NCBI GenBank assembly: GCA_018669975.1
Contig: JABHSK010000007.1
Span: 390-64,389 of the forward strand
Source: Candidatus Parcubacteria bacterium
GTDB taxonomy: Bacteria; Patescibacteriota; Patescibacteriia; UBA1558; GWA2-36-10
Length of the DNA stretch: 64,000 nt
Reading direction: 5' to 3'
Shown here: one piece after another, positions 1-64,000 of the stretch
Layout: each line of letters begins with the position of its first letter
How positions within the stretch are numbered: the first letter of the stretch is position 1
Position numbers and translations under genes: made by a program
Notes under the pieces: model-generated
Told to the model about the DNA's origin: nothing
Databases searched by the model: none
The model's input: the letters and a program-made list of their open reading frames with translations, nothing else

Positions 1-368
1 ATGATCGTTATATTAGAACTTTTTGTGCTCGTAATCGTAACAGCCGCTGGTCTAATAACACCTTGAGCTATGCTGAGCAACTCATAAAAAATGGGTTAAT
101 GATGCCTAATGGCATGAAGTATTATGAGCTAGGAAAACAAAAACCAACTCATGACCATGGTATCCCCAAAAATCCCAGAATGCCAAAAGATCTCAAAAAA
201 ACTCTAGAACAAAATAAGCTAGCTAAACAAACCTTTGATTCTATAATCCCTTCTAAAAAGAAAATGATTTATCGTTGGATTCTTAGGGGTAAACTAGCGT
301 CAACTAGGGAAAAAAGGATTTCCTTGGTAAATAAAGAAATGAAAGCCGGTAATAAAAATTTTATGTAA
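1..368 (+). CDS. YdeI/OmdA-family protein (bacteriocin-protection-like); frame is open to the window start, so probably 5'-truncated
   Basis: C-terminal motif ...IPSKKKMIYRWILRGKLASTREKRISLVNKEM matches the YdeI/OmdA consensus. There is no in-frame stop upstream of position 63. Confidence 0.5.
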   Translation, partial: DRYIRTFCARNRNSRWSNNTLSYAEQLIKNGLMMPNGMKYYELGKQKPTHDHGIPKNPRMPKDLKKTLEQNKLAKQTFDSIIPSKKKMIYRWILRGKLASTREKRISLVNKEMKAGNKNFM

Positions 369-415
369 ATAAGTTCTTATAAGAAGTGTCACGGCTGGTA
401 AATCTTAATTTGTCT

Positions 416-480
416 ATAATAAGTTATAATCTCGTTTACTAGGTCCCGCCATTTACTATCGCCATTTAGGCGATTTTTTG
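416..480 (+). repeat. 65-bp intergenic repeat, copy 1; ends in a terminator-like hairpin (tcgcc..ggcga + T-run)
   Basis: About 88% identical to 1271..1336. Contains tataat, ctaggtcc and a hairpin followed by TTTTTT. Confidence 0.6.
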
Positions 481-493
481 ATATAATTATTCT

Positions 494-1261
494 ATGAGAA
501 AGAGTAAATTTCTACAGGCAGCTATTAGGGCCGCTAAAAAATCCGAAAAAGTAATTTTGAAATACTATTCCAATAATAGTATTAAATTTAATACTAAGAA
601 AGATAATTCTCCAGTAACTATCGCTGACGTTAAAGCTGAAAAAATTATAATTGATGAAATAAAAAAGAATTTTCCTAACCACAGTTTCTTAGGTGAAGAA
701 TCAGGCCAATCTAAAAATAATTCAGAGTATCAGTGGATTATAGATCCCATAGATGGAACAACAAACTTTACTAGAGGTATTCCTTTCTTTTCTACAGAGA
801 TAGCTTTGATGAAAAATGGTAAATTTATACTGGGAGTTTCTAATGCGCCAGCCCTACAAGAAATGCTTTATGCTGAAAAAGGCAAGGGAGCATATAAGGA
901 TAGTCAAAAAATTAGTGTCTCTAATATAAAAAATATAAAAGAAGCTTATTCTAGTACTGGTAGTTTGAAATATTTTGTACGGAATAAACAAGATAAAAAT
1001 TTATCTCATTTGAATAATGATATACGCAGACATAGGATCTTCGGTGATTTCTGGAATTATCATCTGTTAGCCTGCGGTAAGGTGGATATTGTTATAGAGG
1101 CTAATACTAAAATTTGGGACATAGCTGCTTTGTTGGTTATTGTAGAAGAGTCTGGCGGTAAGGTTACTGATATTACAGGCAAATCTATAGATATTAATTC
1201 TACAGACATTATTGCCACAAATGGTAAATTACATAGTAAAGTATTAAGTTATTTTAAGTAA
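494..1261 (+). CDS. Inositol monophosphatase family protein (SuhB/ImpA/HisN-like)
   Basis: The WIIDPIDGTTNF metal-binding motif and overall IMPase fold signature. Confidence 0.8.
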   Translation: MRKSKFLQAAIRAAKKSEKVILKYYSNNSIKFNTKKDNSPVTIADVKAEKIIIDEIKKNFPNHSFLGEESGQSKNNSEYQWIIDPIDGTTNFTRGIPFFSTEIALMKNGKFILGVSNAPALQEMLYAEKGKGAYKDSQKISVSNIKNIKEAYSSTGSLKYFVRNKQDKNLSHLNNDIRRHRIFGDFWNYHLLACGKVDIVIEANTKIWDIAALLVIVEESGGKVTDITGKSIDINSTDIIATNGKLHSKVLSYFK

Positions 1262-1270
1262 ATTTATTTT

Positions 1271-1336
1271 ATAATAAGTTATAATTTCGTTTACTAGGTC
1301 CCTCCATTTTTTGTCGCTATTTTGGCGATTTTTTGT
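1271..1336 (+). repeat. 65-bp intergenic repeat, copy 2
   Basis: Near-identical to 416..480. The hairpin tcgc-tatttt-ggcga is followed by TTTTTTG. Confidence 0.6.
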
Positions 1337-1456
1337 TTGGATAATTTTTTTTATAAAAAAAAGAAGAGCTGGTCAGGCTCTTCATTGTTTTGTGACCATG
1401 GAGTGTTCTGTAGGGTTTCTTGTGAGGATTAACTCGACAACCGGACCCAGGAATGG

Positions 1457-1969
1457 TTACTGACGGATACAGCCAGCCTGTCCAAGGATCCAAACACCAT
1501 GTTCGGTCATCTGGTAGCGACCATCTCTATAACTCAGGACATTCCTGGCAACCAGGTTGTCCAAGTTGACGTGGTCGTCATGACCTTGTATGTGTTGACT
1601 TAAGCGCTGGAATTCTTCCCAGGCAAATGGCATCCAGGTATCAGGACTGAGCTGAAGACTAACAGCCACCACGTTGCTGAGGGCTTTTTCCAGTTGATTG
1701 CTCTGTAGTTCTGTGCCCCTGGGGGTACGACTGTCGATGCATCGGGGACCGATTACATCGGTACCGTGTTGCAATTGAGAGCCACCATCGGTCCAGCTCT
1801 GGGTCAGTGGGTCGGAATTGAATTCATAGGAAATTTGTACTGTGTCACCATGTTTTTCGACCAACAGGCCGATGGCTTCGGCAACGCTTTTGCCTTGAGC
1901 TGAAGTTGCAGTATCCTTGATGCGAGCTTCAAAACCGCCCGGCAACCTTGTTATGATCAGCTTGATCAT
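1457..1969 (-). CDS. Hypothetical protein in a GC-rich islet; the N-terminus resembles the HicB/UPF0150-like fold
   Basis: About 55% GC versus ~33% in the flanks. The N-terminus reads ...LPGGFEARIKD...AQGKSVAEAIGLLVE. Confidence 0.35.
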   Translation of the reverse strand: MIKLIITRLPGGFEARIKDTATSAQGKSVAEAIGLLVEKHGDTVQISYEFNSDPLTQSWTDGGSQLQHGTDVIGPRCIDSRTPRGTELQSNQLEKALSNVVAVSLQLSPDTWMPFAWEEFQRLSQHIQGHDDHVNLDNLVARNVLSYRDGRYQMTEHGVWILGQAGCIRQ

Positions 1970-2028
1970 AATTCGACTCCTTTCGTAGTCGGGAATTACA
2001 GGTTTTACAATTTTTTCAAATCATCTTC

Positions 2029-2277
2029 TCAGGCTAGGCCTCTACGACGGAGCTCCATGGCTCCGACTACAGCAGAAAAAGTCTCGTCTTCGCTCATCAA
2101 TGGACCACCTTGGCGTTCGACCTCGACTTGAATGTCTTCGATCATATCCTCGGGGTGGCCAACTAAGCGCAGGCGAGTATAGAATGATTCTGGTGTGACA
2201 CCGCGAAGGGTGTGTAGGGACCGTAGCATTGTAGCTGCACCCATTACCCGTAGGCTACGAGTAGCTTGATCAAGCAT
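2029..2277 (-). CDS. Hypothetical protein in the GC-rich islet
   Basis: A GC-rich ORF co-oriented with 1457..1969. No recognisable motif. Confidence 0.35.
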   Translation of the reverse strand: MLDQATRSLRVMGAATMLRSLHTLRGVTPESFYTRLRLVGHPEDMIEDIQVEVERQGGPLMSEDETFSAVVGAMELRRRGLA

Positions 2278-2314
2278 AATAACTGAATATCAAAAAAATC
2301 GAGTGGTTTATTAT

Positions 2315-2364
2315 GTCAGGTTTCCAACCTGAAGAGAGGGGTTCGATTCCCCTTACCCGCTCCA
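2315..2364 (+). other. 3' partial tRNA-Gly(TCC): anticodon arm, T-arm and acceptor 3' strand plus CCA, with no 5' half. Possible att-site remnant.
   Basis: Anticodon stem tcagg/cctga with loop tttccaa, T-arm aggggttcgattcccct and acceptor tacccgc-t-cca. No complementary 5' acceptor strand or D-arm upstream. Confidence 0.55.
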
Positions 2365-2437
2365 AAAAATTCGCCATGATTGGCGTTTTTTGTTATACTA
2401 TAAATATTAAATATTTTTAATAATTTATTATAAAATT

Positions 2438-3142
2438 ATGCTAGGTAAAATGCTAGGTGCTAAAATTATCAAGGATCAACTAGATCAAAATTTAACACCA
2501 GAACAAAAAAAAATATTGTCTGATCCAAATTTTGCTCCAGATGTTGTAGATAAGCTAGGGAAAGACGCAAAAATATCCTTAGTTAAGGCGTTAACTAAAA
2601 TGAAAAAAGGAGTTGAATGGATGGGGAAATTGAAGAATCCGAGAGATATGGCAATTGAATTTCAACAAGGTGAAGATAAAAGGAAATACGATGATCGACT
2701 TGACCATAAAAAGTCAGCATCATATAAAGAATATGCCGATGCTAGAGGAATAGAAATAGAAAAAGATAGCCCTATACATGAAATTATTTTACGAGTAAAA
2801 AGCATAATAGCACAGAGGATTACAGGAGGAGAATTAATTGAAGATCCAGAATTAGCAAAAATGAGAGATAATTATACAGAAGTTTTACGAAATATTATTT
2901 TACAACGTATTGAAGAAGAGGAGGAAGAATTGCCGAAGGATTTAAACGATATTATTGAAGAAAATTCCTGGGGAACAATAAATTCAGATTTTTATAATAA
3001 ATTGAATCCACAGGATGATAATAATGAAAGAAGTATAAATTTTCTCAAAGATGATGAAGGGTTTACACATAGGGCAGAGGCAATGATTGCTGCTTTAAAT
3101 AATCCTAATACGAATGAAGAATTACAAATTGACGAGGAATAA
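2438..3142 (+). CDS. Hypothetical protein (very AT-rich, acidic, coiled-coil-like)
   Basis: ORF with an AT-rich upstream region. No motif recognised. Confidence 0.4.
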   Translation: MLGKMLGAKIIKDQLDQNLTPEQKKILSDPNFAPDVVDKLGKDAKISLVKALTKMKKGVEWMGKLKNPRDMAIEFQQGEDKRKYDDRLDHKKSASYKEYADARGIEIEKDSPIHEIILRVKSIIAQRITGGELIEDPELAKMRDNYTEVLRNIILQRIEEEEEELPKDLNDIIEENSWGTINSDFYNKLNPQDDNNERSINFLKDDEGFTHRAEAMIAALNNPNTNEELQIDEE

Positions 3143-3147
3143 CAATT

Positions 3148-3423
3148 ATGACACACGAAGAACTAAAAATATATATTAAAACACTTACTCATTTAAAGGA
3201 ATCAAAAATTAAAAAATATTTAGAGCAAGTAGATGAGTTAAAAAAAGAAGATATCCCAAAGGTGTATACATACTTATTTAAAAAAACTGCAGATTATTAT
3301 GCAGATATTGGTGGTGTTATTAATAAAATTGAAAAAGAAATTGACGAGGAATTATATAAATATAAGATCGCTAAAGACAAAAAAAATTTAGATGTGGTTA
3401 GAAATCAAATAGATGATTTATAA
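3148..3423 (+). CDS. Hypothetical protein
   Basis: Small ORF tightly coupled to 2438..3142. Confidence 0.35.
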   Translation: MTHEELKIYIKTLTHLKESKIKKYLEQVDELKKEDIPKVYTYLFKKTADYYADIGGVINKIEKEIDEELYKYKIAKDKKNLDVVRNQIDDL

Positions 3424-3532
3424 GAATATAATTAAAAAGCCCGTGATGTCCGCGATAATAATTTTTTGCCATCTCTTAGTGTTTGTTTTTCATTAATTAT
3501 CAAGGCTTATGAAATATTTTATAACTCAGGTA

Positions 3533-3562
3533 TAAAAAACACCCAGAAGGGTGCTTTTTTGT
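3533..3562. terminator. Bidirectional rho-independent terminator
   Basis: The hairpin aaaaacaccc-agaa-gggtg is followed by cttttttg. Confidence 0.6.
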
Positions 3563-3597
3563 TTGTATTGATATTTGAATTTATTAGCAAGTGCATA

Positions 3598-4050
3598 CTA
3601 ATAGAATCTTTGATCTCCAAACCATTTTTTGTATAATTTTTTATATTCGCCGTTTTCTTTTAATTTTAAGATTATTCGATTGACTTGTTCACGTAAAGGA
3701 CTGTTTTCAGGAAAAGAAAAGCCATAAACCTGTTTTTTAAATAAATTATTTGCTAAAATAAATCTATCTGATTTATCTTCTTTGATATACTTATAGAGTA
3801 TGGGAGCATCAAATACAACTGCTTCTACAGTCTCTTTTTCCAACATTTTATAAGCTTCTTTGATAGTGTTGGTTTCTATTACATTAGCTCCTAGTTGCTG
3901 AAGAATTTTAACACTAGTTGTATTTCCTTTAGTGGCAACTTTTTTTGCTTTAAGATCATCCGGACTAGAAATATTTGATTTAGAGGAGTTTTCAATCCCA
4001 TGGTCGGAACATATGATTAATTTAAATAAAATTTTAAAGTAATATGTCAG
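3598..4050 (-). pseudogene. Amino-acid ABC transporter substrate-binding protein (SBP_bac_3), C-terminal fragment lacking a start codon and the N-terminal lobe
   Basis: ...KAKKVATKGNTTSV...AVVFDAPILYKYIKE...KKLYKKWFG is the lobe-2/C-terminal signature. The frame opens at a stop at 4051 with no ATG/GTG/TTG until 3846. GC content jumps at 4054. Confidence 0.45.
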
Positions 4051-4198
4051 TCACTAAGTTTCAAAAATCATGGCAAAATTATCGTGATCAGGAGCTGACC
4101 CAAAATTTCGAGTGACAGGCTTTTGCGGCGACTGACCTGTTCTTTGCAGAGAACGCAGGTATGCATCTTGGGAGGCATAATCATGCTCCTTTGTAGGT

Positions 4199-4762
4199 TT
4201 AACTGAGAAATCTCCACAGTAGAGTGATCCAGACGACGACTGTTGTTGCTGCTGCACCAGGATCGAGACGTTTTTGTCTGACGATATTTAGTCCGACTGT
4301 CGACAGAGTAACATGAGAACCAAGTAGTATGGTAATCCACTTGAGATCATGATGACTAATGTCGTCAGTTAAGAAGTAGAACAAAAATGTCAGACCAAGA
4401 TATCCAGCCATAAAGATTACATGGATTGATCCAGCAACCGTTAAAGATTTTTTGGCAACCAGGTTATGGTCTGATGGTTGGGTTTTAATCCAAAGGATAT
4501 GCATGGGAACAGATATGAGTAGTCCAATTAGCCAGGCTATCAGCAGACCTATAAAAGACCACTGAGTGTGATAGCTGAAAATTATTCCAGCTAGCCAGGG
4601 TAGAAGTAGTACATCTGCCCAAAGGGCGACATGAGATATACAGGAAAATCCTTCATGAAAGCCGTGGCGTTTCATTTGCTTGTCTGTTAGATCACCGCGT
4701 ATAGCGGAACTAATCCACATCGCTAATGCTAGCGCCAGAAAGGCTATGAATCCTAAGTTCAT
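4199..4762 (-). CDS. Hypothetical polytopic membrane protein
   Basis: Multiple hydrophobic segments. It is preceded by a promoter-leader cassette with the RBS aaggag. Confidence 0.5.
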   Translation of the reverse strand: MNLGFIAFLALALAMWISSAIRGDLTDKQMKRHGFHEGFSCISHVALWADVLLLPWLAGIIFSYHTQWSFIGLLIAWLIGLLISVPMHILWIKTQPSDHNLVAKKSLTVAGSIHVIFMAGYLGLTFLFYFLTDDISHHDLKWITILLGSHVTLSTVGLNIVRQKRLDPGAAATTVVVWITLLWRFLS

Positions 4763-4870
4763 TAGAAACTCCTTTGTAAAGGTTCGTGTACATAAAAATA
4801 CTTATAAATATAGCACAAAATAGCCTTTTTGTCAATAGATAAATAAAAAACCTGCCGAGGTGTACTCGAC
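4763..4870 (-). promoter_or_regulatory. Terminator-promoter-leader cassette, copy A (TTGACA-17-TATATT, ~45-nt leader, RBS)
   Basis: About 85% identical to 10046..10153. The minus-strand sequence is ttgacaaaaaggctattttgtgctatatt...aaaggag..ATG. Confidence 0.55.
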
Positions 4871-4883
4871 AGGCATAAATAAT

Positions 4884-6089
4884 TTATTCCAACCAAATAG
4901 GTGCTGACAGGCCTTTTCCTTTGCCTCTGTGTACGAGGAAGAAATTTTGCTGAGGAGGCTCGTAGCTAGCTTTGATATTCAGCGCATAGGCGTTGAAACC
5001 AATTAGTGAGCCGTTACAGACAAAATTGGCCATATTGTGGTATTGGTGGAAGTGAGCAAAAACATCGACATCAGCTCGACGAGCTTTGTTCCACTGTGCA
5101 ATGGCCTTGTTGACTGGAATGGTGATCCCACCAACGCCGCCACCGTAACGAATGGCATGACCATGATGGAAGCGCAACATGTAGCCGTAGACATCCATAT
5201 AGGTATGGTAGCCATCAGCAATAATGAACTCGACTCTTTTTTCACCGCGGAAATGAAGAGCCAGGTTGTAATACATATAGCGTTCCAGGGAATTGCCTTG
5301 TTCGGTGCTGTAGTGGACACGTTTGGTCATGCGACTGTGATTGCCGACATTGCAAACGATTACAAGATCACACTTGCTGTGATTGAGCAAAAAATTGATC
5401 CCAGAGATGAGCATGTTCTGCACAAACCAAATTGCCTCGGCTGGCAACATAGAGTTGTTTTCTTGCAACTCTTCATGGATAGTATTGGAGATGAAATCTC
5501 CGAGTAGAGCCATGACAATGGTTTTGATACGGGCATCACGCTGGGCATTACGGACCAGCTTAGTGCTATTACTGAAAAACTTTTTCCCTCTGGCAATAGC
5601 GATATCGGGATCAAACTCATTGAGCCCACTTACAGTGGCAGGGTTGACGGTTTCGTCTACGTGCCAGTCACTGGCTGAAATTACAGCTGTAGCTTCAGTA
5701 GTGCCAGCCTTACTGGGACGAATAGTCATAGTTTGCGGAGTTTGACGTAGTTGTACCACAGCATCAAGCTTGGCTTGCAGCTCTTCATAGTCAGCTGCCA
5801 GTCGTCTGTACTTTTTGGTGGTGGTACGTTTGTCTAAGCGAGCTCGGAAGATTTTTTGGTCTTGCGCAACTGTTGTGGCGAGTACCTCAGGATCAACACG
5901 ACCCAATTCCAGCTCTTCCATTTTGAGGATGACTGATTCTTTGGATCGACCCAAGGCTTTGGCCAGTTGTTCGTCTCCCATATGAACGTAATTTTCGGTT
6001 AGCCAAGCCACGTCGGCACGTGACCAGCGACCTTTTTTACGTCCCTTTTTAGCAACGGGAGTTTTCCCTCTGGTTTTCTTGGCGGCCAT
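4884..6089 (-). CDS. Calcineurin-like metallophosphoesterase with a basic, HTH-like N-terminal extension
   Basis: Phosphoesterase motifs D-x-H (SDWHVD), GD (LLGDFIS), GNH (VGNHSR) and GHxH (HHGHAIRYGG). The N-terminus reads MAAKKTRGK...GRWSRADVAWL. GC-rich. Confidence 0.6.
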   Translation of the reverse strand: MAAKKTRGKTPVAKKGRKKGRWSRADVAWLTENYVHMGDEQLAKALGRSKESVILKMEELELGRVDPEVLATTVAQDQKIFRARLDKRTTTKKYRRLAADYEELQAKLDAVVQLRQTPQTMTIRPSKAGTTEATAVISASDWHVDETVNPATVSGLNEFDPDIAIARGKKFFSNSTKLVRNAQRDARIKTIVMALLGDFISNTIHEELQENNSMLPAEAIWFVQNMLISGINFLLNHSKCDLVIVCNVGNHSRMTKRVHYSTEQGNSLERYMYYNLALHFRGEKRVEFIIADGYHTYMDVYGYMLRFHHGHAIRYGGGVGGITIPVNKAIAQWNKARRADVDVFAHFHQYHNMANFVCNGSLIGFNAYALNIKASYEPPQQNFFLVHRGKGKGLSAPIWLE

Positions 6090-6387
6090 GTTTTTACACT
6101 CCTTTAGTGTAGGGGTAATTGTTTGGGTTGGATTATTATTAAGGAACTATGCATAAAGCAGTTGATTTAGCTGATAATTAGTTATTACTGCCTCCTTTTA
6201 GGATTATCAACTGCGGAAAAAGACATTGGAGTATTTTAGTATTTTTAGTCATTTTTGTCAATAAGATTACTTTTTTGGTAAATATTAAGCATCCTTGCTT
6301 TTTTAATAATGTCAGCGTACAATGGAGAATGTTTAAATCGTTGTTTTAACAATTAAAACTTCCTAATAGAAGAAGGAGGGGTTCGAC

Positions 6388-8466
6388 ATGAGAGTAGTAT
6401 TAGGAGCAATGCTCCAAGTTATCCTTTGGTCTAGTTTTATGATAACCGTCAGAAGTATTTTGCATGAATTTGCCCGGCAATGTATTGCTGCTGGGGCAGT
6501 TCTTAGGGGCAGGAAAGTCCTCAACGTTGTCATTATTAAGTCATCTAGATATGACAGTGAAGATGGTTTTGTCTGGCGTAATTGGAAGGCAATTCTGCCT
6601 AGTAATACTCAGGCAACCATTTATAGTCTAGTTAAAGATATTCAAACAAATTGGCGTTTGGGTATGAAAACTGTGATTATCACACGAGAATATGATGAGA
6701 CTGTTCAGGATGTAAATCCGGCACGGATTACTCGTCTCTGTAATACGTTTTCCGCACAGACATTAGTTATGGTAGTAGGTGTTCAAACAAACGAGTTTGC
6801 TAGAGCTTCCGATGTTGCTTTGGATTTTCAAGCAAGAGGAATTCAGGCGATTATCGGTGGTTTTCATGTTTCGGGAGTACTTAAGGTATTTCCAAGAGAT
6901 GGAAGTGAACTTAGTTGCAGAGCGCACAGGGAAATGGGTCTAGATAGACTGACAGACAAAGGTGTTTCGCTTTTTGCTGGTGAAGCAGAGGGCAGGATGC
7001 TTAATTTGTTGTTGGACTTCATGAATAATCAGTTTCAGAGGGTGTACGATTATTTGTTAGATCCTCCGGATTTAACAAATGAAGCTGTGCCAGAGCCAGT
7101 CTGGTCCATTCGTCATCATTTTATCTTTCCTGGATCAAGTACTGTTGATACCTGTAGGGGTTGTCCCTTCAAGTGTACATATTGTACTATCAAAAATGTT
7201 CAGGGTAGGAAAATTCGTGCTCGAGGTGTTCCAGTGTACGTCGATGGGTTACGTCGTAATTGGCGACAAGGTATCAATGCTTATTTTGTCACTTCAGACA
7301 ATGAAGCTAGGGACCCTCTTTGGCCTGAGCGTTTTGAAGCTCAGATTGCTATGCGTGAGCAGGAGGGGATTGAAACCGGTTTTATGGTGCAGGTAGACAC
7401 ACAGTGTCATAAGATTCAAGGATTCATACCTCAAGCTGCCGCTGCAGGCTGCAATGCTGCTTTCATCGGTTTGGAGACTGTTAATCCTGACAATCTTCAA
7501 GCAGTAGACAAGAAGCAGAATCGTGTCAGTGAATATCATGACCTTAATGAAGCCTTGCGTAAGCACGGAATAGCTATACAGTATGGCTATATGATTGGTC
7601 TGCCCCATGACACTTTTGATTCTGTAGTGCGCGATGTTGACACTTTGATTGAGTTGGAACCCGACTTGACCACCTTCTTTATCGCTACACCTTTACCAGG
7701 AGCAGATGACCATCAGGGATTCTTCAAGGCTGGGATAGCTATGGATAGCGACCCCAATGCCTATGATTGTTTTTCCAGAGTTGTAATGGACCATCCTCTA
7801 ATGAGTAGGGAAGAGCTTTTGAGGGCGTATCAGTACGCCTGGCAAAAGATGTACTCAGTAGAGAATATGGTTCGTATCCTGAAAAACAATACTGGAGAGT
7901 ACTACTGGCGTAGATTCTGGAGTTTGACCTGGTATAAGTACGCTTTAGATGTAGCTGAGCGCCATCCGATGATTACGGGCTTTGTCCGTTTGCGCAGTCG
8001 TCACTCCCGACGAAAGACCTTTCCTCAAATGAGTTGGGGTAAATTTCAGCTTTACAACCTGATGGAAAATATCAGGATGTGGAGGAAAACCCTGAGGTTG
8101 GGAAAAACCATGATAGAGACATGGCTCCAATCTCGTCAGCGGAGTGAGATAGAGCAGAGGATTGGTAACTTGGTTGCCTCTCGCGGTGGTAAATGGGTGT
8201 CACTAAGAGTGATAGACCTAAAAGAAGTTTACCGAGCGCAAGGTCTAAAAGTTCCTAGTGTTTCTCAGCTCGTCAGTCAGATGATTACGGCCAGAACAAC
8301 TCGGCAAGACATCGAGGAGAATTGGACTGCCTTGAAGTATAAAATTTCCAGAGGTAAAGTCTGGGAGCTTCTCAGGCCCAATTCAATTCGTTTTGTACTG
8401 ACTGATATTTGTCTACACCTTCTCTTTATTAAAGAGCTCTTAACGGGCTCCCGTACAAACATCTAG
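6388..8466 (+). CDS. B12-binding domain radical SAM protein with a long C-terminal extension (DUF4070-like)
   Basis: The C-x3-C-x2-C motif CPFKCTYC follows an N-terminal cobalamin-binding-like domain. A strong RBS gaaggagggg precedes the ATG. Confidence 0.7.
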   Translation: MRVVLGAMLQVILWSSFMITVRSILHEFARQCIAAGAVLRGRKVLNVVIIKSSRYDSEDGFVWRNWKAILPSNTQATIYSLVKDIQTNWRLGMKTVIITREYDETVQDVNPARITRLCNTFSAQTLVMVVGVQTNEFARASDVALDFQARGIQAIIGGFHVSGVLKVFPRDGSELSCRAHREMGLDRLTDKGVSLFAGEAEGRMLNLLLDFMNNQFQRVYDYLLDPPDLTNEAVPEPVWSIRHHFIFPGSSTVDTCRGCPFKCTYCTIKNVQGRKIRARGVPVYVDGLRRNWRQGINAYFVTSDNEARDPLWPERFEAQIAMREQEGIETGFMVQVDTQCHKIQGFIPQAAAAGCNAAFIGLETVNPDNLQAVDKKQNRVSEYHDLNEALRKHGIAIQYGYMIGLPHDTFDSVVRDVDTLIELEPDLTTFFIATPLPGADDHQGFFKAGIAMDSDPNAYDCFSRVVMDHPLMSREELLRAYQYAWQKMYSVENMVRILKNNTGEYYWRRFWSLTWYKYALDVAERHPMITGFVRLRSRHSRRKTFPQMSWGKFQLYNLMENIRMWRKTLRLGKTMIETWLQSRQRSEIEQRIGNLVASRGGKWVSLRVIDLKEVYRAQGLKVPSVSQLVSQMITARTTRQDIEENWTALKYKISRGKVWELLRPNSIRFVLTDICLHLLFIKELLTGSRTNI

Positions 8467-8484
8467 GAGGTTTTGTTATTTGTG

Positions 8485-8527
8485 TCCCGCGGTTTTGTCA
8501 TGGTATGACAGGCCGCGGGTTTTTTAT
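8485..8527 (+). terminator. Rho-independent terminator
   Basis: The stem cccgcgg...ccgcggg is followed by ttttttatt. Confidence 0.55.
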
Positions 8528-8554
8528 TCATGCAGTTTTTGCTATAATATATAC

Positions 8555-8950
8555 ATGGTAGACAAAAAACAAAAAAAACAACTAATATTTTTTTCCTTAG
8601 CTGTTTTATGGGGGATGTTAATCTTTTATTTATCTTCTACACCAAATTTATCTAGTGGTCTACCTAGTACTTATGATTTGATTTTGAGGAAAACAGCCCA
8701 TGTGGTGGTATTTATGGTTTTGACTTACTTAATTGCTAGTAGTTTTGATAGTCATAATAGGCGCTATCTTTTATTTGTTATTGTAGTAGCTGTTGTCTAT
8801 GCTTTTATAGATGAATTACATCAGGTATTTGTAGTTACTAGATCGGGTAATCCAACAGATATTATTATTGATTCAGTGGGGGTGTACTTTGGTATATGGT
8901 TGTACAAACATCAACCTCCAAATAAACTATTTAAAAAATTTATAAAATAG
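8555..8950 (+). CDS. VanZ-like family membrane protein
   Basis: RKTAHVVVFMVLTYL...DELHQVFVVTRSGNPTDIIIDSVG is the VanZ signature. The start is at the MVDKKQ ATG. Confidence 0.65.
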   Translation: MVDKKQKKQLIFFSLAVLWGMLIFYLSSTPNLSSGLPSTYDLILRKTAHVVVFMVLTYLIASSFDSHNRRYLLFVIVVAVVYAFIDELHQVFVVTRSGNPTDIIIDSVGVYFGIWLYKHQPPNKLFKKFIK

Positions 8951-9019
8951 AAACAGGCCGCGTGAACGTTCACACGGCCTGTGCTTTTTTAGGGTGGAGG
9001 AGTTATGCGAACATAGGAG

Positions 9020-9397
9020 CTAGGCTTCTTGCGATTCGGGTTTTAAGTTTCTACGGACAGTCAGTAGGATAGCGATGGAGATGAGAATGCTCGTTATGAC
9101 AAACAAAACTCCAACGATGTCTCCGCTGAGGTTGAAGTAGTGCTCCAGGAAGTGTCCCTGGTATACTTCTTCATTTCCCAAAGCGCGTAGATGTTTTTCC
9201 AGTTGGGTAATAGGACAACCTTTAAAAATGCACTGAGCTATTGGTGTGACAATAATCCAGAGAAGTAAGAAGATATTGATAAAGATGGAGCGGTAGCCGT
9301 ATTTGATGGTAAATATAGCCCCTAGAAATGAGAGAGCTATCATCAAAGCGTGGCTAGCAGCTACTAGGTCAGCCAGGAGACTGTAAGGAATATCCAT
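9020..9397 (-). CDS. DUF2784-like small membrane protein (paralog 1)
   Basis: The motif CPITQLEKHLR is shared with 9659..10045. Confidence 0.45.
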   Translation of the reverse strand: MDIPYSLLADLVAASHALMIALSFLGAIFTIKYGYRSIFINIFLLLWIIVTPIAQCIFKGCPITQLEKHLRALGNEEVYQGHFLEHYFNLSGDIVGVLFVITSILISIAILLTVRRNLKPESQEA

Positions 9398-9675
9398 TAG
9401 TCACCTCCCATGGTAGAGTAGCGCATGAGAGCACCAACCAGTGTCCAGACAAAAAAGTATAGTTGCACACAGAGTGTGCCCCAGGCTTTTTGTCGCCAAC
9501 ATTCTATGGCAGCTCCAACTTGTCCGATCATCATGCAGGTGCAGAAGACCAAGTAGTGTTCGTCGCTGAGTTGACCAGCTTCTAGTTGGTGCCAAGCCCA
9601 AGCTATCATTTGGCAGGCGAGCATCAAATAGATGAACACCTGTCCCTGACTAGGGAGTTTAATTTCGCGTTCCAC
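9397..9675 (-). CDS. Small hypothetical membrane protein
   Basis: Hydrophobic ORF between two DUF2784-like paralogs. Confidence 0.35.
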   Translation of the reverse strand: MEREIKLPSQGQVFIYLMLACQMIAWAWHQLEAGQLSDEHYLVFCTCMMIGQVGAAIECWRQKAWGTLCVQLYFFVWTLVGALMRYSTMGGD

Positions 9676-10045
9676 TGGGCACCTCCTTTTTTTGGACTAG
9701 CTTGTAGATTATTCTCAGTGCCACCAGTATACTGATGGTCATTGATAGTCCTGTTACCAGGCTGGTACTCATACCAAAGTAGTGATAGAGAAAGCCCCCA
9801 TCATAGCCTGGGTGGCCAGATAACTTGATTAGGTGTTTTTCTAGTTGAGTCATCAGGCAGCCATCGATGGCGCGCCATTGGACAGGCACTAAAAATACAT
9901 AGGCGACACCGAGGGCAACACGAGATTTATGTTGTCTGAGAGGCTTGTTGTTCATAACAGGCCACAGAACCCAAATCATCAGGGCACCTAGTGATCCGTG
10001 TATAATAGCGATTAGATCGGCTAAAATGGCGTAAAAAGTAGCCAT
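9659..10045 (-). CDS. DUF2784-like small membrane protein (paralog 2)
   Basis: The motif CLMTQLEKHLIKL is present. It is preceded by promoter cassette copy B with the RBS aaggagg. Confidence 0.45.
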   Translation of the reverse strand: MATFYAILADLIAIIHGSLGALMIWVLWPVMNNKPLRQHKSRVALGVAYVFLVPVQWRAIDGCLMTQLEKHLIKLSGHPGYDGGFLYHYFGMSTSLVTGLSMTISILVALRIIYKLVQKKEVPSGTRN

Positions 10046-10153
10046 TGTTTTCCTCCTTGTTAAGGTTCGTAAACGTAAAAATACTTATAAATATAGCATA
10101 AAATAAGCATTTTGTCAATATGGGTTGATTTATAGATAAATAAAAAAACCACC
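10046..10153 (-). promoter_or_regulatory. Terminator-promoter-leader cassette, copy B (TTGACA-17-TATATT)
   Basis: The minus-strand sequence is ttgacaaaatgcttattttatgctatattt...aacaaggaggaaaacaATG. The hairpin ccaccct..agggtgg plus T-run is also the terminator for rplT. Confidence 0.55.
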
Positions 10154-10198
10154 CTTCGGTTAACGCCTAGGGTGGTTTTGAGTATTTTTAAATATAAC

Positions 10199-10543
10199 TT
10201 ATTTGAAGTCCGCAACAATTTTAGCAAAAGCTTTAGGATCATTTTCAGCAATTTGTGATAGTACCTTGCGATCTAATTCACAATTGTTTTTCTTCATAGC
10301 ATCGATAAAGGTAGAGTATTTCCAGTCTAATCCTCGAAGAGCAGCGTTTAACTTTGTCTGCCATAATCTGCGATTGACTCTTTTTTTCTTGCGTCTGTCA
10401 CGTAGAGAATGTTTACCAGCATGAAGAATAGCTTCTTTAGCTTGTTTGATCTTTTTCTTACGTCCCCAACCATAACCTTTTGTTTGTTTAAGGATGTTCT
10501 TTCTTCGTTTGACGTGTGTAGTACCTCTTTTTACTCTAGGCAT
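10199..10543 (-). CDS. rplT: 50S ribosomal protein L20
   Basis: MPRVKRGTTHVKRRKNILKQTKGY... is the classic L20 N-terminus. The order infC-rpmI-rplT also fits. Confidence 0.9.
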   Translation of the reverse strand: MPRVKRGTTHVKRRKNILKQTKGYGWGRKKKIKQAKEAILHAGKHSLRDRRKKKRVNRRLWQTKLNAALRGLDWKYSTFIDAMKKNNCELDRKVLSQIAENDPKAFAKIVADFK

Positions 10544-10562
10544 AATATTTCAAAAATTAAAA

Positions 10563-10757
10563 TTATAAATAAGGTAACAGTTTTTTGACTGTTTTGACAT
10601 TAGCGGTTGATATTTTTTTATCACGCTTTTTATTTCTCGTAACCTTGCCACTCTCTCTAGCATTAAAATGATTTTGTCCGCCACTGCGAATAACGATTTT
10701 TTTCTTTCCAGTCACCTTAATTCTTTTTCGGAGTGCTTTATTGGTCTTTAATTTCAT
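10563..10757 (-). CDS. rpmI: 50S ribosomal protein L35
   Basis: A 64-aa basic protein with the L35 pattern ...RIKVTGKKKIVIRSGG..H, in its usual operon position. Confidence 0.85.
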   Translation of the reverse strand: MKLKTNKALRKRIKVTGKKKIVIRSGGQNHFNARESGKVTRNKKRDKKISTANVKTVKKLLPYL

Positions 10758-10761
10758 ATCT

Positions 10762-11292
10762 TTAATTATTTTTACTGATGGTAACAGATAAGGTAGGTCC
10801 TTGTGCTTGGATGTCCTTGTCCATTTTGTATTCTATTCCTAATGATTCTAAAAATTGTTTAATTTTTTCTCTAGCCTTTGGTTTAAAAGCGCGTTCTCTA
10901 CCTTTGAGTCTCAATTCTACTTTAACATTGTGTCCTTGATCCAAAAATTTAGTAACTTGTTTTTTCTTGACTAGTAGATCGTGCTCACCAATTTTAAACG
11001 ACAGACGTACACCCTTGGTCTCAACTTTCTTAGCTTTTTGTTGAGTTCTATTTTGTTTATACTGAAATTTACCGTAGTCCATGATTCTACAGACAGGAGG
11101 CTTAGCAACAGGGGATACTTCGACAAGATCAAAGCCACGCTCTTGAGCCATGGTTAATGCTTGCGAGGTCTCCAAAACACCCAACTGTTCACCTTTTTCA
11201 TCTATGACCATTACTTCTGGTACACGGATCCAGTTGTTGATTCGGAATCGTTTAGTTTGAATTTTCGCTTTATTGCGTCTTTTGGTTCTAAT
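10762..11292 (-). CDS. infC: Translation initiation factor IF-3, probably starting at a non-ATG (ATT) codon
   Basis: The IF-3 N- and C-domains are present (VIDEKGEQLGVLETSQAL...). The open frame upstream encodes TKRRNKAKIQTKRFRINNWIRVPEV with an in-frame ATT at 11290-11292. Confidence 0.75.
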   Translation of the reverse strand: MRTKRRNKAKIQTKRFRINNWIRVPEVMVIDEKGEQLGVLETSQALTMAQERGFDLVEVSPVAKPPVCRIMDYGKFQYKQNRTQQKAKKVETKGVRLSFKIGEHDLLVKKKQVTKFLDQGHNVKVELRLKGRERAFKPKAREKIKQFLESLGIEYKMDKDIQAQGPTLSVTISKNN

Positions 11293-11380
11293 AAGTTTAT
11301 TTTAATTTTTTAGTAGCCTTCTTGATCCTTTAGGGATTTTGAAAACATATTGATAAAACAATGATGATAAGTATAATTTT

Positions 11381-11764
11381 TGGTGGAGATGAGGGGTATC
11401 ACACCCCTGTCTATCATAAGTCCTAATATACATCTACAAGCTTAGTTAATTTTGTATTTAAACTATTGGCTAAAAAATCAACAAAAAACCAATAATCGAT
11501 TCAGTTTGGGGGTTCGGAATATTCATACTGAAGCTAAATATGTCCTAGCCTGATGAAATGACGTCCCTAATTAACCTCAGGCAAATTAGTTTAGAGACGG
11601 TCGAAGCAAATTTATGCTAAGACTGGTGAAAGTTGTGGGACTTGAAACAAGTCTTTAACTTTCGCAAATGTATTTTTTACACTTATTTTAGTCGATTTTT
11701 AATGAGATCGGGAACTCAACATGCAGTATATTATTTCAAATGACATCGAATAAAAAACATCCCC
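11381..11764 (-). ncRNA. ssrA: tmRNA (ssrA)
   Basis: The 5' end GGGGAUG pairs with the 3' end CAUCUCC-A-CCA, including a G3:U70 wobble. The T-arm is aggggtgtgataccccT. A plausible tag frame GCGAAAGUUAAA...GUCUUAGCAUAA encodes ...PVLA*. It lies immediately downstream of smpB. Confidence 0.7.
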
Positions 11765-11768
11765 ATAA

Positions 11769-12221
11769 TTAAAAACTCTGTATTTTACTTATGATTCTAC
11801 GTTTGATATCTCTTTTCTTGATGTCTTGTCGTTTGTCAAATTTCCTTTTTCCTTTAACCAAGGCTATTTTTACCTTAATTAGTCTGCGCGTAGTATACAC
11901 TGAAAGGGGGATCATTGTCAAGCCCTTTTCATTGGTTTTGCCTTGTAAATAGTGGATTTCCTTCTTGCTTAGGAGTAACTTACGATCCCGTTCTGGATTG
12001 TAGTCTTTAAGACTGGAAAAAGAAGCTTTTTGATACGGAGAAATATACATTTTCTTTATCCAGGCCTGATTATCCTTGATAGAAACAAAGGAACCCTTGA
12101 GGCTTAAATGGCTTTGTTTTACAGATTTGACCTCATGGCCAGTCAATACTAAACCAGCTACAAATTCTTCAACGATTTTGTACTCATAGCCTGCTCGTTT
12201 ATTTTTGGCCAAAATTGACAT
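11769..12221 (-). CDS. smpB: SsrA-binding protein SmpB
   Basis: ...GYEYKIVEEFVAGLVLTGHEVKS... is the SmpB signature. Confidence 0.85.
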   Translation of the reverse strand: MSILAKNKRAGYEYKIVEEFVAGLVLTGHEVKSVKQSHLSLKGSFVSIKDNQAWIKKMYISPYQKASFSSLKDYNPERDRKLLLSKKEIHYLQGKTNEKGLTMIPLSVYTTRRLIKVKIALVKGKRKFDKRQDIKKRDIKRRIISKIQSF

Positions 12222-12640
12222 GACACTTCTAAAATGATATAAAAATTTAATAGCTAATTTGCTATTCGCTTTAAAGATAGCACATTTTAGGGTTCTTTTA
12301 AAGATAAGTAGTCGTTTGGACTATGATAGAAATTAATAACATTATAACCCTGCTAATGATGGGGTTTTTACTTGACATAATGCATGTTTTATGTTTAGAT
12401 AAGACATCTTGAAGATAAAGATTGCTGGTGGTTTGTAAGCTATCTTGTCAGTGCTAAGTTTATTCACGCCCCTCCTTGTGTATAAATTTAGTTTTATAAA
12501 GGATATAGATCTTTATGATTTAAACCCTTTATACTGGCAAATAGCTTAAAGATCGTCAGTATTGCCTCAAATATTATTTTGGGGTTTTTATTTTGGGCAA
12601 TTTGTAATATAATAGAGTTATAAGTATTAATGATTATCCA

Positions 12641-12862
12641 ATGTTAGGATTAATTTTTGTGATCGTTGGAATTTTAATGTTACTGGAAAGAATGGATGTG
12701 ATCTCAGGTGGATTTTGGGAATATCTATGGCCAGTAGTATTAATAGTTTTTGGTTTTAGTCTCATAGACAAACACAAATCAAATTTATGTGGTTGTTTCG
12801 GTGGATCTAAACAACACGGGAAGAAAAAACATGAAGGCCGCAAGATCGTAGACGAGCAATAA
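12641..12862 (+). CDS. Small hypothetical membrane protein
   Basis: A 73-aa ORF with two hydrophobic segments. Confidence 0.3.
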   Translation: MLGLIFVIVGILMLLERMDVISGGFWEYLWPVVLIVFGFSLIDKHKSNLCGCFGGSKQHGKKKHEGRKIVDEQ

Positions 12863-13269
12863 TGTTTAATATAAAAGGGGAAAAGCAAAGTCAGGTGGAA
12901 ATTAAAAAGTCCAAGTTTTTAGGCTTTGTTTTTTGTGTAGATAGTATTGAAGCAGCTAAAAGTCATTTAGATAAACTAAAAAAAGACTATAAGGATGCAC
13001 GGCATGTGGTTTATGCTTATCGCCTAGAAGAGTCTGGTGTGCTACGAGAAAAATTTGACAACAACAAAGAGCCTGGAGGATCAGCTGGTCAGCCATTATT
13101 ATATCTACTTCAGAAAAAAGATATTATTAATTGTTTAATAGTAGTAGTGCGATATTTTGGGGGTACCAAATTAGGAGTGGGTGGATTAATGCGTGCTTAC
13201 ACAAAGGCTGGTCAGGGAACATTGCTAGATAATTTAAAAGAAAATGGAGGAGAGGAGCATAAAAATTGA
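12862..13269 (+). CDS. IMPACT/YigZ family protein (UPF0029 domain)
   Basis: HVVYAYRL...EPGGSAGQPLL...VVVRYFGGTKLGVGGLMRAY. The gene ends in a TGA stop. Confidence 0.7.
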   Translation: MFNIKGEKQSQVEIKKSKFLGFVFCVDSIEAAKSHLDKLKKDYKDARHVVYAYRLEESGVLREKFDNNKEPGGSAGQPLLYLLQKKDIINCLIVVVRYFGGTKLGVGGLMRAYTKAGQGTLLDNLKENGGEEHKN

Positions 13270-13801
13270 CGGACAAGAGTATAGTTATAAATTGCGTCGT
13301 AAAAAACGGGTCAAATATATTCGTTTGATGATTGAGAGTGACGGCTCTTTGGTGGTTAGTGCACCTAAGACTTACCCGGTTTTTTTGATTAAGCAGTTTA
13401 TTTCTAGTCGTTGGGATTGGGTGGTTGTTAATTTGGCCAAAATGAAGAGTAATCCTAGTATTTTGCATGTGCAGCATTCACCAAGTCAGATTAAGAAATA
13501 TAAAGAAATAACCAGAGAATTAACGCAGCGACGTTTAAAATATTTTAATCAGTACTATCAGTTGTCTTATCGGCGTATTTCTATCCGTAATCAGAAAACT
13601 AGATGGGGTAGCTGTTCATCAGATAATAATTTGAACTTTAATTATCGTTTGTGTCTGCTACCGTCAGAAATCGCTGATTATATTATTGTTCATGAGCTCT
13701 GTCATTTGGCAGAAATGAATCATTCTGTCAAATTTTGGCGGGTGGTTGAAAAGACAATTCCTGACTATAAATTTTTAGAAAAGAGATTAAAGAAAATTTA
13801 G
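13244..13801 (+). CDS. M48/YgjP-like (DUF45) metal-dependent hydrolase
   Basis: ...RWGSCSSDNNLNFNYRL...DYIIVHELCHLAEMNHSVKFW (HExxH). Confidence 0.7.
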   Translation: MEERSIKIDGQEYSYKLRRKKRVKYIRLMIESDGSLVVSAPKTYPVFLIKQFISSRWDWVVVNLAKMKSNPSILHVQHSPSQIKKYKEITRELTQRRLKYFNQYYQLSYRRISIRNQKTRWGSCSSDNNLNFNYRLCLLPSEIADYIIVHELCHLAEMNHSVKFWRVVEKTIPDYKFLEKRLKKI

Positions 13802-13932
13802 CTAACATTAGCTAAATTTTTTAGTTGATAAAAGGCAGGACTTTTGGTAAAATTAGTAAACAAGAATACGATAATATACCTTGTTTTTTTACGACATCGT
13901 AAAAAAATATTTAAAAATATAAGATCAATATT

Positions 13933-14451
13933 ATGGCAGAAAAAAAACATCAGCGCCCGTCATGGGACGAATATTTCATGGATATAGCTAGAGCTGTGGC
14001 TACTAGGGGTACTTGTGATCGGGGACGCAGTGGTTGTGTCATTGTTAAAGATAAGCAAATTTTAGTGACCGGTTATGTCGGTTCACCGGTTGGTTTGGCT
14101 CATTGTGATGATGTTGAACATTTGATGCATAAAGAAATCAATGATGATGAGAGTATTAGTAATCATTGCGTGAGAACTATTCATGCTGAGCAAAATGCGA
14201 TTGTGCAGGCTGCTAAACGTGGGATTGCTTTAGATGGGTCGGCAGTTTATTGTAAGATGACTCCTTGTCGAGTTTGTGCCATGATGATTATTAATTGTGG
14301 CATCGAGAGGGTGATTTGTGAAAAAAGATATCATGCCGGCGGATTGTCCGAGGAGATGTTCAAAGAGGCGGGTGTTAAAATGGAGTTTATTGACGAGAGC
14401 CTAGAGGAATATGAGGGTATGACTGAGCCAGCTCCAAATAAAAAGAAATAA
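13933..14451 (+). CDS. dCMP deaminase (ComEB-like cytidine/deoxycytidylate deaminase)
   Basis: HAEQNAI and PCRVCA zinc-binding motifs. Confidence 0.8.
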   Translation: MAEKKHQRPSWDEYFMDIARAVATRGTCDRGRSGCVIVKDKQILVTGYVGSPVGLAHCDDVEHLMHKEINDDESISNHCVRTIHAEQNAIVQAAKRGIALDGSAVYCKMTPCRVCAMMIINCGIERVICEKRYHAGGLSEEMFKEAGVKMEFIDESLEEYEGMTEPAPNKKK

Positions 14452-14453
14452 TT

Positions 14454-14999
14454 ATGGAAGATAAAATAATTTTAGGGTTTACAGGTCTGATGGCCTGCGG
14501 TAAAGGTACAGCGGCAAAATATTTGGCAGAAAAATATAATGCCGATACTTTTCGTTTTTCTACTATGTTGAGAGATGTTTTAGATCGTCTTTATTTACCT
14601 AAATCTAGAAAAAACTTTCAAATCATATCACCATTACTCAGGGAAACATTTGGTCAGGATTTGATGGCCAAGGTAATGGCTAAAGATGTGGAGAATGCTG
14701 ATAGTAGGATTATTGCTATAGATGGCATGAGGCGTCCAGCAGATATAGAATATTTAAAAAAAATGTCAGGCTTTAGAATGGTAGCCATAGATGTGGAGGC
14801 TAAAATACGTTATGAAAGATTAAAGGATAGAGCAGAAAATTCAGGTGATCAAGAAAAAACTTGGGAACAATTTCAGAAAGAGCACGAGGCAGAAACTGAA
14901 ATTTATATTCCAGAGTTAATGAAACAGGCCGACGTGACTGTTAATAACGACGGTACCCTGGAAGAGCTCTATAAACAATTAGATAAATTAATAACTTAG
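14454..14999 (+). CDS. P-loop nucleotide kinase, possibly a (deoxy)nucleoside monophosphate kinase
   Basis: Walker A motif GLMACGKGT. It sits inside a nucleotide-metabolism operon. Confidence 0.45.
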   Translation: MEDKIILGFTGLMACGKGTAAKYLAEKYNADTFRFSTMLRDVLDRLYLPKSRKNFQIISPLLRETFGQDLMAKVMAKDVENADSRIIAIDGMRRPADIEYLKKMSGFRMVAIDVEAKIRYERLKDRAENSGDQEKTWEQFQKEHEAETEIYIPELMKQADVTVNNDGTLEELYKQLDKLIT

Positions 15000-15006
15000 T
15001 ATATTT

Positions 15007-16359
15007 ATGTCTATTGAATCACTCAAGCATACAGTCAAAGAATTAAATGGCGGGGGCATGGTCATGATATTGGATACCGGTGCGGTTATTGGTCCAGAAT
15101 CACAGGCTATGATACAAGCACTTCATTCTCGTTCAACTGGTGGTGTTAAGCATCACTTAGAAATATTGGCTAAAAAAGGTGCAGAAAACTTTATGGCCAA
15201 TTTTTATGTTGGATATGGTCATAAGTCAATTGGTGATTGCGGTACCATTACTTTATTCATAGAAGGTATTTCTATGTTAGCTGCTAAGGCTATTCAGGAT
15301 TGGGCATTATATAGTGGGCAAGAGGCATCCACTCGTTATGTGGATTTTTCTAAACAAGCTTTTATTGATCCAGTCGGAAGTAAAGAATCAAATGAAATTT
15401 TAGAAAATTGGCGCCAGTTTTATTTAGATTCCAGAGCACCAGTAGAAGCGCATCTCAAAGAACAGTTTCCTATTCAAGAAGGGGAAACAGAAAAAATTTA
15501 TGATAAGGCTATTAGTGCCCGAGGTTTTGATATCTTACGTGGATTCTTACCAGCTGGTGCTTCCACTAATATTGCCTGGCATAGTAATATGAGGCAGGTG
15601 GCTGATAAACTGGCCTTGTTACGGCATCATCCGTTGGAAGAGGTTAAACATATTGCTGATAAAATACAGGAGGCTTTGTTGGAGTCTTATCCTAGCTCTT
15701 TTAGTCATGAAATATTTGAAACAACTGAAAATTATAATCATCAATGGATGAACGAGGATTACTATTTTACTCATGAAGCTTATCCAAAGACTAGTATATT
15801 ATATAATGGTATTGATACAGAGTTATTAAAAACTCATAAAAAAGTTTTGGAAGCCAGGCCATTCAAAACAGAAATTCCCAAATTTGTGGCTCAAACTGGA
15901 ATGGTTCAATTTGGCTTTATGTTAGATTTTGGTTCATTTCGTGATATTCAGAGGCATCGAGCCGTGACTCAACGTATGCCACTTTTAACTACCGAACATG
16001 GTTTGGAGCAATTCTATTTAGATTCACTGCCAGAGGATGTTAGGAAAAAGGCAGGAGAGATAGTTGCTTCACAAGAAGAAAAAATAAAAAAACTTAAGTT
16101 AGAGCCGGAAACTGCACAGTATTATACAGCTATGGGTTATAATTTACCGAATAGAATTGCAGGAGACTTACCAGCTTTGGTTTATTTGGTAGAGTTGCGT
16201 GCTACTAGATTTGTTCATCCAACTTTACAAAAACGAGCTATTGAAATGGCTAATATTTTGGAAAAAGAATTCGGTAGTTACGGTTTAAAACTTTATCTAG
16301 ATGAAGATCCTGGTCGTTTTGATGTTAAGCGTGGTGAGCATGATATTGTTATGAAATAA
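15007..16359 (+). CDS. ThyX-like (Thy1 family) protein with two tandem ThyX-like repeats
   Basis: The second half carries the RHR motif (FRDIQRHRAVTQ). The first half has a degenerate ThyX-like H.S..G..TF.IEG.S pattern. Neighbouring genes fit a thymidylate pathway. Confidence 0.45.
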   Translation: MSIESLKHTVKELNGGGMVMILDTGAVIGPESQAMIQALHSRSTGGVKHHLEILAKKGAENFMANFYVGYGHKSIGDCGTITLFIEGISMLAAKAIQDWALYSGQEASTRYVDFSKQAFIDPVGSKESNEILENWRQFYLDSRAPVEAHLKEQFPIQEGETEKIYDKAISARGFDILRGFLPAGASTNIAWHSNMRQVADKLALLRHHPLEEVKHIADKIQEALLESYPSSFSHEIFETTENYNHQWMNEDYYFTHEAYPKTSILYNGIDTELLKTHKKVLEARPFKTEIPKFVAQTGMVQFGFMLDFGSFRDIQRHRAVTQRMPLLTTEHGLEQFYLDSLPEDVRKKAGEIVASQEEKIKKLKLEPETAQYYTAMGYNLPNRIAGDLPALVYLVELRATRFVHPTLQKRAIEMANILEKEFGSYGLKLYLDEDPGRFDVKRGEHDIVMK

Positions 16360-16838
16360 TGACAGTTGGTATTATTGCGGTTATAGATAGAAATTTGGGC
16401 ATTGGCAAAGATGGAAAGATGTTGGCTGATTTACCACCAGATCTAAAGTATTTTAAAAAAATTACTTTGAATCACATGGTTATTATGGGCAGGAAGACTC
16501 ACCAGTCCATAGCTAAAATTTTATCAGATAGAACTAACATTGTTTTAAGTAAGAATTCAGAGTTTAAAGTAAAAGGTTGTCTAGTTTTGTCTTCAATTAA
16601 AGAAGCCATTGAATATGCTAAGCAGGCTAAGGAAACAGAAGTATTTATTATTGGCGGAGGAGATATTTATGATCAGGCTATAAAGTATGCCGATAAATTG
16701 TATCTGACTTTAGTAGATGCTGAGTGGTCAGCTGATACATTTTTTCCAAAGTATAAAGAATTTAAAAATTTGATTTCGGAATCAGAAGAGCAAGAGTATA
16801 AAGGTTTAAAATTTAAATATATTGAATTAAGTAAATAA
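16359..16838 (+). CDS. folA: Dihydrofolate reductase
   Basis: IIAV...LGIGKDGKM...LP.DLKYFKKIT...VIMGRKTHQSI. Confidence 0.8.
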   Translation: MTVGIIAVIDRNLGIGKDGKMLADLPPDLKYFKKITLNHMVIMGRKTHQSIAKILSDRTNIVLSKNSEFKVKGCLVLSSIKEAIEYAKQAKETEVFIIGGGDIYDQAIKYADKLYLTLVDAEWSADTFFPKYKEFKNLISESEEQEYKGLKFKYIELSK

Positions 16839-17261
16839 ATGGAAATAAAGACTAAAAAACTTCATCCAGATTCTCAGCTACCTCAGATGATGAGGGAAGG
16901 CGATGCCGCTATGGATTTTTATGCTTATAAAGATTATTTGATTGAGTCAGGAGTTAAGGTGGTGGTAGAAACTGGCGTGGCTATTGCTATACCGCGTGGT
17001 TATTGGGGCAATGTTCGTGATCGCAGTGGTTTGGCTGGTAAGCACAATATTCATACTATGGCCGGTGTCATGGATTCTAATTATCGTGGTGAAGTACAGA
17101 TAGTAATGATAAATTTAGGTAAAGAAGAATATCAGATAAAGAAGGGTGACCGTATTTGTCAGATGATAATATCTAGACATGAAGATTTGGAAGTCATGGA
17201 AGTAGATGAGTTAGATGAGACTAACCGTGGAGACAGCCGTTTTGCCTCCAGTGGTTATTAA
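16839..17261 (+). CDS. dut: dUTP diphosphatase
   Basis: ...GDAAMDF...RSGLAGKHNIH..GVMDSNYRGEVQIVMINLG...GDRICQMI. Confidence 0.85.
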   Translation: MEIKTKKLHPDSQLPQMMREGDAAMDFYAYKDYLIESGVKVVVETGVAIAIPRGYWGNVRDRSGLAGKHNIHTMAGVMDSNYRGEVQIVMINLGKEEYQIKKGDRICQMIISRHEDLEVMEVDELDETNRGDSRFASSGY

Positions 17262-17319
17262 TTTTATTAAGATCTTTTTTAAATAATGCAATCAACACAA
17301 GCAAAGAAAGGAGGAAGTC

Positions 17320-17919
17320 ATGCAGATTTTTCTTGATGGTGCTTTAGAGATGTACCGTGGTGGCTTCATTTATGTAATAACGGGTTCGATGTTTTCTGGT
17401 AAAACTGGTAAGTTGATAAGAAACTTACGTCGGGTGGAGATCCGCAACAAGTACGCAGAAGACAAAAAGAAAATTGTTTTGTTCAAACCTCAGAAGGACG
17501 ATCGTCATCAGACTAGCGAAGTGGTTTCTCACAACGATTACAAGTTTGAAGCAGTGGTGGTGCCAGATGTGGTAGCTATTGCAGCTTGGGTGGAGGAACA
17601 TCAACCAGATATCATCGCTATCGATGAAGTCCAATTTTTTGATGTGCTAGAGCTCTTAGCTTTGTTGATCAAGCTAGCCGATCAAGGCAAGGCAATTATT
17701 TTGACAGTTCTAGATCAAGATTTTGCCTGCCGGCCTTTTGATGGTGTTGCTGAGCTTTTTGCTGAAGCAGAAATCTTGGAAAAATTGCATCCTATTTGTG
17801 AGGGTTGTGGCAAACGTGCTTCACGTAGTTTTCGTTTGTCTGACTCAGACAAGGTTATCCAGGTGGGTGGTAAGGAAGCTTATATTCCTTTGTGCCGTGC
17901 TTGTCGCAATGAACACTAA
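17320..17919 (+). CDS. tdk: Thymidine kinase
   Basis: VITGSMFSGKT P-loop, IDEVQFFD, and C-terminal zinc ribbon CEGCG...CRACR. A strong RBS precedes the ATG. GC content is elevated. Confidence 0.85.
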   Translation: MQIFLDGALEMYRGGFIYVITGSMFSGKTGKLIRNLRRVEIRNKYAEDKKKIVLFKPQKDDRHQTSEVVSHNDYKFEAVVVPDVVAIAAWVEEHQPDIIAIDEVQFFDVLELLALLIKLADQGKAIILTVLDQDFACRPFDGVAELFAEAEILEKLHPICEGCGKRASRSFRLSDSDKVIQVGGKEAYIPLCRACRNEH

Positions 17920-17977
17920 TAATATTACCCCTTTGCTTGCAGAGGGGCTTTTTTTATCAAACAGATTGTGATATATT

Positions 17978-18661
17978 ATGACTATGAAAAAAGGAAAATT
18001 TATTGTAATTGACGGAACCGACGGTTCAGGTAAAGCAACTCAAGTTGGTATTTTAGAAGAGCGTCTAAAGAAAGAGGGTTACGATGTGGCTGTGATTGAT
18101 TTTCCTCGTTATGGGCATCCAGCAGCATATTTTGTAGAAAAGTATCTTAACGGTGAGTATGGTGGAGTGGAGGAAGTTGGCCCTAAAATGGGTTCAACCT
18201 TTTATGCTTTAGATCGTTTTGATGCCAAGCCTGAGACTAAAAAATTTCTTGAGCAAGGAAAAATAGTTTTAGCTAATCGTTATGTATCAGCTAGTATGGG
18301 CCACCAGGGTTCAAAAATTTCTGACCTTAACAAAAGAAAAGACTTCCTAGATTGGTTATACGAATTGGAGTACGATATTTTGCAAATACCAAAGCCAGAG
18401 GCAAATATCATTTTGCATGTTACAGCTGATATTAGCCAGAAATTAGTAGATAAAAAAGGTCATCGTGATTATGTGGGCGGTGAAAAGAGGGATTTGCATG
18501 AGGGCAACCTGGAGCATTTAAAAGCTGCGGAAGCTACTTATTTGCAAATTGCCAAAGATTATCCAGACTTTGATTTAATTGAATGTGTTAAAGATGGAGA
18601 AATTATGACTCGAGAAGATATACACGAGCTTATTTGGGCAAAAGTTAAAGAATTGCTATAA
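17978..18661 (+). CDS. tmk: Thymidylate kinase
   Basis: GKFIVIDGTDGSGKATQ P-loop and the dTMP kinase fold pattern. Confidence 0.8.
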   Translation: MTMKKGKFIVIDGTDGSGKATQVGILEERLKKEGYDVAVIDFPRYGHPAAYFVEKYLNGEYGGVEEVGPKMGSTFYALDRFDAKPETKKFLEQGKIVLANRYVSASMGHQGSKISDLNKRKDFLDWLYELEYDILQIPKPEANIILHVTADISQKLVDKKGHRDYVGGEKRDLHEGNLEHLKAAEATYLQIAKDYPDFDLIECVKDGEIMTREDIHELIWAKVKELL

Positions 18662-18669
18662 TAAAAACA

Positions 18670-20175
18670 ATGACAAAATACGAGACAATAATTGGTTTAG
18701 AGATTCACTTACAGCTTAAGACTAAGACTAAGATGTTTTGTAATTGTTCTAATGATGGAGAGAATCAAAAACCCAATAGTGTGGTTTGTCCGATTTGCTT
18801 AGGGCACCCTGGAACATTGCCAACTGTTAATAAAGAGGCGGTTAAACAGGGCATGGCTATGGCTCTAGCATTAAGTTGCAAAATAAATACTCAATCAAAA
18901 TTTGATAGAAAGAATTATTTTTATCCAGACCTGCCCAAGGGTTATCAAATATCACAATTTGATGAACCGTTGGCGCATGATGGACATCTGGTGATAGAGT
19001 TGGGAGATAAGAATTGGAAGATAGGTATTGAGCGTCTGCATTTAGAAGAGGATGCTGCTAAAAATATTCATAGCACTGGTCAGACCCTAGTTGATTTTAA
19101 TAGAGGTGGAACACCACTGGCTGAGATTGTTACTAAGCCTGATTTTCGTTATCCAGAACAAGCTAAGGTATTTTTACAGGAGTTAAGGTTAATGGCTCGA
19201 TATTTGGGGGTTAGTGATGCTGATATGGAAAAAGGGCATATGCGTTGTGATGCCAATATATCTCTTAGACCACAGGGTGAAGATAAGCTTTATGAAAAGA
19301 TTGAGGTTAAAAATCTTAATTCTTTCAAGGCTGTAGAAAAAGCTTTATTTTTTGAAGAAGCTAGGCAGACCAAGTTGTGGGATAAGAAAAAACAACCTGA
19401 GAAGACTGAAACTCGTGGTTGGGATGAAGCTAAGCAAGAAACTGTTTTGCAGAGGACCAAAGAGGGCTTTGCAGACTATAGGTATTTTCCAGAGCCAGAT
19501 TTACCGCCCTTGATAATTAGTGAAAAATTATTGATTGAAGTTAAAGCCTCTATTCCTGAATTGCCCGCGGCTAAGAAGAATCGTTTAAGTAAGGAGTATG
19601 GACTCATTGCTGATGATGCTAGGATTCTAGTAGCCCAAAGACATTGGGCTGATTATTACGAGGGTATAATGTCAGATCTTAGAGCTTGGCTATTTAAGAC
19701 AAAGGGTGTGGCAGAGGATACAGATAAGGCTGCTGAGTTGTGGGTTGAGCATCGAGGTAAGTTGGCCAAGTTAACTTTTAATTGGCTAACTAGTGAGTTA
19801 TTTGGTTTAACGGGTACTAATTTTAAATTTGAGGATCTGAAAATCAGTGCTGAAAATATGGCTGAATTACTCAAGATGATTTATAGACAAAAGATTAACT
19901 CTTCAGCTGCTCAGACAGTTCTCAAGGAAATGTACGAAACTGGCGGTGATCCTTCAGCTATTGCCGAGGACAAGGATTTAGCGCAAATAGATGATGATAG
20001 TACTATAGAAGACTTGGTAATCAAGGTAATTATGACCAATACAGCCCAGGTAGAGGAGTACAAGGCTGGCAAGGAGGCAGTGCTCAAATATTTAGTTGGT
20101 ATGGTCATGAAAGAGAGTAAGGGTAGTGCTAATCCGCAGAAAGTAGAACAGATTTTAAAGCAAAAATTGCAATAA
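18670..20175 (+). CDS. gatB: Asp-tRNA(Asn)/Glu-tRNA(Gln) amidotransferase subunit B
   Basis: YETIIGLEIHLQL...FCNC...CPICLGHPGTLP. Confidence 0.85.
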   Translation: MTKYETIIGLEIHLQLKTKTKMFCNCSNDGENQKPNSVVCPICLGHPGTLPTVNKEAVKQGMAMALALSCKINTQSKFDRKNYFYPDLPKGYQISQFDEPLAHDGHLVIELGDKNWKIGIERLHLEEDAAKNIHSTGQTLVDFNRGGTPLAEIVTKPDFRYPEQAKVFLQELRLMARYLGVSDADMEKGHMRCDANISLRPQGEDKLYEKIEVKNLNSFKAVEKALFFEEARQTKLWDKKKQPEKTETRGWDEAKQETVLQRTKEGFADYRYFPEPDLPPLIISEKLLIEVKASIPELPAAKKNRLSKEYGLIADDARILVAQRHWADYYEGIMSDLRAWLFKTKGVAEDTDKAAELWVEHRGKLAKLTFNWLTSELFGLTGTNFKFEDLKISAENMAELLKMIYRQKINSSAAQTVLKEMYETGGDPSAIAEDKDLAQIDDDSTIEDLVIKVIMTNTAQVEEYKAGKEAVLKYLVGMVMKESKGSANPQKVEQILKQKLQ

Positions 20176-20233
20176 ATAGACTATTTAAAGGTAAAAATAA
20201 AGAAAACCCCCATTTTATGGGGGTTTTAAGGTA

Positions 20234-20262
20234 TTGACAAAAATTAAAAAGTATGTTATGAT
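20234..20262 (+). promoter_or_regulatory. Sigma70 promoter (TTGACA-17-TATGAT) driving the GC-rich genes downstream
   Basis: Exact -35/-10 hexamers with a 17-nt spacer, followed by a ~100-nt leader before the ATG at 20372. Confidence 0.55.
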
Positions 20263-20371
20263 GTTCTATCAACTGCGGACTCCGTTATCTAATTAGAGAG
20301 ACGGACAAGCCGGGTTGATGTAAGAACCTTTCAAAACTTTTTCATCACACACTCTTCTCAGGAGGAAGAAC

Positions 20372-20656
20372 ATGCACAACGTGATCAATCACTGCGAATT
20401 GTACCGGGAAGTCCAGGGCAGCATGGATACCGCTGATTTCCAGGAGGCCGTCATGACCCGTGCCGGCGAGATCGTCGAAGCGGCCAAGAACGGCCAGACC
20501 AGTGATCCGCACAACCTGCGCGGCGTCGAGATCGTTGCCTGGTCCGTGGCACAGCATGTGCTCAACGAAGGTGCCCGTCAGATCGCCAGCGACCTCGGTG
20601 TCGAGATCGATCGGCTCAAGCGCCAGGCGTCCAGCCAGCACATCTCGTCCTGCTAG
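20372..20656 (+). CDS. Hypothetical protein (~60% GC)
   Basis: A GC-rich ORF with the RBS aggagg. No motif recognised. Confidence 0.35.
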   Translation: MHNVINHCELYREVQGSMDTADFQEAVMTRAGEIVEAAKNGQTSDPHNLRGVEIVAWSVAQHVLNEGARQIASDLGVEIDRLKRQASSQHISSC

Positions 20657-20753
20657 TCCGGATTCGTCCGGGTATCACATCCTGAGTTAGACATCAAGTC
20701 CGTGGGGACGGCGATCTCTCGCCGTCCTCTTTTTTTTCAAGGAGGCGCAGACA

Positions 20754-21398
20754 TTGTTTTTTGAAAACAGGACTGATGCTGGTAAGCACCTTGCTCGAAC
20801 TGTACTTGACTCCGGACGTGATTTTTCCGGATTCGAAGTGGTCGGTTTGGCTCGAGGTGGCGTGCCAGTGGCTGAGCCTATTGCTCAGGCTCTGAGCTTG
20901 CCGCTCAAGGCCATGTGTATCGATGATCTTCTGGTCGACGGTTCCAAGTTGGTTTGCACGACCTCTGGTCATGGCTTGCTTTACAAGTTGAGTCGTCCGG
21001 TCGAAGGTACGCAAAAAGTCGATATGGCTCCGCGTTGGATCGAGGACAGTAGTCAGCTGGAATTGACGGGCTTGTCCGAGTTCCTGAGCGAGTTGCAACG
21101 TCGTGAACTGATGTACAACAATGGCCAGGCTTTCCAGCCTGGCATTAAGGTGCTCTTGGTCGACGACGGACTCGTTAGTGGTACAACCATCAAGGTGGCA
21201 GTTCAGGCTCTGCGTCAGCAGGGCGTCGAAGAGATCGTAGTAGCGATACCTGTGGTCCTGCCCTGGACTCAGAACGCTAAGCTCGATTTCGAGTTGATCA
21301 CCTGGAGAGTGTCCACGATGAAGAATGCCGCAACTGGCATGTTTTACTTTGAGTTCGGGGATACACCCGATCAGCAGGTTATGGCCGCCACGGCCTAA
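20754..21398 (+). CDS. Phosphoribosyltransferase-family protein (type I PRTase fold); TTG start
   Basis: VLLVDDGLVSGTT PRPP-binding motif and an N-terminal ...LARGGVPVAEPIA region. GC-rich. Confidence 0.6.
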   Translation: MFFENRTDAGKHLARTVLDSGRDFSGFEVVGLARGGVPVAEPIAQALSLPLKAMCIDDLLVDGSKLVCTTSGHGLLYKLSRPVEGTQKVDMAPRWIEDSSQLELTGLSEFLSELQRRELMYNNGQAFQPGIKVLLVDDGLVSGTTIKVAVQALRQQGVEEIVVAIPVVLPWTQNAKLDFELITWRVSTMKNAATGMFYFEFGDTPDQQVMAATA

Positions 21399-21441
21399 AC
21401 CTCACAAAGTAAAGAGCACCCACTCCGGTGGGTGCTCATTT

Positions 21442-23466
21442 TTATTTGTTCAAAAATTGTTTTAGTAACTTGTTGGCCGTAGCTGGTCCTTTATTCCAAT
21501 GAATTTTGACCCCTTGTTTTTCCATGCGTCGGAACCAGGTTAGTTGCCGTTTAGCATAGTGCCTAGTATTTTGCTTGATTTTATCAATGGCTTTTTCTAG
21601 GTTTATTTTTTTATCTAAATACTCTATGATTTCCCGATAACCAATACCTGATAGGGCAGGTAGTTTTTTGTTGGGGTATTTTTTGTAGATTTTTTTAACT
21701 TCATCAATTGATCCGTCATCTACCATGCGTTCGACTCTGGTGTTTATTTTTTTGTATAATTTTTCTCGATTTGGATCAATGCCAAAGACGATAAAGTCGT
21801 ATGGACATTCTCTGAGCTGAGGATTCGTCGGGTGTAGGTCATAGTTTTGTATAATTGAACAAATATATAGACCAGTGCCACCAGCGATGATTGGTAGCTT
21901 GCCCTTTATTACAATTTTTTCAATAGTTTTAAAAGCGGTTTGTTGCCAGTTATAGAGATTAAATTCTTGATTAGGTCTAACGATATCAAGTAGATGATGG
22001 GGGATGCCCTGCATTTCTTGTTTAGTAATTTTGTTGCTGGCAATATCCATACCCTTATATATTTGGCGGGAGTCTGAAGAAAGTATTTCGCCGTTAAATT
22101 TTTTAGCTAACTCTACGGCTAAGTCAGACTTACCCGCTGCGGTTGGTCCTAGTACTACGGCTATCTTCGGTTTTTTGTACAATTCAGCTTTATATCCCCA
22201 GTGCATGGTTTTTATTAATTTTACTTTATAAAACTCACCAACTTTCAGAGGCTGTTTAGTTTTTGTATGAGCAGCTATATAATTTGATAGTTTGCCGATG
22301 TTGAGGTAACCGCCCTCTGTTTTTTTGACAACATCTATTAACACTTCTCTGGTTTGTCCTAATAATTTTTTATTGAAGGCTGCAGATTGTTTTGATAGCA
22401 ACGAATCTAGTTTTTGCCAGCGTAGTTTTTTTTCAGCTTTAGTGACGTCATCTTTATATAGTTTGGTTGCAGCTGTGCCAGTTCGAGCAGAGTATTGTGA
22501 AATATAAGCCATGTTATATTTTATGTCAGTAAATAATTTAGCCGTAGCTTGAAAGTCTTTTTTGGTTTCAGAACAGAAGCCAACTATAATATCAGTAGAT
22601 ATAGTAATATCTGGCATGGCTTGGCGTATTTTTTTTATTAGCTTTTTGTAATGAGCTACAGTATAATGGCGGTTCATTTTTTTAAGAATCTTGTTTGATC
22701 CAGCTTGAACAGGCAAGTGTAGATAATCATTTAGATTTTTACATTCGCTCATAACTTTTATTAGCTTGTCGGACATATCGTAGGGGTGGCTGGTTAAAAA
22801 TTTTAGCCAAAAGTTGTCACCTAAAGTATCAATTTTTTTTAATAGATCAGGAAAATTAATTTCACCTTTGATATCTCTTCCATAGCTATTTACATTTTGT
22901 CCCAACAAAACAATTTCTTTATAACCCTGTTGGAGTAAACCTTCTACTTCTTTGATTATATGTTTAGCAGGTCGTGAAGTTTCTCGTCCACGAGTATAAG
23001 GGACAACACAGTAGGAGCAAAATTTATTACAGCCAGTCATAATTGGTACATAGGCTCTATAGTTTGACTGGTAATCAGGTTGAATATCAAAAAAATCTGG
23101 TAGAGCTAGTTTTTGTTGCGGTTTTATGTTCTGTAGATCGTCTGCTAGATTGTGCAGTTGCTTGATGTCTATAAATAAATCAAATTTATCTTGCAATTTT
23201 TTCTTATCTCTATCTAAAACACAACCTGATAGCAAGGTTATTAGAGGTCGCTTTTCTTTGACTAGTTGCCAGTTGCGTAATTTGCCGTACATGCGGTCAG
23301 CAGCAGCTTGTCGCACAGAGCAGGCTATGACACCGATTAGGTCAGCTTGGGATTCGTCATCGGTTTCTTGGTAGCCGAGCTGTTTGAGAACAGCGGCTAG
23401 TCTTTCAGCATCAGAATAGTTCATCTGGCAGCCAAATATAATCAAATGGAATTTCTTGGTTTTCAT
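21442..23466 (-). CDS. Fused tRNA methylthiotransferase MiaB (N-terminal) and tRNA dimethylallyltransferase MiaA (C-terminal)
   Basis: The N-terminal MTTase domain is followed by the radical SAM motif CNKFCSYC and a TRAM domain. The sequence then continues in frame into KIAVVLGPTAAGKSDLAVELAKKFNGEILSSDSRQIYKGMDIASNK...RQLTWFRR, the MiaA signature. Confidence 0.75.
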   Translation of the reverse strand: MKTKKFHLIIFGCQMNYSDAERLAAVLKQLGYQETDDESQADLIGVIACSVRQAAADRMYGKLRNWQLVKEKRPLITLLSGCVLDRDKKKLQDKFDLFIDIKQLHNLADDLQNIKPQQKLALPDFFDIQPDYQSNYRAYVPIMTGCNKFCSYCVVPYTRGRETSRPAKHIIKEVEGLLQQGYKEIVLLGQNVNSYGRDIKGEINFPDLLKKIDTLGDNFWLKFLTSHPYDMSDKLIKVMSECKNLNDYLHLPVQAGSNKILKKMNRHYTVAHYKKLIKKIRQAMPDITISTDIIVGFCSETKKDFQATAKLFTDIKYNMAYISQYSARTGTAATKLYKDDVTKAEKKLRWQKLDSLLSKQSAAFNKKLLGQTREVLIDVVKKTEGGYLNIGKLSNYIAAHTKTKQPLKVGEFYKVKLIKTMHWGYKAELYKKPKIAVVLGPTAAGKSDLAVELAKKFNGEILSSDSRQIYKGMDIASNKITKQEMQGIPHHLLDIVRPNQEFNLYNWQQTAFKTIEKIVIKGKLPIIAGGTGLYICSIIQNYDLHPTNPQLRECPYDFIVFGIDPNREKLYKKINTRVERMVDDGSIDEVKKIYKKYPNKKLPALSGIGYREIIEYLDKKINLEKAIDKIKQNTRHYAKRQLTWFRRMEKQGVKIHWNKGPATANKLLKQFLNK

Positions 23467-23543
23467 AGATAATATTGTAGCTATTTTTTAGCAGATAGTA
23501 AAGCGCGCGCCCGTAGTACGGGCGCGCGCATGTATATTTTTTA

Positions 23544-24773
23544 TTAACGATTAAAATCGCGCTGTTGTTGTGGTGTTAAGCTTGGGCTAGGTGCAGGAGG
23601 AGTAACATCTGTTCTCCTGTCTCTAATTTCTTTTAGCATAACAGGGTCGGTTCTAAATGAGTTTTCTAAACTACGTAATTTTTGTACATCGGTAGTAGCT
23701 TGTATTTTTGCTCTGACACCCTGACTTTGCTCTTCTAGTAAAGTCTTTACCTTGCCTTTAAGATTGTCAGGCACCTCTATTGTTTGTAAAAATCTCATGT
23801 ATTCTGGATGAGTCCTAGTGTCAAATTCGTTTAAAAATTTTCTTTTTCCTTCATCACTTAAGTTTTCGAATCTTTGTCGTAATCTTTCACTGTAGCTCTG
23901 CGCAACATTGGAAATAGTATTTTTTACATTGCTGGGTAATTTTTCAGTTTCTTGTAATGTGTTAACAAATTTTTGTTTAACAACTGGGGCTAAATTAATT
24001 TTTTCAATGTATTGTTCTACTTTGGCGGCATCTTCTGGTTTAGCATTTTTTAGTTTTTCAGCTAACCGTGCTCGAGCAGCATCTTTAACAGACTCTAGGT
24101 TGGCTTTAACATCTTCTGGTACCACGTCTTCTAGTTCAGCTACGGTAGCTAAATTTTTAAATTGTTGTAATTTGCTGCCAGTATTTTTTTGTTCAATAAC
24201 TTTTTCCAATCTAGCAGCTATTTGTTCTTTGTTGCTATTGTACCAACGTAGGGCGTTTTCCTTTCTAATGTTTTCTAATTTTTCTGCTACGTCAGTTGGA
24301 ACCTTATCAGACACTTCACGGAGTAATTGTAAATGGTCAAATTCGGTCTGGTCTACTTTTTCCATGATTGTGTTGCGCACCTCGGCGTTATTCTGTATAC
24401 GGTTAGATAGTTTTTCTTTTATTTTTTTATAACGCTCTAGAGTTTTATTTAAGTGTTCAGTGGCATTGGGATTTTTGTTGATGATTTGTTTGGCCTCTAA
24501 TAATAATTGGCTAGAGTATTTTTGTTCTTTGGTGGCTTTTTTGACATCGTCAAAAGTGAAAAACAAATCAACATTTCTTTTTACATTTTGCCACCAATAA
24601 CCACCGTCACCTTCAGTGGTGCTAGGCTCTTCTACGTTTAATTTCATAGCAGTTATTTCATCAACTGCTAGTTCCTGACTAACTACACTTTCATCCTGAG
24701 CTTGAGCTAGAGGAGTTGCTATAAAAAACAAGCCCAATATAGCAGTTAGACTAATTAGTTTAAAAGTTATCAT
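23544..24773 (-). CDS. Secreted hypothetical protein (signal peptide, coiled-coil-rich)
   Basis: N-terminal signal MITFKLISLTAILGLFFIATPLAQA with a K/E-rich helical body. Confidence 0.5.
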   Translation of the reverse strand: MITFKLISLTAILGLFFIATPLAQAQDESVVSQELAVDEITAMKLNVEEPSTTEGDGGYWWQNVKRNVDLFFTFDDVKKATKEQKYSSQLLLEAKQIINKNPNATEHLNKTLERYKKIKEKLSNRIQNNAEVRNTIMEKVDQTEFDHLQLLREVSDKVPTDVAEKLENIRKENALRWYNSNKEQIAARLEKVIEQKNTGSKLQQFKNLATVAELEDVVPEDVKANLESVKDAARARLAEKLKNAKPEDAAKVEQYIEKINLAPVVKQKFVNTLQETEKLPSNVKNTISNVAQSYSERLRQRFENLSDEGKRKFLNEFDTRTHPEYMRFLQTIEVPDNLKGKVKTLLEEQSQGVRAKIQATTDVQKLRSLENSFRTDPVMLKEIRDRRTDVTPPAPSPSLTPQQQRDFNR

Positions 24774-24834
24774 ATGTTTACTTTAATTATTATTTAGTAG
24801 TTTACTAAAATAAATTATAGCATTTTTTGAGTTT

Positions 24835-26253
24835 TTATAAAACTTCGTTGTCGTGAGAGTTAGACTCTCTAATGCCTGAATTAGTGATACGAATAAATTC
24901 AGCATTTTTACGTAGCTCTTCTAGGTTACGAGCATTACCATAGCTCATACCAGAGCGTAGACCACCAATATATTGATTGATAATATTTTGTACTGGGCCA
25001 CGATAGGGGACGCGAGCCTCTACGCCCTCGGGGGTTATCTCAGCTAACTTTTCTTTAGCATCAGGTCTAGATAGTGCAGCGGTGAGTGAGGCCATGCCAC
25101 GAGAAATTTTGTGTTGTCTACCTCGATAAGTAATTACTGGGCCAGGTGTTTCTTTGGTTCCAGAAAATTGACCGCCCATCATAACAGTGTCTGCACCAGC
25201 AGCCAATGCTTTGACTAGATCTCCTGGTTGTTTGACACCACCGTCAGCATTCACTGGTATTTGATGTTTTTGGCAGACACGTGAAACATTGAATATGGCA
25301 GTTAGTTGAGGAATGCCAAAGCCGGTAGTTGTCCTGGTAGTGCAAATAGAACCAGGGCCAATGCCAACCTTAACAGCATCTACACCAGCTTTGATAAGGT
25401 CGCTAGCTGCTTTGGCGGTAGCTATATTGCCACCAATCAATTCAACACTTGGGTAGCGAGTCTTTATTTTAGCGATAGCATCCAATTCGTTATCTGAGTG
25501 TCCATGGGCAATGTCCAGTACCAGTACATCAGCTTCGGCTCTAATCAAAGATTCTGCCCTAGTCATAAAATCATCACGTACACCAATGGCCGCACCAACC
25601 AAAAGTCGGCCTTTGCTATCTTTGCTAGCATTAACATTATTATAGTTTTTGACAATATCAGTAGCAGTAATTAATCCTTTGATTTTGAATTCGTCGTCAA
25701 CTAAAGGTAATTTTTCCACTTTATTATTATTCATTAGTTCACGAGCTTTTTCAGGGCCGATATTGTATGGTGCAGTGATTAATTGACTCTTTGGGGTCAT
25801 TAATTCCCGAACCAATGTTTTGTCATCTTTGGCAAAGATAGTGTCGCGATGTGTCAAAATACCTAAAAGAACCTGGCTATTATCAGTCACTAAAAAACTT
25901 TTGCAGTTGAATTCTTTTATTTTTTCTTTGACTTCAGTTAAAGTATTTTGCGGGCTGACGATAAAAGGATTGTCAATTACAATATTTTGTTTTCGTTTTA
26001 CTTTAGCTACCTCCTTAGCTTGGTCGTCAATACTACAAAAGCGATGAATAATACCAATGCCGCCAGCTAGTGACATAGCGATGGCCATTTGACTTTCCGT
26101 GACAGTGTCCATATTTGCACTGACCAGAGGTATTTTAAGATTAATGTTACGAGATAATTTGCAGGCGGTATCCACTTCACGTCGTGATTGGATACTAGAT
26201 TTTTTGGGCACTAACAAAACATCATCGTAGGTTAGAGCTGTTTTGATGGTCAT
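24835..26253 (-). CDS. guaB: IMP dehydrogenase
   Basis: [10 protein letters not shown]...ANMDTVTE...GGIGIIH, with a CBS pair and the catalytic [11 protein letters not shown]. Confidence 0.9.
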
Positions 26254-26270
26254 AGTTTTTTCAATATTAA

Positions 26271-28037
26271 TTACAAGAGTTCTAATTCACGATTTTGGAT
26301 GTTTGTTTTTATTTTTGAGATAAATTCTTTTTTATCTATATTTAATAAGTCTTGTTTACCACGCACTCTGACAGCCAATTGATCAGATCCCATTTCTTTA
26401 TCACCAATGACTAGTGTGTAAGGCATTTTTTCTTTAGCTGATTTACGTATTTTATTGCCGACTGTTTCAGCTGAGTCATCTACTTCAACACGAATGCTTT
26501 GTGTTTGAAATTCTTCAGCTAATTTTTTGGAAAATTTTATATGACCTTCGCCAACAGTGATTATCTTGACCTGGGTAGGGGATAACCATAGGGGCATATT
26601 GCCAGAGTAATGTTCGATAAGAAACGCTATAACCCTTTCTAGGGCGCCGACGGATGATCTGTGAATAACAATAGCCTTTTTTTCTTTGTTATTTTTGTCA
26701 GTATAGATTAGGTTGAATCTTTCTGGCATGACAAAGTCATATTGGACGGTAAAAGCTGTATCTTCTTTGCCCATGACATTTTTCATTTGAATATCTATTT
26801 TAGGACCATAGAAAGATGCTTCATCTGGTGCTTCCACAAAGTCGCGTTTCATATTTTTGAGAACTTGTCGTAAAACATCTTCGGCCTGATCCCACGCCTT
26901 GTCATCTTTATAATATTTTTTATCATCTTGACGATTACCCAAAGACAGGCGGTAGCTGAAATCCTGACCAAATTTTAGACCAAAAGTATCAGAGATATAC
27001 TCGATTAGGTCCAAAGCGCCGGCAACCTCTTGTTTTGCTTGTTCAACATCTGCACAAATAATATGCGCGTCAGCCAAACAAAAGCTACGAACCCTCATTA
27101 ATCCAGACAATTCTCCAGATTGTTCATAGCGGTATAATTTTGCTAGTTCGGCAATACGCATCGGTAGATCTCGGTAGCTTTTTGGTTTGCTTGAATATAG
27201 TTCAAAGTGGTGTGGGCATGACATTGGTCGGAGCATGAATTCCTCGTCATCAATTTTTATAGGAGCGTACATAGAATCTTTGTAGTATGGATAGTGCCCT
27301 GATTTTTTGTATAAATCAATCTTGGCAATATCAGGAGTGTAGACATGTTGATAGCCACGTTTTATTTCTTCGTCGACTATAAAATTTTCTAGTTCTCTAC
27401 GGATAGTCGCACCCTTGGCAGTCCATAGAGGAAGGCCTTTGCCGACTACATCAGAAAAAGTAAACAGGTCTAGCTCTTTTCCTATTTTGCGATGGTCTCT
27501 TAGTTTGGCCTGCTCCAACATCTCTAGATGTGCTTCTAATTCTTCTTTATTTTCAAAGGCTACACCATAGATACGAGTAAGCATGGGATTTTTTTCGTCA
27601 CCACGCCAATAGGCCCCAGCTACATGAGTTAGCTTGAAGGCATGGGGATTTATTTCAGATGTGTCTTTGACATGTGGTCCAGCACAGAGGTCAGAGAAAT
27701 CACCAGACTCATAAAAACTAATTTCTTCAGCTGCTGGTAAATCGTTTATAAGTTCAACTTTGAAATCTTCATCCTTAACTTTGTCTAGGGCTTGTTTTTT
27801 GTCCATGACAGTTTTGGTAAAGGCAGTTTTTTGTTGGATGATTTTCTTCATTTGCTTTTCCAACCTTGGTAAGTCTGTATCAGATAGTTTGTCTGGTAAA
27901 AGAAAATCATAATAAAAGCCATTATCAATAGTTGGTCCAATACCTAGTTTGGTATCAGGAAATTTTTTGAGTACAGCCATAGCCATAATATGTGACAGTG
28001 AATGGCGTATAGCATCAATTTTTTCTTGTTTTGGCAT
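26271..28037 (-). CDS. thrS: Threonyl-tRNA synthetase (short N-terminus)
   Basis: Class II motifs, the anticodon-binding domain and RHSLSHIMAMAV in the second additional domain. Confidence 0.9.
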   Translation of the reverse strand: MPKQEKIDAIRHSLSHIMAMAVLKKFPDTKLGIGPTIDNGFYYDFLLPDKLSDTDLPRLEKQMKKIIQQKTAFTKTVMDKKQALDKVKDEDFKVELINDLPAAEEISFYESGDFSDLCAGPHVKDTSEINPHAFKLTHVAGAYWRGDEKNPMLTRIYGVAFENKEELEAHLEMLEQAKLRDHRKIGKELDLFTFSDVVGKGLPLWTAKGATIRRELENFIVDEEIKRGYQHVYTPDIAKIDLYKKSGHYPYYKDSMYAPIKIDDEEFMLRPMSCPHHFELYSSKPKSYRDLPMRIAELAKLYRYEQSGELSGLMRVRSFCLADAHIICADVEQAKQEVAGALDLIEYISDTFGLKFGQDFSYRLSLGNRQDDKKYYKDDKAWDQAEDVLRQVLKNMKRDFVEAPDEASFYGPKIDIQMKNVMGKEDTAFTVQYDFVMPERFNLIYTDKNNKEKKAIVIHRSSVGALERVIAFLIEHYSGNMPLWLSPTQVKIITVGEGHIKFSKKLAEEFQTQSIRVEVDDSAETVGNKIRKSAKEKMPYTLVIGDKEMGSDQLAVRVRGKQDLLNIDKKEFISKIKTNIQNRELELL

Positions 28038-28232
28038 ATTGTTGTTTAAATTGGGATAAAAAAACCCCAGACTACTTAAGTCTCGGGACCCAGTTTACAC
28101 CAGGCGGTTCCACCCAAGTTGTCCAAATATTACAAAAACTTGGACCACTTTTTTATTCAATTGACTTTAAATTTAGCTCTTTAGAGTCCCAATGGGGAGG
28201 ATAGTTGGTGGCCATCCCAATCATTTAAAGCA
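28038..28232 (-). promoter_or_regulatory. T-box riboswitch leader of thrS (promoter TTGACA-16-TATAAT, stem I with ACC specifier, T-box sequence, terminator)
   Basis: The minus-strand sequence cuugGGUGGAACCGCcugg matches the T-box consensus AGGGUGGNACCGCG. It is followed by a hairpin plus UUUUUUU 20 nt before the ATG. ccACCAac sits in the upstream stem. Confidence 0.55.
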
Positions 28233-28301
28233 TTTATTATTATAGCTTTTTTACAGAAAATGTCAAAGTTTTAAAAACTCCCGGCTAGCCGGGAGTTTTG
28301 T

Positions 28302-29429
28302 TTATTCTATAATAATGTGATCTTTTATTTTAGGCGCTGTAGTTATCCAGTTGGGAAAGAAGTTGACTTGTACATCTTCTACACCAAGTTGCTGGAGGTA
28401 ATCTTTTATGCCAGCCTCATTTAGTCCAATAATTTTTTCTTTGTCTATGTCCCAATAGCGCCCGTCGGAATTGATAGTAGCATTGATTGAGGCCTCAATA
28501 ACCGCGGATTCTTTTTCTAAGTCTATTTCTATAATTTTATAAACAAAATTTTCAGCATCAAGCTTGATTACTGACTGTGATTCTTTAAGTTCTTTGCCAA
28601 ACTTTTCTTGTGAAATTTTATTCAAATCATCAGGAGAAAAAACCACACCGTAGGCTGATACTTTTTGAGTTAGACTTACTTCTTTAGTCTCAGTGCCCAG
28701 TGGAGTAAATTCAATAGTTTCGTATTCTAAAAATAATTGTTCATCTTGAATTTTAAGATTATCAGATAAAATATCATTTACAACTTTGAGTCCTTGCTCC
28801 CTAGCCTGTGTTTCTAGATTTTGTTTAACAGTGTCCAAATTTTCTTGGGTAACTAAGTATTTTGGTACACTTTGTAGTTTCATTCCATCCTTGCTTTCAG
28901 CGTAGACCATTTCCTGTAAACCTTCCCAAAGACCAGGAATGATAAATGTTGTAGCTTCGATTACAAATTGTTCTCCTTCTTGATCAGCTTCAGCCCAAAC
29001 TTCTGCTTGTCCACCAACTGGAATCTCAACTCTGTCAGCGATGCGGTATAGTTTGTTATCAGAAGTTAATAGGCGAGTAGTAGCTATTAGAACTTGGTCG
29101 CGGGAATAATTATTGTAAATAGTGACATAACCACCAGCTTTAGTGCTAGGCACTTCTTCTTGGTTGCTAGCCGTGGTGGTATTTAATTCAAATTCAACAG
29201 AAATTATTTTCCCTAATAGTATATCTGAAGACATTTCTTCAGTATTTTCAGATTGCATTTCTACTAGCACACTAGCTTGTTTTTCTTCTAGTACACTGTT
29301 TATGGTGATGGTTACTTTGGATAAAGCAAAATGTAGAATAACAAAAATGGCAACGATAGTTAGGAATAGAAAAAACCCGACTATTTTTACATATACATTA
29401 CCTTTGTTTGGTTTAGTTCTTTTTGTCAT
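28302..29429 (-). CDS. Hypothetical membrane-anchored protein
   Basis: N-terminal TM helix. No motif recognised. Confidence 0.4.
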   Translation of the reverse strand: MTKRTKPNKGNVYVKIVGFFLFLTIVAIFVILHFALSKVTITINSVLEEKQASVLVEMQSENTEEMSSDILLGKIISVEFELNTTTASNQEEVPSTKAGGYVTIYNNYSRDQVLIATTRLLTSDNKLYRIADRVEIPVGGQAEVWAEADQEGEQFVIEATTFIIPGLWEGLQEMVYAESKDGMKLQSVPKYLVTQENLDTVKQNLETQAREQGLKVVNDILSDNLKIQDEQLFLEYETIEFTPLGTETKEVSLTQKVSAYGVVFSPDDLNKISQEKFGKELKESQSVIKLDAENFVYKIIEIDLEKESAVIEASINATINSDGRYWDIDKEKIIGLNEAGIKDYLQQLGVEDVQVNFFPNWITTAPKIKDHIIIE

Positions 29430-29476
29430 GATATTTTTTAATACTATTATATTATACCAAAAATATTTAAGCAGCG

Positions 29477-32400
29477 CTATTTATTTTCTAGGCGCCAGGC
29501 TGATTGATCAAGGAATTCAACTATTTCTTCCTGGAGTTGTTGATCTGGTAATACTTTTAGATTTGTTTTTATTTTTCTAACTTTGCCGTTATGTATTTCT
29601 AAGTAAACAGAAGTCTTTCCTGGTTTGTTCTCTAGAATTTTTTTTAGATCATCCATCTTATCTTTGGTAAAGCTTCCTGGTAGGATAATCCAAAGTTTTT
29701 TGTTGGAGTGCTTTCCAGCTTTGATATTTTTAATATATTCCTCGGTTATAATTGTAGCCGTTTCAGTTAATATTTTTGGTTGGCCATCTTTTTCAGAGAC
29801 TTTACCCTGCACCATAACCTTGCTCTCATCTTGCCAGATACCAAAGGTTGTTTCTAGTGTTTTAGGGAATACTAGAAGCTCGACACTACCTATAGAGTCA
29901 TCAATGGTAACAAAGAGCATGGCCTTGCCTTTGTGGGTAATTATCTTTTGGATATGGGTAATGGTGCCGGCTACTTTGACGCTAGTGCCTTCTTTATTTT
30001 TTAATCTATTCAAAGGAGTGACTTTGTCTTTTAATAATTGTAAGCACTCCTTAAAAGGGTGACTACTTAAGTATAGACCGATTAACTCTTTTTCCCAGGA
30101 AAGTTTTTGTTCGGACGCTATATCTGGATATTCGTCCAGTTTAAGTGAGAGAACAGCACCAGCCAAAGGTAAGTCAGCAAATAGGTTGTTTTGACCGCTT
30201 TTATGGTCATTTTGTATTTTTTTATTATATTCAATAATAGTGTTGATATTACCCAGTGCCTGACCACGTGATAAGAATGAATCAAAAGCACCAGATTTAA
30301 TCAAACTCTCTAATGATTTTTTATTGAGATCTTTATCTTTAATACGATTGAGGAAATCCTCTAGTGTTTTATAAGGTCCATTATCCTTTCTTTCTTGGAT
30401 AATAACTTTAGCTATATTTTGACCAACATTTTTGATGGCTATCAAGCCGAAGCGTATTTTACCAAGATTTTTAGAATCTTCATTTTCTACTACAGCAAAT
30501 TTACTAAAACTCTCATTTACATCTGGCTGTAGTACCTGGATGCCCATTTTATGGCACTCATTTATTTCAATGGTAATACGATCAATATTATTTTGATCAG
30601 CGCTCATCAATGCTGCCATGAAAGCTTCTGGATAATTAGCTTTGAGGTAAGCAGTTTGATAGGCAATCATAGCGTAGCAAGCAGCGTGGGAACGATTGAA
30701 TCCATAGCGCGCAAAAGGAATGATAAACTGCCAAATTTTTTGGGCTGTTCTTTTGTCTATGCCGTTGTTGACCATACCAGTAACCATGGTTTCTTCTTGC
30801 TCGTTGAGTAATTTTTGTATTTTTTTACCCACAGCTTTACGTAGTACATCAGCTTGTCCATAGGTAAAGCCAGCTAGATCACGGGCAATTCTCATGATTT
30901 GTTCTTGGTAGATAGCGATACCGTAGGTGTTCTTAAGGATCGGCTCTAGCTTGGGGTGTAAATAAGTAACCTGTTTAGTTCCATGTTTACCACCAATAAA
31001 ATCAGGTATAAATTCCATTGGACCAGGACGGTAGAGAGCTACCATAGCAATAATATCTTCTAGTTCGGTTGGTTTAAGTTGTTTGAGATATCTTTTCATA
31101 CCGCCAGACTCTAGCTGAAATACACCAGTAGTGTCTCCTTGTTGGAGCAAATCAAACGTTGCCTTGTCTTCTAAAGGAATGTTATCAAGATCTATTTTTA
31201 CATCTTTGCTAGCCTCAATAATTTTAATAGCTTGTTCCAGGATGGTTAAATTTTTTAAGCCTAAAAAGTCCATTTTGAGCAAGCCTAAATCTTCAACAGG
31301 ATGTAGTGAATATTGGGAGATAATAGTTTTGTCATCACCGCTGGCATATTGCAATGGCGTGTAGTTTGTCAAAGGTTCTTTGGTGATCAATACACCGCAG
31401 GCATGAGTAGAGGAGTGACGAGCTAATCCTTCTAATTTTTTAGACATGTTTAATAATCTTTGTGCCTCAGGATCTTCGTTGTAAACTTTTTTTAATTCTT
31501 CAACAGTTTCTAATGCTTCTCCAAGAGAAGTGAACATAGGAATCAACTTGGCTAGCTGATCACAGTACCCATAGCTATATCCTAATACGCGTCCGACATC
31601 TCTGACGGCAGCTCTAGCGGCCATGGTACCAAAAGTGATAATTTGAGCCACGTGGTCTTTGCCGTACTTATTTTCTACATAGTGTATAACCTCCTCACGG
31701 CGGGTATCAGCAAAATCCAGATCAATATCAGGCATTGATACACGTTCGGGATTGAGAAATCTCTCAAAAAGTAATTCATAGTGGAGAGGGTCGAGGTTGG
31801 TGATGCCAATTAGATAAGATATTAAACTGCCAGCAGCAGAACCACGACCTGGTCCTACTACAATGCCCTGTTCTTTGGCCCAATTAACAAAGTCCTGCAC
31901 AATTAAAAAATAAGCCGCGTAACCAGTTTTTTGAATTACCGATAATTCATAATCTAGGCGTTCACGGATTTCATCGGTCATGTCAACCTCTTCATAGCCA
32001 AATCTTTTTTTAACCCCCTCAATACTTAGTTGATGTAGCTGTTCATCGGCAGTTAGATTATTAGGTAGGTCATAGTCAGGTAATTGAATGACACCTAATT
32101 CAATTTCTACGTTACAGCGGTCAGCTAATTTTTGGGTGTTATCGATAGCTTCTGGGCAGTCAGAAAATAATTGGCGCAACTTCTCCTCACTGTACATAGA
32201 ATAATCTTCACCTAGATAACTCATGCGATCTTTGTCCGTCTGTTTCCGTTTTATTTGAATACAAAGTAATACATCGTGAGCCTGATCATCTTCTGTGTCT
32301 ACATAATGGAGATCGTTGGTAGCTATTAATGGTAGATTAAATTCCTTGGCTAGTTTTTTCATGCCCTCGTTGACTATAGCTTGCTCAGGCATATTTCTAT

Positions 32401-32917
32401 TTTGTAGTTCCAAATAAACATTATCCTTACCAAAGGTGTCCAACATAATTTGGAGGTTGTCTTCAGCAGTTTTAGTTTGATTGGCTTTGATATGTCTAGC
32501 AATTGGTCCAGCGAGACAGGCGGTAGTAGCAATTAGTCCCTCGCTATATTTTTTTAATGTTGGCCAGTCTAGTCTTGGTTTATAATAAAAACCCTCCAAG
32601 TGAGCAATGCTGGTTAACTTGAGAAGGTTTTTGTAGCCAATATTATTTTTGGCTAATAACATTAAGTGATATGGTTTTTCTTTAGGATTTTTATCTTTTA
32701 GAGATCCCTTAGCCACATAAGCTTCAACGCCGATGATTGGTTTGAGACCTGCTTTTTTACATTTTTGATAAAATTCAATTGCACCGTACATAACACCATG
32801 GTCAGTCAATGCTAAAGCAGTAGCTCCTTGTTCTTTGGCGCGGTCTATTAGTTGATCGACGGTTCCTAGGCCATCTAGTAGGCTGTAATGTGAGTGATTA
32901 TGTAGGTGGGCAAACAT
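29477..32917 (-). CDS. dnaE: DNA polymerase III alpha subunit
   Basis: PHP domain MFAHLHNHSHYSLLDG, polymerase core and OB domains. Length 1146 aa. Confidence 0.92.
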   Translation of the reverse strand: MFAHLHNHSHYSLLDGLGTVDQLIDRAKEQGATALALTDHGVMYGAIEFYQKCKKAGLKPIIGVEAYVAKGSLKDKNPKEKPYHLMLLAKNNIGYKNLLKLTSIAHLEGFYYKPRLDWPTLKKYSEGLIATTACLAGPIARHIKANQTKTAEDNLQIMLDTFGKDNVYLELQNRNMPEQAIVNEGMKKLAKEFNLPLIATNDLHYVDTEDDQAHDVLLCIQIKRKQTDKDRMSYLGEDYSMYSEEKLRQLFSDCPEAIDNTQKLADRCNVEIELGVIQLPDYDLPNNLTADEQLHQLSIEGVKKRFGYEEVDMTDEIRERLDYELSVIQKTGYAAYFLIVQDFVNWAKEQGIVVGPGRGSAAGSLISYLIGITNLDPLHYELLFERFLNPERVSMPDIDLDFADTRREEVIHYVENKYGKDHVAQIITFGTMAARAAVRDVGRVLGYSYGYCDQLAKLIPMFTSLGEALETVEELKKVYNEDPEAQRLLNMSKKLEGLARHSSTHACGVLITKEPLTNYTPLQYASGDDKTIISQYSLHPVEDLGLLKMDFLGLKNLTILEQAIKIIEASKDVKIDLDNIPLEDKATFDLLQQGDTTGVFQLESGGMKRYLKQLKPTELEDIIAMVALYRPGPMEFIPDFIGGKHGTKQVTYLHPKLEPILKNTYGIAIYQEQIMRIARDLAGFTYGQADVLRKAVGKKIQKLLNEQEETMVTGMVNNGIDKRTAQKIWQFIIPFARYGFNRSHAACYAMIAYQTAYLKANYPEAFMAALMSADQNNIDRITIEINECHKMGIQVLQPDVNESFSKFAVVENEDSKNLGKIRFGLIAIKNVGQNIAKVIIQERKDNGPYKTLEDFLNRIKDKDLNKKSLESLIKSGAFDSFLSRGQALGNINTIIEYNKKIQNDHKSGQNNLFADLPLAGAVLSLKLDEYPDIASEQKLSWEKELIGLYLSSHPFKECLQLLKDKVTPLNRLKNKEGTSVKVAGTITHIQKIITHKGKAMLFVTIDDSIGSVELLVFPKTLETTFGIWQDESKVMVQGKVSEKDGQPKILTETATIITEEYIKNIKAGKHSNKKLWIILPGSFTKDKMDDLKKILENKPGKTSVYLEIHNGKVRKIKTNLKVLPDQQLQEEIVEFLDQSAWRLENK

Positions 32918-33018
32918 ATTTTTTTAAGATAATAAAACCCGATAACCTTTGACAATTAAAATAGATGTATCGGGACCAGACCCGTTAAGTGCGATTTTTT
33001 AACAGGCTTTTTTTGTTT

Positions 33019-33327
33019 TTATTTTTCCTCGTTGGTCTTAGTCGTTTTTTTACGGCTAGCAGACCTTTTTTTTTGTACTTTTTTGGTGAATTCTTGTCCA
33101 GCTTTAGTCAATACAGTTAGAAAAGCAGCCGCATTGCCAGCTTTACTTTTGAAAGTAGATATTCCTTCGTTTACATTATCAGCGATATTTTTTACAATAC
33201 TAATAGTGTCATTAACTCCCTTGAGTGTTCGGCCAACTTGGTATAAGATCCAAGAAAACCATAAAGCCACCCATAATACAGAAAAGCCTATTAGTAGGTT
33301 TAAAACATCTTTAGAAGTTTCTAACAT
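33019..33327 (-). CDS. Small membrane protein (DUF948-like architecture)
   Basis: One TM segment followed by a coiled-coil and a lysine-rich tail. Confidence 0.35.
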   Translation of the reverse strand: MLETSKDVLNLLIGFSVLWVALWFSWILYQVGRTLKGVNDTISIVKNIADNVNEGISTFKSKAGNAAAFLTVLTKAGQEFTKKVQKKRSASRKKTTKTNEEK

Positions 33328-33428
33328 TTATTTTTGTTTTAATGTTTAAGTTGCTCTAATTATAACACAATGATCTTTGTCTTGCCAAATATTGGATTTA
33401 TTGTGCTAATTATTGTATAATATAATAT

Positions 33429-34325
33429 ATGAATGATTATAAACCACTTACAACGAAAGAATTAGAAAGAGGATATTTCTTCCTAACGCATAAAGGTGCT
33501 CTTAGAAAAATGTTATTCGGAGCTGGTATTTTTGTGGTAGTGATTGTTTATATTATTTTATTGATCAATGCAATTGGCTTTGTTCAAAAGGCTGGTTGGC
33601 AACATATGGCCATGGGGATAGGACAAGGTTCTAATTGGGCAGCTAGACATGCTCAGGGAGCGCCTATGCCGATTTTGACAAAGAACGTGCAGGCGTTGTC
33701 ATTGGGCGATAGGCGTTATGCTTTAGTGGCTTTTATAGAGAATCCAAATGAGGATTGGGCAGCTCGCAGTTTTAAATATAGATTTGTAGTAGATGGTCAG
33801 GCATTGCCTGAAGAGGAGGCGTTTATGAATCCATCTGTAAATCCCCTAAAGAAAGAGGAGCGGATGCTAATCAAATTTGGCTATGAATCATCTAGGCCAC
33901 CATCTGATGTACGTTTGGATGTGGATGCTTTTCAATGGCGTCGTTATGAAAACGATTCACCAGTGATTAATTGGGATGTTTTAGATATAAGATATTATGC
34001 AGCTAGTCGAGAATCCCTAAATGGCAATGATGTTATAGTGGATCCCCATGTTGATTGGTGGGCACAAAACCTATCACTGTATGATTTATGGGAGGCAAAA
34101 TTTCAAATAGCGTTATTTAATGGAGATAGATTGGTGGGAGTCAATGAAATTTTATCTAAAGATTTTATATCTTTACAAAAAAAAGAATTGGAGGTAATCT
34201 GGTTAAACGACCTGTCGAGGGTTACAACGACTAAAGTTTATCCCGTAGTCAATTGGCTGGATTATGACAATTTCAAAGCTTTGGAATATCAGCCAAGAGG
34301 CGGCGGTTCTAGAGTAGAATTATGA
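33429..34325 (+). CDS. Hypothetical membrane-anchored protein
   Basis: N-terminal TM segment. Overlaps and is coupled to the ftsW-like gene. Confidence 0.4.
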   Translation: MNDYKPLTTKELERGYFFLTHKGALRKMLFGAGIFVVVIVYIILLINAIGFVQKAGWQHMAMGIGQGSNWAARHAQGAPMPILTKNVQALSLGDRRYALVAFIENPNEDWAARSFKYRFVVDGQALPEEEAFMNPSVNPLKKEERMLIKFGYESSRPPSDVRLDVDAFQWRRYENDSPVINWDVLDIRYYAASRESLNGNDVIVDPHVDWWAQNLSLYDLWEAKFQIALFNGDRLVGVNEILSKDFISLQKKELEVIWLNDLSRVTTTKVYPVVNWLDYDNFKALEYQPRGGGSRVEL

Positions 34326-35416
34326 AAAGTTTTTTAATTAAATGGCGAAACATAGATTGGTTGTTATTTTTTGCTATCATAATTCTCTTAGTTTTGAGTA
34401 TCAGTATTTTGTATAGCTTGAGCCTTAATTCCGATAGTACTAATTTTTTAGTAGTTAAAAAACAAATAATTTTTTCTATAGTTGGATTAGCTTTATTTTT
34501 TCTAATGTCTAGTATCAATTATAGTATTTGGTCAACTTATAGTAAGTTGATTTTTGTTTTGTTTGTGATTATTTTATTGGGGGTCTTGTTTTTTGGGTCA
34601 GAAGTTAGAGGAACAACAGGTTGGATTGATCTCGGGTTTTTTAGTGTACAACCAGTAGAATTTGCCAAAATTGGTTTGGTTATTTGGTTGGCTAGATATT
34701 TTTCTGATCACGCGGGTGAATTTAGGAACTTTAAACACATTTTGATATCTGGATTTTTTACTTTGGTATTAGTGGGCTTGGTGATGAAACAACCAGACCT
34801 TGGCTCAGCTCTAGTTCTTATGGGAACTTGGATTGTAGTTCTACTTTTTACAGGGATACAAAAAAAACACTTTTTATGGCTATTGGGCACTTTTTTATTA
34901 GTAATTACCTTGAGTTGGTTCTTTGTACTGCAACCCTATCAGCAATCTAGAATATCTATGTTTTTTAATCCTAGTTCAGATCCTCAGGGTGAGGGGTACA
35001 ATGTTATTCAATCAATGGTAGCAGTGGGTTCTGGACAATTTATGGGGCGAGGTTTATCCCTAGGCTCACAGAGTAGTTTGAGGTTTTTACCAGAACCGGG
35101 TACAGATTTTATTTTTGCTGTGATTGCTGAAGATTTAGGTTTGTTAGGTGCTACTTTATTGTTAGGGCTGTTTATGTTTATTTTCTATCGTTTATTTATG
35201 ATTATGCGTAAAAGCCAGGATGACTTTGGTTCGTATTTAATATTAGGGATTGCGGGAATGCTGTTGGTGCAGTTGTTTATAAATATTGGTATGAATATGG
35301 GCATTTCGCCAGTGACTGGCATCCCCTTACCTTTGGTTAGTGCTGGTGGCAGTTCACTTTTAGCAGTAATGATTGCTTTAGGCATAGCTCAGAGTGTGCA
35401 TATTAAAAATAATTGA
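34322..35416 (+). CDS. FtsW/RodA/SpoVE (SEDS) family protein
   Basis: ...GWIDLGFFSVQPVEFAKIGLVIWLARYF... and a polytopic membrane topology. Confidence 0.8.
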   Translation: MKSFLIKWRNIDWLLFFAIIILLVLSISILYSLSLNSDSTNFLVVKKQIIFSIVGLALFFLMSSINYSIWSTYSKLIFVLFVIILLGVLFFGSEVRGTTGWIDLGFFSVQPVEFAKIGLVIWLARYFSDHAGEFRNFKHILISGFFTLVLVGLVMKQPDLGSALVLMGTWIVVLLFTGIQKKHFLWLLGTFLLVITLSWFFVLQPYQQSRISMFFNPSSDPQGEGYNVIQSMVAVGSGQFMGRGLSLGSQSSLRFLPEPGTDFIFAVIAEDLGLLGATLLLGLFMFIFYRLFMIMRKSQDDFGSYLILGIAGMLLVQLFINIGMNMGISPVTGIPLPLVSAGGSSLLAVMIALGIAQSVHIKNN

Positions 35417-35527
35417 GTCGTGTATTTATAAAAGTTTATTTAGACCTTTTTATGTTTAAGCAGACTTGACTTCTTTGTTATTTTATGATTAAATAGACCT
35501 TGACTTTTTAAATTAATTATCAAAAAT

Positions 35528-36247
35528 ATGTCAGAATTTGTATTAGAAGCAAATCAACGTAAAGTTGACCAACAGAGTAGGTTGACTGAGTTGAGAAACA
35601 ACAGCCGTGTGCCGGGTGTTATTTATGGTTTTGGTAAAGATCAAATAGTGATTGATGTTGAATACAATGCTCTATTAAAGATATTAACTGAGGCCAGCAC
35701 TAGTAATTTGATTAAAATCAAAGTAGGCGGTAAAGAAATCGAAGTTATTGTTCGAGAATATCAACAGGATCCAGTTACTGATAAATTGGTACATGTTGAT
35801 TTTATGGCAACAGATCCTAAACGTGAATTGAACACTGTTGTGTCATTAGAGTTTGTCGGTGTTTCTAAGGCTGTACGTGAGCAAGGTGCTAAACTTGATG
35901 TAAAGAATGAAAAAGTAAATGTCACTTGTTTACCACAAGATTTGCCAGCGAAGATTAGCTTAGATACTAGCGGTTTAAATGAGATTGGTCAGAAGTTACT
36001 CATTTCAGATTTGCAAGTTAGTGATAAGATTAAAATTACCAATGATCCAAATGCGCCGGTAGTCAGTGTTATTATGCCTAAGAAGATTAAGTTAGCTCCT
36101 ATAGTTGAAGCAGGTGTTGAAGGTGCTGAAGGTGCTGAAGGTGTTGAAGGTGTTGAAGGTGTTGAAGGTGCTGAAGGTGCTGAAGGTGTTGAAGGTGTTG
36201 AAGGTGAAGCTAAGCCAGCTGAAGGTGAAGCAAAAAAGGCAGAATAA
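35528..36247 (+). CDS. rplY: 50S ribosomal protein L25/general stress protein Ctc with a repetitive (EGA/EGV)n C-terminal tail
   Basis: N-terminal L25 domain (...RLTELRNNSRVPGVIYG...). The C-terminus is encoded by a 9-bp tandem repeat. Confidence 0.75.
   Translation: MSEFVLEANQRKVDQQSRLTELRNNSRVPGVIYGFGKDQIVIDVEYNALLKILTEASTSNLIKIKVGGKEIEVIVREYQQDPVTDKLVHVDFMATDPKRELNTVVSLEFVGVSKAVREQGAKLDVKNEKVNVTCLPQDLPAKISLDTSGLNEIGQKLLISDLQVSDKIKITNDPNAPVVSVIMPKKIKLAPIVEAGVEGAEGAEGVEGVEGVEGAEGAEGVEGVEGEAKPAEGEAKKAE
36110..36215 (+). repeat. In-frame 9-bp tandem repeat (gaaggtgyt, about 11 units) encoding (EGA/EGV)n
   Basis: Direct reading of the sequence gaaggtgctgaaggtgctgaaggtgttgaaggtgtt.... Confidence 0.85.
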
Positions 36248-36259
36248 TTTTTTATTCAC

Positions 36260-37298
36260 AATGTTAACCCATAAATCAAAAATATATTTAGCAATAACTG
36301 TCATTTTTATGGCAGTTATTTTGCTAGCGTTTGGTTTGTTTAATATGTTTAAAGTTGATTTAGGTGCTGACCAGATAGTTGATGATGTGGTTCAACTGGA
36401 TGGTAATCAGCCACGTCATCCTTTGAATGGGCGTGTGTTGATTGATGGTGATGGGGATTTTTTCCCGATAGCAATAATGATAGATAATTCTTATGATATC
36501 AGACCACAACAGGGTCTAGATAAGGCAGATGTAATTTATGAAGCATTGGCCGAAGGAAATATTACTAGATTGATGGCTGTTTTTGATAGTCGTCAGGATG
36601 TTAATAAGATTGGGCCAGTTCGTTCAGCTAGAAAATATTATATGGATTGGGCAGAGGAGTATGGCGGTGTTTATATGCATGTTGGTGGTAGCCCACAGGC
36701 TTTGCAAATTGTCGATACCTATGATTTTGTTAATATAGATCAGATTGGTATTGGAGAGATATATTTTTGGAGAGATAAGGATTTATGGGCACCTCACAAT
36801 GTCTTTACCTCTGATTCTAATTGGTTGAGAGTAGGGGAGATTAAGGAAGTGGATAATATAGATAGTAATGTTATTTGGAATTTTATAACTGTTGATGATG
36901 CCGATATTTCAGATGACAAACCTAAACTTGATTTTAGTCTGAATTTTTCAGGTGCTTACAAGGTAGGTTGGAAATTTAATGACAGATTATTTGTTTATCA
37001 ACGTTGGCAAACTGATGATAAGTTTTTGTATGGTACTGGTGAGCAAGCTATAGCAGATAATATAATTGTTCAAGTCGCGTCAGCACGCATAGTGGATAAC
37101 AAGGAGAGGCGTGACATGGATAATAAGACAAATGGACAAGCTTTTATCTTTAATAAATTAGGCATGACAGAGGGACGGTGGATATATGAGGATAACCGTA
37201 CTAGATTTTTTGATGCCGATGATCAGGAATTTGAATTAGTGCCAGGTAAGACTTGGGTAGAGGTTATTCCTGATTTGCAAGATTTAATTTTAGAATAA
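36260..37298 (+). CDS. DUF3048 domain protein (YerB-like lipoprotein)
   Basis: GLDKADVIYEALAEGNITRLMAVF is the DUF3048 signature. The start is placed at MLTHKS. The track's upstream MKQVLKV... is a frame artefact of the repeat. Confidence 0.6.
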
Positions 37299-37324
37299 AA
37301 ATAAAACTCCGTTAAACGGAGTTT

Positions 37325-38173
37325 TTAGTTTGTAATTTTCACTATTCGTATATGTCCAGCTAGATCTTTGAGTAATTTTATTTTAGCTTTTGGCAATTTG
37401 GCCTTGATGGTTTCTTGGATTAATTCTTTTTGGGATGGATCGATTTCTAATAAGATAATATATTTTTTACTAAGATGTTCAGTGAGTTGTTCTAAAAGTT
37501 TTCTGTAATAGCTTAAGCCATCTGAGCCAGCCAAGAGAGCCACACGAGGCTCTTTTTTGATACTAGGCTCCTTTAATTGTTGAGGTGTTAAATATGGTAA
37601 GTTAGCTATAACAATATCGAATGTTTGGTCTTTTAATTTTTTTAATAGATTTGATTTTATAAATTTAACTTTGTTTTTTAGTCCCAGTTTGCGAGCATTG
37701 GTTTTAGCTATGCGCAGTGCTTTGATTGAGATGTCTACGGCAGTATATTGTGCTTCAGCGTAATTTTTAGCAATAGACAGAATTAAACAGCCACTGCCAG
37801 TACCGACATCTAAAATATTTGCTCGTTTTATTTTAGATTGTTTTAAATACTTTAGAGTTTCTTCAATTATTAACTCACTTTCTGGACGAGGTATTAGTGT
37901 GTGTGGGCTTACTAGAAATTTATAGCCAAAGAATTCTTTATAGCCTTTAAGATATGCTAGAGACCAACCGGCTAAACGTTTTACTACCAAGCTATTAAAT
38001 GTTTTAGCAGTGGAAACAGATATCTTAAATTCCGGATGTTTGTAAATGTATTCAATATTTTTATGCCAAGCCAAAGACAACAACTGGTCTAATTCTGCAG
38101 CTGGTAATTTGCCCGAATACTTTGATAGTAGTTCGCGGGCGTTTATTTTTGTTGAGTTTTGGCGGCTTGCCAT
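37325..38173 (-). CDS. prmC: Release factor glutamine N5-methyltransferase PrmC/HemK
   Basis: SAM motif [11 protein letters not shown] and catalytic tetrapeptide IANLPY (NLPY instead of the canonical NPPY). It is adjacent to prfA. Confidence 0.65.
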
Positions 38174-39219
38174 AATCCTTTGATGACGGGTATTAATTCG
38201 CCATCCATTATGTTATTCAAATTATGTAATGTTAGTTTGATGCGGTGATCGGTTAGACGATCTTGCGGATAATTGTAGGTACGAATTTTTTCACTACGGT
38301 CACCACTGCCAATTTGACTTTTTCTATCAGCAGCGTTTTTAGCATGTTTTTCCTCTTCCAATTTGGCTAGTATACGGGAACGCAAAATGGCCATAGCTTT
38401 TTCTTTATTTTGTCCTTGTGATTTTTCATCTTGGCAGGATACTACAGTATCTGTAGGTAGGTGAGTGATACGTACAGCTGAATAAGTGGTGTTGACCGAT
38501 TGACCACCATGTCCAGAAGCACAAAAAGTATCAATACGAAGATCTTTTGCTTCAATCTGTAAATCTATTTCTTCAGCCTCTGGCATGACAGCTACTGAAG
38601 CAGCACTAGTATGAACTCGGCCAGATTTTTCTGTTTCAGGTACACGTTGCACTCTATGTACGCCGCTTTCATATTTAAAATATTTATAAACATTTTCGCC
38701 AGTAATTTCAGCGATGATTTCCTTGAAGCCATCAATTTCTGTTTTATTGGCAGATAATATTTTTAGTTTAAAGTTTTGGTTTTCAGCAAAACGAGAATAC
38801 ATACGGAAAAGGTCAGCAGCAAATAAAGCTGATTCATCACCGCCAGTTCCAGCTCTGATCTCTAGGATAATATCTTTTTTGTCATTGGGGTCAGCTGGAT
38901 TTACTAGTTCTTCTAATTTTTCTTCATCGTCACGGATTTTTTCTTGCAGAATTAGGACCTCTTCTTCGGTGAGGATAATCATCTCCTCATCAGTTTCAGT
39001 ATTCATTAATTCTCTGAGATGTAATACTTCTTTTTCATTGGTAGTTATAGATTCGGCTAAATCAAAAGCAGACTTGGCATCGTTATACTCCCTACCAAGC
39101 TTTGACATCTTTTTGTTGTCAGAAACTACATCTGGTTTTTGCATCTCAGTTTCTAGTTCGCTGACCTTTTGTTTTAATTTTTGTAAATCAATTTCCATAT
39201 TATTATTTGAATGACACAT
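38143..39219 (-). CDS. prfA: Peptide chain release factor 1
   Basis: GGQ motif ([11 protein letters not shown]) and RVQRVPETE (PxT tripeptide region). Confidence 0.85.
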
Positions 39220-39280
39220 TCATTATAACAAAAAAACTCCCATTAATACTAATAAGAGTTTTTTGAAAGTTTAAGTATAG

Positions 39281-39658
39281 TTATTTTTTAGCAGCTTTGG
39301 CTTTTTTTGGAGCAGCCTTTTTAGCTGGAGCCTTAGTTTTTGGTTTGCTATTTTCTGCAATCTCTTTCTTGATTTTTTCTTTTTCTTTTTCAATTTTTCT
39401 CTCTGCAGATTTAGCTTTTTTAACAGCCTTACCTTTTCTAGTTTGGCTAGTTTTCTTTTGTAGTTCTTGTATTTTCTTAAATCTATCAACTCTACCGGCA
39501 GTATCGATTAATTTTTCTTTACCAGTATAAAAAGGATGACAGGCTGAACAAATTTCAACTTGTATTTCTTTAATAGTTGAGCCAACAGTCATGGTATTGC
39601 CACAGGCACAGATGATCTTGGCTTCTTTATGATATTCTGGATGTATGTCTTTTTTCAT
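39281..39658 (-). CDS. rpmE: 50S ribosomal protein L31 with a long K/A-rich C-terminal extension
   Basis: [10 protein letters not shown]...CACGNT...[10 protein letters not shown] is the L31 zinc ribbon. It is followed by ~55 aa of KKAK repeats. Confidence 0.8.
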
Positions 39659-39755
39659 ATTTTCTTAAATTATTACCCCCACAGAGTAGCAAATTTGCCT
39701 ATTTTAGTCAAGGGTATATAAAAAGCCACCGAATTTCTTCGGGGGCTTTAGCGCA

Positions 39756-40562
39756 TCAATCTCCTTGCCAGGAGAAGCGTAGGCGCTGTGTTTTCATGAA
39801 ATAAGAGGACTCTTCCGCAAATAGCAGGGTAACCCGCTGTTTGGAGATAGTGACTGATACTGCCGAGACTCCAGAGAATCCCTGATTATCAGCCATAACC
39901 ATATGCTGCCTTTTGTCATCTTCGATCATGACGATGGTCACTTGGCTACTGCCAGGGAGCATTTGAGGTCGGAAGTTATCCGGAATATAGGGGCAAATTG
40001 GGGTTAGACCCATGCAATCACCAGCTTGGACATCAAGAATGATGCCACCCGCAGAGCGGTTGTAAGCCGTAGATCCGCCAGGAGTACAGATGATGATTCC
40101 GTCGCCAGAATAAAAGTCGTACTTGTGACCAACCATGATATCGTGGCCATCAATCAGGATTTGATGCTTGGCACCTTGTCCGCGGGTATTGATGGTTTTG
40201 GTCCAGATATCATTGAAAGCCAGCACGTCTTGAACTTTACCATCAAAAAAGCTTACAGCAGCTTTGAGTAGAGGAAATTCAGTGTGAACACTTCGTTCCA
40301 CGGCTGCTCGGATATCATTTTCATCATCCGCATGGTCGTTGAGCAGGAAACCCACGGTGCCACGGTTGATGCCGTAGATAGGAATGCCTAGGTGAGCATA
40401 CTCTCTGGCAGCCCAGGACATAGTACCGTCACCACCGACAGCTAGTAATACTTCAGCATCCCCAGGATGCTCAACTACTGTGAACTGACGGCGAAGTTTT
40501 TCGGTGATAGCTCCAGTTAATTCATAGCGAGGTTTATCACCCAGTAGAATAGCAGCTTTCAT
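39756..40562 (-). CDS. nadK: NAD kinase
   Basis: GGDGT and GINRGTVGFL motifs. The start is placed at MKAAILLG. About 52% GC. Confidence 0.8.
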   Translation of the reverse strand: MKAAILLGDKPRYELTGAITEKLRRQFTVVEHPGDAEVLLAVGGDGTMSWAAREYAHLGIPIYGINRGTVGFLLNDHADDENDIRAAVERSVHTEFPLLKAAVSFFDGKVQDVLAFNDIWTKTINTRGQGAKHQILIDGHDIMVGHKYDFYSGDGIIICTPGGSTAYNRSAGGIILDVQAGDCMGLTPICPYIPDNFRPQMLPGSSQVTIVMIEDDKRQHMVMADNQGFSGVSAVSVTISKQRVTLLFAEESSYFMKTQRLRFSWQGD

Positions 40563-40563
40563 T

Positions 40564-41685
40564 TTATCGCCCCTTAATTTTTTCCAGTAGCTTGAAAGCT
40601 CTGGCGAGCATTTTTGACTGCTGGAAAGCAAGTTGCGTTTTGAGTGCTTCTTCGACTGGGATCAGTCGAACATTTTCTAGGTCAGAATCTGACCGCAAGT
40701 GATATTCCAGTGAATCGACGGAACCTTCATAGATGGTCATAAAGACCAGGCTACTGCCACCCTGAGTGCCGGCCATGTCTTGGTTGGGACTACCGAACTT
40801 CCCTACAAAGTGTAGGTGGCTCAGCGTGTTTTTGCCGATAATGATTTGGGTGGGTAGTATATGAGGCTCGCTGACTCGCAGTGGAATACCAGTTTCTTCT
40901 TCAGCTTCGAATAGAGCGGCATTGATGGGACTTTCGTAGTCCTCGATAGCGCCACCGGGTGTAGCTAGAAAACCAGCAAAGTCTCGACTACTGTCACCAC
41001 GGCGGTTACCGAGCACTACGTGCCAGCGGAAACCGTCATTGACAAACATCAGTAGGTCGACGCATTGTCGTCCCAGTTCAAAATCAGTCTCTCTGCCGAG
41101 TACGGCATCGGTGATTCCATAGAAGTCACCAGACTGAGCAATAAACATTTTAGTGCCAGCAGCAGCAAACTCTTCCCAGACAGCGATGTCGTTGTCTCGG
41201 ATGGCTGCCCGTAGTCGGGTGGCACTGATGTCGATTGCTTCGGTGATGATGTCGCGGGAAAAGCATTCCAGCTTACTGGTGATGCCTTCACCGAGAGCTT
41301 CCATAACTCGAGGGTTGTCTGAAGCAATGCCGGTGATTAAATTGAAATGCGGCATGCCAGAAATAAAGGCGCGCCATTTGTCGTCGTCGTGAAAGTCTGG
41401 GATAGGCACGAAGACAAAGTCTTTCTTCGGAATTCCTTCCAATTGTAGTGACAGGGCCAGCATAGCTTGCACCTGGAACACCTGAATTGGATTGTTGCTG
41501 TTGATGGTATAACAGGATCCATTGGCGATGACTAACTTGTTGCCTTTTTCCCAAAGAGTTTTGAGAAAGGCAATATGACCTACGTGGGGCAGCTTGGCGC
41601 GGCCAACCCACAAGGCAATTTTGTCGCCAGCCTTTGACCATTCTTGGATGCAATCGAAACTGGGTAGAACTCGGTTGTCAATCAT
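40564..41685 (-). CDS. Bifunctional NMN adenylyltransferase / Nudix hydrolase (NadM-Nudix type)
   Basis: The N-terminal nucleotidyltransferase motif GRAKLPHVGH is a (T/H)xGH variant. The C-terminal Nudix box is GGAIEDYESPINAALFEAEEETGI. Confidence 0.65.
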   Translation of the reverse strand: MIDNRVLPSFDCIQEWSKAGDKIALWVGRAKLPHVGHIAFLKTLWEKGNKLVIANGSCYTINSNNPIQVFQVQAMLALSLQLEGIPKKDFVFVPIPDFHDDDKWRAFISGMPHFNLITGIASDNPRVMEALGEGITSKLECFSRDIITEAIDISATRLRAAIRDNDIAVWEEFAAAGTKMFIAQSGDFYGITDAVLGRETDFELGRQCVDLLMFVNDGFRWHVVLGNRRGDSSRDFAGFLATPGGAIEDYESPINAALFEAEEETGIPLRVSEPHILPTQIIIGKNTLSHLHFVGKFGSPNQDMAGTQGGSSLVFMTIYEGSVDSLEYHLRSDSDLENVRLIPVEEALKTQLAFQQSKMLARAFKLLEKIKGR

Positions 41686-41957
41686 GTTTACTCCTTCTTA
41701 TTTCAAGGTTTTTTGAGTTTTGAAAGGTTCTAAGCGAAAAGACTAAGAAAATTAACATATTTTTAGCTTTTTGTCAATATTTATAGGTTTTAATGGGTAT
41801 ACCCTTGCTTTTTTGATAATTTTGTGTTAGAGTATTCGTGCTTAGGTTTTCTTAAACCTATTTTTAATTAACACAAGCACTTTAGTTGTTTAGTAAACAA
41901 CCTTCCCCAACTTGGGGCGTTTGCTAACAAAAGTGTGGGTAAGAAAGGAAAAAAACA

Positions 41958-42638
41958 ATGAATTTACCAAGTTTAGAAGACTTGCTAAAGCAGGGTGTTC
42001 ATTTTGGTCATAAGACTTCAAAAAGATATCCTAAAGCAAGTACTTACATTCACACAAAACGCAACGGTATTCACATTATTGATCTACAGAAAACAGTTGA
42101 AGCTTTGGAAAAAGCTTTACCTTTTGTAGAGAAGGTGACTAAAGCCGGGGGCGTTATTTTATTTATTGGTTCTAAGAAACAAGCTAAACAGATTGTTTTG
42201 GATGCAGCTAATAATTGTAGTATGCCATACATCATCGGTCGTTGGTTGGGTGGAACTTTTACCAACTTTGAAAACATAGTCAAATTGACTAGAAAGCTAG
42301 AGAAAATGGAAAAAGACGAAGAAGATGGTGCCTGGGAAATTTATAACAAAAAAGAACAGGTCACTTTTAAAAAAGAAATGGCCAAATTGCAAGAAACAGT
42401 TGGTGGTATCAAAAAGATGAAAAAATTACCACAAGCAGTTTTTGTAGTTGATATCAAAAAGGAAAGAACAGCTGTGAACGAGGCTAGAAAAATGAATATC
42501 CCAGTAATTGCCATGACTGACACTAACGTTAATCCAGAAATGGTAGATTATCCAATTCCTGCTAATGATGATGCTATTAAATCTATAAGTGTTATCACTA
42601 ATTTGATATCAGAAGCAATTGCTGACGCTAGAAAATAA
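41958..42638 (+). CDS. rpsB: 30S ribosomal protein S2
   Basis: LLKQGVHFGHKTSKRYPK... is the S2 N-terminus. Confidence 0.9.
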   Translation: MNLPSLEDLLKQGVHFGHKTSKRYPKASTYIHTKRNGIHIIDLQKTVEALEKALPFVEKVTKAGGVILFIGSKKQAKQIVLDAANNCSMPYIIGRWLGGTFTNFENIVKLTRKLEKMEKDEEDGAWEIYNKKEQVTFKKEMAKLQETVGGIKKMKKLPQAVFVVDIKKERTAVNEARKMNIPVIAMTDTNVNPEMVDYPIPANDDAIKSISVITNLISEAIADARK

Positions 42639-42661
42639 AAATAATTAATAAATTATCTATT

Positions 42662-43435
42662 ATGTCCCTAGAACTTATCAAAGATGTTAGACAGATCACA
42701 GGTGCTGGAATGTCCGATGTAAAAAAAGCCCTAGATGAGGCTGGTGGCGACAAGGACAAGGCTATTGAAATACTAAGAAAAGCCGGTCAGAAGATTGCCG
42801 CTAAAAAATCTGCTAGAGAAATCAAAGAGGGTGTTATTGCCTTAGCTAAAGGTGATGGTAAGATTGCTATCGTTAGTCTTGGTTGTGAAACAGATTTTGT
42901 TGCTCGTAATGAAGACTTTATCAAAACAGTTGATGAGCTAGCTGGTAAACTTTTAGAGCTTGGCAAGGATAAGTTTGAATCATGGGCCACTGAATATATT
43001 CAAAATGAACTGATTGTAAAGATTGGCGAAAATCTACAATTGATTCAATTTGATGTTTTAGAAGGCAATGCTATTGGTACTTATTTGCATTCTAATAAAA
43101 AGATTGCCTCAATTGTAGTTTTATCTGAAGGTAGCGAGGACACTGCTAAGGAAGTTGCTATGCATGCCGCTGCTATGGCACCAAAATATCTTAAGCCAGA
43201 AGAAGTTAACACTGATGAATTAGAAAAAGAGAAAGAAATTTATCGTGAACAGCTTAAGAAAGAAGGTAAGCCAGAAAATATGCTCGACAAGATTCTGGAA
43301 GGAAAAATTCAAAAATATTATACTGAAGTTTGCTTGCTGAAACAGACATTTGTCAAAGATGACAAAAAGACTATTGAACAGTTTATAGAAGAAAATAAAG
43401 CTGTAATTGATACTTTTGGATATTATTCACTATAA
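42662..43435 (+). CDS. tsf: Elongation factor Ts
   Basis: IKDVRQITGAGMSDVKKALDEAGGD is the UBA-like N-terminus of EF-Ts. Downstream of rpsB. Confidence 0.88.
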   Translation: MSLELIKDVRQITGAGMSDVKKALDEAGGDKDKAIEILRKAGQKIAAKKSAREIKEGVIALAKGDGKIAIVSLGCETDFVARNEDFIKTVDELAGKLLELGKDKFESWATEYIQNELIVKIGENLQLIQFDVLEGNAIGTYLHSNKKIASIVVLSEGSEDTAKEVAMHAAAMAPKYLKPEEVNTDELEKEKEIYREQLKKEGKPENMLDKILEGKIQKYYTEVCLLKQTFVKDDKKTIEQFIEENKAVIDTFGYYSL

Positions 43436-43533
43436 AATATTTAAAACGCGCCGCCCATTTGGGCGGCGCGTTTTTTATAAGCTTGCTATTATTAAGCTGA
43501 TTTGGCATAATGGATATAAGTTTACAAAAAAAT

Positions 43534-44262
43534 ATGGCAAAAATAAAATTTAAAAAACGTATAGTTATCAAAACATCCGGTGAAGTAATGGGTGATCCAA
43601 ATTCTGAATCAAATTTGGATTTTGTTAAAATTAAAAAATTGGCGCAAAGTCTAAAAAAATTAACAAGCTCAGGTTATCAGGTGGCTATTGTTGTTGGGGC
43701 AGGTAATATTTTTCGTGGTCGAATGGCCAAAGATGCTCAAATAGAGAGAGTTACTGCTGATCATATGGGAATGATAGCTACTCACATTAATGCTTTGGCG
43801 CTGCAGTCCATGTTGGAAAAGAATGGACAGGAAGCAGTGGTGATGTCACCATTTTATATGCCCAAGGCATTAGTACCATATAATCACCACAAGGCCATTA
43901 AACATCTAGAGTCGGGTAAAATAGTGATTTTGGCTGGCGGTACTGGCAGTCCATACTTTACTACGGATACCAATATGGTGCTTAGAGCCCTAGAAATACA
44001 GGCTGATCACATGTTTAAGGCTACTAATGTAGCTGGGGTCTATGATGCTGATCCAGATAAAAACCCTAAAGCTAAATTGTATAAAGAGTTGACATATTCT
44101 CAGGCTCTTGATAAAAATTTAAAAGTCATGGATACAGCTGCTTTTGCACTGGCTCGTGATAATAATCTAAAATTGACCGTATTTGAGTATAGTCCAGCTA
44201 ATTTAATCAAGGTTGTCAAACAGGATAATATTGGTACTAAAGTTTTTAATGAAAGTCATTAA
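43534..44262 (+). CDS. pyrH: UMP kinase
   Basis: KRIVIKTSGEVM...VVGAGNIFRG... is the amino-acid kinase fold. The start is placed at MAKIKFKKR. Confidence 0.85.
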   Translation: MAKIKFKKRIVIKTSGEVMGDPNSESNLDFVKIKKLAQSLKKLTSSGYQVAIVVGAGNIFRGRMAKDAQIERVTADHMGMIATHINALALQSMLEKNGQEAVVMSPFYMPKALVPYNHHKAIKHLESGKIVILAGGTGSPYFTTDTNMVLRALEIQADHMFKATNVAGVYDADPDKNPKAKLYKELTYSQALDKNLKVMDTAAFALARDNNLKLTVFEYSPANLIKVVKQDNIGTKVFNESH

Positions 44263-45139
44263 AGTACAATTTAATAAAATAGATAAGGAATATTTTTTCT
44301 TGCCCGAGTTTTCTGCTAAGCCCGATGATAACATAAAAATCGGTGATTGGGTTATTGTTGAAACTATTTTAGGTCAGGATTTGGGAATTATCACTGGCTG
44401 GGCTGATTTTCAGTCAAAAGAGACAGAAGTAGGCGGTGGTGATAAGATCGCCGGAATCATACAACAGGATAAAATTTTTGATATTAAGCCGATGTTACGT
44501 AAAGTGACTAAGGATGATTTAGTTAAATATAAAAGCCAAAAAGATAATTACAAAAAATATCTTCTTAAGTGTAAAGATCTTTGTGTTAAACATGAGCTCA
44601 AAGGAATGAAGTTGATTGATGTTTGTGAATCTTTTGATGGTAATCGATTAACTTTTTATTTTATTTCAGACACTAGGGTTGATTTTAGAGAGTTGGTAAA
44701 AGATTTGGTAAAATCTTTCCGTAAGAAGATTCGTTTACAGCAAATTGGTGTGCGTGATGCCGCCAAGGCTTGTGGCGATTTTGGATCCTGTGGTATGCCA
44801 CTCTGTTGTCGATCTTGGTTGAGTGTTATTGGCAATGTTAGTCCAGACTATATCAAGGATCAATCATTGAGTCATCGAGGTGCAGATAGATTAACAGGAG
44901 TTTGTGGTAGATTAAAATGTTGTCTAAGATATGAAGAGGAGGCCTATCGCTATAGTTTAGATAGGCTACCAAAAGTTGGTGATATTATCAAAACGGGTGC
45001 TGGCAACGGAGAGGTTAGGGTAGTACATGCACTCAAGAGTACAGTAAGCCTTAAGATAGGTGATGCCATGGTAGAATATCCTTACTTAGACGGTAAATTA
45101 TGCCAAGGCACGGAAAAAGATTGTAAAAAAAATAAATAA
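44249..45139 (+). CDS. PSP1 C-terminal domain protein (RicT/YaaT-like)
   Basis: ...GCGMPLCCRSWLSVIGNVSPDYIKDQSL...CGRLKCCLRYEEEAY is the PSP1 cysteine pattern. Confidence 0.65.
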   Translation: MKVIKVQFNKIDKEYFFLPEFSAKPDDNIKIGDWVIVETILGQDLGIITGWADFQSKETEVGGGDKIAGIIQQDKIFDIKPMLRKVTKDDLVKYKSQKDNYKKYLLKCKDLCVKHELKGMKLIDVCESFDGNRLTFYFISDTRVDFRELVKDLVKSFRKKIRLQQIGVRDAAKACGDFGSCGMPLCCRSWLSVIGNVSPDYIKDQSLSHRGADRLTGVCGRLKCCLRYEEEAYRYSLDRLPKVGDIIKTGAGNGEVRVVHALKSTVSLKIGDAMVEYPYLDGKLCQGTEKDCKKNK

Positions 45140-45213
45140 TACTTATATAAAATCGATTAGCTACTAATCGGTTTTTTTGTTATAATAATATAGTTAAAAT
45201 TAAATAAAAAAAT

Positions 45214-46224
45214 ATGGCAAAAGGAAAAATAAAAGTAGCTATTAATGGCTTCGGTCGTATTGGTAGAGCAGCTTTCAAAATATTGTTGGATAGTAAAAAA
45301 TATGAAGTAGTCGGTGTCAATGACTTAGCTCCAGCAGAGAGTTTAGCGTATTTACTTAAATACGATACGGTTTATGGTGTTTATCCAAAAAAAGTGATTC
45401 ACAAAGGGCAAGATATTTTTGTAGGCAGCAAGAAGTATCACATTATTGCTGAGCCAGATCCAAAAAAATTACCCTGGAAAAAACTTAAAGTGGACGTAGT
45501 GCTGGAATGTACAGGAAGATTTGTTAAAAATGGAGCAGCGGCAGCACATGTAAAAGCAGGCGCCAAGGCGGTCATTATTTCAGCCCCAGCCAAAGGTGGT
45601 GGTGATGTAGAAACATTTTTATTGGGAGTCAACGAGGAAGGTTATAAAAATCAAAAAGTTGTTTCTAATGCATCTTGTACAACTAATTGTGTTGCACCAG
45701 TGGCTCAGGTTTTGGTGTCCAAGTTTGGAGTAGAGAAGGCGATGATGACTACCATTCATTCATATACTGCTGATCAGGGATTGGTAGATGGACCACACAA
45801 AAAAGATCCACGTCGTGGTCGTAGCGCTGCTCAAAACATAATACCGACTAGCACAGGTGCAGCAGTAGCTACAGCTCAGGTTATTCCCGAGTTAGAGGGC
45901 TTGTTTGATGGTTTAGCAGTTAGAGTGCCAACTGTAGTGTGCTCTTTATCTGATTTTACTTTTGTACTTAAGAAAGACGTCACAGTTAAACAAATAAATA
46001 ATGCCTTAACTACTGCTAGTAAGCAACTGAAATATAAAGGAATTTTAGGTGTAACAACTGATCCAGTAGTTTCTTCAGATTTTATTGGTGATTCCAGGTC
46101 TTCCATAGTAGACTTGTCTTTAACAAAGGTGGTTGGAGGTAATATGGTTAAGATTATTGCTTGGTATGATAATGAATGGGGTTATTCAAATAGACTGGTA
46201 GAAATGATTGATCAAATGAAATAA
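45214..46224 (+). CDS. gap: Glyceraldehyde-3-phosphate dehydrogenase (type I)
   Basis: KVAINGFGRIGR and the SCTTNC active site. Confidence 0.9.
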   Translation: MAKGKIKVAINGFGRIGRAAFKILLDSKKYEVVGVNDLAPAESLAYLLKYDTVYGVYPKKVIHKGQDIFVGSKKYHIIAEPDPKKLPWKKLKVDVVLECTGRFVKNGAAAAHVKAGAKAVIISAPAKGGGDVETFLLGVNEEGYKNQKVVSNASCTTNCVAPVAQVLVSKFGVEKAMMTTIHSYTADQGLVDGPHKKDPRRGRSAAQNIIPTSTGAAVATAQVIPELEGLFDGLAVRVPTVVCSLSDFTFVLKKDVTVKQINNALTTASKQLKYKGILGVTTDPVVSSDFIGDSRSSIVDLSLTKVVGGNMVKIIAWYDNEWGYSNRLVEMIDQMK

Positions 46225-46315
46225 TTATATACTTTTATAAAAACCCTGTCTTTGGCGGGGTTTTTTGTATAGACAAAATATGTTTTTGTGCTAAACTAAA
46301 TTTACAGTCTATTTT

Positions 46316-47698
46316 ATGAAAATTGAGTTATACAATAGTTTAAGTAAGAAAAAGGAAGAGTTTGTACCCATTCAAAAGAATAAGGTGGGTATGTATACTT
46401 GTGGTCCAACAGTTTATGACTATCCGCACATTGGTAATTTGCTAGCTTATACTATCTGGGATGTATTGAAGAAATTTTTGTTATCCCAAGGTTATAAGGT
46501 GACTCATATTATGAATTTTACTGATGTTGGTCATTTAACTAGTGATGCTGATGAAGGAGAGGATAAACTAGAGAAAGCAGGGAGGAGCACTGGTCGTTCA
46601 GCTTGGGAGATTGCAGAGTTTTTTATTAAAGTTTTTAAAAATAATCTTTACCAACTTAATATTGCAGAACCAACGAAATTTTTGCGAGCTACCGATACTG
46701 TTGAAGAGCAAATTGCTTTTACAAAGATTTTGTGGGACAAGGGATTTTTATATAAGACCAAGGATGGTCTTTATTTTGATACTTCAAAAATAGACAACTA
46801 CGGCAAGTTAGCCAATTTAGATAAAGTAGAGCAACAAGAAGGAGCTAGGGTAACTAAAAACCCAGAAAAGAAAAATTTAACTGATTTTGCAGTTTGGAAA
46901 TATTCTCCAGAAGACAAGAAGCGTGACATGGAGTGGGACTCTCCCTGGGGCTTGGGTTTCCCGGGTTGGCATTTAGAGTGTTCCGTTATGAGTCAAATGA
47001 CTTTAGGAGATACTTTTGATATACACACTGGTGGTATGGATTTAATGACAGTGCATCATCCAAACGAGATGGCAGGTTCAGAGGCAGTTACTGGTAAACA
47101 GCAGGCAAATTATTGGATGCATAATGCCTATGTAAAATTGGATGGTGGTAAAATGTCCAAATCTAAAGGTACCTATGTAAAATTGGAAGATATTAAAGAA
47201 AAAGGATTTTCTACCAAAGCTTTTAGATTGTTGGTTTTGCAAAATCATTATCGTAAGTCACTTAATTTTTCTTGGCAATCTATTGAGGCGGCCAACAAGG
47301 CTTTGCATAATATAGTCAGAGAAATTTCATTTTATGAAAAGCCCAAGGGAAATTGTGATAAGTTTTCTGACGAATTCTATAGCGCTTTAGCCGATGATCT
47401 TAACACCGCTAAAGCATTGGCAGTTATTCAAAAGATATTGGATGCAGATTGTTCTGATAGCGCCAAACTTAATACTATATTTAAAATAGATGAAATCTTG
47501 GGACTAGATCTAGAGAGCTTGCGTGATAGAGCATTAGAATTATCAAGTGAAATAAAAATTATTTTAGATAAAAGAGTTGAGGCTAGAAAGGCGAAAGATT
47601 GGAAGGAGTCCGATCGTTTACGTGATAAATTAACAGCCCTAGGTGTAGAGGTTCAAGATACGTCAGAAGGGCAGAGGGCAGTACAAGTAAAATTATAA
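46316..47698 (+). CDS. cysS: Cysteinyl-tRNA synthetase
   Basis: HIGN (HIGH) and KMSKS motifs. YTCGPTVYDYPHIGN. Confidence 0.9.
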   Translation: MKIELYNSLSKKKEEFVPIQKNKVGMYTCGPTVYDYPHIGNLLAYTIWDVLKKFLLSQGYKVTHIMNFTDVGHLTSDADEGEDKLEKAGRSTGRSAWEIAEFFIKVFKNNLYQLNIAEPTKFLRATDTVEEQIAFTKILWDKGFLYKTKDGLYFDTSKIDNYGKLANLDKVEQQEGARVTKNPEKKNLTDFAVWKYSPEDKKRDMEWDSPWGLGFPGWHLECSVMSQMTLGDTFDIHTGGMDLMTVHHPNEMAGSEAVTGKQQANYWMHNAYVKLDGGKMSKSKGTYVKLEDIKEKGFSTKAFRLLVLQNHYRKSLNFSWQSIEAANKALHNIVREISFYEKPKGNCDKFSDEFYSALADDLNTAKALAVIQKILDADCSDSAKLNTIFKIDEILGLDLESLRDRALELSSEIKIILDKRVEARKAKDWKESDRLRDKLTALGVEVQDTSEGQRAVQVKL

Positions 47699-47854
47699 AA
47701 TATAAATAAAAGGCTCGTCTAAAAGGCGAGTTTTTTAATATTGACGAATTTTTTGTTTCATTATAAGATAATTTTTGCGCATATGTTGTGCATTGTGGTT
47801 TATCCCACATAAGACAGGTAGAAAATAATTACCATCAAGCTTAAGGAGGAAATT

Positions 47855-48145
47855 ATGACTATCGGCAAGGTGACTCATGTTTTTACGAACAAGCGCTGCG
47901 TAGCTATTCGTATCAAAGAGGGTCAGCTAAATCAGGGCGATTTATTGAAGTTCACCAAAGGGGACGCAAGTACTGGTATGCCCGGTGTACACGACAGTCT
48001 GCATAAGGCTGGTTCGATTGAGATTGACAACGAGTCAGTTGTATCAGTTGAGGTCGGACAGGAGTGTGCGGTGCATATTGGCAGCGGTGAGTTGCCACCT
48101 AACAACTGTGACGTTATGGTGGTGATGATTCCGGAGCGCTGTTGA
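47855..48145 (+). CDS. Hypothetical small protein (GC-rich, beta-barrel-like)
   Basis: A strong RBS aaggagg and an upstream promoter. No motif recognised. Confidence 0.4.
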   Translation: MTIGKVTHVFTNKRCVAIRIKEGQLNQGDLLKFTKGDASTGMPGVHDSLHKAGSIEIDNESVVSVEVGQECAVHIGSGELPPNNCDVMVVMIPERC

Positions 48146-48192
48146 CAAGTTTTAATATCTGTCATAAGATGCTCTTTGTGTGAATTTTAAAT

Positions 48193-48293
48193 GGGCAGGT
48201 AGTTTAACTTATTCCCAGGGCCCGGGAAGACCAAGTTAAAGCACCGACTGACCAGGTCGGAGATTGGGAGTTCGAATCTCTCTCTGCCCACCA
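48193..48293 (+). tRNA. tRNA-like gene (101 nt) with a ~25-nt extension of the D region; identity unclear
   Basis: Acceptor gggcagg/tctgccc-a-CCA, T-arm gggag-ttcgaat-ctctc and anticodon-like arm ccgac-tgaccag-gtcgg (G at position 33). The D region is a 41-nt extended hairpin (tttaactt...aagttaaa). Confidence 0.4.
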
Positions 48294-48306
48294 TTTTTCC
48301 CAGGCA

Positions 48307-48381
48307 AGGGGTGTAGCTCAGCAGGATAGAGCGTCTCGTTTCGGCGAGAGGTCGAAGGTTCGATTCCTTCCACCCCTGCCA
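48307..48381 (+). tRNA. tRNA-Arg (anticodon most likely UCG)
   Basis: Acceptor aggggtg/cacccct-g-CCA, D-arm gctcagcaggatagagc and T-arm gaagg-ttcgatt-ccttc. As read, the anticodon stem tctcg/cgaga encloses a 6-nt loop tttcgg. Confidence 0.6.
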
Positions 48382-48412
48382 ATAGTTCTTTATTATATTC
48401 ATCTCAGATGGA

Positions 48413-48487
48413 GTCCACGTACCTCAGGGGTAGAGGGCTTGTGTGTTAAGCAAGTTGTCACTGGTTCAAATCCAGTCGTGGACTCCA
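48413..48487 (+). tRNA. tRNA-Asn (GTT)
   Basis: Acceptor gtccacg/cgtggac-t-CCA, anticodon stem cttgt/gcaag with loop gtGTTaa, and T-arm actgg-ttcaaat-ccagt. Confidence 0.8.
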
Positions 48488-48493
48488 TAAGGA

Positions 48494-48597
48494 GCGGGCA
48501 TAGCTCAGCTGGCAGAGCATCTTTGGGACTTGGTAGTACCGCAGGGTAACTACCACGAAAAAGACGGTCGGGAGTTCGAGTCTCTCTGCCCGCTCCA
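48494..48597 (+). tRNA. tRNA-like gene (104 nt) with a ~28-nt insertion in the anticodon loop; identity unclear
   Basis: Canonical acceptor gcgggca/tgcccgc-t-CCA, D-arm gctcagctggcagagc and T-arm gggag-ttcgagt-ctctc. The anticodon stem tcttt/aaaga encloses 35 nt, including the hairpin tggtagt..actacca. Confidence 0.4.
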
Positions 48598-48718
48598 CTT
48601 ATTACCCCGTCGACATTGTTCGGCGGGTCTTCTTTTTAGTAATATTGACATAAAAGATCTTTTGTATTATGGTATAGTATGTTTTATGGTAATGTAAATT
48701 ATTTTTTTAGATATTTAT

Positions 48719-49717
48719 ATGAAAAAACTAGATCAAGTATACGATCACGTAACATCTTTAGGCATAGGATTAACCTCATTATGTAACCTTAAGTGCTCCC
48801 ATTGCTACTCAAAAAATTTAAGTAAGAAGACCCTAACTCTAGCAGAAATGGAAGGGATTTTTGAGTATTTTCCTAATTTACAGAAAGTAAATTTTGGCAC
48901 TGGCGAGAGCATACTAAATCCTGATTTTTTAAAAATTGTTGATTTTTTTCATGCCAAAAAGATAAAAATTGCAGTTACATCAAATGGTACTACTATTGCT
49001 CAGATGTCTGATGAGCATCTAAAGAAACTGGATGAGGTAGATATTTCTCTAGATTTTGCCAACGCTAAAGAACATGATGAGTGGAGGGGTTATCCTGGTT
49101 TGTTTGATAGAGCCATTGAGTCTATAGAGAGGTGTAAAAAATTAGGCATTGAAATATCCATTGCTACAGTATTGATGAATTCTAACTATAAAGTTTTTGG
49201 AGAGTTTAAAAAGATATTAGATAAATATGATATTCATCTGAGAGTAAACTTATGTAAACCAGTAGATACTGATGAATTTCAGATGAGCTATGAAGAGTTT
49301 TGGGAATCAATGAAAATAATTGCTGATAATTTCACTTTAGTAGCTAGCTCAGAGCCTGTGTTAGCTATTGTTACTGATATTAATGATCATTTGTGTGGAT
49401 CTCCTTGCGGTGATTCAGTTAGGCTACATCCAGATTTTAGTGTTAGTCCTTGTGTTTATGTGGATGGTAATAAGATTTCAACAGAGAAGTTTATAGAAAT
49501 GAAAAAACAAATCCCGAAATTTTGTCAGGATTGTGATTTTGTTGATAAATGCCGAGGTGGCTGTATGAGTAGAAGAATTTTTAATGATAATGTTGATAAG
49601 CCAGATGAGTATTGTCCAATTTATCGTGGAGATAAAATTCCAGAGATAAATTTCAAAACATTAGTAGGAAAAGAGTTTATACATAGTAATTATTTGTGTA
49701 CATTTATTTTAAAATAA
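48719..49717 (+). CDS. Radical SAM / SPASM-domain protein
   Basis: N-terminal CNLKCSHC and a C-terminal cysteine-rich SPASM region (CGSPCGDS...CQDCDFVDKCRGGC...YCP). A promoter TTGACA-17-TATGGT lies upstream. Confidence 0.7.
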   Translation: MKKLDQVYDHVTSLGIGLTSLCNLKCSHCYSKNLSKKTLTLAEMEGIFEYFPNLQKVNFGTGESILNPDFLKIVDFFHAKKIKIAVTSNGTTIAQMSDEHLKKLDEVDISLDFANAKEHDEWRGYPGLFDRAIESIERCKKLGIEISIATVLMNSNYKVFGEFKKILDKYDIHLRVNLCKPVDTDEFQMSYEEFWESMKIIADNFTLVASSEPVLAIVTDINDHLCGSPCGDSVRLHPDFSVSPCVYVDGNKISTEKFIEMKKQIPKFCQDCDFVDKCRGGCMSRRIFNDNVDKPDEYCPIYRGDKIPEINFKTLVGKEFIHSNYLCTFILK

Positions 49718-49747
49718 TAGTGTAAGAAAAAACCACAAGACATGTAA

Positions 49748-50863
49748 ATGAAAGGGGTAGCGATGTTGCTGGATGTCAGTAAGTACGCTGACCAAATTGA
49801 GCGTCGGCGAGCAAGGCGAAGCCTAGCTGCCCAACTTAGCCCCAATGCAAATGTACCGATATGTTTTTATTTCAACGGTGCATTTTATTGTGAGCTACTG
49901 GGCGTTGATGTCGAGGAATATTATCGGGAACCAGAATTACAGGTTGAGGTTCAGCTTAAGGGCTGGCAGTGGCAAATGGAGCATTTGCGTGCAGATTCTT
50001 CCACCTGTGATTGGATTGGTTTTGAGACGGGCCCGATTGGCGAAGCGGTTGCCTTTGGTACACCAATATTCACCAGTCAAAATAGTCCGCCTGTCAGTCA
50101 GTCGATTGAAAATGATCTATCCGAGATTCTCAAATTGCAAGTTATTCCACCGGATAGAAATAGACTGTGGCAGAGCTTACAGGCTAAGGCAGAACGTTTT
50201 GCTGCTCGAGCCAGTAAGTTGGGAACCAACATTCCCGTTGCTAAGTTTAGGCCACCGGCCATTCATTTGCCTTTGACGGCAACATGTTTATTGGCTGATG
50301 CTACTCAAGTAATGCTAGCAGTGGGGGGTCGAACTCCTGAGTTAGATAAGGTACTGTGGCATATGTGTCATGCTTTAATTGAGTGGAATGCTTATTTTTA
50401 TGGCAATGGTGAAATGTGGTTGTGTGACGATTATATCTGTTTCATTTCCGAGGCAGATTTTCGGGCATGCTTAACTAAGCATTATCAGTTTTTAAACACT
50501 GTCTATTCTGATAGGCGCTTGTGTTTTCATGCTGATGGTCCTTTAGATCAGCACTTTGCTCATTTGCTGGATTTTGTATCAGCTAAAAAGGTAGATATCG
50601 GCGGCTTCAGCTCTTTAGTAGAAGAACGACGTCATCTACAGGGTAGAGTGTTGTTTTCCGGAGGCTTGAATAACAAGGATTTCGACAAACACGGTTTGCA
50701 TCAAACGACTATCAAGAAGGCTCTTCAAGCAATTGAAGATTCTAAAGCCGAAGGAGGCTTTGAACTTTCTATTGGTGGTCAGTGCTACGTGGGTGTTAAT
50801 CCTGACAGCCTTTGTCAGTTGGTAGAAATAGTCCGATCGGAGTATAATTACGCTATAGAGTGA
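49748..50863 (+). CDS. Hypothetical protein (~48% GC); possible URO-D/MtaA-like TIM-barrel. Alternative start at 49763.
   Basis: ORF with an internal RBS-like aaagggg before the second ATG. Weak pattern resemblance only. Confidence 0.35.
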   Translation: MKGVAMLLDVSKYADQIERRRARRSLAAQLSPNANVPICFYFNGAFYCELLGVDVEEYYREPELQVEVQLKGWQWQMEHLRADSSTCDWIGFETGPIGEAVAFGTPIFTSQNSPPVSQSIENDLSEILKLQVIPPDRNRLWQSLQAKAERFAARASKLGTNIPVAKFRPPAIHLPLTATCLLADATQVMLAVGGRTPELDKVLWHMCHALIEWNAYFYGNGEMWLCDDYICFISEADFRACLTKHYQFLNTVYSDRRLCFHADGPLDQHFAHLLDFVSAKKVDIGGFSSLVEERRHLQGRVLFSGGLNNKDFDKHGLHQTTIKKALQAIEDSKAEGGFELSIGGQCYVGVNPDSLCQLVEIVRSEYNYAIE

Positions 50864-50924
50864 CATTGAGCCGCAAAGCGGCTCAATGTCACGTATTTAT
50901 TCAGACTACTTTTAAAAAAAATAT

Positions 50925-51593
50925 ATGAATAAAAACAAAACAAACATTAATTGGGATAGTCTTTGGGAAAAAAGAAAAGATTTAGATTGGTGGCGTACAC
51001 CAGCTAAAGACTTTGTTAAAATTCTAGAGTCACTAGATTTTTCTGGTCAGGAAAAGTTTTATGATTTGGGAGCAGGCATCGGCAGGCACACTGTTTTGCT
51101 GGCTAAGGCTGGCTTTGATGTTTATGCTTCTGATGATTCACAAGCAGCCATTGATCAAATAGAGGAGTGGTTAGCCAAAGAAAAAGTATCAGCCAAGACT
51201 TATTTATGTGATATGGCTGAAGGGCCATTTGAAAAAGATTTTTTTGATTTTGTAGTATCTTATAACGTAATCTATCATGGGCAGCAGGAAAGAATGCAGC
51301 AGGCGATAGATCATGTCTATGATATTTTGAAGCCGAACGGATATTTTTATTTTACTTGTCCAAGTATTAAAGATGGACGTTGTGGTTCTGGCACTGAAGT
51401 TGGGTATCAGGCTTGGCGTTGTGAAAATGCTCTAGACAAAGGAGAAGTGCATTGTTTTACGACCAGGGAAGATTTAGATAAATATTTAGAAAAATTTGAA
51501 ATAGTATCTGTTAATTTGAATGAAGGTAGTTTTGTCCACGAAGGCAAGGATAGATTTTATTCAGACTGGCAGGGGTTAGTAAAGAAAAAATAA
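50925..51593 (+). CDS. Class I SAM-dependent methyltransferase
   Basis: Motif I YDLGAGIGRHTVLLAKAGFDVYASD. Confidence 0.65.
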   Translation: MNKNKTNINWDSLWEKRKDLDWWRTPAKDFVKILESLDFSGQEKFYDLGAGIGRHTVLLAKAGFDVYASDDSQAAIDQIEEWLAKEKVSAKTYLCDMAEGPFEKDFFDFVVSYNVIYHGQQERMQQAIDHVYDILKPNGYFYFTCPSIKDGRCGSGTEVGYQAWRCENALDKGEVHCFTTREDLDKYLEKFEIVSVNLNEGSFVHEGKDRFYSDWQGLVKKK

Positions 51594-52474
51594 AAGATTT
51601 AGACAAAAACATTTCCGTAGTTTTAAGACTAACCAAGTATTGCAACTTAAGTTGTGAGCATTGTTATTATGCTGCTTCACCAGACAATAAGCATAGTATG
51701 TCAGAGTATAAGGTAAAACAAGCTTTGGAAGATTTGGCATCTTTAGAAAAAGAAGGATTTAAAATAAACGAAATCAGGTTGACTGGCGGTGAAGTGACAG
51801 CCTTGCCGTATATAGCAGCTCTAACTAAAGATATTAAAACTAGGTGGCCAAAAGCTACTTTGCAGTTGGAGAGTAATGGTATTAAGTTGATGGCCAATGA
51901 AGAATCACGGCAGATGCTTGAGTGGATTGACAGGCTACACATTAGCATTGACACTTGGCATGACAATGTAGACATTGAGGGGAATTCAAAGATTTTAGAT
52001 TTTTTATTGAAGCGTAGAAAAAAATATAAATTTGGAGTATTGGTGCACTGGGCTACCAATCAAGACGATGAAGAATTAATGCAGAAGTTTTTAACTAAGT
52101 ATGAGCCGCAACAAATTGATTTTCATATCAGTGAGGTGTCACCAGCTGGGCGGGGAGGAAATTTAAATGAAAGGTTTTTAGCTAAACATCATTCACAACG
52201 TACAGTTTGTAGTTTTGCCAATTATATACTTCTAGATGTTGATGAACACTGGTATAGCTGCAGGGTAATGGCTGATTATAGTCGCATTGGTAAAATTGCT
52301 TGTAAAGATTTTGTAAATAAGATAAATAAAGCCAAAAAAATAAGGCAGGAGCTAGCTATTGACAAAATTGGCATTCCGTTATTTAATAGAGAACTTGATA
52401 AGGCTAAGGTTTGTAAGCAAATCAAGCAAAACAAAGGAATAATATGTGATCTTTGTAAAAAGGTCAATTTATAA
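51590..52474 (+). CDS. Radical SAM protein; 5' end uncertain because the CxxxCxxC motif lies upstream of the first ATG at 51698
   Basis: The open frame from 51554 encodes ...NISVVLRLTKYCNLSCEHCYY before the first ATG. Candidate starts are ATA at 51590 (overlapping the upstream TAA), ATT at 51611, or a -1 frameshift from the upstream methyltransferase gene. Confidence 0.5.
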   Translation: MKDLDKNISVVLRLTKYCNLSCEHCYYAASPDNKHSMSEYKVKQALEDLASLEKEGFKINEIRLTGGEVTALPYIAALTKDIKTRWPKATLQLESNGIKLMANEESRQMLEWIDRLHISIDTWHDNVDIEGNSKILDFLLKRRKKYKFGVLVHWATNQDDEELMQKFLTKYEPQQIDFHISEVSPAGRGGNLNERFLAKHHSQRTVCSFANYILLDVDEHWYSCRVMADYSRIGKIACKDFVNKINKAKKIRQELAIDKIGIPLFNRELDKAKVCKQIKQNKGIICDLCKKVNL

Positions 52475-52517
52475 TAGATAAAGCACCTTAAAATTCTAGC
52501 AGCGAGGGGAGTGTACC

Positions 52518-53117
52518 GTGAGTGGTAAATTTGTGGCTCTTGTTGGCCCTTCAGGGGTAGGCAAGACTACCATCATCACTGCTCTGATGAGCTCTTCAAC
52601 TGATTTTGTCAGGATGTTGCCGCATACAAGTCGGCCACCTCGACCCTATGAAGTTGAAGGAGAAGATTATTGGTTTGTGTCTCGCGATGAGATACAAGCG
52701 ATGTTGGCAGCCGATCCTAGGCTCAAAGAAACTTTGGTTGAGTTTGACGGACACCAGTTCGTTATTGACTACAATCGGATTGAGCAAATGTTGGCTGACG
52801 GTAAAGTAATATTGATGGACCTCTATATTAACTGGGTTCAGCAGTTTAAAGAAAGGTATGACCAGCAGATGGCTGCCGTACTTTTGCTGCCGGATGACCT
52901 GGATGTATTGGTCGATCAGCTAAGTCGCTCGAGGAAACATGATCCCGAATTTGTGGATAAACGCATGGCCCAGACTGCTCGGGAGATGAACATCTTCCAA
53001 AACAAGATGAAGCCTTATTTTAATAAGGTAATTGTCTTGCCGCGGTCTTTGGATATGGCAGTGGCCCAGGTTCGGAGAACTATTACCCTATTAACAGATG
53101 GGGTTGGGGGGCGCTAG
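52518..53117 (+). CDS. gmk: Guanylate kinase (GTG start)
   Basis: ALVGPSGVGKTT P-loop and HTSRPPRPYEVEGEDYWFVSRDE. About 50% GC. Confidence 0.7.
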   Translation: MSGKFVALVGPSGVGKTTIITALMSSSTDFVRMLPHTSRPPRPYEVEGEDYWFVSRDEIQAMLAADPRLKETLVEFDGHQFVIDYNRIEQMLADGKVILMDLYINWVQQFKERYDQQMAAVLLLPDDLDVLVDQLSRSRKHDPEFVDKRMAQTAREMNIFQNKMKPYFNKVIVLPRSLDMAVAQVRRTITLLTDGVGGR

Positions 53118-53150
53118 CTACGGCTTCGGCCTCCCCCCTTTTTATTTTTT
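53105..53150 (+). terminator. Rho-independent terminator (G/C-run stem plus T-run)
   Basis: ggggttggggggcg...ggcctcccccc followed by tttttatttttttt. Confidence 0.5.
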
Positions 53151-53157
53151 TAAAATT

Positions 53158-54672
53158 ATGAATATAAATAACAAAAAATTAAAAAATTCAGATTACTGTT
53201 CTATTTTTAGTAATAAAGATGGTCAGTATGCTGTTTATCATTCACTGACTTGTGATATTGTATATGGTGGCGAACTATTGAATAAATTGTTTGCACATTT
53301 TTCAGACTATAATACTTATCAAGAGCTTGATAAGGAGGATGAAAAAACCAAACAGTTATTAACTACCTTGTACCAAGGTGGTTTTTTAGTTGCTAATGAT
53401 AAGCAAGATCAGAAATTATTGGATAGCATGCAGAAACAAGTTAAAGCCAAACAATTTATCAAGACATTGTATTTGAGTATTACCTATAAATGTAATTTAC
53501 GTTGTAAATATTGTATCAGTAATAATGACGTTGCTTTAGATGGAGACAAAAAACTTTCTTTTATGGACATGGATAAAGATACTGCTAAACAGGTAGTTGA
53601 TTATTATTTGCAGCATGTGGTAGATGAGGGTGATAAGGAGGTTGTTCTCTATGGCGGTGAACCATTAGTTAATTATGAAGTTTTGAAATTCATGGTTGAA
53701 TATATAGAGGAAAAAGAATCAGCTAAAATAAAAAAGAATAAAGATTATAAGAGGAGTCGTTTTATTTTGTGTACCAACGGCACTTTAATTAATAAGGAAA
53801 AAGCAGCCTATCTAAAAGAGCACAGGATTTATCCAGCAGTTACTTTTGATGGAGATCAACTGGCTCATGATAATGTTCGGGTTTATGCCAACGGGCAAGG
53901 AACATTTGAGGATGTAGTCAAAGCTTATAGAAATTTACAGGAGCTAGATTTTCCAATTGGTGTGACATTGACTTTAGGTAGTCACAATGTAGACAAGGTG
54001 GCAGATTTTGTAGAGTTGTTTGCTAAAAAGCTACAACCTCATACTATGGCTACTAATATTATGATTGATTACGATGATGGTGGTAATCCCTATGTCTGTG
54101 AAGGTAATACTCTAGCAGATAATTTAATTAAAGCTTTTGAAGTTGCTAGAAAACATGGCATGTATTTGGTTAAGTATGTTATGGATAATCGTATTAAACC
54201 TTTTGTAGAAAAACAGCCAAGACTTAAAGGATGCACGGGCACTGGATCAAGGATTATGGTTTTGCCGGATGGTTCTCTGTCAGCTTGTATGGCTTATGCT
54301 AATAATTCATCAGTCAAAGTAAAAGATAATCCAAAGGTAGAGGAATTTTTGCCAACGGGTATAAAAACCTATTCACCATTTCTCAAACAACAATGTCGCT
54401 ATTGTCCAGCTATTTCTTGCTGCGGTGGCGGTTGCCCTAAGAGCGCGGAGGTTAAACATGGTACCTTATTCTCATTGGACGACGATTACTGTATTCAGAG
54501 TAAGAGATTTTTAGAATGGTTAATTTGGGATTTATACAATTTTATTGATCAGAAGCAACTGGTCAAAGATGGTTTTGTAATTCCCAGCGATGAAGAACGC
54601 CATAAGATATATGGAAAAATAGAAGTGCGTCGCAGTCCATTAGATTTTCAATATACACCTAACGCTAATTAA
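53158..54672 (+). CDS. Radical SAM / SPASM-domain protein with a ~115-aa N-terminal extension (possible peptide-recognition domain)
   Basis: ITYKCNLRCKYC and the SPASM region CTGTGSRIM...SAC...CRYCPAISCCGGGCP. The start is placed after the terminator, at MNINNKK. Confidence 0.7.
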   Translation: MNINNKKLKNSDYCSIFSNKDGQYAVYHSLTCDIVYGGELLNKLFAHFSDYNTYQELDKEDEKTKQLLTTLYQGGFLVANDKQDQKLLDSMQKQVKAKQFIKTLYLSITYKCNLRCKYCISNNDVALDGDKKLSFMDMDKDTAKQVVDYYLQHVVDEGDKEVVLYGGEPLVNYEVLKFMVEYIEEKESAKIKKNKDYKRSRFILCTNGTLINKEKAAYLKEHRIYPAVTFDGDQLAHDNVRVYANGQGTFEDVVKAYRNLQELDFPIGVTLTLGSHNVDKVADFVELFAKKLQPHTMATNIMIDYDDGGNPYVCEGNTLADNLIKAFEVARKHGMYLVKYVMDNRIKPFVEKQPRLKGCTGTGSRIMVLPDGSLSACMAYANNSSVKVKDNPKVEEFLPTGIKTYSPFLKQQCRYCPAISCCGGGCPKSAEVKHGTLFSLDDDYCIQSKRFLEWLIWDLYNFIDQKQLVKDGFVIPSDEERHKIYGKIEVRRSPLDFQYTPNAN

Positions 54673-54673
54673 T

Positions 54674-56089
54674 ATGGGAGAATTGAATCCACAAATTAAA
54701 GATCAATTATCAAAGTATGTACGAGTATTTGATTTTGGTGAACATCTATGTTTACTGAATGGCTTGTCTTTAGATAAAGTTTTCATTAAAGCGGATGCAG
54801 ATAATCAGGAGACCAAAGATGTTTTGCAAAAGTATAATTTGCTTAAAGATTTTGATGTAAAGGCTGAGAAATTTGTGAGTGGTTGTCAGAGTAAGTTTGA
54901 TCCTAGTTTTAGGCAATTGTATCTGGTGGTGACGGAAGCTTGTAATTTTGATTGTAAATATTGTCGGCAAGTAACACACGACGTCAAGGGTAATCGTAGT
55001 ATGACTCGAGACGAGGCTAGATTGATTGTTGATAATTTTTTTAATTTGGCGGAGGACAAACCACGTGGCGTAGTTTTTTATGGTGGTGAGCCATTGGTGA
55101 ATAAAGAGGTTATGTTGGATGCAGTTAAATATATTCGGCAGAAAGAAAGTAAATTAAAATTGGATAGGCCGATTGATATGACTATCATTACCAATGGTAC
55201 TTTAGTAGATCATGATAGCGCACAGGTACTCAAGGATAATGATGTTTATATTATTATGTCTATTGATGGTCGCGCTCAAGAGCATGACAAGTTTAGAGTT
55301 TATGCAAATGGTAAAGGAACCTTTGACGATGTTATCAAGGGTTATAAAATATACCAGCAAGCTGGTTGTAGAGTAGGTATATCTTGTACAATTGGTTCAC
55401 ATAATTACGACAATCTAGAGGACATTTTTGATTATTTTGCTAATGATTTGCAACCAATTAATGTTGGTATCAACCTACCACATGACGATCACGACAATCC
55501 ATTAAATGATGATTTAGATTTTGGAAAATTCTGTCAACGTATGTTCAAAATTTTTGAACAGTCAACAGATAACAATTTATATATAGAGCATATTATCAGA
55601 AAGTTGAAACTTTTATTTAGACACGAGATTAAAATTAATGACTGTGCAGCCTGTGGTGGTAGATTGGTTGCTTTACCTGGGCAAAGATATGGAGTTTGTG
55701 AAGGAGCGATTGGTATGGATGAGTTTTTCTTTACAGACATAAAGAGGGTTGCTGAGATGTCCGCAGAATGGTATGGAACTTCTCCGCTTTTTGATGACCA
55801 TTGTAGTAATTGTGCTGCTGTCGGAGTCTGTGGTGGTGGTTGTCCTTTTGATGGATATTTAGAAGCCAAGCAGGTTGGACACCGTGATAGTCGTCGTTGT
55901 CTATTTATGAATAAGATTGTCGAGTGGGGATTAGAAAATTTTTATAAAATACACAAAAATAAATTGCAAGGCAAGAAATACTATATTCCGAATTTGAGTG
56001 ATCAACATGATTTTTTGAAAGAGATTAAAGCTATTAATGATAGTTTACCCTTGCGTAGTTCTGCTAGTTTTAGTAATACCAAATTATGA
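54674..56089 (+). CDS. Radical SAM / SPASM-domain protein, paralog of 53158..54672
   Basis: VTEACNFDCKYC and the SPASM region CAACGGRLVALPGQRYGVC...CSNCAAVGVCGGGCP. The two genes share VYANG(K/Q)GTF(D/E)DV. Confidence 0.7.
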   Translation: MGELNPQIKDQLSKYVRVFDFGEHLCLLNGLSLDKVFIKADADNQETKDVLQKYNLLKDFDVKAEKFVSGCQSKFDPSFRQLYLVVTEACNFDCKYCRQVTHDVKGNRSMTRDEARLIVDNFFNLAEDKPRGVVFYGGEPLVNKEVMLDAVKYIRQKESKLKLDRPIDMTIITNGTLVDHDSAQVLKDNDVYIIMSIDGRAQEHDKFRVYANGKGTFDDVIKGYKIYQQAGCRVGISCTIGSHNYDNLEDIFDYFANDLQPINVGINLPHDDHDNPLNDDLDFGKFCQRMFKIFEQSTDNNLYIEHIIRKLKLLFRHEIKINDCAACGGRLVALPGQRYGVCEGAIGMDEFFFTDIKRVAEMSAEWYGTSPLFDDHCSNCAAVGVCGGGCPFDGYLEAKQVGHRDSRRCLFMNKIVEWGLENFYKIHKNKLQGKKYYIPNLSDQHDFLKEIKAINDSLPLRSSASFSNTKL

Positions 56090-57558
56090 AAGTCGTAATA
56101 CTAGATATTCCAACTACAGAGATTTTTTCTACACCTGAATTTAACAGGTTGTCTTCAGAGGTCAAAAAATATCGTCTACATGATCAAAAAGTTAAATTGG
56201 AAGATAAATACAATATTCGTTTTTCACCACCGCATACTTACAACCGTGGACTTTTATTCGTGGCAGCGGTACTAGAAGAAAAGGGTGTTGAGGTTGATTA
56301 TTTTAATGGAGACTATGACAAAGATTTTTGGCAGAAATGTCAGGATAAAATAAAGGAAGCAGATGTATTGATGGCTTCAGTAAAAACCAATAATTATCCA
56401 GTTATTTTAGAGTATTTTGTTCAAGCCAGAGAAATAAAACCAGGGATTACAACTATGATTGGTGGTTCACATGCTACGGCTATGCCTGAACAATGTTTAG
56501 AAAACGATTTGATAGATTTTGTAGTGATAGGTGAAGGTGAGATTACTTTGGCAGAATGGCTAGATGTTTATCAATCTACTGGTGATGATTATAGTCAGAT
56601 TTTAGGCTTGGGTTACAAACAAGGCAAAGAAGTTAAAGTGAACTCTTTACGTCCTTTGATAGAGGCTCTAGATGCTTTGCCGATGCCTGCTTATCATTTG
56701 TTGCCAGGTGGCCTTAAAGAATATCATCCTTATATTGATACTTCCCGTGGTTGTATGTATCAATGTGGTTTTTGTAGCGGGCCAAACTTTTGGCGCCGTA
56801 AAATGCGCACCAGATCATTTGCTAATTTTTATAAAGAATTAGAATTGATTAAATCATTGATGGGGGATTATAACTTTATTCATATTTCAGATCCAATGCT
56901 GGGAGTGACTCCACAGCAGTTGGAAATATTGAACCAGTTAAAAGAAAAAGAAATTGATTTATATTTTTCTTGTGATGTTAAAGCTAATTATATTCGTCCA
57001 GATTTAATTCAATTGATGAAAGACAGCGGAATTATTATTTTTTCCATTGGCATTGAAACCCTAAATGATAAAGCGCTGACTTTACTAAAAAAGAATTGTA
57101 CAGCTGAACTAGAAATTGAAGCTTGTCGAGCCATTAAAAAGTTTGATGGTATTTATGTAAAATCATATTGGATTGTTGGTTTGCCAGGCGAGGATAAGGA
57201 ATCACTGCAATATAACAACGAGCAAATTTATAATTTATTGAAGACAGAAGCAGTTGATCAAGTTTGTAATCATATTTTAGTTCCATATCCAGGTACAGAG
57301 TTTTTTCATGATCCAAAACAGTTTGGTATCAATATTATGCATGATGATTGGATACACTATGAGGGCAGATCATATCCTTTAATTTATAAACTAGACAATC
57401 TGTCTGGTGATGAAATATACAAATATTTTTTAGAAGCTCACGAATATGAGCTCAAATATTATAAGGAAGCATATCCAAGTATAGCTTTTACTGATGAACC
57501 TGGTAAGCAAGATCAAGATAACATGAGTTTTGGTAAGTACAAAGGAAGGCTACTTTAA
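56086..57558 (+). CDS. B12-binding domain radical SAM protein (class B-like)
   Basis: N-terminal cobalamin-binding-like domain followed by TSRGCMYQCGFCSGP (C-x3-C-x2-C). Confidence 0.7.
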   Translation: MKVVILDIPTTEIFSTPEFNRLSSEVKKYRLHDQKVKLEDKYNIRFSPPHTYNRGLLFVAAVLEEKGVEVDYFNGDYDKDFWQKCQDKIKEADVLMASVKTNNYPVILEYFVQAREIKPGITTMIGGSHATAMPEQCLENDLIDFVVIGEGEITLAEWLDVYQSTGDDYSQILGLGYKQGKEVKVNSLRPLIEALDALPMPAYHLLPGGLKEYHPYIDTSRGCMYQCGFCSGPNFWRRKMRTRSFANFYKELELIKSLMGDYNFIHISDPMLGVTPQQLEILNQLKEKEIDLYFSCDVKANYIRPDLIQLMKDSGIIIFSIGIETLNDKALTLLKKNCTAELEIEACRAIKKFDGIYVKSYWIVGLPGEDKESLQYNNEQIYNLLKTEAVDQVCNHILVPYPGTEFFHDPKQFGINIMHDDWIHYEGRSYPLIYKLDNLSGDEIYKYFLEAHEYELKYYKEAYPSIAFTDEPGKQDQDNMSFGKYKGRLL

Positions 57559-57664
57559 AAGCTTGTTTATTGACAAAATTATATAAATATATAAGATTGG
57601 AGTATGAATGCAGAATTTTACTACTGCCAATAAATGAACCTTGTTAATAGAATAGGAGAACACA

Positions 57665-58927
57665 ATGAAACCGTTCTACGGTCTTGATTTTGGAACTAGC
57701 AATCTGTCGATTGCTATCCAGAATGGGGAAGGCACACAAGTCTTGCCTATTGATGGTCAAAATAAAACGATGCCGACGGTATTATATTTTGGACCAAGTG
57801 GAGGGGAACCAATTGTTGGTCAGAGTGCTATGTTGCGCTATGTTGCCGATGGGATGAGTGGACGCTTTATGCAGTCACTCAAGTCAGTTTTACCTAATTC
57901 CGGGTTTACTGGCACCTATCTAGATAGGCTTGGCTTTGCCGATATTGAAGACTTGATTGCTTATATCCTTAGGGATGTTAGGCAGCGAGCCAACGAACAA
58001 GTCGGCATGGACATTGATCGGGCTGTTTTTGGGCGGCCAGCAGAATTTTCCAAGGATCCGGAAGAAGAAACTATGGCCATCGAGCGCCTGATGAAGGCTG
58101 CCAAGCTGGCAGGTTTTAATGAAGTTGAACTTCAGTTGGAGCCAATTGCGGCCGCTTTTCACTACGAAATGTCTTTAGATAGAGAAGAGGTTGTATTGGT
58201 TGCAGACCTGGGTGGAGGTACCACTGACTTTACGGTCACCAGGTTGTCTCCAAAAAGAAGGAGAAAACGAGATCGCTCCAAGGACATCTTGTCTACTGGT
58301 GGTGTCTACATCGGTGGCGATAAGTTTGACTCAGCTGTAATGGAGATGAAATTGCTTAAGTACTTTGGTCAAGATGCCGAGTACAACAGTTGGGAAAAAT
58401 GGATGCGTTTTCCATCGTACCTTGTTCGTGGCATTATGCAATGGCAAGAAATTGCCTTCCTCAAAGATACTCGCACTATGCGTGTGCTCAATGATCTAGT
58501 ACGTTATGCTAGGACAAAAGAAGACAAAGAGTGTGCTATACGCTTACTTACTCTAATAGATGAGAACCTGGGCTTTTCCTTGTTTCAAACTATTGAGACC
58601 GCTAAGCGTGGTTTGTCTACTTATGATAGTGACTGTATTTACTTTAATCAGTCAGCTATTAAGATTGTCGAGCCAATCTTTCGAAATGAGTTTGATGAAA
58701 TCATTGCCTTTGCACTAGAGGAGTACGAACAATGCGTAGATCAGGTTTTGGCTGATGCCGGAGTTTCTAATGGTAGAATTGACTCGGTCTTTCTAACAGG
58801 AGGATCTTCACTGGTGCCTTGCGTCCAATCGGCTTTTGCCAATCGTTTTGGTGAAGACAAATTGAGACGTGGCGACACCTTCATTAGTGTTGCTTCAGGA
58901 CTGGCTTCTAGCCAGTTGCTTTCCTAA
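57665..58927 (+). CDS. Hsp70-family ATPase, nucleotide-binding domain only (YegD-like)
   Basis: Phosphate-1 GLDFGTSN, phosphate-2 ADLGGGTTDFTV and a C-terminal ...FLTGGSS.VP. About 52% GC. Confidence 0.65.
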   Translation: MKPFYGLDFGTSNLSIAIQNGEGTQVLPIDGQNKTMPTVLYFGPSGGEPIVGQSAMLRYVADGMSGRFMQSLKSVLPNSGFTGTYLDRLGFADIEDLIAYILRDVRQRANEQVGMDIDRAVFGRPAEFSKDPEEETMAIERLMKAAKLAGFNEVELQLEPIAAAFHYEMSLDREEVVLVADLGGGTTDFTVTRLSPKRRRKRDRSKDILSTGGVYIGGDKFDSAVMEMKLLKYFGQDAEYNSWEKWMRFPSYLVRGIMQWQEIAFLKDTRTMRVLNDLVRYARTKEDKECAIRLLTLIDENLGFSLFQTIETAKRGLSTYDSDCIYFNQSAIKIVEPIFRNEFDEIIAFALEEYEQCVDQVLADAGVSNGRIDSVFLTGGSSLVPCVQSAFANRFGEDKLRRGDTFISVASGLASSQLLS

Positions 58928-59016
58928 GCAGAGAGGTTCTAATTGAGCCTCTTTTTTTATTTGGCTTGACAGGATGTTTTATCTGTGTTAATGTGTTAGT
59001 ATACTAATACAGAGAT

Positions 59017-59340
59017 ATGCAAGAATTTAAATTTAATAAAAAAAGTGACGATTTATTTAAGATTATTCTAAAGCTTAAAAACATTAAAGAAGCTGAGGCT
59101 TTTTTTCGTGATTTGTGTACTATTTCTGAATTGCAGGAAATGGTTGATCGCTGGAGAATAGTTAGATTATTGTCAGAAAATAAATCATATCGTGATATTG
59201 CCAAAGAACTTAAAACTAGTACTACCACAGTATCTAGGGTAGCTTCTTGGTTAAAAAATGGAAAAGGTGGTTATTCATTAGCACTCAAGCGCTCAGGTAG
59301 TCATCATAGTAACTCTTCCTCTGGGAAAGGGTTGCGTTGA
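59017..59340 (+). CDS. TrpR-like YerC/YecD family protein
   Basis: ...DRWRIVRLLSENKSYRDIAKELKTSTTTVSRVASWLKNG is the YerC/TrpR-related HTH signature. Confidence 0.65.
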   Translation: MQEFKFNKKSDDLFKIILKLKNIKEAEAFFRDLCTISELQEMVDRWRIVRLLSENKSYRDIAKELKTSTTTVSRVASWLKNGKGGYSLALKRSGSHHSNSSSGKGLR

Positions 59341-59438
59341 TATTTTGTGATATAAACTTAGCCCCTTCCCGTCGGGAAGGGGCTTTTTGTTTTGTGCAAA
59401 AGGCTGACGCTCTTTTCATTGTAATAGGAGGTAATAAC

Positions 59439-60368
59439 ATGCAACGAGTCGTGGATTATTTTGTGAATAGGGATTTTAGTAATATTGTCCCTGGAGCATC
59501 AGTTGGTGCCGAAATCGAGACCTCTTTGGTAGAAAGACAAGGCGGTCGTCCGATTTCTCTGCAGACTTCTCAGATGATTATGCAACAACTGATTGATAGT
59601 GGGCAGTGGAATCTTCAGGAGAGTAAGGGAGGTTTGATTTCTGCCCTGATGGACAAGCAGGGTAATCGGATTTGTTATGAGTTGGGTCGGCAAAATTTTG
59701 AGGTCGTCACAGTACCCAGTCAGGTAGATTCCTTGTTGGTAAAGACCAGGGGCTTGCTTGGGCAATTGTATTTGGCGGCTGAAAAATATGGGGCTGAACC
59801 ATTCTTTGGGCCAGTTTTACACACTGAGGAGAATCTGCTGATTATTCCTGATGCGCGTGATGCTACCTGGTTGCAAGTGGATGGTAAGCGGGCACTGGAA
59901 TTTTTGTCCCGTATTTCAGCAGTGCAATTTACGATAGCCGTAGAAAAGAATAGGGCTATCAGCTGCCTTAATCAACTGGCGGGTAAGCTGGATATCTTCC
60001 TGGATTATTATCCACAGCATGTTAATTGGTTGGCATACATCGCTGGCTCCAATGCAGGTTATGCTCACAGTCGTTATGGTGGGCCACTGTATTTTGAGAG
60101 TATTGCCGATTATGCTAGGCAATTGACTGGTCATGGTGTGATTACCGAAAGTGTTAGGCCTTCACTCCGTGAGCCGTGCACTGGTAATTTGCGACCACTC
60201 AGTGAGGTGGTTGATCTGGATATTCCCATGTACCTGCGGTCTGTCTGGTGGCACTTTCGGCTCAAGGTTTATGGTGACTGCCTCTGTATTGAAGTTAGAC
60301 CGATTGGTCGTCGTAATGATGACCAGCTGGAAGAGCAGCTTGATTTAGTGATGAGTTGCTTTAGCTGA
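59439..60368 (+). CDS. Putative carboxylate-amine ligase (glutamate-cysteine-ligase family 2-like); low confidence
   Basis: N-terminal ...GASVGAEIETSLVER resembles the GCS2/YbdK start. RBS aggagg. About 50% GC. Confidence 0.3.
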   Translation: MQRVVDYFVNRDFSNIVPGASVGAEIETSLVERQGGRPISLQTSQMIMQQLIDSGQWNLQESKGGLISALMDKQGNRICYELGRQNFEVVTVPSQVDSLLVKTRGLLGQLYLAAEKYGAEPFFGPVLHTEENLLIIPDARDATWLQVDGKRALEFLSRISAVQFTIAVEKNRAISCLNQLAGKLDIFLDYYPQHVNWLAYIAGSNAGYAHSRYGGPLYFESIADYARQLTGHGVITESVRPSLREPCTGNLRPLSEVVDLDIPMYLRSVWWHFRLKVYGDCLCIEVRPIGRRNDDQLEEQLDLVMSCFS

Positions 60369-60453
60369 CATTTATGGGAGGAAGAAATTCCTCCCTTTTA
60401 CCCGGTAATTTATAAAATAGATTATCGAGTAGAAGATTATTAATAATAAAATT

Positions 60454-60927
60454 ATGTCTATTTATGTATTTGGCTACGGATCATTAATGAATGCTGGTAG
60501 CTTGCAGCGAACTTTGCCTGGAAAAAAAATTATGGCTAAAGCTAGCTTGTTGGGCTATCGACGTAAAATTAATGCACCAGTAGATGGTTATCTCTATCTA
60601 AATATTGTACCAAAAAAGAAATGGAAAGTAGGTGGAGTAATAATTAAAATATCGGAGCAGGATTTAGAATTTTTAAAACAAAGAGAAATTGGTTATAATT
60701 GCTTAGATGTCAGTGATAGGATGACACAGAAATTTGATGGCCGGGTATTTACTTTTGTCGCTCCAAATAAAGAATATCCAAAATTTAAAATTCCCTGGAG
60801 CTATATCAATACCTGTTTATCTACTGTGTCATACGATAAGCGTGATTTGTGGCTAGACGAAACTATAATAGTTAATGATATTGAGTACGATATTGATCAG
60901 CCGGTCTATTCTTTAGTGGCTAAATAA
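60454..60927 (+). CDS. Gamma-glutamyl cyclotransferase-like (AIG2/GGCT fold) protein
   Basis: N-terminal YVFGYGSLM motif. Confidence 0.55.
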   Translation: MSIYVFGYGSLMNAGSLQRTLPGKKIMAKASLLGYRRKINAPVDGYLYLNIVPKKKWKVGGVIIKISEQDLEFLKQREIGYNCLDVSDRMTQKFDGRVFTFVAPNKEYPKFKIPWSYINTCLSTVSYDKRDLWLDETIIVNDIEYDIDQPVYSLVAK

Positions 60928-61001
60928 GCCTAGGTTTTCTTGACAATCGAGTCTTATATCTCTATAGTTAAAAAGAAATTTGATAAAATTATTTTTAATT
61001 T

Positions 61002-62180
61002 ATGAAGGTTGATAAAGATAAAATTGAAGAACTATTAACTAGGGGTGTAGACGAAGTTATAGACCTCGATAGTTTAAGGAAAAAGCTGCAGGCAGGTAAA
61101 AAATTACGTGTTAAATTAGGGATTGATCCGACTAGCTCTAATATCCACCTAGGTCGTATGGTGCCGTTATTGAAGTTGCGTGATTTCCAAGAATTGGGGC
61201 ATCAGATTGTATTTATAGTTGGAGATTTTACAGGTACTATTGGTGATACCAGTGACAAGGAAGCGGAAAGGCCAGCTATTAGTAAAAAAATGATAGAAGA
61301 TAATCTGCGTACTTATATAGATCAAGTGGCTAGGGTGATAGATATCGATAAAGTAGAGGTGCATTACAATTCTGAATGGCTAGCTAAACTCAAGTATGAA
61401 GATATAGGCGAGCAGGCTAATCAATTTTCTTTAGCAGAATTTATATCTAGAAAAAATATCAAGGATCGTCTAGATAAAGGTAATAGAGTTTCACTTAAAG
61501 AATTGTTGTATCCGCTGATGCAGGGTTATGACTCGGTGATGGTTAAGGCAGATGTAGAATTAGGCGGTACTGACCAAAGATTTAATCTATTGGCTGGTAG
61601 GAATATGCAGGAACATTATAAACAGCCAGCGCAAGATATTTTAATGACTAATTTAATTGAAGGATTAGATGGTCGTAAGATGAGTTCCAGTTGGGGTAAT
61701 ACAATTAATTTTAATGATCCAGCAGTGGAAATGTTTGGTAAGGTAATGAAAATGACTGATGAGATGATCGTTGTTTTTTATGAGCACTGCACTAGAGTGC
61801 CAATGACTGAAGTTAAACAATATGAGACAGACATGAGGGCTGATAAAGTTAATCCACGAGACATCAAGATGAAATTGGCTAGAGAGATTACCAGTTTTTT
61901 CTGGGGAGTCAAAGAGGCTGAGCAGGCAGAGGATAGTTTTGTGTCTATGATTCAAAACAAAGAAGTGCCCGATGATATGCCAGAGTTGTCACCTAAATCA
62001 AATAATATTGTTGATGTTTTAATAGAGGCCAAGTTAGCCAAGAGTAAAAGTGACGCTAGACGCTTAATTGATGGCGGAGGTGTTAAGGTTAACGATGATA
62101 AGGTAGGAGATTATGAGATTGAGTTGAAATCAGGGGATATAGTTAAGAAGGGAAAGCGTTTCTTTGTTAAAATAAAGTAA
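61002..62180 (+). CDS. tyrS: Tyrosyl-tRNA synthetase
   Basis: The HIGH-like region GIDPTSSNIHLGRMVPL, a KMSSS loop and a C-terminal S4 domain. Confidence 0.8.
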   Translation: MKVDKDKIEELLTRGVDEVIDLDSLRKKLQAGKKLRVKLGIDPTSSNIHLGRMVPLLKLRDFQELGHQIVFIVGDFTGTIGDTSDKEAERPAISKKMIEDNLRTYIDQVARVIDIDKVEVHYNSEWLAKLKYEDIGEQANQFSLAEFISRKNIKDRLDKGNRVSLKELLYPLMQGYDSVMVKADVELGGTDQRFNLLAGRNMQEHYKQPAQDILMTNLIEGLDGRKMSSSWGNTINFNDPAVEMFGKVMKMTDEMIVVFYEHCTRVPMTEVKQYETDMRADKVNPRDIKMKLAREITSFFWGVKEAEQAEDSFVSMIQNKEVPDDMPELSPKSNNIVDVLIEAKLAKSKSDARRLIDGGGVKVNDDKVGDYEIELKSGDIVKKGKRFFVKIK

Positions 62181-62301
62181 AATAATTTATAAAATAGAAA
62201 ATCCGTACTTTAGTGCGGGTTTTTTGTTTACCTTGACAAAAAAGCCTACTATCACTATATTTAATAACGACGGCTATCTATTTTAGACGGCTAAAATAAA
62301 T

Positions 62302-63696
62302 ATGTATATGAGTTTAGCAACCTTAACTTTAGTATTTGTCTTTGCAGTTAACATTATTTTGTTATTTTTAATTTTGCTTAGCAAGAATAAGCAAAGACGT
62401 TGGCCAATATTTACGATGGTTTTATTGTTGGCTTTTTGGCAGAGCATAGAATTACTCGATGTTACTATTTTTATTGATAAGGGCATTTTGTTGCTACAGG
62501 CAGAGCGTTTTGGTCTATTGCCAATATTATTTTTAGCACCGGCTTGGATGTGGCTGGTTTTTTCTTTATTTGATAAATGGGCAGAGATCAAGATATATAA
62601 AAAGTTTTTATATTATTTGCCAGGTATTGCTATGATTCCGTTTGTGTTTACGGATTATAACCTTAAAGACGTAGTAGTCAACAATGGTCTGATATCATAT
62701 ACTCCGGGCGCCCTGTATTATTTTTTTAGTATATATTTTGTGGGACTGGTTGGCTACGGACTTTATGTATTGATTAGGCATAGAAATGAATCTGACCTGG
62801 TAGTTAAAAAGCAGATTGACTATATTTTTACAGCTACAGCTCTGACGGTTATTGCTAGCGTGCTATTTAGTGTGATTTTACCCTTGGTAGGTGTTAGTGA
62901 TTTTTATTATATTGGCGTCAATAGTTCAGTTTTGTTTACTTTGATTGTTACCTATGCCTTATTCAGGCATAGGTTTTTTAATGTAAAAATATTTTTTTAT
63001 AGAATAGTTATAAATCTGTTGAGATTATTTATCGTTGGCTTTGTTTTTCATATATTCTATATGATCTTAAGTCAAGTGGTAGGAATTAGTTTTTCTGATA
63101 GTAAAAGTATTATTTTCTTTTTGATATTTTTGGGTGTGACAGCGCCATTTTTATTTGACTTGGTAAATAAGTTGGTCACTTCTTTCTTGATTAATCCAAG
63201 CGATGACGTTAAAAACGCAGAAAATAGTATTGCTGACATTTTGCGTTCCAGTCAGGATATGAATTTATTATATTCTAAATTGGTAAAAGAAATTAGTAAG
63301 GTAGTAGATTACCAGGAAATATTTATTTATCTTTCCAAAAAAGATAGTCCAAACTCTTTTTATCAGGTTTTTCCAGTAGGCGAGCGCTTGATTAATGTCA
63401 AAGATAGTCACATGCTAGAGTTTTTGCAACGATATCATAAAGCCGCCAATCAAGCTGAGATAGGATATTTTAAGACAGATAAAAAATTAGCTAAGGAAAT
63501 GAAAGATAAGCAGATTGACATTGCTTTGCCTATATTCTACAATCAGCAGTTGCTTGGAGTAATGATTATAGATAATGGTGACCAACTATTATCTACCCAA
63601 CAATTACATTTTTTGCATAAGGTTAATAAATATTTAGATATAGCAGTAGGTAGCTTGTTGTTACACCAACAGGCTATGTCTGATAAGTGTAGGTAA
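62302..63696 (+). CDS. 7TM sensor-domain membrane protein with a C-terminal GAF-like domain and no obvious output domain
   Basis: Seven hydrophobic helices in the N-terminal half. The C-terminus has a GAF-like ending ...LLGVMIIDNGDQLLSTQQLHFL. Confidence 0.45.
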   Translation: MYMSLATLTLVFVFAVNIILLFLILLSKNKQRRWPIFTMVLLLAFWQSIELLDVTIFIDKGILLLQAERFGLLPILFLAPAWMWLVFSLFDKWAEIKIYKKFLYYLPGIAMIPFVFTDYNLKDVVVNNGLISYTPGALYYFFSIYFVGLVGYGLYVLIRHRNESDLVVKKQIDYIFTATALTVIASVLFSVILPLVGVSDFYYIGVNSSVLFTLIVTYALFRHRFFNVKIFFYRIVINLLRLFIVGFVFHIFYMILSQVVGISFSDSKSIIFFLIFLGVTAPFLFDLVNKLVTSFLINPSDDVKNAENSIADILRSSQDMNLLYSKLVKEISKVVDYQEIFIYLSKKDSPNSFYQVFPVGERLINVKDSHMLEFLQRYHKAANQAEIGYFKTDKKLAKEMKDKQIDIALPIFYNQQLLGVMIIDNGDQLLSTQQLHFLHKVNKYLDIAVGSLLLHQQAMSDKCR

Positions 63697-63707
63697 TTTG
63701 TAAAAAT

Positions 63708-64000
63708 ATGAATATACAAAATACTGTTTTACTGGCTTCGGGCATTATCAATCTGATAATGAGTGTTTATATTTTATCGCGAGGTTGGAAGAATAAGGTT
63801 AATCTGTATTTTAGCTTGTTAACCTTTTTTAATTCTATGTGGGCTGCGGGATTAATAGTAATAAATGCAGGCGTAAGTCATGAGATGACAAGATTTTTTG
63901 CTAGCTTTATTTATCCAGTGGCATTAATGATAATAGTTAGTTTATTTTATTTTATTATTTATTTTCCTTACAAAACTTTTGAATTGTCAAAATTATATCG
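63708..64000 (+). CDS. Second 7TM sensor-domain membrane protein, 3'-truncated by the window end
   Basis: The ATG at 63708 opens MNIQNTVLLASGIINLIMSVYILSRGWKNK..., typical of the HisKA_7TM-type N-terminus and similar to the upstream gene. Confidence 0.4.
   Translation, partial: MNIQNTVLLASGIINLIMSVYILSRGWKNKVNLYFSLLTFFNSMWAAGLIVINAGVSHEMTRFFASFIYPVALMIIVSLFYFIIYFPYKTFELSKLY

What the first reader, a model, noticed from the sequence alone, without database searches (positions are those of the whole stretch)
21442..23466. In-frame fusion of MiaB and MiaA in a single 674-aa protein
A complete MiaB (MTTase N-domain, radical SAM CNKFCSYC, TRAM domain) runs without a stop into a complete MiaA (P-loop GPTAAGKS through the C-terminal RQLTWFRR). 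The two enzymes act consecutively on A37 of tRNA (i6A, then ms2i6A). A covalent fusion is a Rosetta-stone arrangement that I do not recognise as a standard architecture.
Basis: partly seen in the sequence, partly recalled or inferred. Interest (0 to 1): 0.55.

Follow-up and report, generated by a model that had tools for sequence, protein, structure and literature searches.

The report
Fused MiaB–MiaA tRNA-modifying enzyme
One 674-residue protein of an uncultured Parcubacteria bacterium joins the two enzymes that consecutively build the ms2i6A modification on tRNA; the fusion is real and recurs in this group, and its MiaA half lacks the tRNA-clamping domain seen in every solved tRNA-specific MiaA structure.

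Summary
The ORF at 21442-23466 (-) is real: 674 aa with no stop. Residues 1-431 are a complete MiaB and 432-674 are a MiaA, both above NCBI's curated cut-offs. It is not an assembly artefact. The identical protein is on 4 public contigs, and 16 homologs at 68-88% identity from other assemblies have the same architecture.

The origin is simple. Across Patescibacteria, miaB is followed directly by miaA, often with overlapping stop and start. The fusion is that pair with the boundary lost, leaving 0-8 residues between the last TRAM strand and the MiaA P-loop strand.

It lacks the ~60-70-residue insertion domain (E. coli 131-192, including tRNA-binding R167 and R170). All catalytic and DMAPP-binding residues are kept.

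Comparative pattern in 106 miaB/miaA loci:
- Both tRNA-binding domains kept: 57.
- MiaA insertion domain lost: 16, the query type.
- MiaB TRAM lost: 33.
- Both lost: 0.

This suggests the two enzymes share one tRNA clamp. Sampling is biased, and a free-standing mini-MiaA occurs in Phocicoccus with no miaB within 10 kb.

Verdict: a genuine, undescribed variant of known enzymes, of moderate interest.

The parts
21442..23466 (-). Whole fusion gene, 674 aa plus stop codon (21442-21444)
   Evidence: 100% identical to P0001, NCBI 'MiaB [Candidatus Parcubacteria bacterium]'.
23182..23454 (-). MiaB N-terminal methylthiotransferase domain (UPF0004), aa 5-95. The auxiliary-cluster cysteines are C13, C49 and C82 (C13 and C49 inside this domain, C82 also inside it).
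   Evidence: Pfam PF00919, 68.8 bits. Cysteines verified. C49 and C82 are invariant in 49 fused proteins.
22534..23049 (-). Radical SAM core, aa 140-311, with CxxxCxxC at aa 146-153 (23008-23031)
   Evidence: Pfam PF04055, 88.9 bits. C146, C150 and C153 are invariant. Translation checked.
22174..22356 (-). TRAM domain of MiaB, about aa 371-431 (beta-strands at 372-429)
   Evidence: TIGR01574 aligns to residue 428. AF2 secondary structure. Foldseek to 7MJV-7MJZ over 441-443 columns, TM 0.86-0.88. The Pfam TRAM model is below E 0.01 here.
22165..22182 (-). Fusion junction, aa 429-434 (LYKKPK). The last TRAM strand is followed after 4 residues by MiaA strand beta1. There is no linker and no Met.
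   Evidence: pLDDT is 90-96 across aa 421-440.
21823..22173 (-). MiaA core, N-terminal part, aa 432-548. It holds the P-loop GPTAAGKS (22126-22149) and T442, K446, S447, D465, Y470, K479 and H490.
   Evidence: Residue roles are taken from PMC8234997.
21802..21834 (-). Deletion scar, aa 545-555 (HPTNPQLRECP). This short loop replaces the ~60-70-residue insertion ('swinging') domain.
   Evidence: The boundaries are identical throughout the query clade.
21517..21822 (-). MiaA core, C-terminal part, aa 549-650, with R577 (E. coli R217) and K639 (E. coli K280) in AKRQLTWFRR
   Evidence: R577 and K639 are invariant in 49 fused proteins.
21445..21516 (-). C-terminal tail, aa 651-674, less conserved
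   Evidence: Mean pairwise identity 0.55 against 0.75 for the catalytic parts.
23474..23502 (-). Promoter-like site TTTACT-17-TACAAT just upstream of the ATG (consensus match only)
   Evidence: The number of such sites in the region is not above chance.
23503..23529 (.). 12-bp GC-rich hairpin between the upstream DUF5667 gene and the fusion gene, terminator-like
21414..21437 (.). 10-bp hairpin just downstream of the stop codon, terminator-like on both strands

Best explanation
The gene encodes one polypeptide that carries both activities needed to make ms2i6A37 on tRNAs reading UNN codons. The C-terminal half is a tRNA dimethylallyltransferase (MiaA) core. The N-terminal half is a complete radical-SAM methylthiotransferase (MiaB) with the MTTase domain, radical SAM core and TRAM.

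Origin (shown). In Patescibacteria miaB is normally followed directly by miaA, often with overlapping stop and start codons (ATGA type). Loss of that boundary welded the last TRAM strand to the first MiaA strand with 0-8 residues between them. In the query clade the MiaA had already lost its insertion domain, because free-standing 243-250-aa MiaA genes with the same deletion boundaries sit next to miaB in close relatives. An unfused Komeilibacteria-type group nests inside the fused clade. One fusion followed by one fission is therefore the most parsimonious history. Other, more distant fusions that keep the insertion domain or lack TRAM show that the fusion arose more than once.

Mechanism (inferred). 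The MiaA core prenylates N6 of A37 with DMAPP. The same tRNA is then methylthiolated at C2 by the MiaB half. Covalent linkage guarantees 1:1 stoichiometry and local hand-over of the i6A-tRNA intermediate.

A further, less certain step (about 0.4). Because the MiaA half lacks its own anticodon-stem clamp, it relies on the MiaB half, TRAM especially, to hold the anticodon stem-loop. On this view the two enzymes behave as one complex that needs only one accessory RNA-binding module.
For: Identity of the two halves:
- HMM scores are above curated cut-offs for both equivalogs, and Pfam finds the expected domains.
- PDB sequence matches are MiaB 7MJV/7MJZ at E 1e-78 and MiaA 2QGN at E 1e-59.
- The AF2 model has pLDDT 88.6 and pTM 0.78, with an ordered junction.
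- Foldseek gives TM 0.86-0.88 to MiaB and 0.85-0.87 to MiaA cores.

Catalytic competence:
- All six Fe-S cysteines are present.
- The equivalents of E. coli T19, K23, T24(S), D42, Y47, K56, H67, R217 and K280 are all kept.
- Among 17 fused-short proteins the MiaA halves are as conserved (0.75-0.76) as the MiaB catalytic domains (0.75-0.76).

Not an artefact:
- Searches show the same architecture in independent assemblies.

Origin from an adjacent pair:
- Synteny miaB, 171 nt, 248-aa miaA, then convergent gatB in L080 matches the window.
- 78 adjacent and 19 fused pairs were found among 106 loci.
- Junction sequences of relatives show overlaps, and L006 has an in-frame stop.

Phylogeny (bootstrap NJ):
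- The fused group plus the Komeili-type unfused group is supported at 98%.
- The unfused group is monophyletic at 100%.
- The fused group alone is monophyletic in only 2% of replicates.

Shared-clamp idea:
- The 106 loci split as TRAM+/ins+ 57, TRAM+/ins- 16, TRAM-/ins+ 33 and TRAM-/ins- 0. Fisher p = 0.002, uncorrected for phylogeny.
- The insertion domain was lost at least 3 times with different boundaries in miaA genes next to miaB (the query clade, L032 and L033).
- The literature calls the insertion domain one wall of the tRNA cleft (PMC8234997) and TRAM a possible non-specific RNA clamp (PMC2952846).
Against: - No biochemical data exist for any member.
- R167 and R170, two of the four residues assigned to tRNA binding in E. 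coli MiaA, are absent with their domain. Prenyl transfer to tRNA by this half is inferred, not shown.
- Both active sites must receive the same flipped-out A37, so the tRNA must re-dock between steps. The rigid junction gives no hint of how. Model coordinates and PAE were not available to examine the interface.
- Against the shared-clamp step: about 20 of the 150 best 50%-identity clusters are free-standing mini-MiaAs.
- In cultured Phocicoccus pinnipedialis the mini-miaA sits in the usual mutS-mutL context with no miaB within 10 kb.
- The 106 loci were retrieved with the two variant proteins as seeds and represent few independent events.
- The window holds no second miaA or miaB, but the rest of the genome could not be checked.
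Confidence: 0.8

Rival explanations
1. The fusion has no functional coupling. It is a neutral by-product of genome streamlining in a lineage where miaB and miaA already overlapped. The two halves act independently on tRNA, and the insertion domain is simply dispensable for MiaA in some lineages. This rivals only the shared-clamp part of the best explanation.
For: - Free-standing mini-MiaAs are common (about 20 of the top 150 clusters).
- They occur in the cultured Firmicute genus Phocicoccus with no miaB within 10 kb.
- An unfused group nests inside the fused clade, so splitting the protein is tolerated.
- A one-base change in an ATGA overlap is enough to fuse the genes.
Against: - The fusion is retained over divergence down to 68% identity in the query clade.
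- It arose again in other lineages.
- TRAM loss and insertion-domain loss were never seen together in 106 loci.
- The junction is always short and is predicted to be ordered.
Confidence: 0.4
2. The MiaA half is catalytically dead. It would be a relic, or serve only as an extra RNA- or DMAPP-binding appendage of MiaB, and i6A would be made by another enzyme.
For: - The insertion domain with R167 and R170 is missing.
- The rest of the genome could not be searched for a second miaA.
Against: - All catalytic and DMAPP-binding residues are kept and are invariant across 49 fused proteins.
- The MiaA half is as conserved as the MiaB catalytic domains.
- It scores 239 bits against a cut-off of 148.65.
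- Close relatives carry the same short MiaA as a separate gene.
- There is no second miaA in the 64-kb window.
Confidence: 0.06
3. The short MiaA half has been retargeted to free adenine nucleotides, like the adenylate isopentenyltransferases of cytokinin synthesis, which also lack the insertion domain.
For: - The plant adenylate IPT 3A8T aligns to query MiaA residues 1-164 in one stretch, with no gap at the deletion point.
- Pfam IPT (PF01745) gives 33.5 bits, above its cut-off of 20.
- Foldseek also hits 3A8T and Tzs 2ZE5.
Against: - The similarity to tRNA-type enzymes is far stronger: IPPT 214 bits and TIGR00174 239 bits, and 40% identity to 2QGN against 14-26% to adenylate IPTs.
- The tRNA-binding K56 and K280 equivalents are kept.
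- The domain is welded to MiaB, whose only known substrate is i6A37-tRNA.
- The nearest long relatives are ordinary MiaAs.
Confidence: 0.04
4. It is a sequencing or assembly artefact: two ordinary adjacent genes joined by a missed stop or frameshift.
For: - Adjacent unfused miaB-miaA is the commonest state in relatives.
- Reads could not be inspected.
Against: - The identical protein is on 4 contigs from different sources.
- Sixteen further fused homologs come from independent assemblies, and 5 full-length fused genes plus one cut by a contig end were re-read from species-representative MAGs.
- The junction lacks the N-terminal residues and start codon that free-standing MiaAs have.
Confidence: 0.02

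Closest known systems
MiaB, tRNA (i6A37-C2)-methylthiotransferase (B. uniformis structures 7MJV-7MJZ; T. maritima and E. coli enzymes)
   Same: Residues 1-431 have the three-domain layout: MTTase N-domain with 3 Cys, radical SAM CxxxCxxC, and TRAM. They score 387 bits on the MiaB equivalog model. They are 35-36% identical to 7MJV-7MJZ with TM 0.86-0.88.
   Different: A second enzyme is covalently attached to the end of TRAM with no linker. The Pfam TRAM model is sub-threshold.
MiaA, tRNA dimethylallyltransferase (E. coli 2ZM5/3FOZ with tRNAPhe; B. halodurans 2QGN/3EXA; S. epidermidis 3D3Q; P. aeruginosa 3CRM)
   Same: It has the P-loop core fold and the catalytic and DMAPP-binding residues T19, K23, D42, Y47, H67 and R217, plus K56 and K280. 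It scores 239 bits on the MiaA equivalog model. TM is 0.85-0.87 to crystal forms where only the core is ordered.
   Different: It lacks the whole insertion ('swinging') domain, E. coli 131-192, with R167 and R170. That domain forms one wall of the tRNA-binding cleft. It also has no N-terminus of its own.
MnmC, bifunctional enzyme for the last two steps of mnm5(s2)U34 synthesis (from my own knowledge, not tested here)
   Same: It follows the same logic. Two enzymes catalysing consecutive steps on one anticodon-loop nucleoside are joined in one polypeptide in some bacteria and encoded as separate genes in others.
   Different: The folds, chemistry and tRNA position are unrelated. This is an analogy only.
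Adenylate isopentenyltransferases (hop AIPT 3A8T; Agrobacterium Tzs 2ZE5/2ZE7)
   Same: They have the same P-loop IPT core without the tRNA-clamping insertion domain, and Tzs has a similar size.
   Different: They are much more distant in sequence, 14-26% identity against 40% to MiaA. They act on free nucleotides and are never linked to MiaB.
Free-standing mini-MiaA (Komeilibacteria-type MAGs L013/L080; Phocicoccus schoeneichii WP_308808168.1; P. pinnipedialis)
   Same: They are MiaAs of 243-250 aa with no insertion domain. The Komeilibacteria-type ones share the exact deletion boundaries of the query and lie next to miaB.
   Different: They are separate polypeptides. The Phocicoccus ones are an independent deletion and are not next to miaB.

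Membership tests
MiaB (radical-SAM methylthiotransferase, i6A37-specific) | N-terminal MTTase (UPF0004) domain with three cysteines for the auxiliary [4Fe-4S] cluster | tested here: met
   PF00919 at 68.8 bits, aa 5-95. C13, C49 and C82 are present. C49 and C82 are invariant in 49 homologs. The 36/33 spacing matches T. maritima C10/C46/C79 (own knowledge).
MiaB (radical-SAM methylthiotransferase, i6A37-specific) | Radical SAM core with the CxxxCxxC motif | tested here: met
   PF04055 at 88.9 bits. CNKFCSYC at aa 146-153, invariant.
MiaB (radical-SAM methylthiotransferase, i6A37-specific) | C-terminal TRAM domain | tested here: met
   The Pfam TRAM model is below E 0.01. TIGR01574 aligns to residue 428 of the protein and position 435 of 437 in the profile. 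Beta-strands lie at 372-429. Foldseek covers 441-443 columns of MiaB structures.
MiaB (radical-SAM methylthiotransferase, i6A37-specific) | Score above the curated cut-off of the MiaB equivalog model, and better than the MtaB and RimO models | tested here: met
   TIGR01574 scores 387.4 against a cut-off of 355.3. MtaB TIGR01579 scores 285 (cut-off 357) and RimO TIGR01125 scores 249 (cut-off 357).
MiaB (radical-SAM methylthiotransferase, i6A37-specific) | Methylthiolation of i6A37 in tRNA | not testable with these tools
   Needs anaerobic reconstitution and LC-MS.
MiaA (tRNA dimethylallyltransferase) | P-loop core with catalytic and DMAPP-binding residues (E. coli T19, K23, T24, D42, Y47, H67, R217) | tested here: met
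   The equivalents are T442, K446, S447, D465, Y470, H490 and R577. Residue roles are from PMC8234997.
MiaA (tRNA dimethylallyltransferase) | Score above the curated cut-off of the MiaA equivalog model | tested here: met
   TIGR00174 scores 239.1 against a cut-off of 148.65, in two stretches.
MiaA (tRNA dimethylallyltransferase) | Insertion ('swinging') domain that clamps the anticodon stem-loop, with tRNA-binding R167 and R170 | tested here: not met
   Alignments to 2QGN, 3D3Q, 3EPH, 2ZM5 and 3CRM all skip this domain. It is replaced by an 11-residue loop at aa 545-555. TM to full-length MiaA is only about 0.69, against 0.85-0.87 to core-only models.
MiaA (tRNA dimethylallyltransferase) | Core tRNA-binding residues K56 and K280 | tested here: met
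   The equivalents are K479 and K639, both invariant in 49 fused proteins.
MiaA (tRNA dimethylallyltransferase) | Prenylation of A37 in tRNAs with A36-A37-A38 | not testable with these tools
   Needs an enzyme assay. The window holds only tRNA-Asn and one odd tRNA, so the substrate set could not be examined.
Adenylate isopentenyltransferase (Pfam IPT PF01745; Tzs, Tmr, plant IPT) | Best match to the IPT model or to adenylate IPT structures rather than to tRNA-IPT | tested here: not met
   PF01745 scores 33.5 bits against 214.3 for PF01715. Identity is 14-26% to 2ZE5, 2ZE7 and 3A8T against 40% to 2QGN.

The most novel reading that the evidence does not exclude
In Patescibacteria, MiaB and MiaA form an obligate two-enzyme machine, covalent in the query, that binds the anticodon stem-loop once and installs ms2i6A37 in two steps using a single shared RNA clamp. 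On this reading either MiaB's TRAM or MiaA's insertion domain has become expendable, but never both. The query would be a natural minimal 'ms2i6A synthase'. It would imply that MiaA and MiaB may also cooperate physically in organisms where they are separate.
Probability: 0.3. Interest if true: 0.6.

Novelty: new variant of a known kind. Interest (0 to 1): 0.45.

Why it matters
MiaA and MiaB are textbook, separately studied enzymes of a widely conserved tRNA modification that tunes decoding of UNN codons.

- A natural covalent fusion is Rosetta-stone evidence that the two act together. It offers a compact single-protein system for structural and kinetic study of how an i6A-tRNA intermediate passes from a prenyltransferase to a radical-SAM enzyme.
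- MiaA lacks the insertion domain here, in many free-standing mini-MiaAs, and even in a cultured Firmicute genus. This challenges the structure-based view that the domain is required for tRNA recognition.
- The reciprocal, never-combined loss of TRAM and the insertion domain gives a concrete, testable hypothesis about shared RNA binding.
- On the practical side, these proteins are annotated only as 'MiaB'. Automated surveys of tRNA-modification genes would therefore score such genomes as lacking MiaA.

Tried and rejected
- First idea: loss of the insertion domain was a consequence of the covalent fusion. Rejected, because close unfused relatives carry the same short MiaA as a separate gene, and short MiaAs exist far from this clade.
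- Single origin of all fusions. Rejected, because the fused-long and TRAM-less fused proteins fall in different lineages from the query clade.
- Internal translation start for a separate MiaA. There is no Met or start-like codon at the junction. The only minus-strand promoter-like hit inside the gene is about 330 nt upstream of the junction, and such hits are not above chance.
- Search of the AlphaFold database for fused architectures and their taxonomy. The library was not available.
- Literature searches for a described MiaB-MiaA fusion or a Patescibacteria tRNA-modification survey found nothing relevant.
- The protein comparison output for P0001 against P0267 omitted the main MiaB alignment. 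My own BLASTP and MAFFT runs showed 48% identity over residues 4-358.
- One locus (L087) first looked as if it lacked both TRAM and the insertion domain. Alignment showed that it keeps the insertion domain and lacks only the C-terminal tail.
- dN/dS was not attempted, because synonymous sites would be saturated at 70-75% protein identity. Per-domain identity was used instead.
Full report
**Observation**

The minus strand of the window carries one uninterrupted ORF from the ATG at 23466 to the stop at 21442-21444, 674 aa.
- Pfam places UPF0004 at aa 5-95, Radical_SAM at aa 140-311 and IPPT in the C-terminal third.
- NCBIfam scores the protein above the curated cut-offs of both equivalog models. 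MiaB TIGR01574 gives 387.4 bits against 355.3, over aa 5-428. MiaA TIGR00174 gives 239.1 bits against 148.65, starting at aa 437.
- The MiaB score beats the MtaB and RimO models, which stay below their cut-offs.
- The six cysteines for the two Fe-S clusters are present: C13, C49, C82, C146, C150 and C153.
- The Pfam TRAM model does not reach E 0.01. The TRAM region is covered by the MiaB equivalog model, by the predicted beta-strands at 372-429, and by superposition on solved MiaB.

**Not an artefact**

- The identical protein (P0001) is on four contigs in NCBI, JGI and ENA, the longest 844 kb. It is named only 'MiaB [Candidatus Parcubacteria bacterium]'.
- Sixteen further proteins at 68-88% identity and 660-688 aa, from other assemblies, have the same four Pfam domains in one chain. 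They align without a gap across the junction.
- In a scan of one genome per species, I re-derived five full-length fused ORFs and one cut by a contig end from the DNA of different MAGs (L001-L005, L007).
A shared assembly error across independent studies is not credible.

**Anatomy of the junction**

The last TRAM strand (WGYKAEL) is followed after 0-8 residues by the first MiaA strand and the P-loop (KIAVVLGPTAAGKS) in every fused protein. There is no Met or alternative start at the junction.

An AlphaFold2 model built on 49 fused sequences has mean pLDDT 88.6 and pTM 0.78. pLDDT is 90-96 across residues 421-440, and only four residues separate strand 424-429 from strand 434-439.

Foldseek against the PDB:
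- The N-terminal half matches B. uniformis MiaB (7MJV-7MJZ) with TM 0.86-0.88.
- The C-terminal half matches MiaA.
- No solved chain covers both halves. The best query-normalised TM is 0.59.

**The MiaA half is a minimal core**

The MiaA half is 243 aa. It aligns to every solved tRNA-specific MiaA in two blocks that skip the insertion domain:
- B. halodurans 118-186
- S. epidermidis 119-194
- yeast Mod5 110-183
- E. coli 131-192
- P. aeruginosa 126-197

The model superposes better on crystal forms where only the core is ordered (2QGN at 0.87, 3CRM at 0.85) than on full-length MiaA (about 0.69).

A review of the structural and mutational work describes MiaA as a core plus a small insertion domain, with the anticodon stem-loop bound in the cleft between them. 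It assigns the E. coli residues as follows (PMC8234997):
- K23, T24, H67 and R217 bind DMAPP.
- K56, R167, R170 and K280 bind tRNA.
- T19 and Y47 act on the transition state, and D42 is in the active site.

Mapping through the E. coli alignment gives T442, K446, S447, D465, Y470, K479, H490, R577 and K639. All are kept, and most are invariant in 49 fused proteins. R167 and R170 are lost with their domain.

Among the 17 proteins of the query clade, the two MiaA segments have mean pairwise identities of 0.75 and 0.76. These equal the values for the MTTase (0.76) and radical SAM (0.75) domains. The MiaA half is therefore under the same constraint as the MiaB catalytic domains.

**Where the fusion comes from**

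In the close unfused relative P0020 (71% identical MiaB), miaB (432 aa) is followed after 171 nt by a separate 248-aa miaA and then a convergent gatB. The window has the same gene order, with gatB at 18670-20175, apart from an inserted GC-rich island.

ORF-level classification of the genome loci shows that miaB followed directly by miaA is the rule across Patescibacteria. Named examples include Komeilibacteria, Nomurabacteria, Moranbacteria and Paceibacter. Stop and start often overlap.

Junction states in relatives:
- ATGA-type overlaps in L015, L022, L032 and L011.
- A 27-nt gap with in-frame stops in L006.
- Spacers of 170-190 nt in L010 and L013/L080.

A single small change at such a boundary produces the fusion.

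**Order of events**

- A MiaA alignment shows that all fused-short proteins, the Komeilibacteria-type free-standing short MiaAs, and L011 and L030 share the same deletion boundaries (QNYDLxPxxPxLR | xCPYDF). This points to one deletion event.
- L032 and L033 lack the domain with different boundaries. These are independent deletions.
- Bootstrap neighbour-joining on concatenated MiaB and MiaA (652 columns, 100 replicates) gives three figures. The fused group plus the Komeilibacteria-type unfused group is supported at 98%. The unfused group is monophyletic at 100%. The fused proteins alone are monophyletic in only 2% of replicates.
- One fusion followed by one fission is the most parsimonious reading. 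Several parallel fusions cannot be excluded.
- L011 and L030 group with the short clade in the MiaA tree (74%) but with a long-MiaA clade in the MiaB tree. This suggests exchange of miaA or more complex histories.
- More distant fused proteins of 705-776 aa (40-55% identity, some named Buchananbacteria) keep the insertion domain and fall in other lineages. The fusion therefore arose more than once.

**A reciprocal variant and a pattern**

The MiaA half was searched against 1.84 billion cluster representatives.
- About 20 of the best 150 clusters are free-standing MiaAs of 233-257 aa. They match across the deletion point in one stretch, and all lack the insertion domain, each with a different loop.
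- P0267 (645 aa) is a MiaB with no TRAM. It is 48% identical to query residues 4-358, and query residues 359-431 are absent. It is joined through a short Pro-rich segment to a full MiaA with the insertion domain.

A metagenome scan seeded with P0267 found at least 11 fused loci of this TRAM-less type. It also found 21 loci where a TRAM-less miaB lies next to a full-length miaA.

The 106 loci with one MiaB core and one MiaA classify as follows:

| State | Adjacent | Distant | Fused | Total |
|---|---|---|---|---|
| TRAM+ / insertion+ | 47 | 7 | 3 | 57 |
| TRAM+ / insertion- | 10 | 1 | 5 | 16 |
| TRAM- / insertion+ | 21 | 1 | 11 | 33 |
| TRAM- / insertion- | 0 | 0 | 0 | 0 |

Fisher's exact test gives p = 0.002. 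The loci were seeded on the two variants and represent few independent events, so this is suggestive only.

[quoted passage not shown] The insertion domain is the MiaA clamp. The pattern fits a model in which the paired or fused enzymes need only one of the two.

**Evidence against that model**

Mini-MiaA is not confined to this context.
- One cluster contains the MiaA of the cultured Firmicute Phocicoccus (formerly Jeotgalicoccus) schoeneichii.
- Within Staphylococcaceae-like relatives, only Phocicoccus has the 245-aa form. Jeotgalicoccus and Salinicoccus have 302-314 aa.
- In P. pinnipedialis the gene lies in the usual mutS-mutL-hydrolase-miaA context, with no miaB within 10 kb.

The insertion domain can therefore be lost without an adjacent miaB. 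Whether Phocicoccus has a miaB elsewhere, or makes i6A at all, could not be tested.

**Mechanism proposed**

Shown:
- One polypeptide carries a complete MiaB and a catalytically intact MiaA core.
- The junction is rigid and short.
- The fusion derives from a conserved miaB-miaA gene pair.
- Both halves are under purifying constraint.

Inferred from the established pathway (MiaA makes i6A37 from DMAPP, MiaB converts i6A37 to ms2i6A37):
- The protein performs both steps on the same tRNA.
- Fusion gives fixed stoichiometry and local hand-over of the intermediate.

More speculative (about 0.4):
- The MiaB half, through TRAM, supplies the RNA hold that the MiaA core has lost.

**Comparison with known families, and novelty**

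- The N-terminal half passes every sequence and fold test for MiaB.
- The C-terminal half passes the catalytic and HMM tests for MiaA but fails one structural hallmark, the insertion domain. It is best called a MiaA-derived minimal core.
- It resembles adenylate isopentenyltransferases in lacking that domain, but it is far closer in sequence to tRNA-type enzymes.
- The closest functional analogy is MnmC, a two-step tRNA-modifying fusion that is split in some bacteria (own knowledge).
- The architecture is already deposited in public databases, annotated only as MiaB or occasionally as MiaA.
- Full-text searches found no description of it.
- I rate it a new variant of a known kind, with moderate interest.

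**Transcription unit**

A strong hairpin (23503-23529) follows the upstream DUF5667 gene. A promoter-like site (23474-23502) precedes the ATG. A hairpin (21414-21437) follows the stop. The gene looks monocistronic. These are consensus matches only.

Noticed in passing
window 20250-21420: A GC-rich island (GC 0.51-0.59, against 0.33-0.42 around it) lies between gatB and the fusion gene. It holds a 214-aa phosphoribosyltransferase-domain ORF (20754-21398 +, PF00156 E 6e-12) and a 94-aa ORF with no Pfam hit (20372-20656 +). In the unfused relative L080, gatB abuts miaA directly, so the island looks like a foreign insertion.
   Followed up: partly
window 48307-48381 (+): ARAGORN reports a tRNA of undetermined identity with a two-base 'anticodon (tc)'. 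It lies 31 nt upstream of tRNA-Asn at 48413-48487.
   Followed up: no
L083-L088, L090, L092, L095, L099, L100 (fused); L089, L093, L107, L108, L131, L135, L137, L151, L153, L154, L161 and others (adjacent); protein P0267: A recurrent reciprocal variant. MiaB lacks its TRAM domain and is fused to, or sits directly upstream of, a full-length MiaA that keeps the insertion domain. No locus of 106 had lost both TRAM and the insertion domain.
   Followed up: partly
L163 10001-10738; proteins P0279, P0311: The cultured Firmicute genus Phocicoccus has a 245-aa MiaA lacking the insertion domain, while sister genera have 302-314 aa. The gene sits after mutS-mutL and a hydrolase gene, with no miaB within 10 kb.
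   Followed up: partly
proteins P0124, P0131, P0141, P0144, P0148, P0154, P0163, P0166, P0196, P0198, P0199, P0203, P0215, P0220, P0223, P0250, P0255, P0262, P0265: There are many distinct clusters of free-standing mini-MiaA (233-257 aa). Each has a different short loop in place of the insertion domain, which suggests repeated independent losses. Most are unnamed metagenomic proteins.
   Followed up: partly
proteins P0145 (497 aa) and P0167 (580 aa): Other MiaA fusions exist. P0145 is MiaA plus QueH, the epoxyqueuosine reductase, another anticodon-loop modification enzyme. P0167 is a PNP_UDP_1 nucleoside phosphorylase or nucleosidase domain plus MiaA.
   Followed up: no
L006 5299-5327; L010 5296-5483: In L006, miaB and the short miaA are in the same frame, separated only by 27 nt containing in-frame stops. 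This is a state one step away from fusion or fission. In L010, the 187-nt spacer contains, in another frame, a partial duplicate of the MiaA N-terminus (KQKIIVVLGPTAS) upstream of the real start.
   Followed up: no
L011, L030 (also L032, L033): L011 and L030 group with the query clade in the MiaA tree and share its deletion boundaries, but they group with a long-MiaA clade in the MiaB tree. This hints at exchange of miaA between lineages. L032 and L033 carry independent insertion-domain deletions with other boundaries.
   Followed up: partly
window 23544-24773 (-): The upstream neighbour is a 409-aa protein with an N-terminal hydrophobic segment and a DUF5667 domain (PF18915, E 1e-8). It is followed by a perfect 12-bp GC hairpin at 23503-23529.
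   Followed up: no
L060-L064, L071-L079: MiaB ORFs of Peribacteria and Gracilibacteria MAGs appear broken into pieces under table 11. This is expected if UGA is read as a sense codon in these lineages (own knowledge). They were left out of the classification.
   Followed up: no

Follow-up and report, generated by a model that had tools for sequence, protein, structure and literature searches.

Here, we describe four tRNA-like genes (t1 to t4) that lie together at 48193-48597 on the forward strand of a 64-kb window, the whole stretch of DNA that was analyzed from Candidatus Parcubacteria bacterium, a small uncultured member of the candidate phyla radiation, and that we read, with slightly better than even confidence, as a cluster of selected, non-decoding tRNA-like RNAs. 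Each RNA keeps its acceptor end (7-bp stem, discriminator, encoded CCA and T arm), which is the half seen by the processing and charging machinery, and the anticodon end is disabled differently in t2 (6-nt loop), t4 (35-nt helical extension) and t1 (G33 plus a D-loop hairpin). Because these RNAs are tRNA-like except in the codon-reading part, which is shortened, mutated or exchanged for a conserved hairpin, they probably have the shape of tRNAs and a role other than normal decoding, rather than being tRNAs with a new kind of intron.

Locus and relatives

The features of the locus, all on the forward strand, are as follows:

47855-48145, forward strand: open reading frame for a stand-alone beta-barrel protein of 96 aa, with a predicted EF-Tu domain II / IF2-like fold
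48142-48170, forward strand: promoter-like site, TTGACA-17-TAAGAT, 10 of 12 consensus matches, 22 nt 5' of t1
48193-48293, forward strand: t1, tRNA-like gene, 101 nt with CCA, Rfam tRNA score 37.9 bits
48307-48381, forward strand: t2, tRNA-Arg-derived tRNA-like gene with A20, G73 and CCA, Rfam score 57.8 bits
48413-48487, forward strand: t3, tRNA-Asn(GTT) by ARAGORN, Rfam score 61.3 bits
48494-48597, forward strand: t4, tRNA-Gly-like gene, 104 nt, Rfam score 46.1 bits (E=1e-6)
48606-48637, forward strand: intrinsic-terminator-like hairpin and T run at the 3' end of the operon

By its sequence signals, 48142-48637 is one promoter-to-terminator transcription unit holding t1 to t4. The 573-nt intergenic region is identical across 10 contigs from differing samples and assemblers, and the exact agreement of these 10 independent assemblies rules out an assembly artifact. 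The window also carries tmRNA, EF-Ts and rpsB, so the host is a bacterium; a 3' fragment of tRNA-Gly(UCC) is present elsewhere in the window. With the Rfam tRNA model aligned end to end, each of the four genes scores above its gathering threshold of 29, and all form a cloverleaf with a 7-bp acceptor stem, a 5-bp T stem, a T loop fitting TTCRANY and a 3' CCA. Only t3 combines an anticodon loop of 7 nt with U33 and a purine at 37.

Informative relatives were found through protein look-ups. Orthologous operons are present in two related species, L269 (CysRS 86% identical to that of the window) and L274, and a variant operon is present in the more distant L002. In the alignment, the promoter block TTGAYA...TGTCATAAGATG...TTTGTGTGAA is kept in L269 and L274, both have a matching hairpin and T run downstream of t4, and CCA is kept along with promoter and terminator in all three species (window included). 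In a CysRS synteny search of GTDB, the nearest genomes (at most 73% identity) were without the operon, apart from the L002 variant. The region downstream of cysS varies between relatives and contains an AbiEii toxin gene in one of them.

Neither the t1 nor the t4 insert recurs in the window with up to 3 mismatches allowed, and a repeated or mobile palindromic element in tRNA genes was rejected for the window on this ground. A blastn-short search of the inserts against all collected loci matched the t4 orthologues alone. The inserts of t1 (ACCAAGT) and t4 (ACTTGGT) share a 7-nt complementarity, for which a rough estimate of chance occurrence is about 5%, and t1 is missing from the relatives.

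Structures of the RNAs and the adjacent protein

A preliminary description of t1 and t4, made from the sequence alone, gave positions and structures that agree with the Rfam scores, the perfect acceptor and T arms and the encoded CCA found here. In t1, the Rfam tRNA match (E=2e-4 over the 64-kb window) leaves 31 nt unaligned, all in the D loop, where about 25 extra nt form a hairpin at about 48203-48241 (TTTAACTT-A-TTCCC-AGGGCCC-GGGAA-GACC-AAGTTAAA in the MFE fold). The acceptor stem is GGGCAGG/TCTGCCC, the T arm is GGGAG-TTCGAAT-CTCTC, and A73 precedes CCA. The anticodon stem CCGAC/GTCGG closes the loop TGACCAG and thus puts G at position 33, as first reported. GG runs occur only within the inserted hairpin, and the positions of the D loop that are single-stranded in the MFE fold have no G18G19; an alternative fold proposed by ARAGORN has a mismatched acceptor stem. 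In L269 and L274, t1 is missing from the operon and the promoter leads directly into t2. This distribution suggests that t1 is a recent addition specific to the species of the window, and its function is the least certain of the four; that it is a pseudogene is plausible, though we hold it to be the less likely case.

The t2 gene had been taken for a canonical tRNA-Arg flanked by the two unusual genes, which is incorrect because its anticodon loop (TTTCGG, 48339-48344) has only 6 nt. The covariance model requires a deletion there, and ARAGORN types the gene as 'tRNA-???'. The loop equals the Arg UCG loop minus nt 38; it also fits a UUCG tetraloop with U.G closure. No canonical anticodon loop is found in any of the three species (UUUCGG in the window, UUCCGG in L269, and ACUUUUU in L274, where the anticodon stem has 6 bp), and since none of these loops contains an insert, the theme shared by the cluster is a decoding loop that has been lost, not interrupted. 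The rest of t2 is tRNA-like, with a normal D arm that has GG (G18G19) in an 8-9-nt D loop. Alignment of the three species gives 5 compensatory pairs with 98% of cells paired, which 2 of 500 shuffles equal. A20 is kept, and C35-G36 is kept in two of the three species (absent in L274); together these are tRNA-Arg identity elements. Among other relatives, L002 has two genes with 6-nt anticodon loops, one of which (gene B) lacks CCA, is mismatched in the acceptor stem and is mutated in the T loop; in the more distant L271, UUCG caps the anticodon stem of a Glu-like gene; and L283 has an ordinary tRNA-Arg(CCG) with the loop TTCCGGA, located elsewhere than in the operon.

The assignment of t3 as a canonical tRNA-Asn holds. 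Its loop, GTGTTAA, is the sole canonical anticodon loop of the cluster, and it has U73 and G1-C72 as first pair. The t3 orthologue of L269 has the loop AGGTTAA (G33), and t3 is missing in L274.

The t4 gene has a textbook body, with acceptor stem GCGGGCA/TGCCCGC, D arm GCTC-AGCTGGCA-GAGC (G18G19 in an 8-9-nt loop), T arm GGGAG-TTCGAGT-CTCTC, U73 and CCA. G1-C72, C2-G71, G3-C70 and U73 make up the full bacterial tRNA-Gly acceptor-stem identity set. Its anticodon stem, TCTTT/AAAGA, encloses 35 nt (48525-48559) in place of the usual 7-nt loop, and both the sequence and the folds confirm the 7-bp hairpin described there earlier. The module begins with GGGACT, continues with the hairpin TGGTAGT/ACTACCA around a loop of 11 nt and ends with CGAA; an ACC triplet sits solely inside or beside this helix. 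The insert is identical to that of the window at 31 of 35 nt in L269 and 30 of 35 nt in L274, a conservation at least as high as that of the T arm and D loop, and its hairpin varies across orthologues by one G-C to G.U change. The proteins have diverged over the same distance, with 86% identity for CysRS of L269 and 60-68% for the 96-aa protein. The T stem has 2 compensatory double changes and the alignment is 100% paired (3 sequences). With three orthologous sequences per gene the covariation statistics are weak for t2 and t4 alike, and most of all for t4, where 101 of 500 shuffles reach the observed value. RNAalifold recovered the extended-arm cloverleaf again from the orthologues. Judged from these comparisons among species, purifying selection acts on the folded RNAs of t2 and t4. 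A kink-turn in the internal loop of t4 was rejected on inspection by hand, as the GA/GA geometry is unfit in both orientations and the relatives do not keep the 5'-side GA. When the window was searched for targets with the reverse complement of the t4 hairpin loop, no convincing match came up.

The stop codon of the 96-aa protein gene overlaps the -35 box of the promoter-like site. Pfam GTP_EFTU_D2 matches the protein weakly (E=0.11; 0.016 for the best family member). AF2 gave an unusable single-sequence model (pLDDT 40), and a model from a 4-sequence alignment reached pLDDT 83.8, for which Foldseek against PDB returned the U32 peptidase C-terminal domain, EF-Tu domain II and IF2 (E 3e-4 to 1e-3, TMq 0.63-0.72). 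It belongs to a rare family, with 39 clusters in a set of 1.84 billion representatives, and is 60-68% identical between the window and relatives. Family members adjoin tRNA-like genes in four species, that of the window and those of L269/L270, L274-L279 and L002/L280. On the basis of this adjacency and the predicted fold, the protein may be linked to the tRNA-like RNAs.

Proposed non-decoding role and alternative explanations

The cluster combines a tRNA fold, an intact acceptor end, conservation across species and an anticodon end unsuited to decoding. A tRNA-derived regulatory RNA, one of the options first put forward for these genes, is the one closest to the comparison with relatives. RNase P and 3' processing would cut the transcript into CCA-ended, L-shaped RNAs that could not offer a normal anticodon to the ribosome and that proteins reading the acceptor and T arms could still bind. 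Given that t4 retains the Gly set and t2 retains Arg elements, we prefer that t4 (with glycine) and t2 (with arginine) would be charged or, failing that, bound as mimics of tRNA, and would act off the ribosome as aminoacyl donors or as decoys or regulators. The EF-Tu-domain-II-like neighbor would be the partner that grips the 3' end, and the t4 extension would serve as a specific binding module. Bacterial GlyRS normally also reads C35 and C36, and ArgRS reads C35; the position of the t4 ACC in or next to a helix and the loss of C35-G36 from t2 in L274 would thus speak against charging.

A more specific form of the non-decoding reading, unlikely as it stands, is that the clade runs an off-ribosome aminoacyl-carrier system, in which charged t2- and t4-type RNAs with a UNCG-type or extended arm are delivered by the neighboring protein. 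The barrel protein would hold these RNAs by the aminoacyl-CCA end and deliver them to an acceptor other than the ribosome, for example a lipid, a peptide natural product or the cell wall; charging would persist since the acceptor identity sets are intact, and the phage tRNA-Gly-like genes with hairpin inserts (below) would be a parallel invention. A search of the annotated window genes for an aminoacyl-transferase of the Fem, MprF, L/F-transferase, cyclodipeptide synthase or LanB type gave none, with about 20 ORFs in 1-17.9 kb outside the scanned set; this result tells against the preferred reading.

Against the non-decoding reading stands the proposal that t1 and t4 are pre-tRNAs with a new short bacterial intron, a type of insert also named as an option in the preliminary description. 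In this proposal, an unknown endonuclease and RtcB-type ligation would produce tRNA-Gly(ACC)-type decoders. We judge this very improbable. The intron mode of ARAGORN, which had been suggested as a check, can force Gly(ACC) models, and in L269 and L274 these have a 25-nt intron at 31/32 and the loop CTACCAC or TTACCAC, with Y32-U33-ACC-A37-C38; the C-to-T change of L274 at this 'position 32' still leaves a pyrimidine, the putative anticodon pairs with insert nt (TGGTAGT/ACTACCA) much as in anticodon-intron pairing, and short anticodon-loop inserts also occur in many phage tRNA-like genes. The models differ between orthologues, however, and their stems are mismatched: the spliced stem UCUUU/GAAAA has one C.A mismatch and one U.G pair, compared with the perfect, invariant UCUUU/AAAGA, and the spliced model demands an 8-nt variable region. 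With the real stem kept, no contiguous excision gives U33. All contiguous 28-29-nt deletions in t4 that keep TCTTT/AAAGA, enumerated by hand, leave G or C at position 33 and never U, in line with the original remark that excision restores no canonical U33-NNN-R37 loop. A34 in a Gly anticodon is, to our knowledge, essentially unused in bacteria. A bulge-helix-bulge (BHB) intron (two 3-nt bulges and a 4-bp helix) was rejected by a scripted scan of t1, t4 and two t4 orthologues in both orientations, in which no candidate yielded a tRNA or was common to the three orthologues, and no EndA-like gene was found among the scanned genes of the window. The t4 insert, moreover, is no less conserved than the T arm and D loop; in t1 the insert occupies the D loop, and the anticodon loop of that gene has G33 regardless; and t2, the G33 variants and the UUCG-capped gene of L271 are left unexplained, as nothing there can be spliced. 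Group I introns were likewise rejected, since Rfam scans matched no intron family and the inserts (about 25 and 28 nt, compared with >200 nt) are, as had been pointed out, too short. Permuted tRNAs are not supported, as the 5' and 3' halves are in the usual order with paired ends. The covariance model also gives no support to a class II, Sec or allo-tRNA fold, the first of which had been named as a refuting outcome: variable regions are 5 nt, and the extra nt are in the D loop of t1 and the anticodon stem of t4. Literature searches on tRNA introns in CPR bacteria and phages and on inserted tRNA-like genes found nothing directly relevant.

Two further explanations were weighed. That the cluster consists of decaying duplicated tRNA genes, with inserts and loop deletions as unpurged disabling mutations, is quite unlikely. 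All members but t3 do carry a lesion at the anticodon end, t1 occurs in one species only, t3 is lost in L274, gene B of L002 is defective in acceptor stem, T loop and CCA, and the region downstream of cysS is variable, with the tRNA-Gly(UCC) 3' fragment elsewhere in the window. Compensatory double changes nevertheless keep the acceptor, anticodon and T stems of t2 and t4 paired, the promoter, terminator and CCA are common to three species, the 35-nt insert is nearly invariant, and the longest contig with these genes has 844,504 bp; because these genomes are streamlined, dead genes are not expected to last across species at 86% CysRS identity. The pseudogene option is thus not supported for t2 and t4, and t1, which has no orthologue, stays a candidate. 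The related expectation that homologs might be free of the inserts fails for t4, whose orthologues keep it, and t1 is absent from both relatives. Somewhat less improbable, yet still unlikely, is that the RNAs, without being aminoacylated, act as decoys or sponges for factors that target tRNA (anticodon nucleases, acceptor-end toxins or RNases) or are the remnant of a phage or mobile tRNA array in which changed anticodon loops avoid cleavage. Phage contigs hold many tRNA-like genes whose anticodon arms are altered or carry inserts, including a Gly-like family within head-gene modules, the locus 3' of cysS is a variable hotspot with an AbiEii toxin gene in one relative, and published work shows that mutated loops let phage tRNAs escape the anticodon nucleases of the host (PMC10264068). 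Besides evading a nuclease, loops of 4-6 nt or 35 nt abolish decoding, and therefore this is not that escape strategy as published. The operon, besides, has no phage, integrase or toxin gene beside it in its three species and its position is stable across them, and no t1 or t4 homologue was found in a viral collection scanned for the shared T arm. BLAST against phages likewise gave generic tRNA matches only and no t1 or t4 homologue. A metagenome pattern scan gave no t4 homologue; its pattern was stricter than the D loops of the true orthologues allow, and its collection does not include the species of the window.

Significance and comparison with known systems

Annotation pipelines would label such genes 'undetermined', 'intron-containing' or pseudogenes, which skews tRNA inventories and the inference of genetic codes in candidate-phyla-radiation genomes. 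If the non-decoding reading is true, the operon would be a compact natural use of tRNA bodies beyond translation, beside a protein with the fold by which EF-Tu grips the aminoacyl end, in hosts whose reduced genomes seldom keep unused genes. The sequences from three species form a test set for what RNase P, the CCA-adding enzyme, aminoacyl-tRNA synthetases and EF-Tu need of a tRNA, and the phage contigs with inserted-arm tRNA-like genes point to a wider class.

In Staphylococcus, non-proteinogenic tRNA-Gly isoacceptors are used by FemXAB for peptidoglycan bridges; these paralogues, held off the ribosome as aminoacyl donors, have a normal anticodon loop and avoid translation through weak EF-Tu binding. 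The t4 gene keeps the Gly acceptor-stem identity set, but it has no usable anticodon loop and no Fem-type transferase is found in the scanned part of the window. Archaeal BHB introns resemble the inserts in their length of tens of nt, their location in the anticodon or D loop and their partial pairing with exon nt, whereas here there is no BHB or relaxed BHB, excision restores no tRNA and the host is bacterial. Group I introns, the sole established type of bacterial tRNA intron, also interrupt the anticodon loop, as does the t4 insert, but they are longer than 200 nt and contain a catalytic core, compared with about 25 and 28 nt here.

The phage Gly-like family (L128, L211, L213 and L217-L220) resembles t4 in its Gly-type acceptor, U73-CCA, normal D and T arms and about 30 nt in the anticodon stem. 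Its insert hairpin covaries (GCAGG/CCTGC versus GTCGTA/TACGGC), and an ACC triplet is found toward the 3' side of this insert, as in t4. The family differs in its insert sequence and internal-loop layout (AAACG-hairpin-TACCTAA) and its place in phage head-gene modules, and no sequence homology with the t4 insert was found. Our literature searches found no account of such inserted-arm genes in phages.

Engineered tRNA scaffolds and aptamer-tagged tRNAs (for example PMC7590224) carry artificial hairpin grafts, and t4 looks like a natural hairpin graft on a tRNA body. In the engineered case, the tRNA fold provides processing and stability and the graft provides binding; those constructs are artificial, while t4 is natural and its ligand putative. 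The tRNA-Other of Bacillus cereus is reported to be a chromosomal tRNA-shaped RNA, a pseudo-tRNA, that has no role in translation and affects cell physiology (PMC3399842). Like it, the RNAs described here would be tRNA-derived RNAs kept for a non-decoding role, in this case deduced from the genes. The tRNA-Other is a single gene that flanks a genomic island and forms a cloverleaf of ordinary size, whereas the Parcubacteria locus is a multi-RNA operon with specific lesions (a 6-nt or UNCG-type loop, a 35-nt extension and a D-loop hairpin) and a conserved barrel gene.

Layout and setting of the four genes

Positions 47800-49000 of the window hold four tRNA-like genes on the + strand (t1 to t4), with the ORF of a 96-aa protein (47855-48145, +) on one side and a radical-SAM gene (48719-49717) on the other. 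All four genes exceed the gathering score of the Rfam tRNA model (29 bits) and encode CCA, and an Rfam scan matched them to no family other than tRNA.

Features of the tRNA-like operon
22 nt 5' of t1, + strand: promoter-like sequence (TTGACA-17-TAAGAT) overlapping the stop codon of the 96-aa ORF
48193-48290, + strand: t1, Rfam tRNA score 37.9 bits
48307-48378, + strand: t2, Rfam tRNA score 57.8 bits
48413-48484, + strand: t3, Rfam tRNA score 61.3 bits
48494-48594, + strand: t4, Rfam tRNA score 46.1 bits
3' of t4: terminator-like hairpin and T run

ARAGORN with default parameters reports t2 and t3 only, t3 as Asn (GTT) and t2 as 'tRNA-???' with a 2-base anticodon in a 6-nt loop; the latter, called a canonical tRNA-Arg in the preliminary description, is thus not canonical. 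Covariance-model alignment leaves 31 nt of the t1 D loop unaligned and assigns 37 nt to the anticodon-loop region of t4, versus 9 expected by the model. In minimum-free-energy (MFE) folds, the t1 D region is a hairpin (8 bp, 1x4 internal loop, 5 bp) and the TCTTT/AAAGA stem of t4 leads through an internal loop (GGGACT/CGAA) to a 7-bp helix (TGGTAGT/ACTACCA), so that Rfam alignments and folds agree with the structures originally described for t1 and t4.

The operon sequence is real and bacterial. The 573-nt intergenic region with t1-t4 is identical in 10 of 10 contigs read, from several samples and assemblers, and 14 contigs encode the 96-aa protein. Genes 5' of the operon are rpsB, tsf, pyrH, a PSP1-domain gene, gap and cysS, other genes of the window include tmRNA, gatB, thrS, dnaE, prfA, rpmE and tyrS, and the nearest CysRS sequences among reference genomes belong to Parcubacteria/Patescibacteria MAGs.

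The tmRNA (11381-11764, - strand; Rfam, 93 bits) is of the standard one-piece type and is unreported by default ARAGORN. A 3' fragment of tRNA-Gly(UCC) at 2295-2363 (+; Rfam, 31.4 bits, model positions 7-64) comprises the anticodon arm TCAGG-TTTCCAA-CCTGA, a T arm and TACCCGC-T-CCA, followed by a terminator-like hairpin; the matching 5' acceptor strand GCGGGTA was not found upstream, and the fragment may have been left behind as an att site by an integrated element, or may belong to a split or disrupted gene. In one 674-aa ORF (21442-23466, -), two enzymes with consecutive roles in tRNA A37 modification are fused: a MiaB-type radical-SAM methylthiotransferase (UPF0004 and Radical_SAM) and the MiaA isopentenyl-tRNA transferase (IPPT).

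Operons in related genomes

Searching protein sequences with CysRS led to a relative with 86% CysRS identity (P0004; loci L269 and L270). After cysS it has a small-protein homologue of 110 aa, the promoter block known from the window, orthologues of t2, t3 and t4, and a terminator. A third species (P0124; loci L274-L279), recovered by profile search with the small protein, has the order promoter, t2 orthologue, t4 orthologue, terminator, TrpR-like gene. These operons can be aligned with that of the window along their whole length, with three orthologues per gene at most. The conserved leader runs directly into t2 in both relatives, from which t1 is missing, so t1 and its spacer (~113 nt) are an insertion peculiar to the window's species; t1 is a young member of the operon, of uncertain function. 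Its insert contains ACCAAGT (48229-48236), 7 nt with perfect intermolecular complementarity to ACTTGGT of the t4 insert (48528-48534), a match with a roughly estimated chance probability of ~5% and one that the relatives, having no t1, do not share. Canonical in the window only, t3 is missing in L274, and its tRNA-Asn(GTT) orthologue in L269 (2462-2537) has the loop AGGTTAA, with G33 replacing the near-universal U33 in the independent assemblies L269 and L270 alike.

The t4 insert, GGGACTTGGTAGTACCGCAGGGTAACTACCACGAA in the window versus GGGCTTTGGTAGTACCGCACGGGAACTACCACGAA and GGGCTTTGGTAGTACCGCATGGGAATTACCACGAA in the relatives, differs at 2 positions in the 5' internal-loop strand, 2 in the hairpin loop and 1 C-to-T change that turns a hairpin G-C pair into G.U. 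Outside the insert, the D loop, variable region and T arm vary across orthologues, the T stem has two double compensatory substitutions, and RNAalifold independently predicts the cloverleaf with its extended arm. Across three species t2 retains A20, G73 and CCA, and five pairs in its acceptor, anticodon and T stems are changed on both sides, a score reached by 2 of 500 shuffles. The t2 loop sequences are TTTCGG (window) and TTCCGG (L269), and L274 has a 6-bp stem with the loop ACTTTTT. Because a more distant relative (L283) has a normal tRNA-Arg(CCG) with the loop TTCCGGA, the 6-nt loops are Arg loops without nt 38; their sequence also permits a reading as UUCG/UCCG tetraloops closed by U.G, with the variable base as the free N of UNCG.

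Further away, a genome with 73% CysRS identity (L271) has a Glu-like gene directly 3' of cysS, with anticodon stem GCTGA/TCAGC and a UUCG cap. Past this gene lies a GC-rich region of ~170 nt with long-range pairing GTGGTCGGACAC...GTGTCCGACTGC (MFE z = -2.0) and no Rfam family match; gene and region both fall in L271 6501-6745. At 66% CysRS identity (L002/L280), two tRNA-like genes with the 6-nt loops CTTGTT and TACGAA (L002 5718-5900 = L280 3468-3650) immediately precede a small-protein homologue. The second of them lacks CCA, carries T54C and has mismatches in its acceptor stem. Relatives with 67-69% CysRS identity have no tRNA-like genes of this kind 3' of cysS.

Between t4 and the TrpR-like gene (59017-59340), the window has a radical-SAM-rich block of ~10 kb (48719-58927) encoding five radical-SAM proteins (one B12-binding), a methyltransferase, a guanylate-kinase-like protein and an Hsp70/MreB-like protein. 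Neither relative has this block: in L274/L275 the TrpR-like gene comes immediately after t4, and in L269 t4 precedes an AstE_AspA gene, with tyrS next. The block therefore does not belong to the tRNA-like system; it looks like an island inserted beside the operon and is possibly a peptide-maturation cluster.

Readings of the locus

The preliminary description had offered a novel small tRNA intron as one option, and it is quite unlikely that the t1 and t4 inserts are a new kind of intron. At about 25 and 28 nt they are, as already noted there, too short for group I introns. A script scan for bulge-helix-bulge introns in both orientations of t1, t4 and the t4 orthologues found no motif that leaves a tRNA upon excision and none common to the orthologues. 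The earlier remark that excision does not restore a canonical loop holds, since any 28-29-nt deletion from t4 that keeps the true anticodon stem puts G or C at position 33. Intron models from ARAGORN are inconsistent between orthologues, swap a perfect invariant stem for mismatched UCUUU/GAAAA and require an 8-nt variable region. The extra nucleotides of t1 and t4 lie outside the variable region, which argues against class II tRNAs, and neither insert has a further copy elsewhere within the window, as a mobile repeat should. That t2 and t4 are pseudogenes is contradicted by their compensatory changes and by conservation of promoter, terminator, CCA and insert; t1 is possibly a pseudogene.

In all five species the locus combines an acceptor/T-arm half that is intact with an anticodon end unable to work as usual, which has a 4- or 6-nt loop, a loop without U33, or a conserved extension by roughly one helical turn. 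This combination fits selection for tRNA-like non-decoders, and we lean toward reading the locus as a conserved operon of non-decoding tRNA-like RNAs, which would be selected to resemble tRNA to processing enzymes and acceptor-end binders and be kept from decoding. The bacterial tRNA-Gly acceptor identity set (G1-C72, C2-G71, G3-C70 and U73) is complete in t4 and invariant in three species; of the tRNA-Arg identity elements A20 and C35-G36, t2 has A20, and C35-G36 in two species. Because these elements are kept, we favour a reading in which t4 and t2 would be charged, or would at the very least be bound as mimics of tRNA, and would be used off the ribosome. No aminoacyl-transferase gene was seen among the scanned genes of the window.

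The small protein has a confident all-beta model (AlphaFold, 4-sequence alignment; pLDDT 83.8), with the U32-peptidase C-terminal domain, EF-Tu domain II and IF2 as top PDB matches and a weak Pfam match to GTP_EFTU_D2; its family is rare (39 clusters among 1.84 billion representatives). EF-Tu domain II touches the aminoacyl-CCA end, and the small protein, encoded next to the tRNA-like genes, is the obvious candidate partner of their RNAs. To a specialist, both the conserved, apparently selected anticodon-loop loss and the nearby gene of this candidate partner would come as a surprise.

Phage counterparts and known systems

A pattern scan of phage contigs for tRNA bodies with encoded CCA and 9-39 additional nt from D stem to T loop found at least 120 such genes, with L091-L210 as the matches listed. 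Among the matches listed are several recurrent families, of which one has a conserved start YTGTAGT (Tyr GTA-like loop) and then 12-41 nt that vary, and another, of 107 nt, is abundant in sample 3300045988. Two viral contigs (L235 and L250) carry a 98-nt tRNA-like gene whose 3' region almost exactly matches that of t1 (GGGAGTTCGAGTCTCTCTGTGCCCACCA). The loop of this gene is Tyr-like (CTGTAAA), and its anticodon arm is enclosed by an unusual long-range pairing, ACAGC/GCTGT. In the literature on CPR or phage tRNA introns, we found neither genes of the t1-t4 type nor the phage insert-bearing set described.

A phage Gly-like family (L128, L211, L213, L217-L220) shares the architecture of t4, with an unrelated insert and a covarying hairpin (GCAGG/CCTGC versus GTCGTA/TACGGC); its anticodon stem also covaries (TTGGA/TCCAA, TCAGA/TCTGA, GCGGA/TCCGC) and encloses AAACG-hairpin-TACCTAA. 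The family is located amid phage head genes, in L219 (7610-7709) between portal, Mu-F-like and prohead-protease genes. Structurally, t4 also resembles engineered tRNA scaffolds. Of known systems, the B. cereus pseudo-tRNA tRNA-Other (PMC3399842) and the staphylococcal cell-wall tRNA-Gly species come closest in function; neither is known to have a remodelled anticodon arm.

Follow-up and report, generated by a model that had tools for sequence, protein, structure and literature searches.

Several described systems combine radical SAM (rSAM) chemistry with features found at the locus reported here. The SCIFF thioether maturase CteB and the cyclopropylglycine synthase TigE join an RRE, an rSAM core with a Cx3Cx2C motif, and a 7-Cys SPASM region in one protein, and CteB-type systems have an adjacent Cys-rich precursor gene. 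In the mycofactocin and PQQ pathways, the rSAM/SPASM enzyme (MftC, PqqE) has no RRE of its own, and methyltransferases appear as tailoring enzymes. Viperins and pVips, which are accessory and patchily distributed, pair an rSAM enzyme without SPASM with a CMPK2-type NMP kinase, and OxsB of the oxetanocin system is a B12-dependent rSAM enzyme acting on nucleotide phosphates together with the HD phosphohydrolase OxsA. Orphan cassettes of the Haft type (GeoRSP and the ‘ScfB-related orphan maturase’ NF040492) comprise SPASM enzymes and kinases with no obvious precursor, as is the case here.

We analyzed a 64-kb stretch (the window) of a ~845-kb Parcubacteria-type genome that gives ~9 kb to five rSAM enzymes and a kinase. 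The rSAM enzymes of the block (positions 48719–57558, all genes A to H on the + strand) are A, D, F, G, and H; its other products are B, a divergent TIM-barrel protein of the URO-D superfamily, C, a class I methyltransferase, and E, a guanylate-kinase-like protein that is likewise divergent. Domain and motif searches bore out the initial annotation of five rSAM enzymes, three of SPASM type (full motifs in A, F, and G) and one binding B12 (H). No protein of the block reached the cutoff of an NCBIfam model, and the rSAM enzymes in particular fell below that of every housekeeping or characterized model, including MoaA, anSME, MftC, SCIFF, PapB, FibroRumin, viperin, and BchE, in agreement with the earlier view that the block matches no named RiPP or cofactor pathway. 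Related genomes keep the block as a unit despite different flanks, so that neither objection foreseen in the initial annotation, a set of housekeeping enzymes or an unconserved assortment of genes, holds. Because it recurs as a unit, matches no characterized pathway, and has no visible substrate gene, we conclude that it is a real but orphan modification pathway. Its conserved core consists of A (SPASM), the CteB-like SPASM pair F and G, and the B12-dependent H, with B, C, and D as a lineage-specific addition outside this core.

The Maturase-Type Pair F and G

Domain searches and an AF2 model (pLDDT 93.9) identify F (504 aa; 53158–54672, + strand) as a maturase-type protein in which an RRE-like domain precedes the rSAM core and a full SPASM region. 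Comparison with orthologues places its true start at 53158, giving a domain of ~107 aa before the motif rather than the ~115 aa estimated previously; the suggestion that this extension could be a peptide-recognition domain is sustained in that it is RRE-like, with a beta-beta-beta(-beta)-alpha-alpha-alpha fold. CteB and TigE are the best matches of F in profile searches (CteB, E = 9e-49, residues 42–458; TigE, residues 4–458) and in Foldseek (466–480 alignment columns including the N-terminal domain), yet are only 16–21% identical to it. F shares their domain order, Cx3Cx2C motif, and 7-Cys SPASM region, as does G by homology. It differs from them in a family-specific motif (here MDNRVKPFVE; MDNR(V/I)KPFVE across the family), in an extra conserved and flexible C-terminal tail (...IYGxIxV...PLDFQYTPN), in its constant association with A and usual association with a B12 rSAM enzyme and a kinase, and in the absence of an adjacent Cys-rich precursor gene from the cluster, the window, and related loci. 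G (471 aa; 54674–56089, + strand) is 29% identical to F (E = 7e-60), confirming the tandem SPASM paralogues noted earlier, and its conserved tail (...LPLRSSAxF) is homologous to that of F.

The best NCBIfam models for both proteins are all peptide maturases, and all score far below their cutoffs: FibroRumin TIGR04136 (F 172, G 157; cutoff 400; no adjacent precursor), the ranthipeptide maturase PapB NF047865 (154 and 136; cutoff 340), SCIFF TIGR03974 (134.1 and 103.5; equivalog cutoff 425), and anaerobic sulfatase maturase TIGR03942 (99.5 and 95.9; cutoff 349). F scores 116 against NF040492 (cutoff 855). The closest relatives of F in sequence and fold (CteB, TigE, FibroRumin, PapB, QhpD, and anSME) are all peptide modifying, and we know of no RRE-bearing rSAM enzyme that acts on a nonpeptide; the architecture of F, and of G by homology, argues against a nucleotide substrate. 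The F family is rare, with only three loci at ≥58% identity in a pattern-seeded scan of a 185,579-species collection.

The Hub Enzyme A, the B12 Enzyme H, and Protein I

A (332 aa; 48719–49717, + strand; Radical_SAM E = 2e-17) forms the hub of the cassette family and has a full 7-Cys SPASM region (CX2CX5CX3C motif) without an RRE. The folds nearest to its AF2 model (pLDDT 94) are BlsE, SuiB, SkfB, anSME, and viperins, a range that does not discriminate substrate classes and thus lends no support to a nucleotide. Within the A family, R123, R175, and R235 are invariant and R285/R286 nearly so, a set of arginines that would fit an anionic substrate. The best NCBIfam model of A is MftC (97.5 bits; cutoff 265), but the block lacks the mycofactocin genes MftA/B/D/E/F and a precursor. 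It likewise differs from PQQ clusters, with no PqqA/B/C/D genes and no PqqD or PqqB/C domains found; gene calling yielded no separate PqqD-family gene at any of the loci, and PqqE is not among the best 25 models listed for A, F, or G, none of them reaching its cutoff. The GeoRSP model aligns with A from end to end, but the score is only 73.8 bits (cutoff 400), and A scores 67.9 against the GTP 3',8-cyclase MoaA (cutoff 284; D 22.8).

Like viperins, the block pairs an rSAM enzyme with a kinase, but a score of 56.3 against viperin NF038283 (cutoff 180) and the full SPASM motif set A apart from viperins, and three or four further rSAM enzymes are present here. PADLOC pVip models match A at 71 bits, which we attribute to generic rSAM similarity because G and D match them too.

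H (490 aa; 56086–57558, + strand) has the B12-binding (PF02310, E = 6e-20) and rSAM (PF04055, E = 2e-16) architecture of class B enzymes, with a Cx3Cx2C motif (CMYQCGFC). Its orthologues are 54–61% identical in the nearer relatives (clade 1) and 33% in L090. No specific subfamily cutoff was reached (BchE 122; cutoff 481); H also matches, below cutoff, the RiPP or protein C-methyltransferase models ApyD, rSAM_ocin_1, and QCMT. A PDB search at E ≤ 0.001 returned 9ccb, TokK, and CysS as best matches and no match to OxsB, so that the L090 cassette, which is paired with an HD protein, resembles the oxetanocin system in logic alone. Downstream lies I (420 aa; 57665–58927, + strand), a YegD-like protein consisting of an Hsp70 nucleotide-binding domain alone (PRK11678, 219 bits; cutoff 331), which recurs beside the cassette, though its position and orientation vary.

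The Kinase E

E (199 aa; 52518–53117, + strand) has a guanylate kinase fold and scores 99.3 bits against Gmk TIGR03263, below the cutoff of 160.45. Orthologues lie between A and F in L007, L009, L010, L012, L173, and a JGI contig (3300075153), making E a conserved member of the clade 1 cassette. It keeps the P-loop, T-x-R, R, E, Y, and the guanine-binding Glu, and so most of the GMP-binding residues, if their roles are presumed to be those in the yeast and Escherichia coli Gmk structures. It diverges at two predicted GMP-contact positions, where GNYYG(T/S) of Gmk is replaced by GN(L/H)F(A/V)(V/I) across the E family. The retained P-loop and GMP residues, together with the altered motif and the score below the Gmk cutoff, would favor a nucleotide pathway. 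The guanylate kinase of the initial annotation is thus a divergent, Gmk-like protein and is not merely embedded, kinases being recurrent partners of A.

Lineage-Specific Genes B, C, and D

B (371 aa; 49748–50863, + strand) is GC-richer than its neighbors and accessory to the core. It has no Pfam match itself, all 20 of 20 homologues match PF01208 (URO-D), and the match of its family profile to HemE structures is no better than E = 1e-4. B is accordingly predicted from its homologues to be a URO-D superfamily member and not HemE, which keeps the original description of a GC-rich TIM-barrel-like protein and gives the hypothetical a family. It is syntenic in L173; a 40%-identical homologue from a different kind of genome (L006) has an unrelated gene context, and two other such homologues carry the NCBI names Planctomycetota/Brocadiia. 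C (222 aa; 50925–51593, + strand) proved by domain search to be a TehB-like class I SAM methyltransferase, as annotated, and is 64% identical to the syntenic L173 gene and 31% to the methyltransferase of the L174 cluster.

D is a small rSAM enzyme of a rare family with an open frame at 51554–52474 (+ strand). Its Cx3Cx2C motif (CNLSCEHC, 51641–51664) is in frame but upstream of the annotated ATG at 51698, before which the frame holds no ATG, GTG, or TTG; candidate starts are noncanonical (ATT 51554, CTG 51566, ATA 51590, and ATT 51611). The initial annotation described D as fused to or overlapping an upstream gene. Its open frame does overlap the stop codon of C (–1 relative to C), and a canonical start codon is absent. 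In L173, the 44%-identical orthologue has an ATG start 5 nt downstream of the methyltransferase gene. D-type rSAM domains occur elsewhere fused to an H-like class B rSAM enzyme (P0266) and to an APH kinase domain (P0270), which favors a nucleotide pathway.

Conservation and Partner Genes

A-E-F-G-H and I are found together again, between different flanks, in four or more other Patescibacteria, in the order A-E-F-G-H(-X169-PPase-like)-I (L007/L008/L011, L009, L010, and the JGI contig), whereas B-C-D recurs in one relative (L173, order B-C-D-E-F-G). Such conservation argues for a tailoring pathway. Cassette neighbors include tRNAs, GIY-YIG genes, a T4SS, and an R-M system, surroundings typical of variable regions. 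Orthologues of A are 27–67% identical in clade 1 and 31–54% in more distant variants (L089, L090, L091/92, L171, L172, and L174), in which A is kept with F/G-like or B12 rSAM enzymes.

A kinase (Gmk-like, Tmk, APH, or P-loop) accompanies A in every architecture with an A orthologue, and most also have a phosphohydrolase (PPase-like, Nudix, HAD, or HD) or a purine-deaminase-type amidohydrolase. These partners are Gmk-like and PPase-like in clade 1; a dTMP kinase (127 bits; cutoff 83), Nudix, and a DadD/guanine-deaminase-type amidohydrolase in L171 and L172; Tmk-like and NTP_transf_5 in L174; amidohydrolase and HAD in L091/L092; a P-loop protein and HD in L090; and an APH kinase in L089. Their recurrence suggests a nucleotide-type substrate, as does the L171 cluster, in which A (50% identical) occurs with a B12 rSAM enzyme and an I-like Hsp70 protein and in which no RRE-bearing enzyme was found. 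The absence of a phosphohydrolase from the block in the window itself counts against this reading.

As the initial annotation held, no precursor-like small ORF was found in the cluster gaps, nor in the window or conserved among six related loci. The 96-aa ORF at 47855, put forward as the one small candidate, has no family match, and nothing related to it appeared among the small reading frames of five related loci. No protease or exporter was found in any cluster variant. The generic features of RiPP clusters were thus not found in any variant of the cluster, which favors a nucleotide-type substrate; of the proposed peptide or cofactor maturation system, the conserved orphan rSAM cassette stands and a RiPP system is not established.

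Proposed Function and Alternatives

Beyond gene content, domain architectures, the lack of known-family membership, and the conservation of cassette and partner classes, which are directly established, we tentatively propose an accessory, patchily distributed, multistep rSAM tailoring pathway. With modest confidence, its substrate may be a small phosphorylated molecule of nucleotide type and not a gene-encoded peptide, the former being marginally favored over a peptide encoded elsewhere. E would convert a GMP-like monophosphate to the di- or triphosphate, on which A and H would carry out radical C–H chemistry and B12-dependent methylation or rearrangement, with F and G catalyzing further radical steps. 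B, C, and D would provide lineage-specific tailoring in this genome, I would act as an ATP-driven helper, and phosphates would be trimmed in relatives by a hydrolase of PPase-like, Nudix, HAD, or HD type. Several observations speak against a nucleotide: the Tmk of L171 and L172 passes a housekeeping equivalog cutoff and may be the cell's own, the amidohydrolase could merely dispose of 5'-deoxyadenosine, and RiPP clusters, too, contain APH and HprK-like kinases and NTP_transf_5 (the latter found in L174).

Maturation of a RiPP or protein, with the substrate gene located elsewhere or a larger protein as the substrate, seems to us somewhat doubtful. F and G would read a leader via their RRE-like domains and install cross-links, A would add another radical modification, H would C-methylate, and the kinase and phosphohydrolases would act on the peptide or be incidental. 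The profile and fold matches of F to CteB and TigE, the peptide maturase models of F, G, and A, and the C-methyltransferase matches of H all favor it, and the APH, P-loop, and NTP_transf_5 partners (L089, L090, and L174) are compatible with peptide tailoring. It is weakened by the missing precursor, protease, and exporter, by model scores far below cutoff, by L171-type clusters, and by Gmk-like, Tmk, Nudix, PPase, HAD, and HD partners, for which we know of no RiPP precedent.

That two separate units are merely colocated, one nucleotide-directed (A, E, H, PPase/Nudix, and I) and one an orphan peptide-maturase pair (F and G), we consider unlikely. A does occur without F or G in L171 and L172, and L172 has an unrelated FibroRumin maturase next door (400.8; cutoff 400) beside a Cys-rich 70-aa precursor ORF, so that such juxtaposition happens; however, F-like genes are tied to A in four gene orders (clade 1, L089, L090, and L091/92), and in clade 1 F and G lie between E and H in overlapping or abutting frames. 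Distinctly unlikely is a reading in which F and G are RiPP-type enzymes recruited to a nucleotide-type pathway, their RRE-like domains docking the conserved, flexible C-terminal tails of partners instead of a leader to form a multi-rSAM complex; if so, these ultra-small episymbiotic bacteria would be making radical-modified nucleotides or nucleosides of a new class, which could serve, for example, as antiviral or antagonistic antimetabolites. A housekeeping operon of a reduced genome, with E as the cell's gmk, I as a chaperone, the PPase as its pyrophosphatase, and the rSAM proteins as unrelated maintenance enzymes or handlers of by-products such as 5'-deoxyadenosine, is highly improbable given the rarity of the F family, the sub-cutoff score of E, a PPase-like protein of just 115–131 aa, and movement of the cassette as a block between variable-region flanks, even though CPR operons mix functions, the L171/L172 Tmk exceeds its cutoff, and no second gmk was found in the window.

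Transcription Signals

The initial annotation described a single operon behind a perfect promoter. The genes are codirectional, but the rest was overstated: the promoter-like site (TTGACA-17-TATGGT; 48645–48673, + strand, 46 nt upstream of A) matches the consensus at only 10 of 12 positions and is weak evidence because such sites are barely and not significantly enriched in the region (56 vs. 43.5 ± 7.1 in shuffles). A hairpin with a perfect 15-bp stem and 3-nt loop between B and C (50860–50892, + strand) overlaps the B stop codon and has no counterpart at that position in L173; it may act as a terminator or mark a processing site within the block, so that a single transcript is not assured. 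Upstream of A lie four tRNA-like genes (48193–48594), followed by a terminator-like hairpin (48606–48627) 3' of the last tRNA and 5' of the promoter-like site.

Gene content of the cassette

The radical SAM (rSAM) block comprises eight co-directional genes on the forward strand (A to H, 48719–57558), identified with Pfam and NCBIfam, and a ninth gene, I, belongs with it. Gene A (48719–49717; 332 aa) encodes an rSAM enzyme (E = 2e-17) whose C-terminal part shows the SPASM motif CX2CX5CX3C...C by sequence, followed by B (49748–50863; 371 aa) and C (50925–51593; 222 aa), a TehB-like class I SAM methyltransferase. Although B has no direct Pfam match, PF01208 is matched in 20/20 of its homologues, identifying it as a divergent branch of the TIM-barrel URO-D superfamily; the B-family profile reaches HemE structures at E of only about 1e-4. 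D ends at 52474 and encodes an rSAM protein of ~300 aa (E = 4e-13 when upstream in-frame codons are counted), and E (52518–53117; 199 aa) has a guanylate-kinase fold. F (53158–54672; 504 aa) and G (54674–56089; 471 aa), both rSAM proteins with full SPASM motifs, are paralogues (29% identity, E = 7e-60); a 524-aa reading of F from 53098 overlaps E, and the orthologues all begin at the Met encoded at 53158. H (56086–57558; 490 aa) combines a B12-binding domain with rSAM, and I (57665–58927; 420 aa) consists solely of an Hsp70 nucleotide-binding domain, YegD-like at 219 bits (cutoff 331), a type of protein with no function assigned in the literature searched.

Gaps of 30, 61, 43, 1, and 106 nt separate genes inside the block, the remaining junctions being overlaps. 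The promoter ahead of A (48645–48673, TTGACA-17-TATGGT), previously described as perfect, proved to be a 10/12 match, and comparably good sites are barely more frequent in this region than in shuffles (56 observed vs. 43.5 ± 7.1). A perfect 15-bp hairpin lies on the stop codon of B (50860–50892), so that A–B and C–H may form separate transcripts.

Every protein of the block stays below the curated cutoffs in all NCBIfam comparisons. A scores 97 bits against MftC (cutoff 265), 68 against MoaA (284), and 56 against viperin (180); F scores 172 against FibroRumin (400), 154 against PapB (340), 134 against SCIFF (425), and 99 against anSME (349); H reaches 122 against BchE (481), and E 99 against Gmk (160). 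PADLOC yields only generic rSAM similarity at the pVip level, and a search for a phage or plasmid origin found no close relatives. The parts are thus drawn from known superfamilies, and it is the combination that is new relative to the curated models and the literature searched, neither of which describes the cassette: three rSAMs with SPASM and one of class B stand together with a kinase and, in most cases, a phosphohydrolase (none in the window), and a precursor is lacking. We regard the cassette as a variant of the rSAM/SPASM type of maturation cassette.

The start of gene D

The Cx3Cx2C motif of D (51641–51664) lies upstream of the first ATG, GTG, or TTG (51698). Its frame, −1 relative to C, is open from 51554 and overlaps the C stop codon (51591–51593), the only start codons on offer being ATT, CTG, or ATA. 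An assembly error was ruled out, as the same arrangement recurs in independent assemblies of the strain. The sole SNP between the window and two of these assemblies (L001 and L002) within the shared cluster region, 51574 G>T, is synonymous in the unannotated upstream frame of D and Gly>Val in the frame of C; this single data point is compatible with translation of the upstream frame. Fusion of C and D was also rejected: the D homologues P0278 and P0281 have N-terminal extensions lacking a methyltransferase domain, and in the 5.4-kb locus L173 the D orthologue is encoded separately, its ATG start lying 5 nt past the methyltransferase gene, so that a fusion is not the ancestral state. Possible explanations for D are a weak non-canonical start, early decay, or a −1 slip at AAA-AAA-TAA between C and D, the last conceivable and without support.

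Conservation and rarity

The initial annotation had proposed a candidate novel maturation system, which would have been refuted by a cluster that does not hold together in other genomes. The cassette is, to the contrary, conserved as a unit, A-E-F-G-H being present in L007/L008/L011, L009, L010, and a contig of JGI sample 3300075153 (clade 1). Across the three of these loci with DNA, identity to the window proteins is 51–66% for F, 52–64% for G, and 54–61% for H; A reaches 64–67% in L007 and in L010, and 28% in L009. Quite different genes flank the cassette, with DnaG/RpoD/UvrD, DnaJ, or HisRS/CTP synthase in the relatives vs. CysRS and tRNAs in the window. An I orthologue is present in all four clade-1 relatives in varying position and orientation, as is a truncated PPase-like protein (115–131 aa), placed upstream in L009. 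After H, three of the relatives carry a Cys-rich protein of 168–169 aa (L007 14430–14939, L009 14413–14919, L010 14414–14917) that matches nothing in Pfam and contains the motif CWN(K/F)CPVLxACxK...C...C(E/C)E; by tblastn, neither this gene nor the PPase-like gene is present in the window. The gene order of L173 (URO-D, methyltransferase, D, Gmk-like, F, G) indicates that B-C-D is a conserved add-on module in at least two organisms.

These families are rare. For F, counted with its C-terminal tail, 5.8 billion proteins yield about 13 clusters at 90% identity; the A family amounts to about 109 clusters, and 17 D-family representatives match at E < 1e-10 among 1.84 billion. When 185,579 species representatives were scanned from a pattern seed, F orthologues of at least 58% identity came up at three loci. 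In metagenomes, where the generic rSAM motif dominated the matches to the F profile, only L091 and L092 were gained.

Variants centered on A

In more distant loci, A is the hub of variant cassettes (percentages give identity with the corresponding protein of the window). L090 has the order F (41%), H (33%), A (31%), a 273-aa P-loop protein, G (43%), and an HD hydrolase, with a T4SS adjoining, and L089 has a B12 rSAM, F (37%), an APH-family kinase on the opposite strand, a SPASM protein, A (36%), and a second SPASM protein, again on the opposite strand. In L091/L092, A (54%) is followed by a 319-aa protein, an amidohydrolase, a methyltransferase, two F-like genes (F' and F''), a methyltransferase, and a HAD protein. 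L171 comprises a Nudix protein, a dTMP kinase (127 bits, cutoff 83), an amidohydrolase whose best models are 5'-deoxyadenosine or guanine deaminase, a B12 rSAM, A (50%), a Nudix protein, and an I-like Hsp70 (36%) on the opposite strand; L172 has Tmk, an amidohydrolase, A (48%), and a Nudix protein. In L174, a SPASM protein, A (41%), two rSAMs, a Tmk-like protein (72 bits, cutoff 83), a C-like methyltransferase, NTP_transf_5, and a nitroreductase follow one another, in a genome that also has alginate lyase, LacI-type regulator, and DctM transporter genes.

A kinase accompanies A throughout (the gene list of L091/L092 names none), and most variants also include an amidohydrolase of purine type or a (pyro)phosphohydrolase, the partner families being non-homologous. 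This picture is reinforced by two domain fusions, P0266, in which a D-like rSAM is joined to a class B rSAM that resembles H (E = 5e-8), and P0270, in which a D-like rSAM is joined to an APH kinase domain.

Nature of the substrate

A phosphorylated, nucleotide-type small molecule is our tentative reading of the substrate. It is suggested by the neighborhoods of A, which bring together Gmk-like, Tmk, or APH kinases, PPase, Nudix, HAD, or HD hydrolases, and a purine-deaminase-like amidohydrolase, and by L171, which is without any enzyme bearing a RiPP recognition element (RRE). E keeps the P-loop and most of the residues that we take to contact GMP, with GNYYG(T/S) replaced family-wide by GN(L/H)F(A/V)(V/I), and its sequence suggests a kinase dedicated to some GMP-like compound.

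A peptide or protein substrate encoded elsewhere is only slightly less probable. Here the evidence diverges, as the architecture of F and G points to a peptide. The F-family profile matches CteB (5wgg) over residues 42–458 (E = 9e-49) and TigE (8vpo) over residues 4–458. In an AF2 model built from 56 sequences (pLDDT 93.9), the N-terminal domain of F (residues 8–97) has four strands and three helices in an RRE-like arrangement, and Foldseek ranks CteB and TigE highest over 466–480 columns, which gives the earlier guess of a peptide-recognition domain a sound structural basis. Members of the F family also share the invariant motif MDNR(V/I)(K/R)P(F/L)VE and a conserved C-terminal tail (...R(R/H)K(I/V)YGxIxV...PLDFQYTPN), modeled as coil (pLDDT 64–69). 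We considered this tail as a fused core peptide, an idea weakened by the homologous tail of G (...LPLRSSAxF), which makes it a structural feature of the family. The model of A (pLDDT 94.1) resembles BlsE, SuiB, SkfB, anSME, and viperins about equally, so that its fold search does not discriminate peptide from small-molecule enzymes.

Precursor genes were sought in the intergenic gaps, among block ORFs of at least 20 aa, in stop-to-stop frames at six loci, and by a Cys-rich ORF scan of 12 loci. Apart from a FibroRumin precursor in L172, the matches were just antisense or alternative-frame shadows of big genes: no small ORF outside large genes is conserved among the six loci, and no other Cys-rich or precursor-like ORF occurs in the 64-kb window or the 11 related loci. 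The 96-aa GC-rich ORF at 47855–48145, the small candidate of the initial annotation, was rejected, having no family match and no related ORF in the small frames of five loci; it shows a sub-threshold resemblance to EF-Tu domain 2 (E = 0.11). The FibroRumin-type RiPP unit of L172 (11619–13656) is apparently complete, unrelated, and adjoins the A/Tmk/Nudix block; its maturase scores 400.8 bits (cutoff 400), and the Cys-rich 70-aa ORF 5' of it ends ...CGTCACKCACRYNDVPGDNPFDK. No cassette variant includes a protease or exporter.

That the block represents two co-located units is improbable. The surroundings of the cassette (tRNAs, GIY-YIG genes, T4SS, an R-M system), together with its patchy distribution, argue for an accessory role, and a housekeeping function is very improbable indeed. 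In a bacterium with the minimal genome of Patescibacteria, ~1% of the DNA encodes oxygen-sensitive enzymes with a large demand for B12 and SAM, which implies an important accessory product. As a conserved unit outside curated rSAM families, lacking a precursor gene and tied to kinases and phosphohydrolases, the cassette is a concrete, small, and testable target that could reveal either a new radical chemistry of nucleotides or a RiPP system whose substrate is unconventional, and it cautions against naming a SPASM-rich cluster a RiPP cluster from architecture alone.

Features surrounding the cassette

The tRNA array upstream of A (48193–48594) contains four tRNAs by Rfam and two by ARAGORN. One (48193–48290) has a ~31-nt insertion in the D-loop region, another (48494–48594) a ~28-nt intron-like insertion in the anticodon stem-loop, and a third (48307–48378) a 6-nt anticodon loop (ARAGORN 'tRNA-???'). 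L001, L002, and L004, all of which cover the array, are identical to the window there. Downstream (59017–60927), a TrpR-family regulator (107 aa) overlaps a GC-rich 343-aa protein with no Pfam match, followed by a GGACT/ChaC-like 157-aa protein; these genes are not conserved beside the cassette in relatives.

GC3 is mosaic across 39756–60368, at 0.40–0.54 in E, I, B, the 343-aa protein gene, the 96-aa ORF, nadK, and a Nudix fusion, and 0.24–0.30 in the rSAM genes, rpsB, tsf, pyrH, gap, and cysS. E and I are GC-richer than the rSAM genes in L007 and L010 also. In L007, the cassette is preceded by two small ORFs resembling GIY-YIG endonucleases (97–354 and 7822–8094), the second 250 nt before A, hinting at a mobile or variable region.
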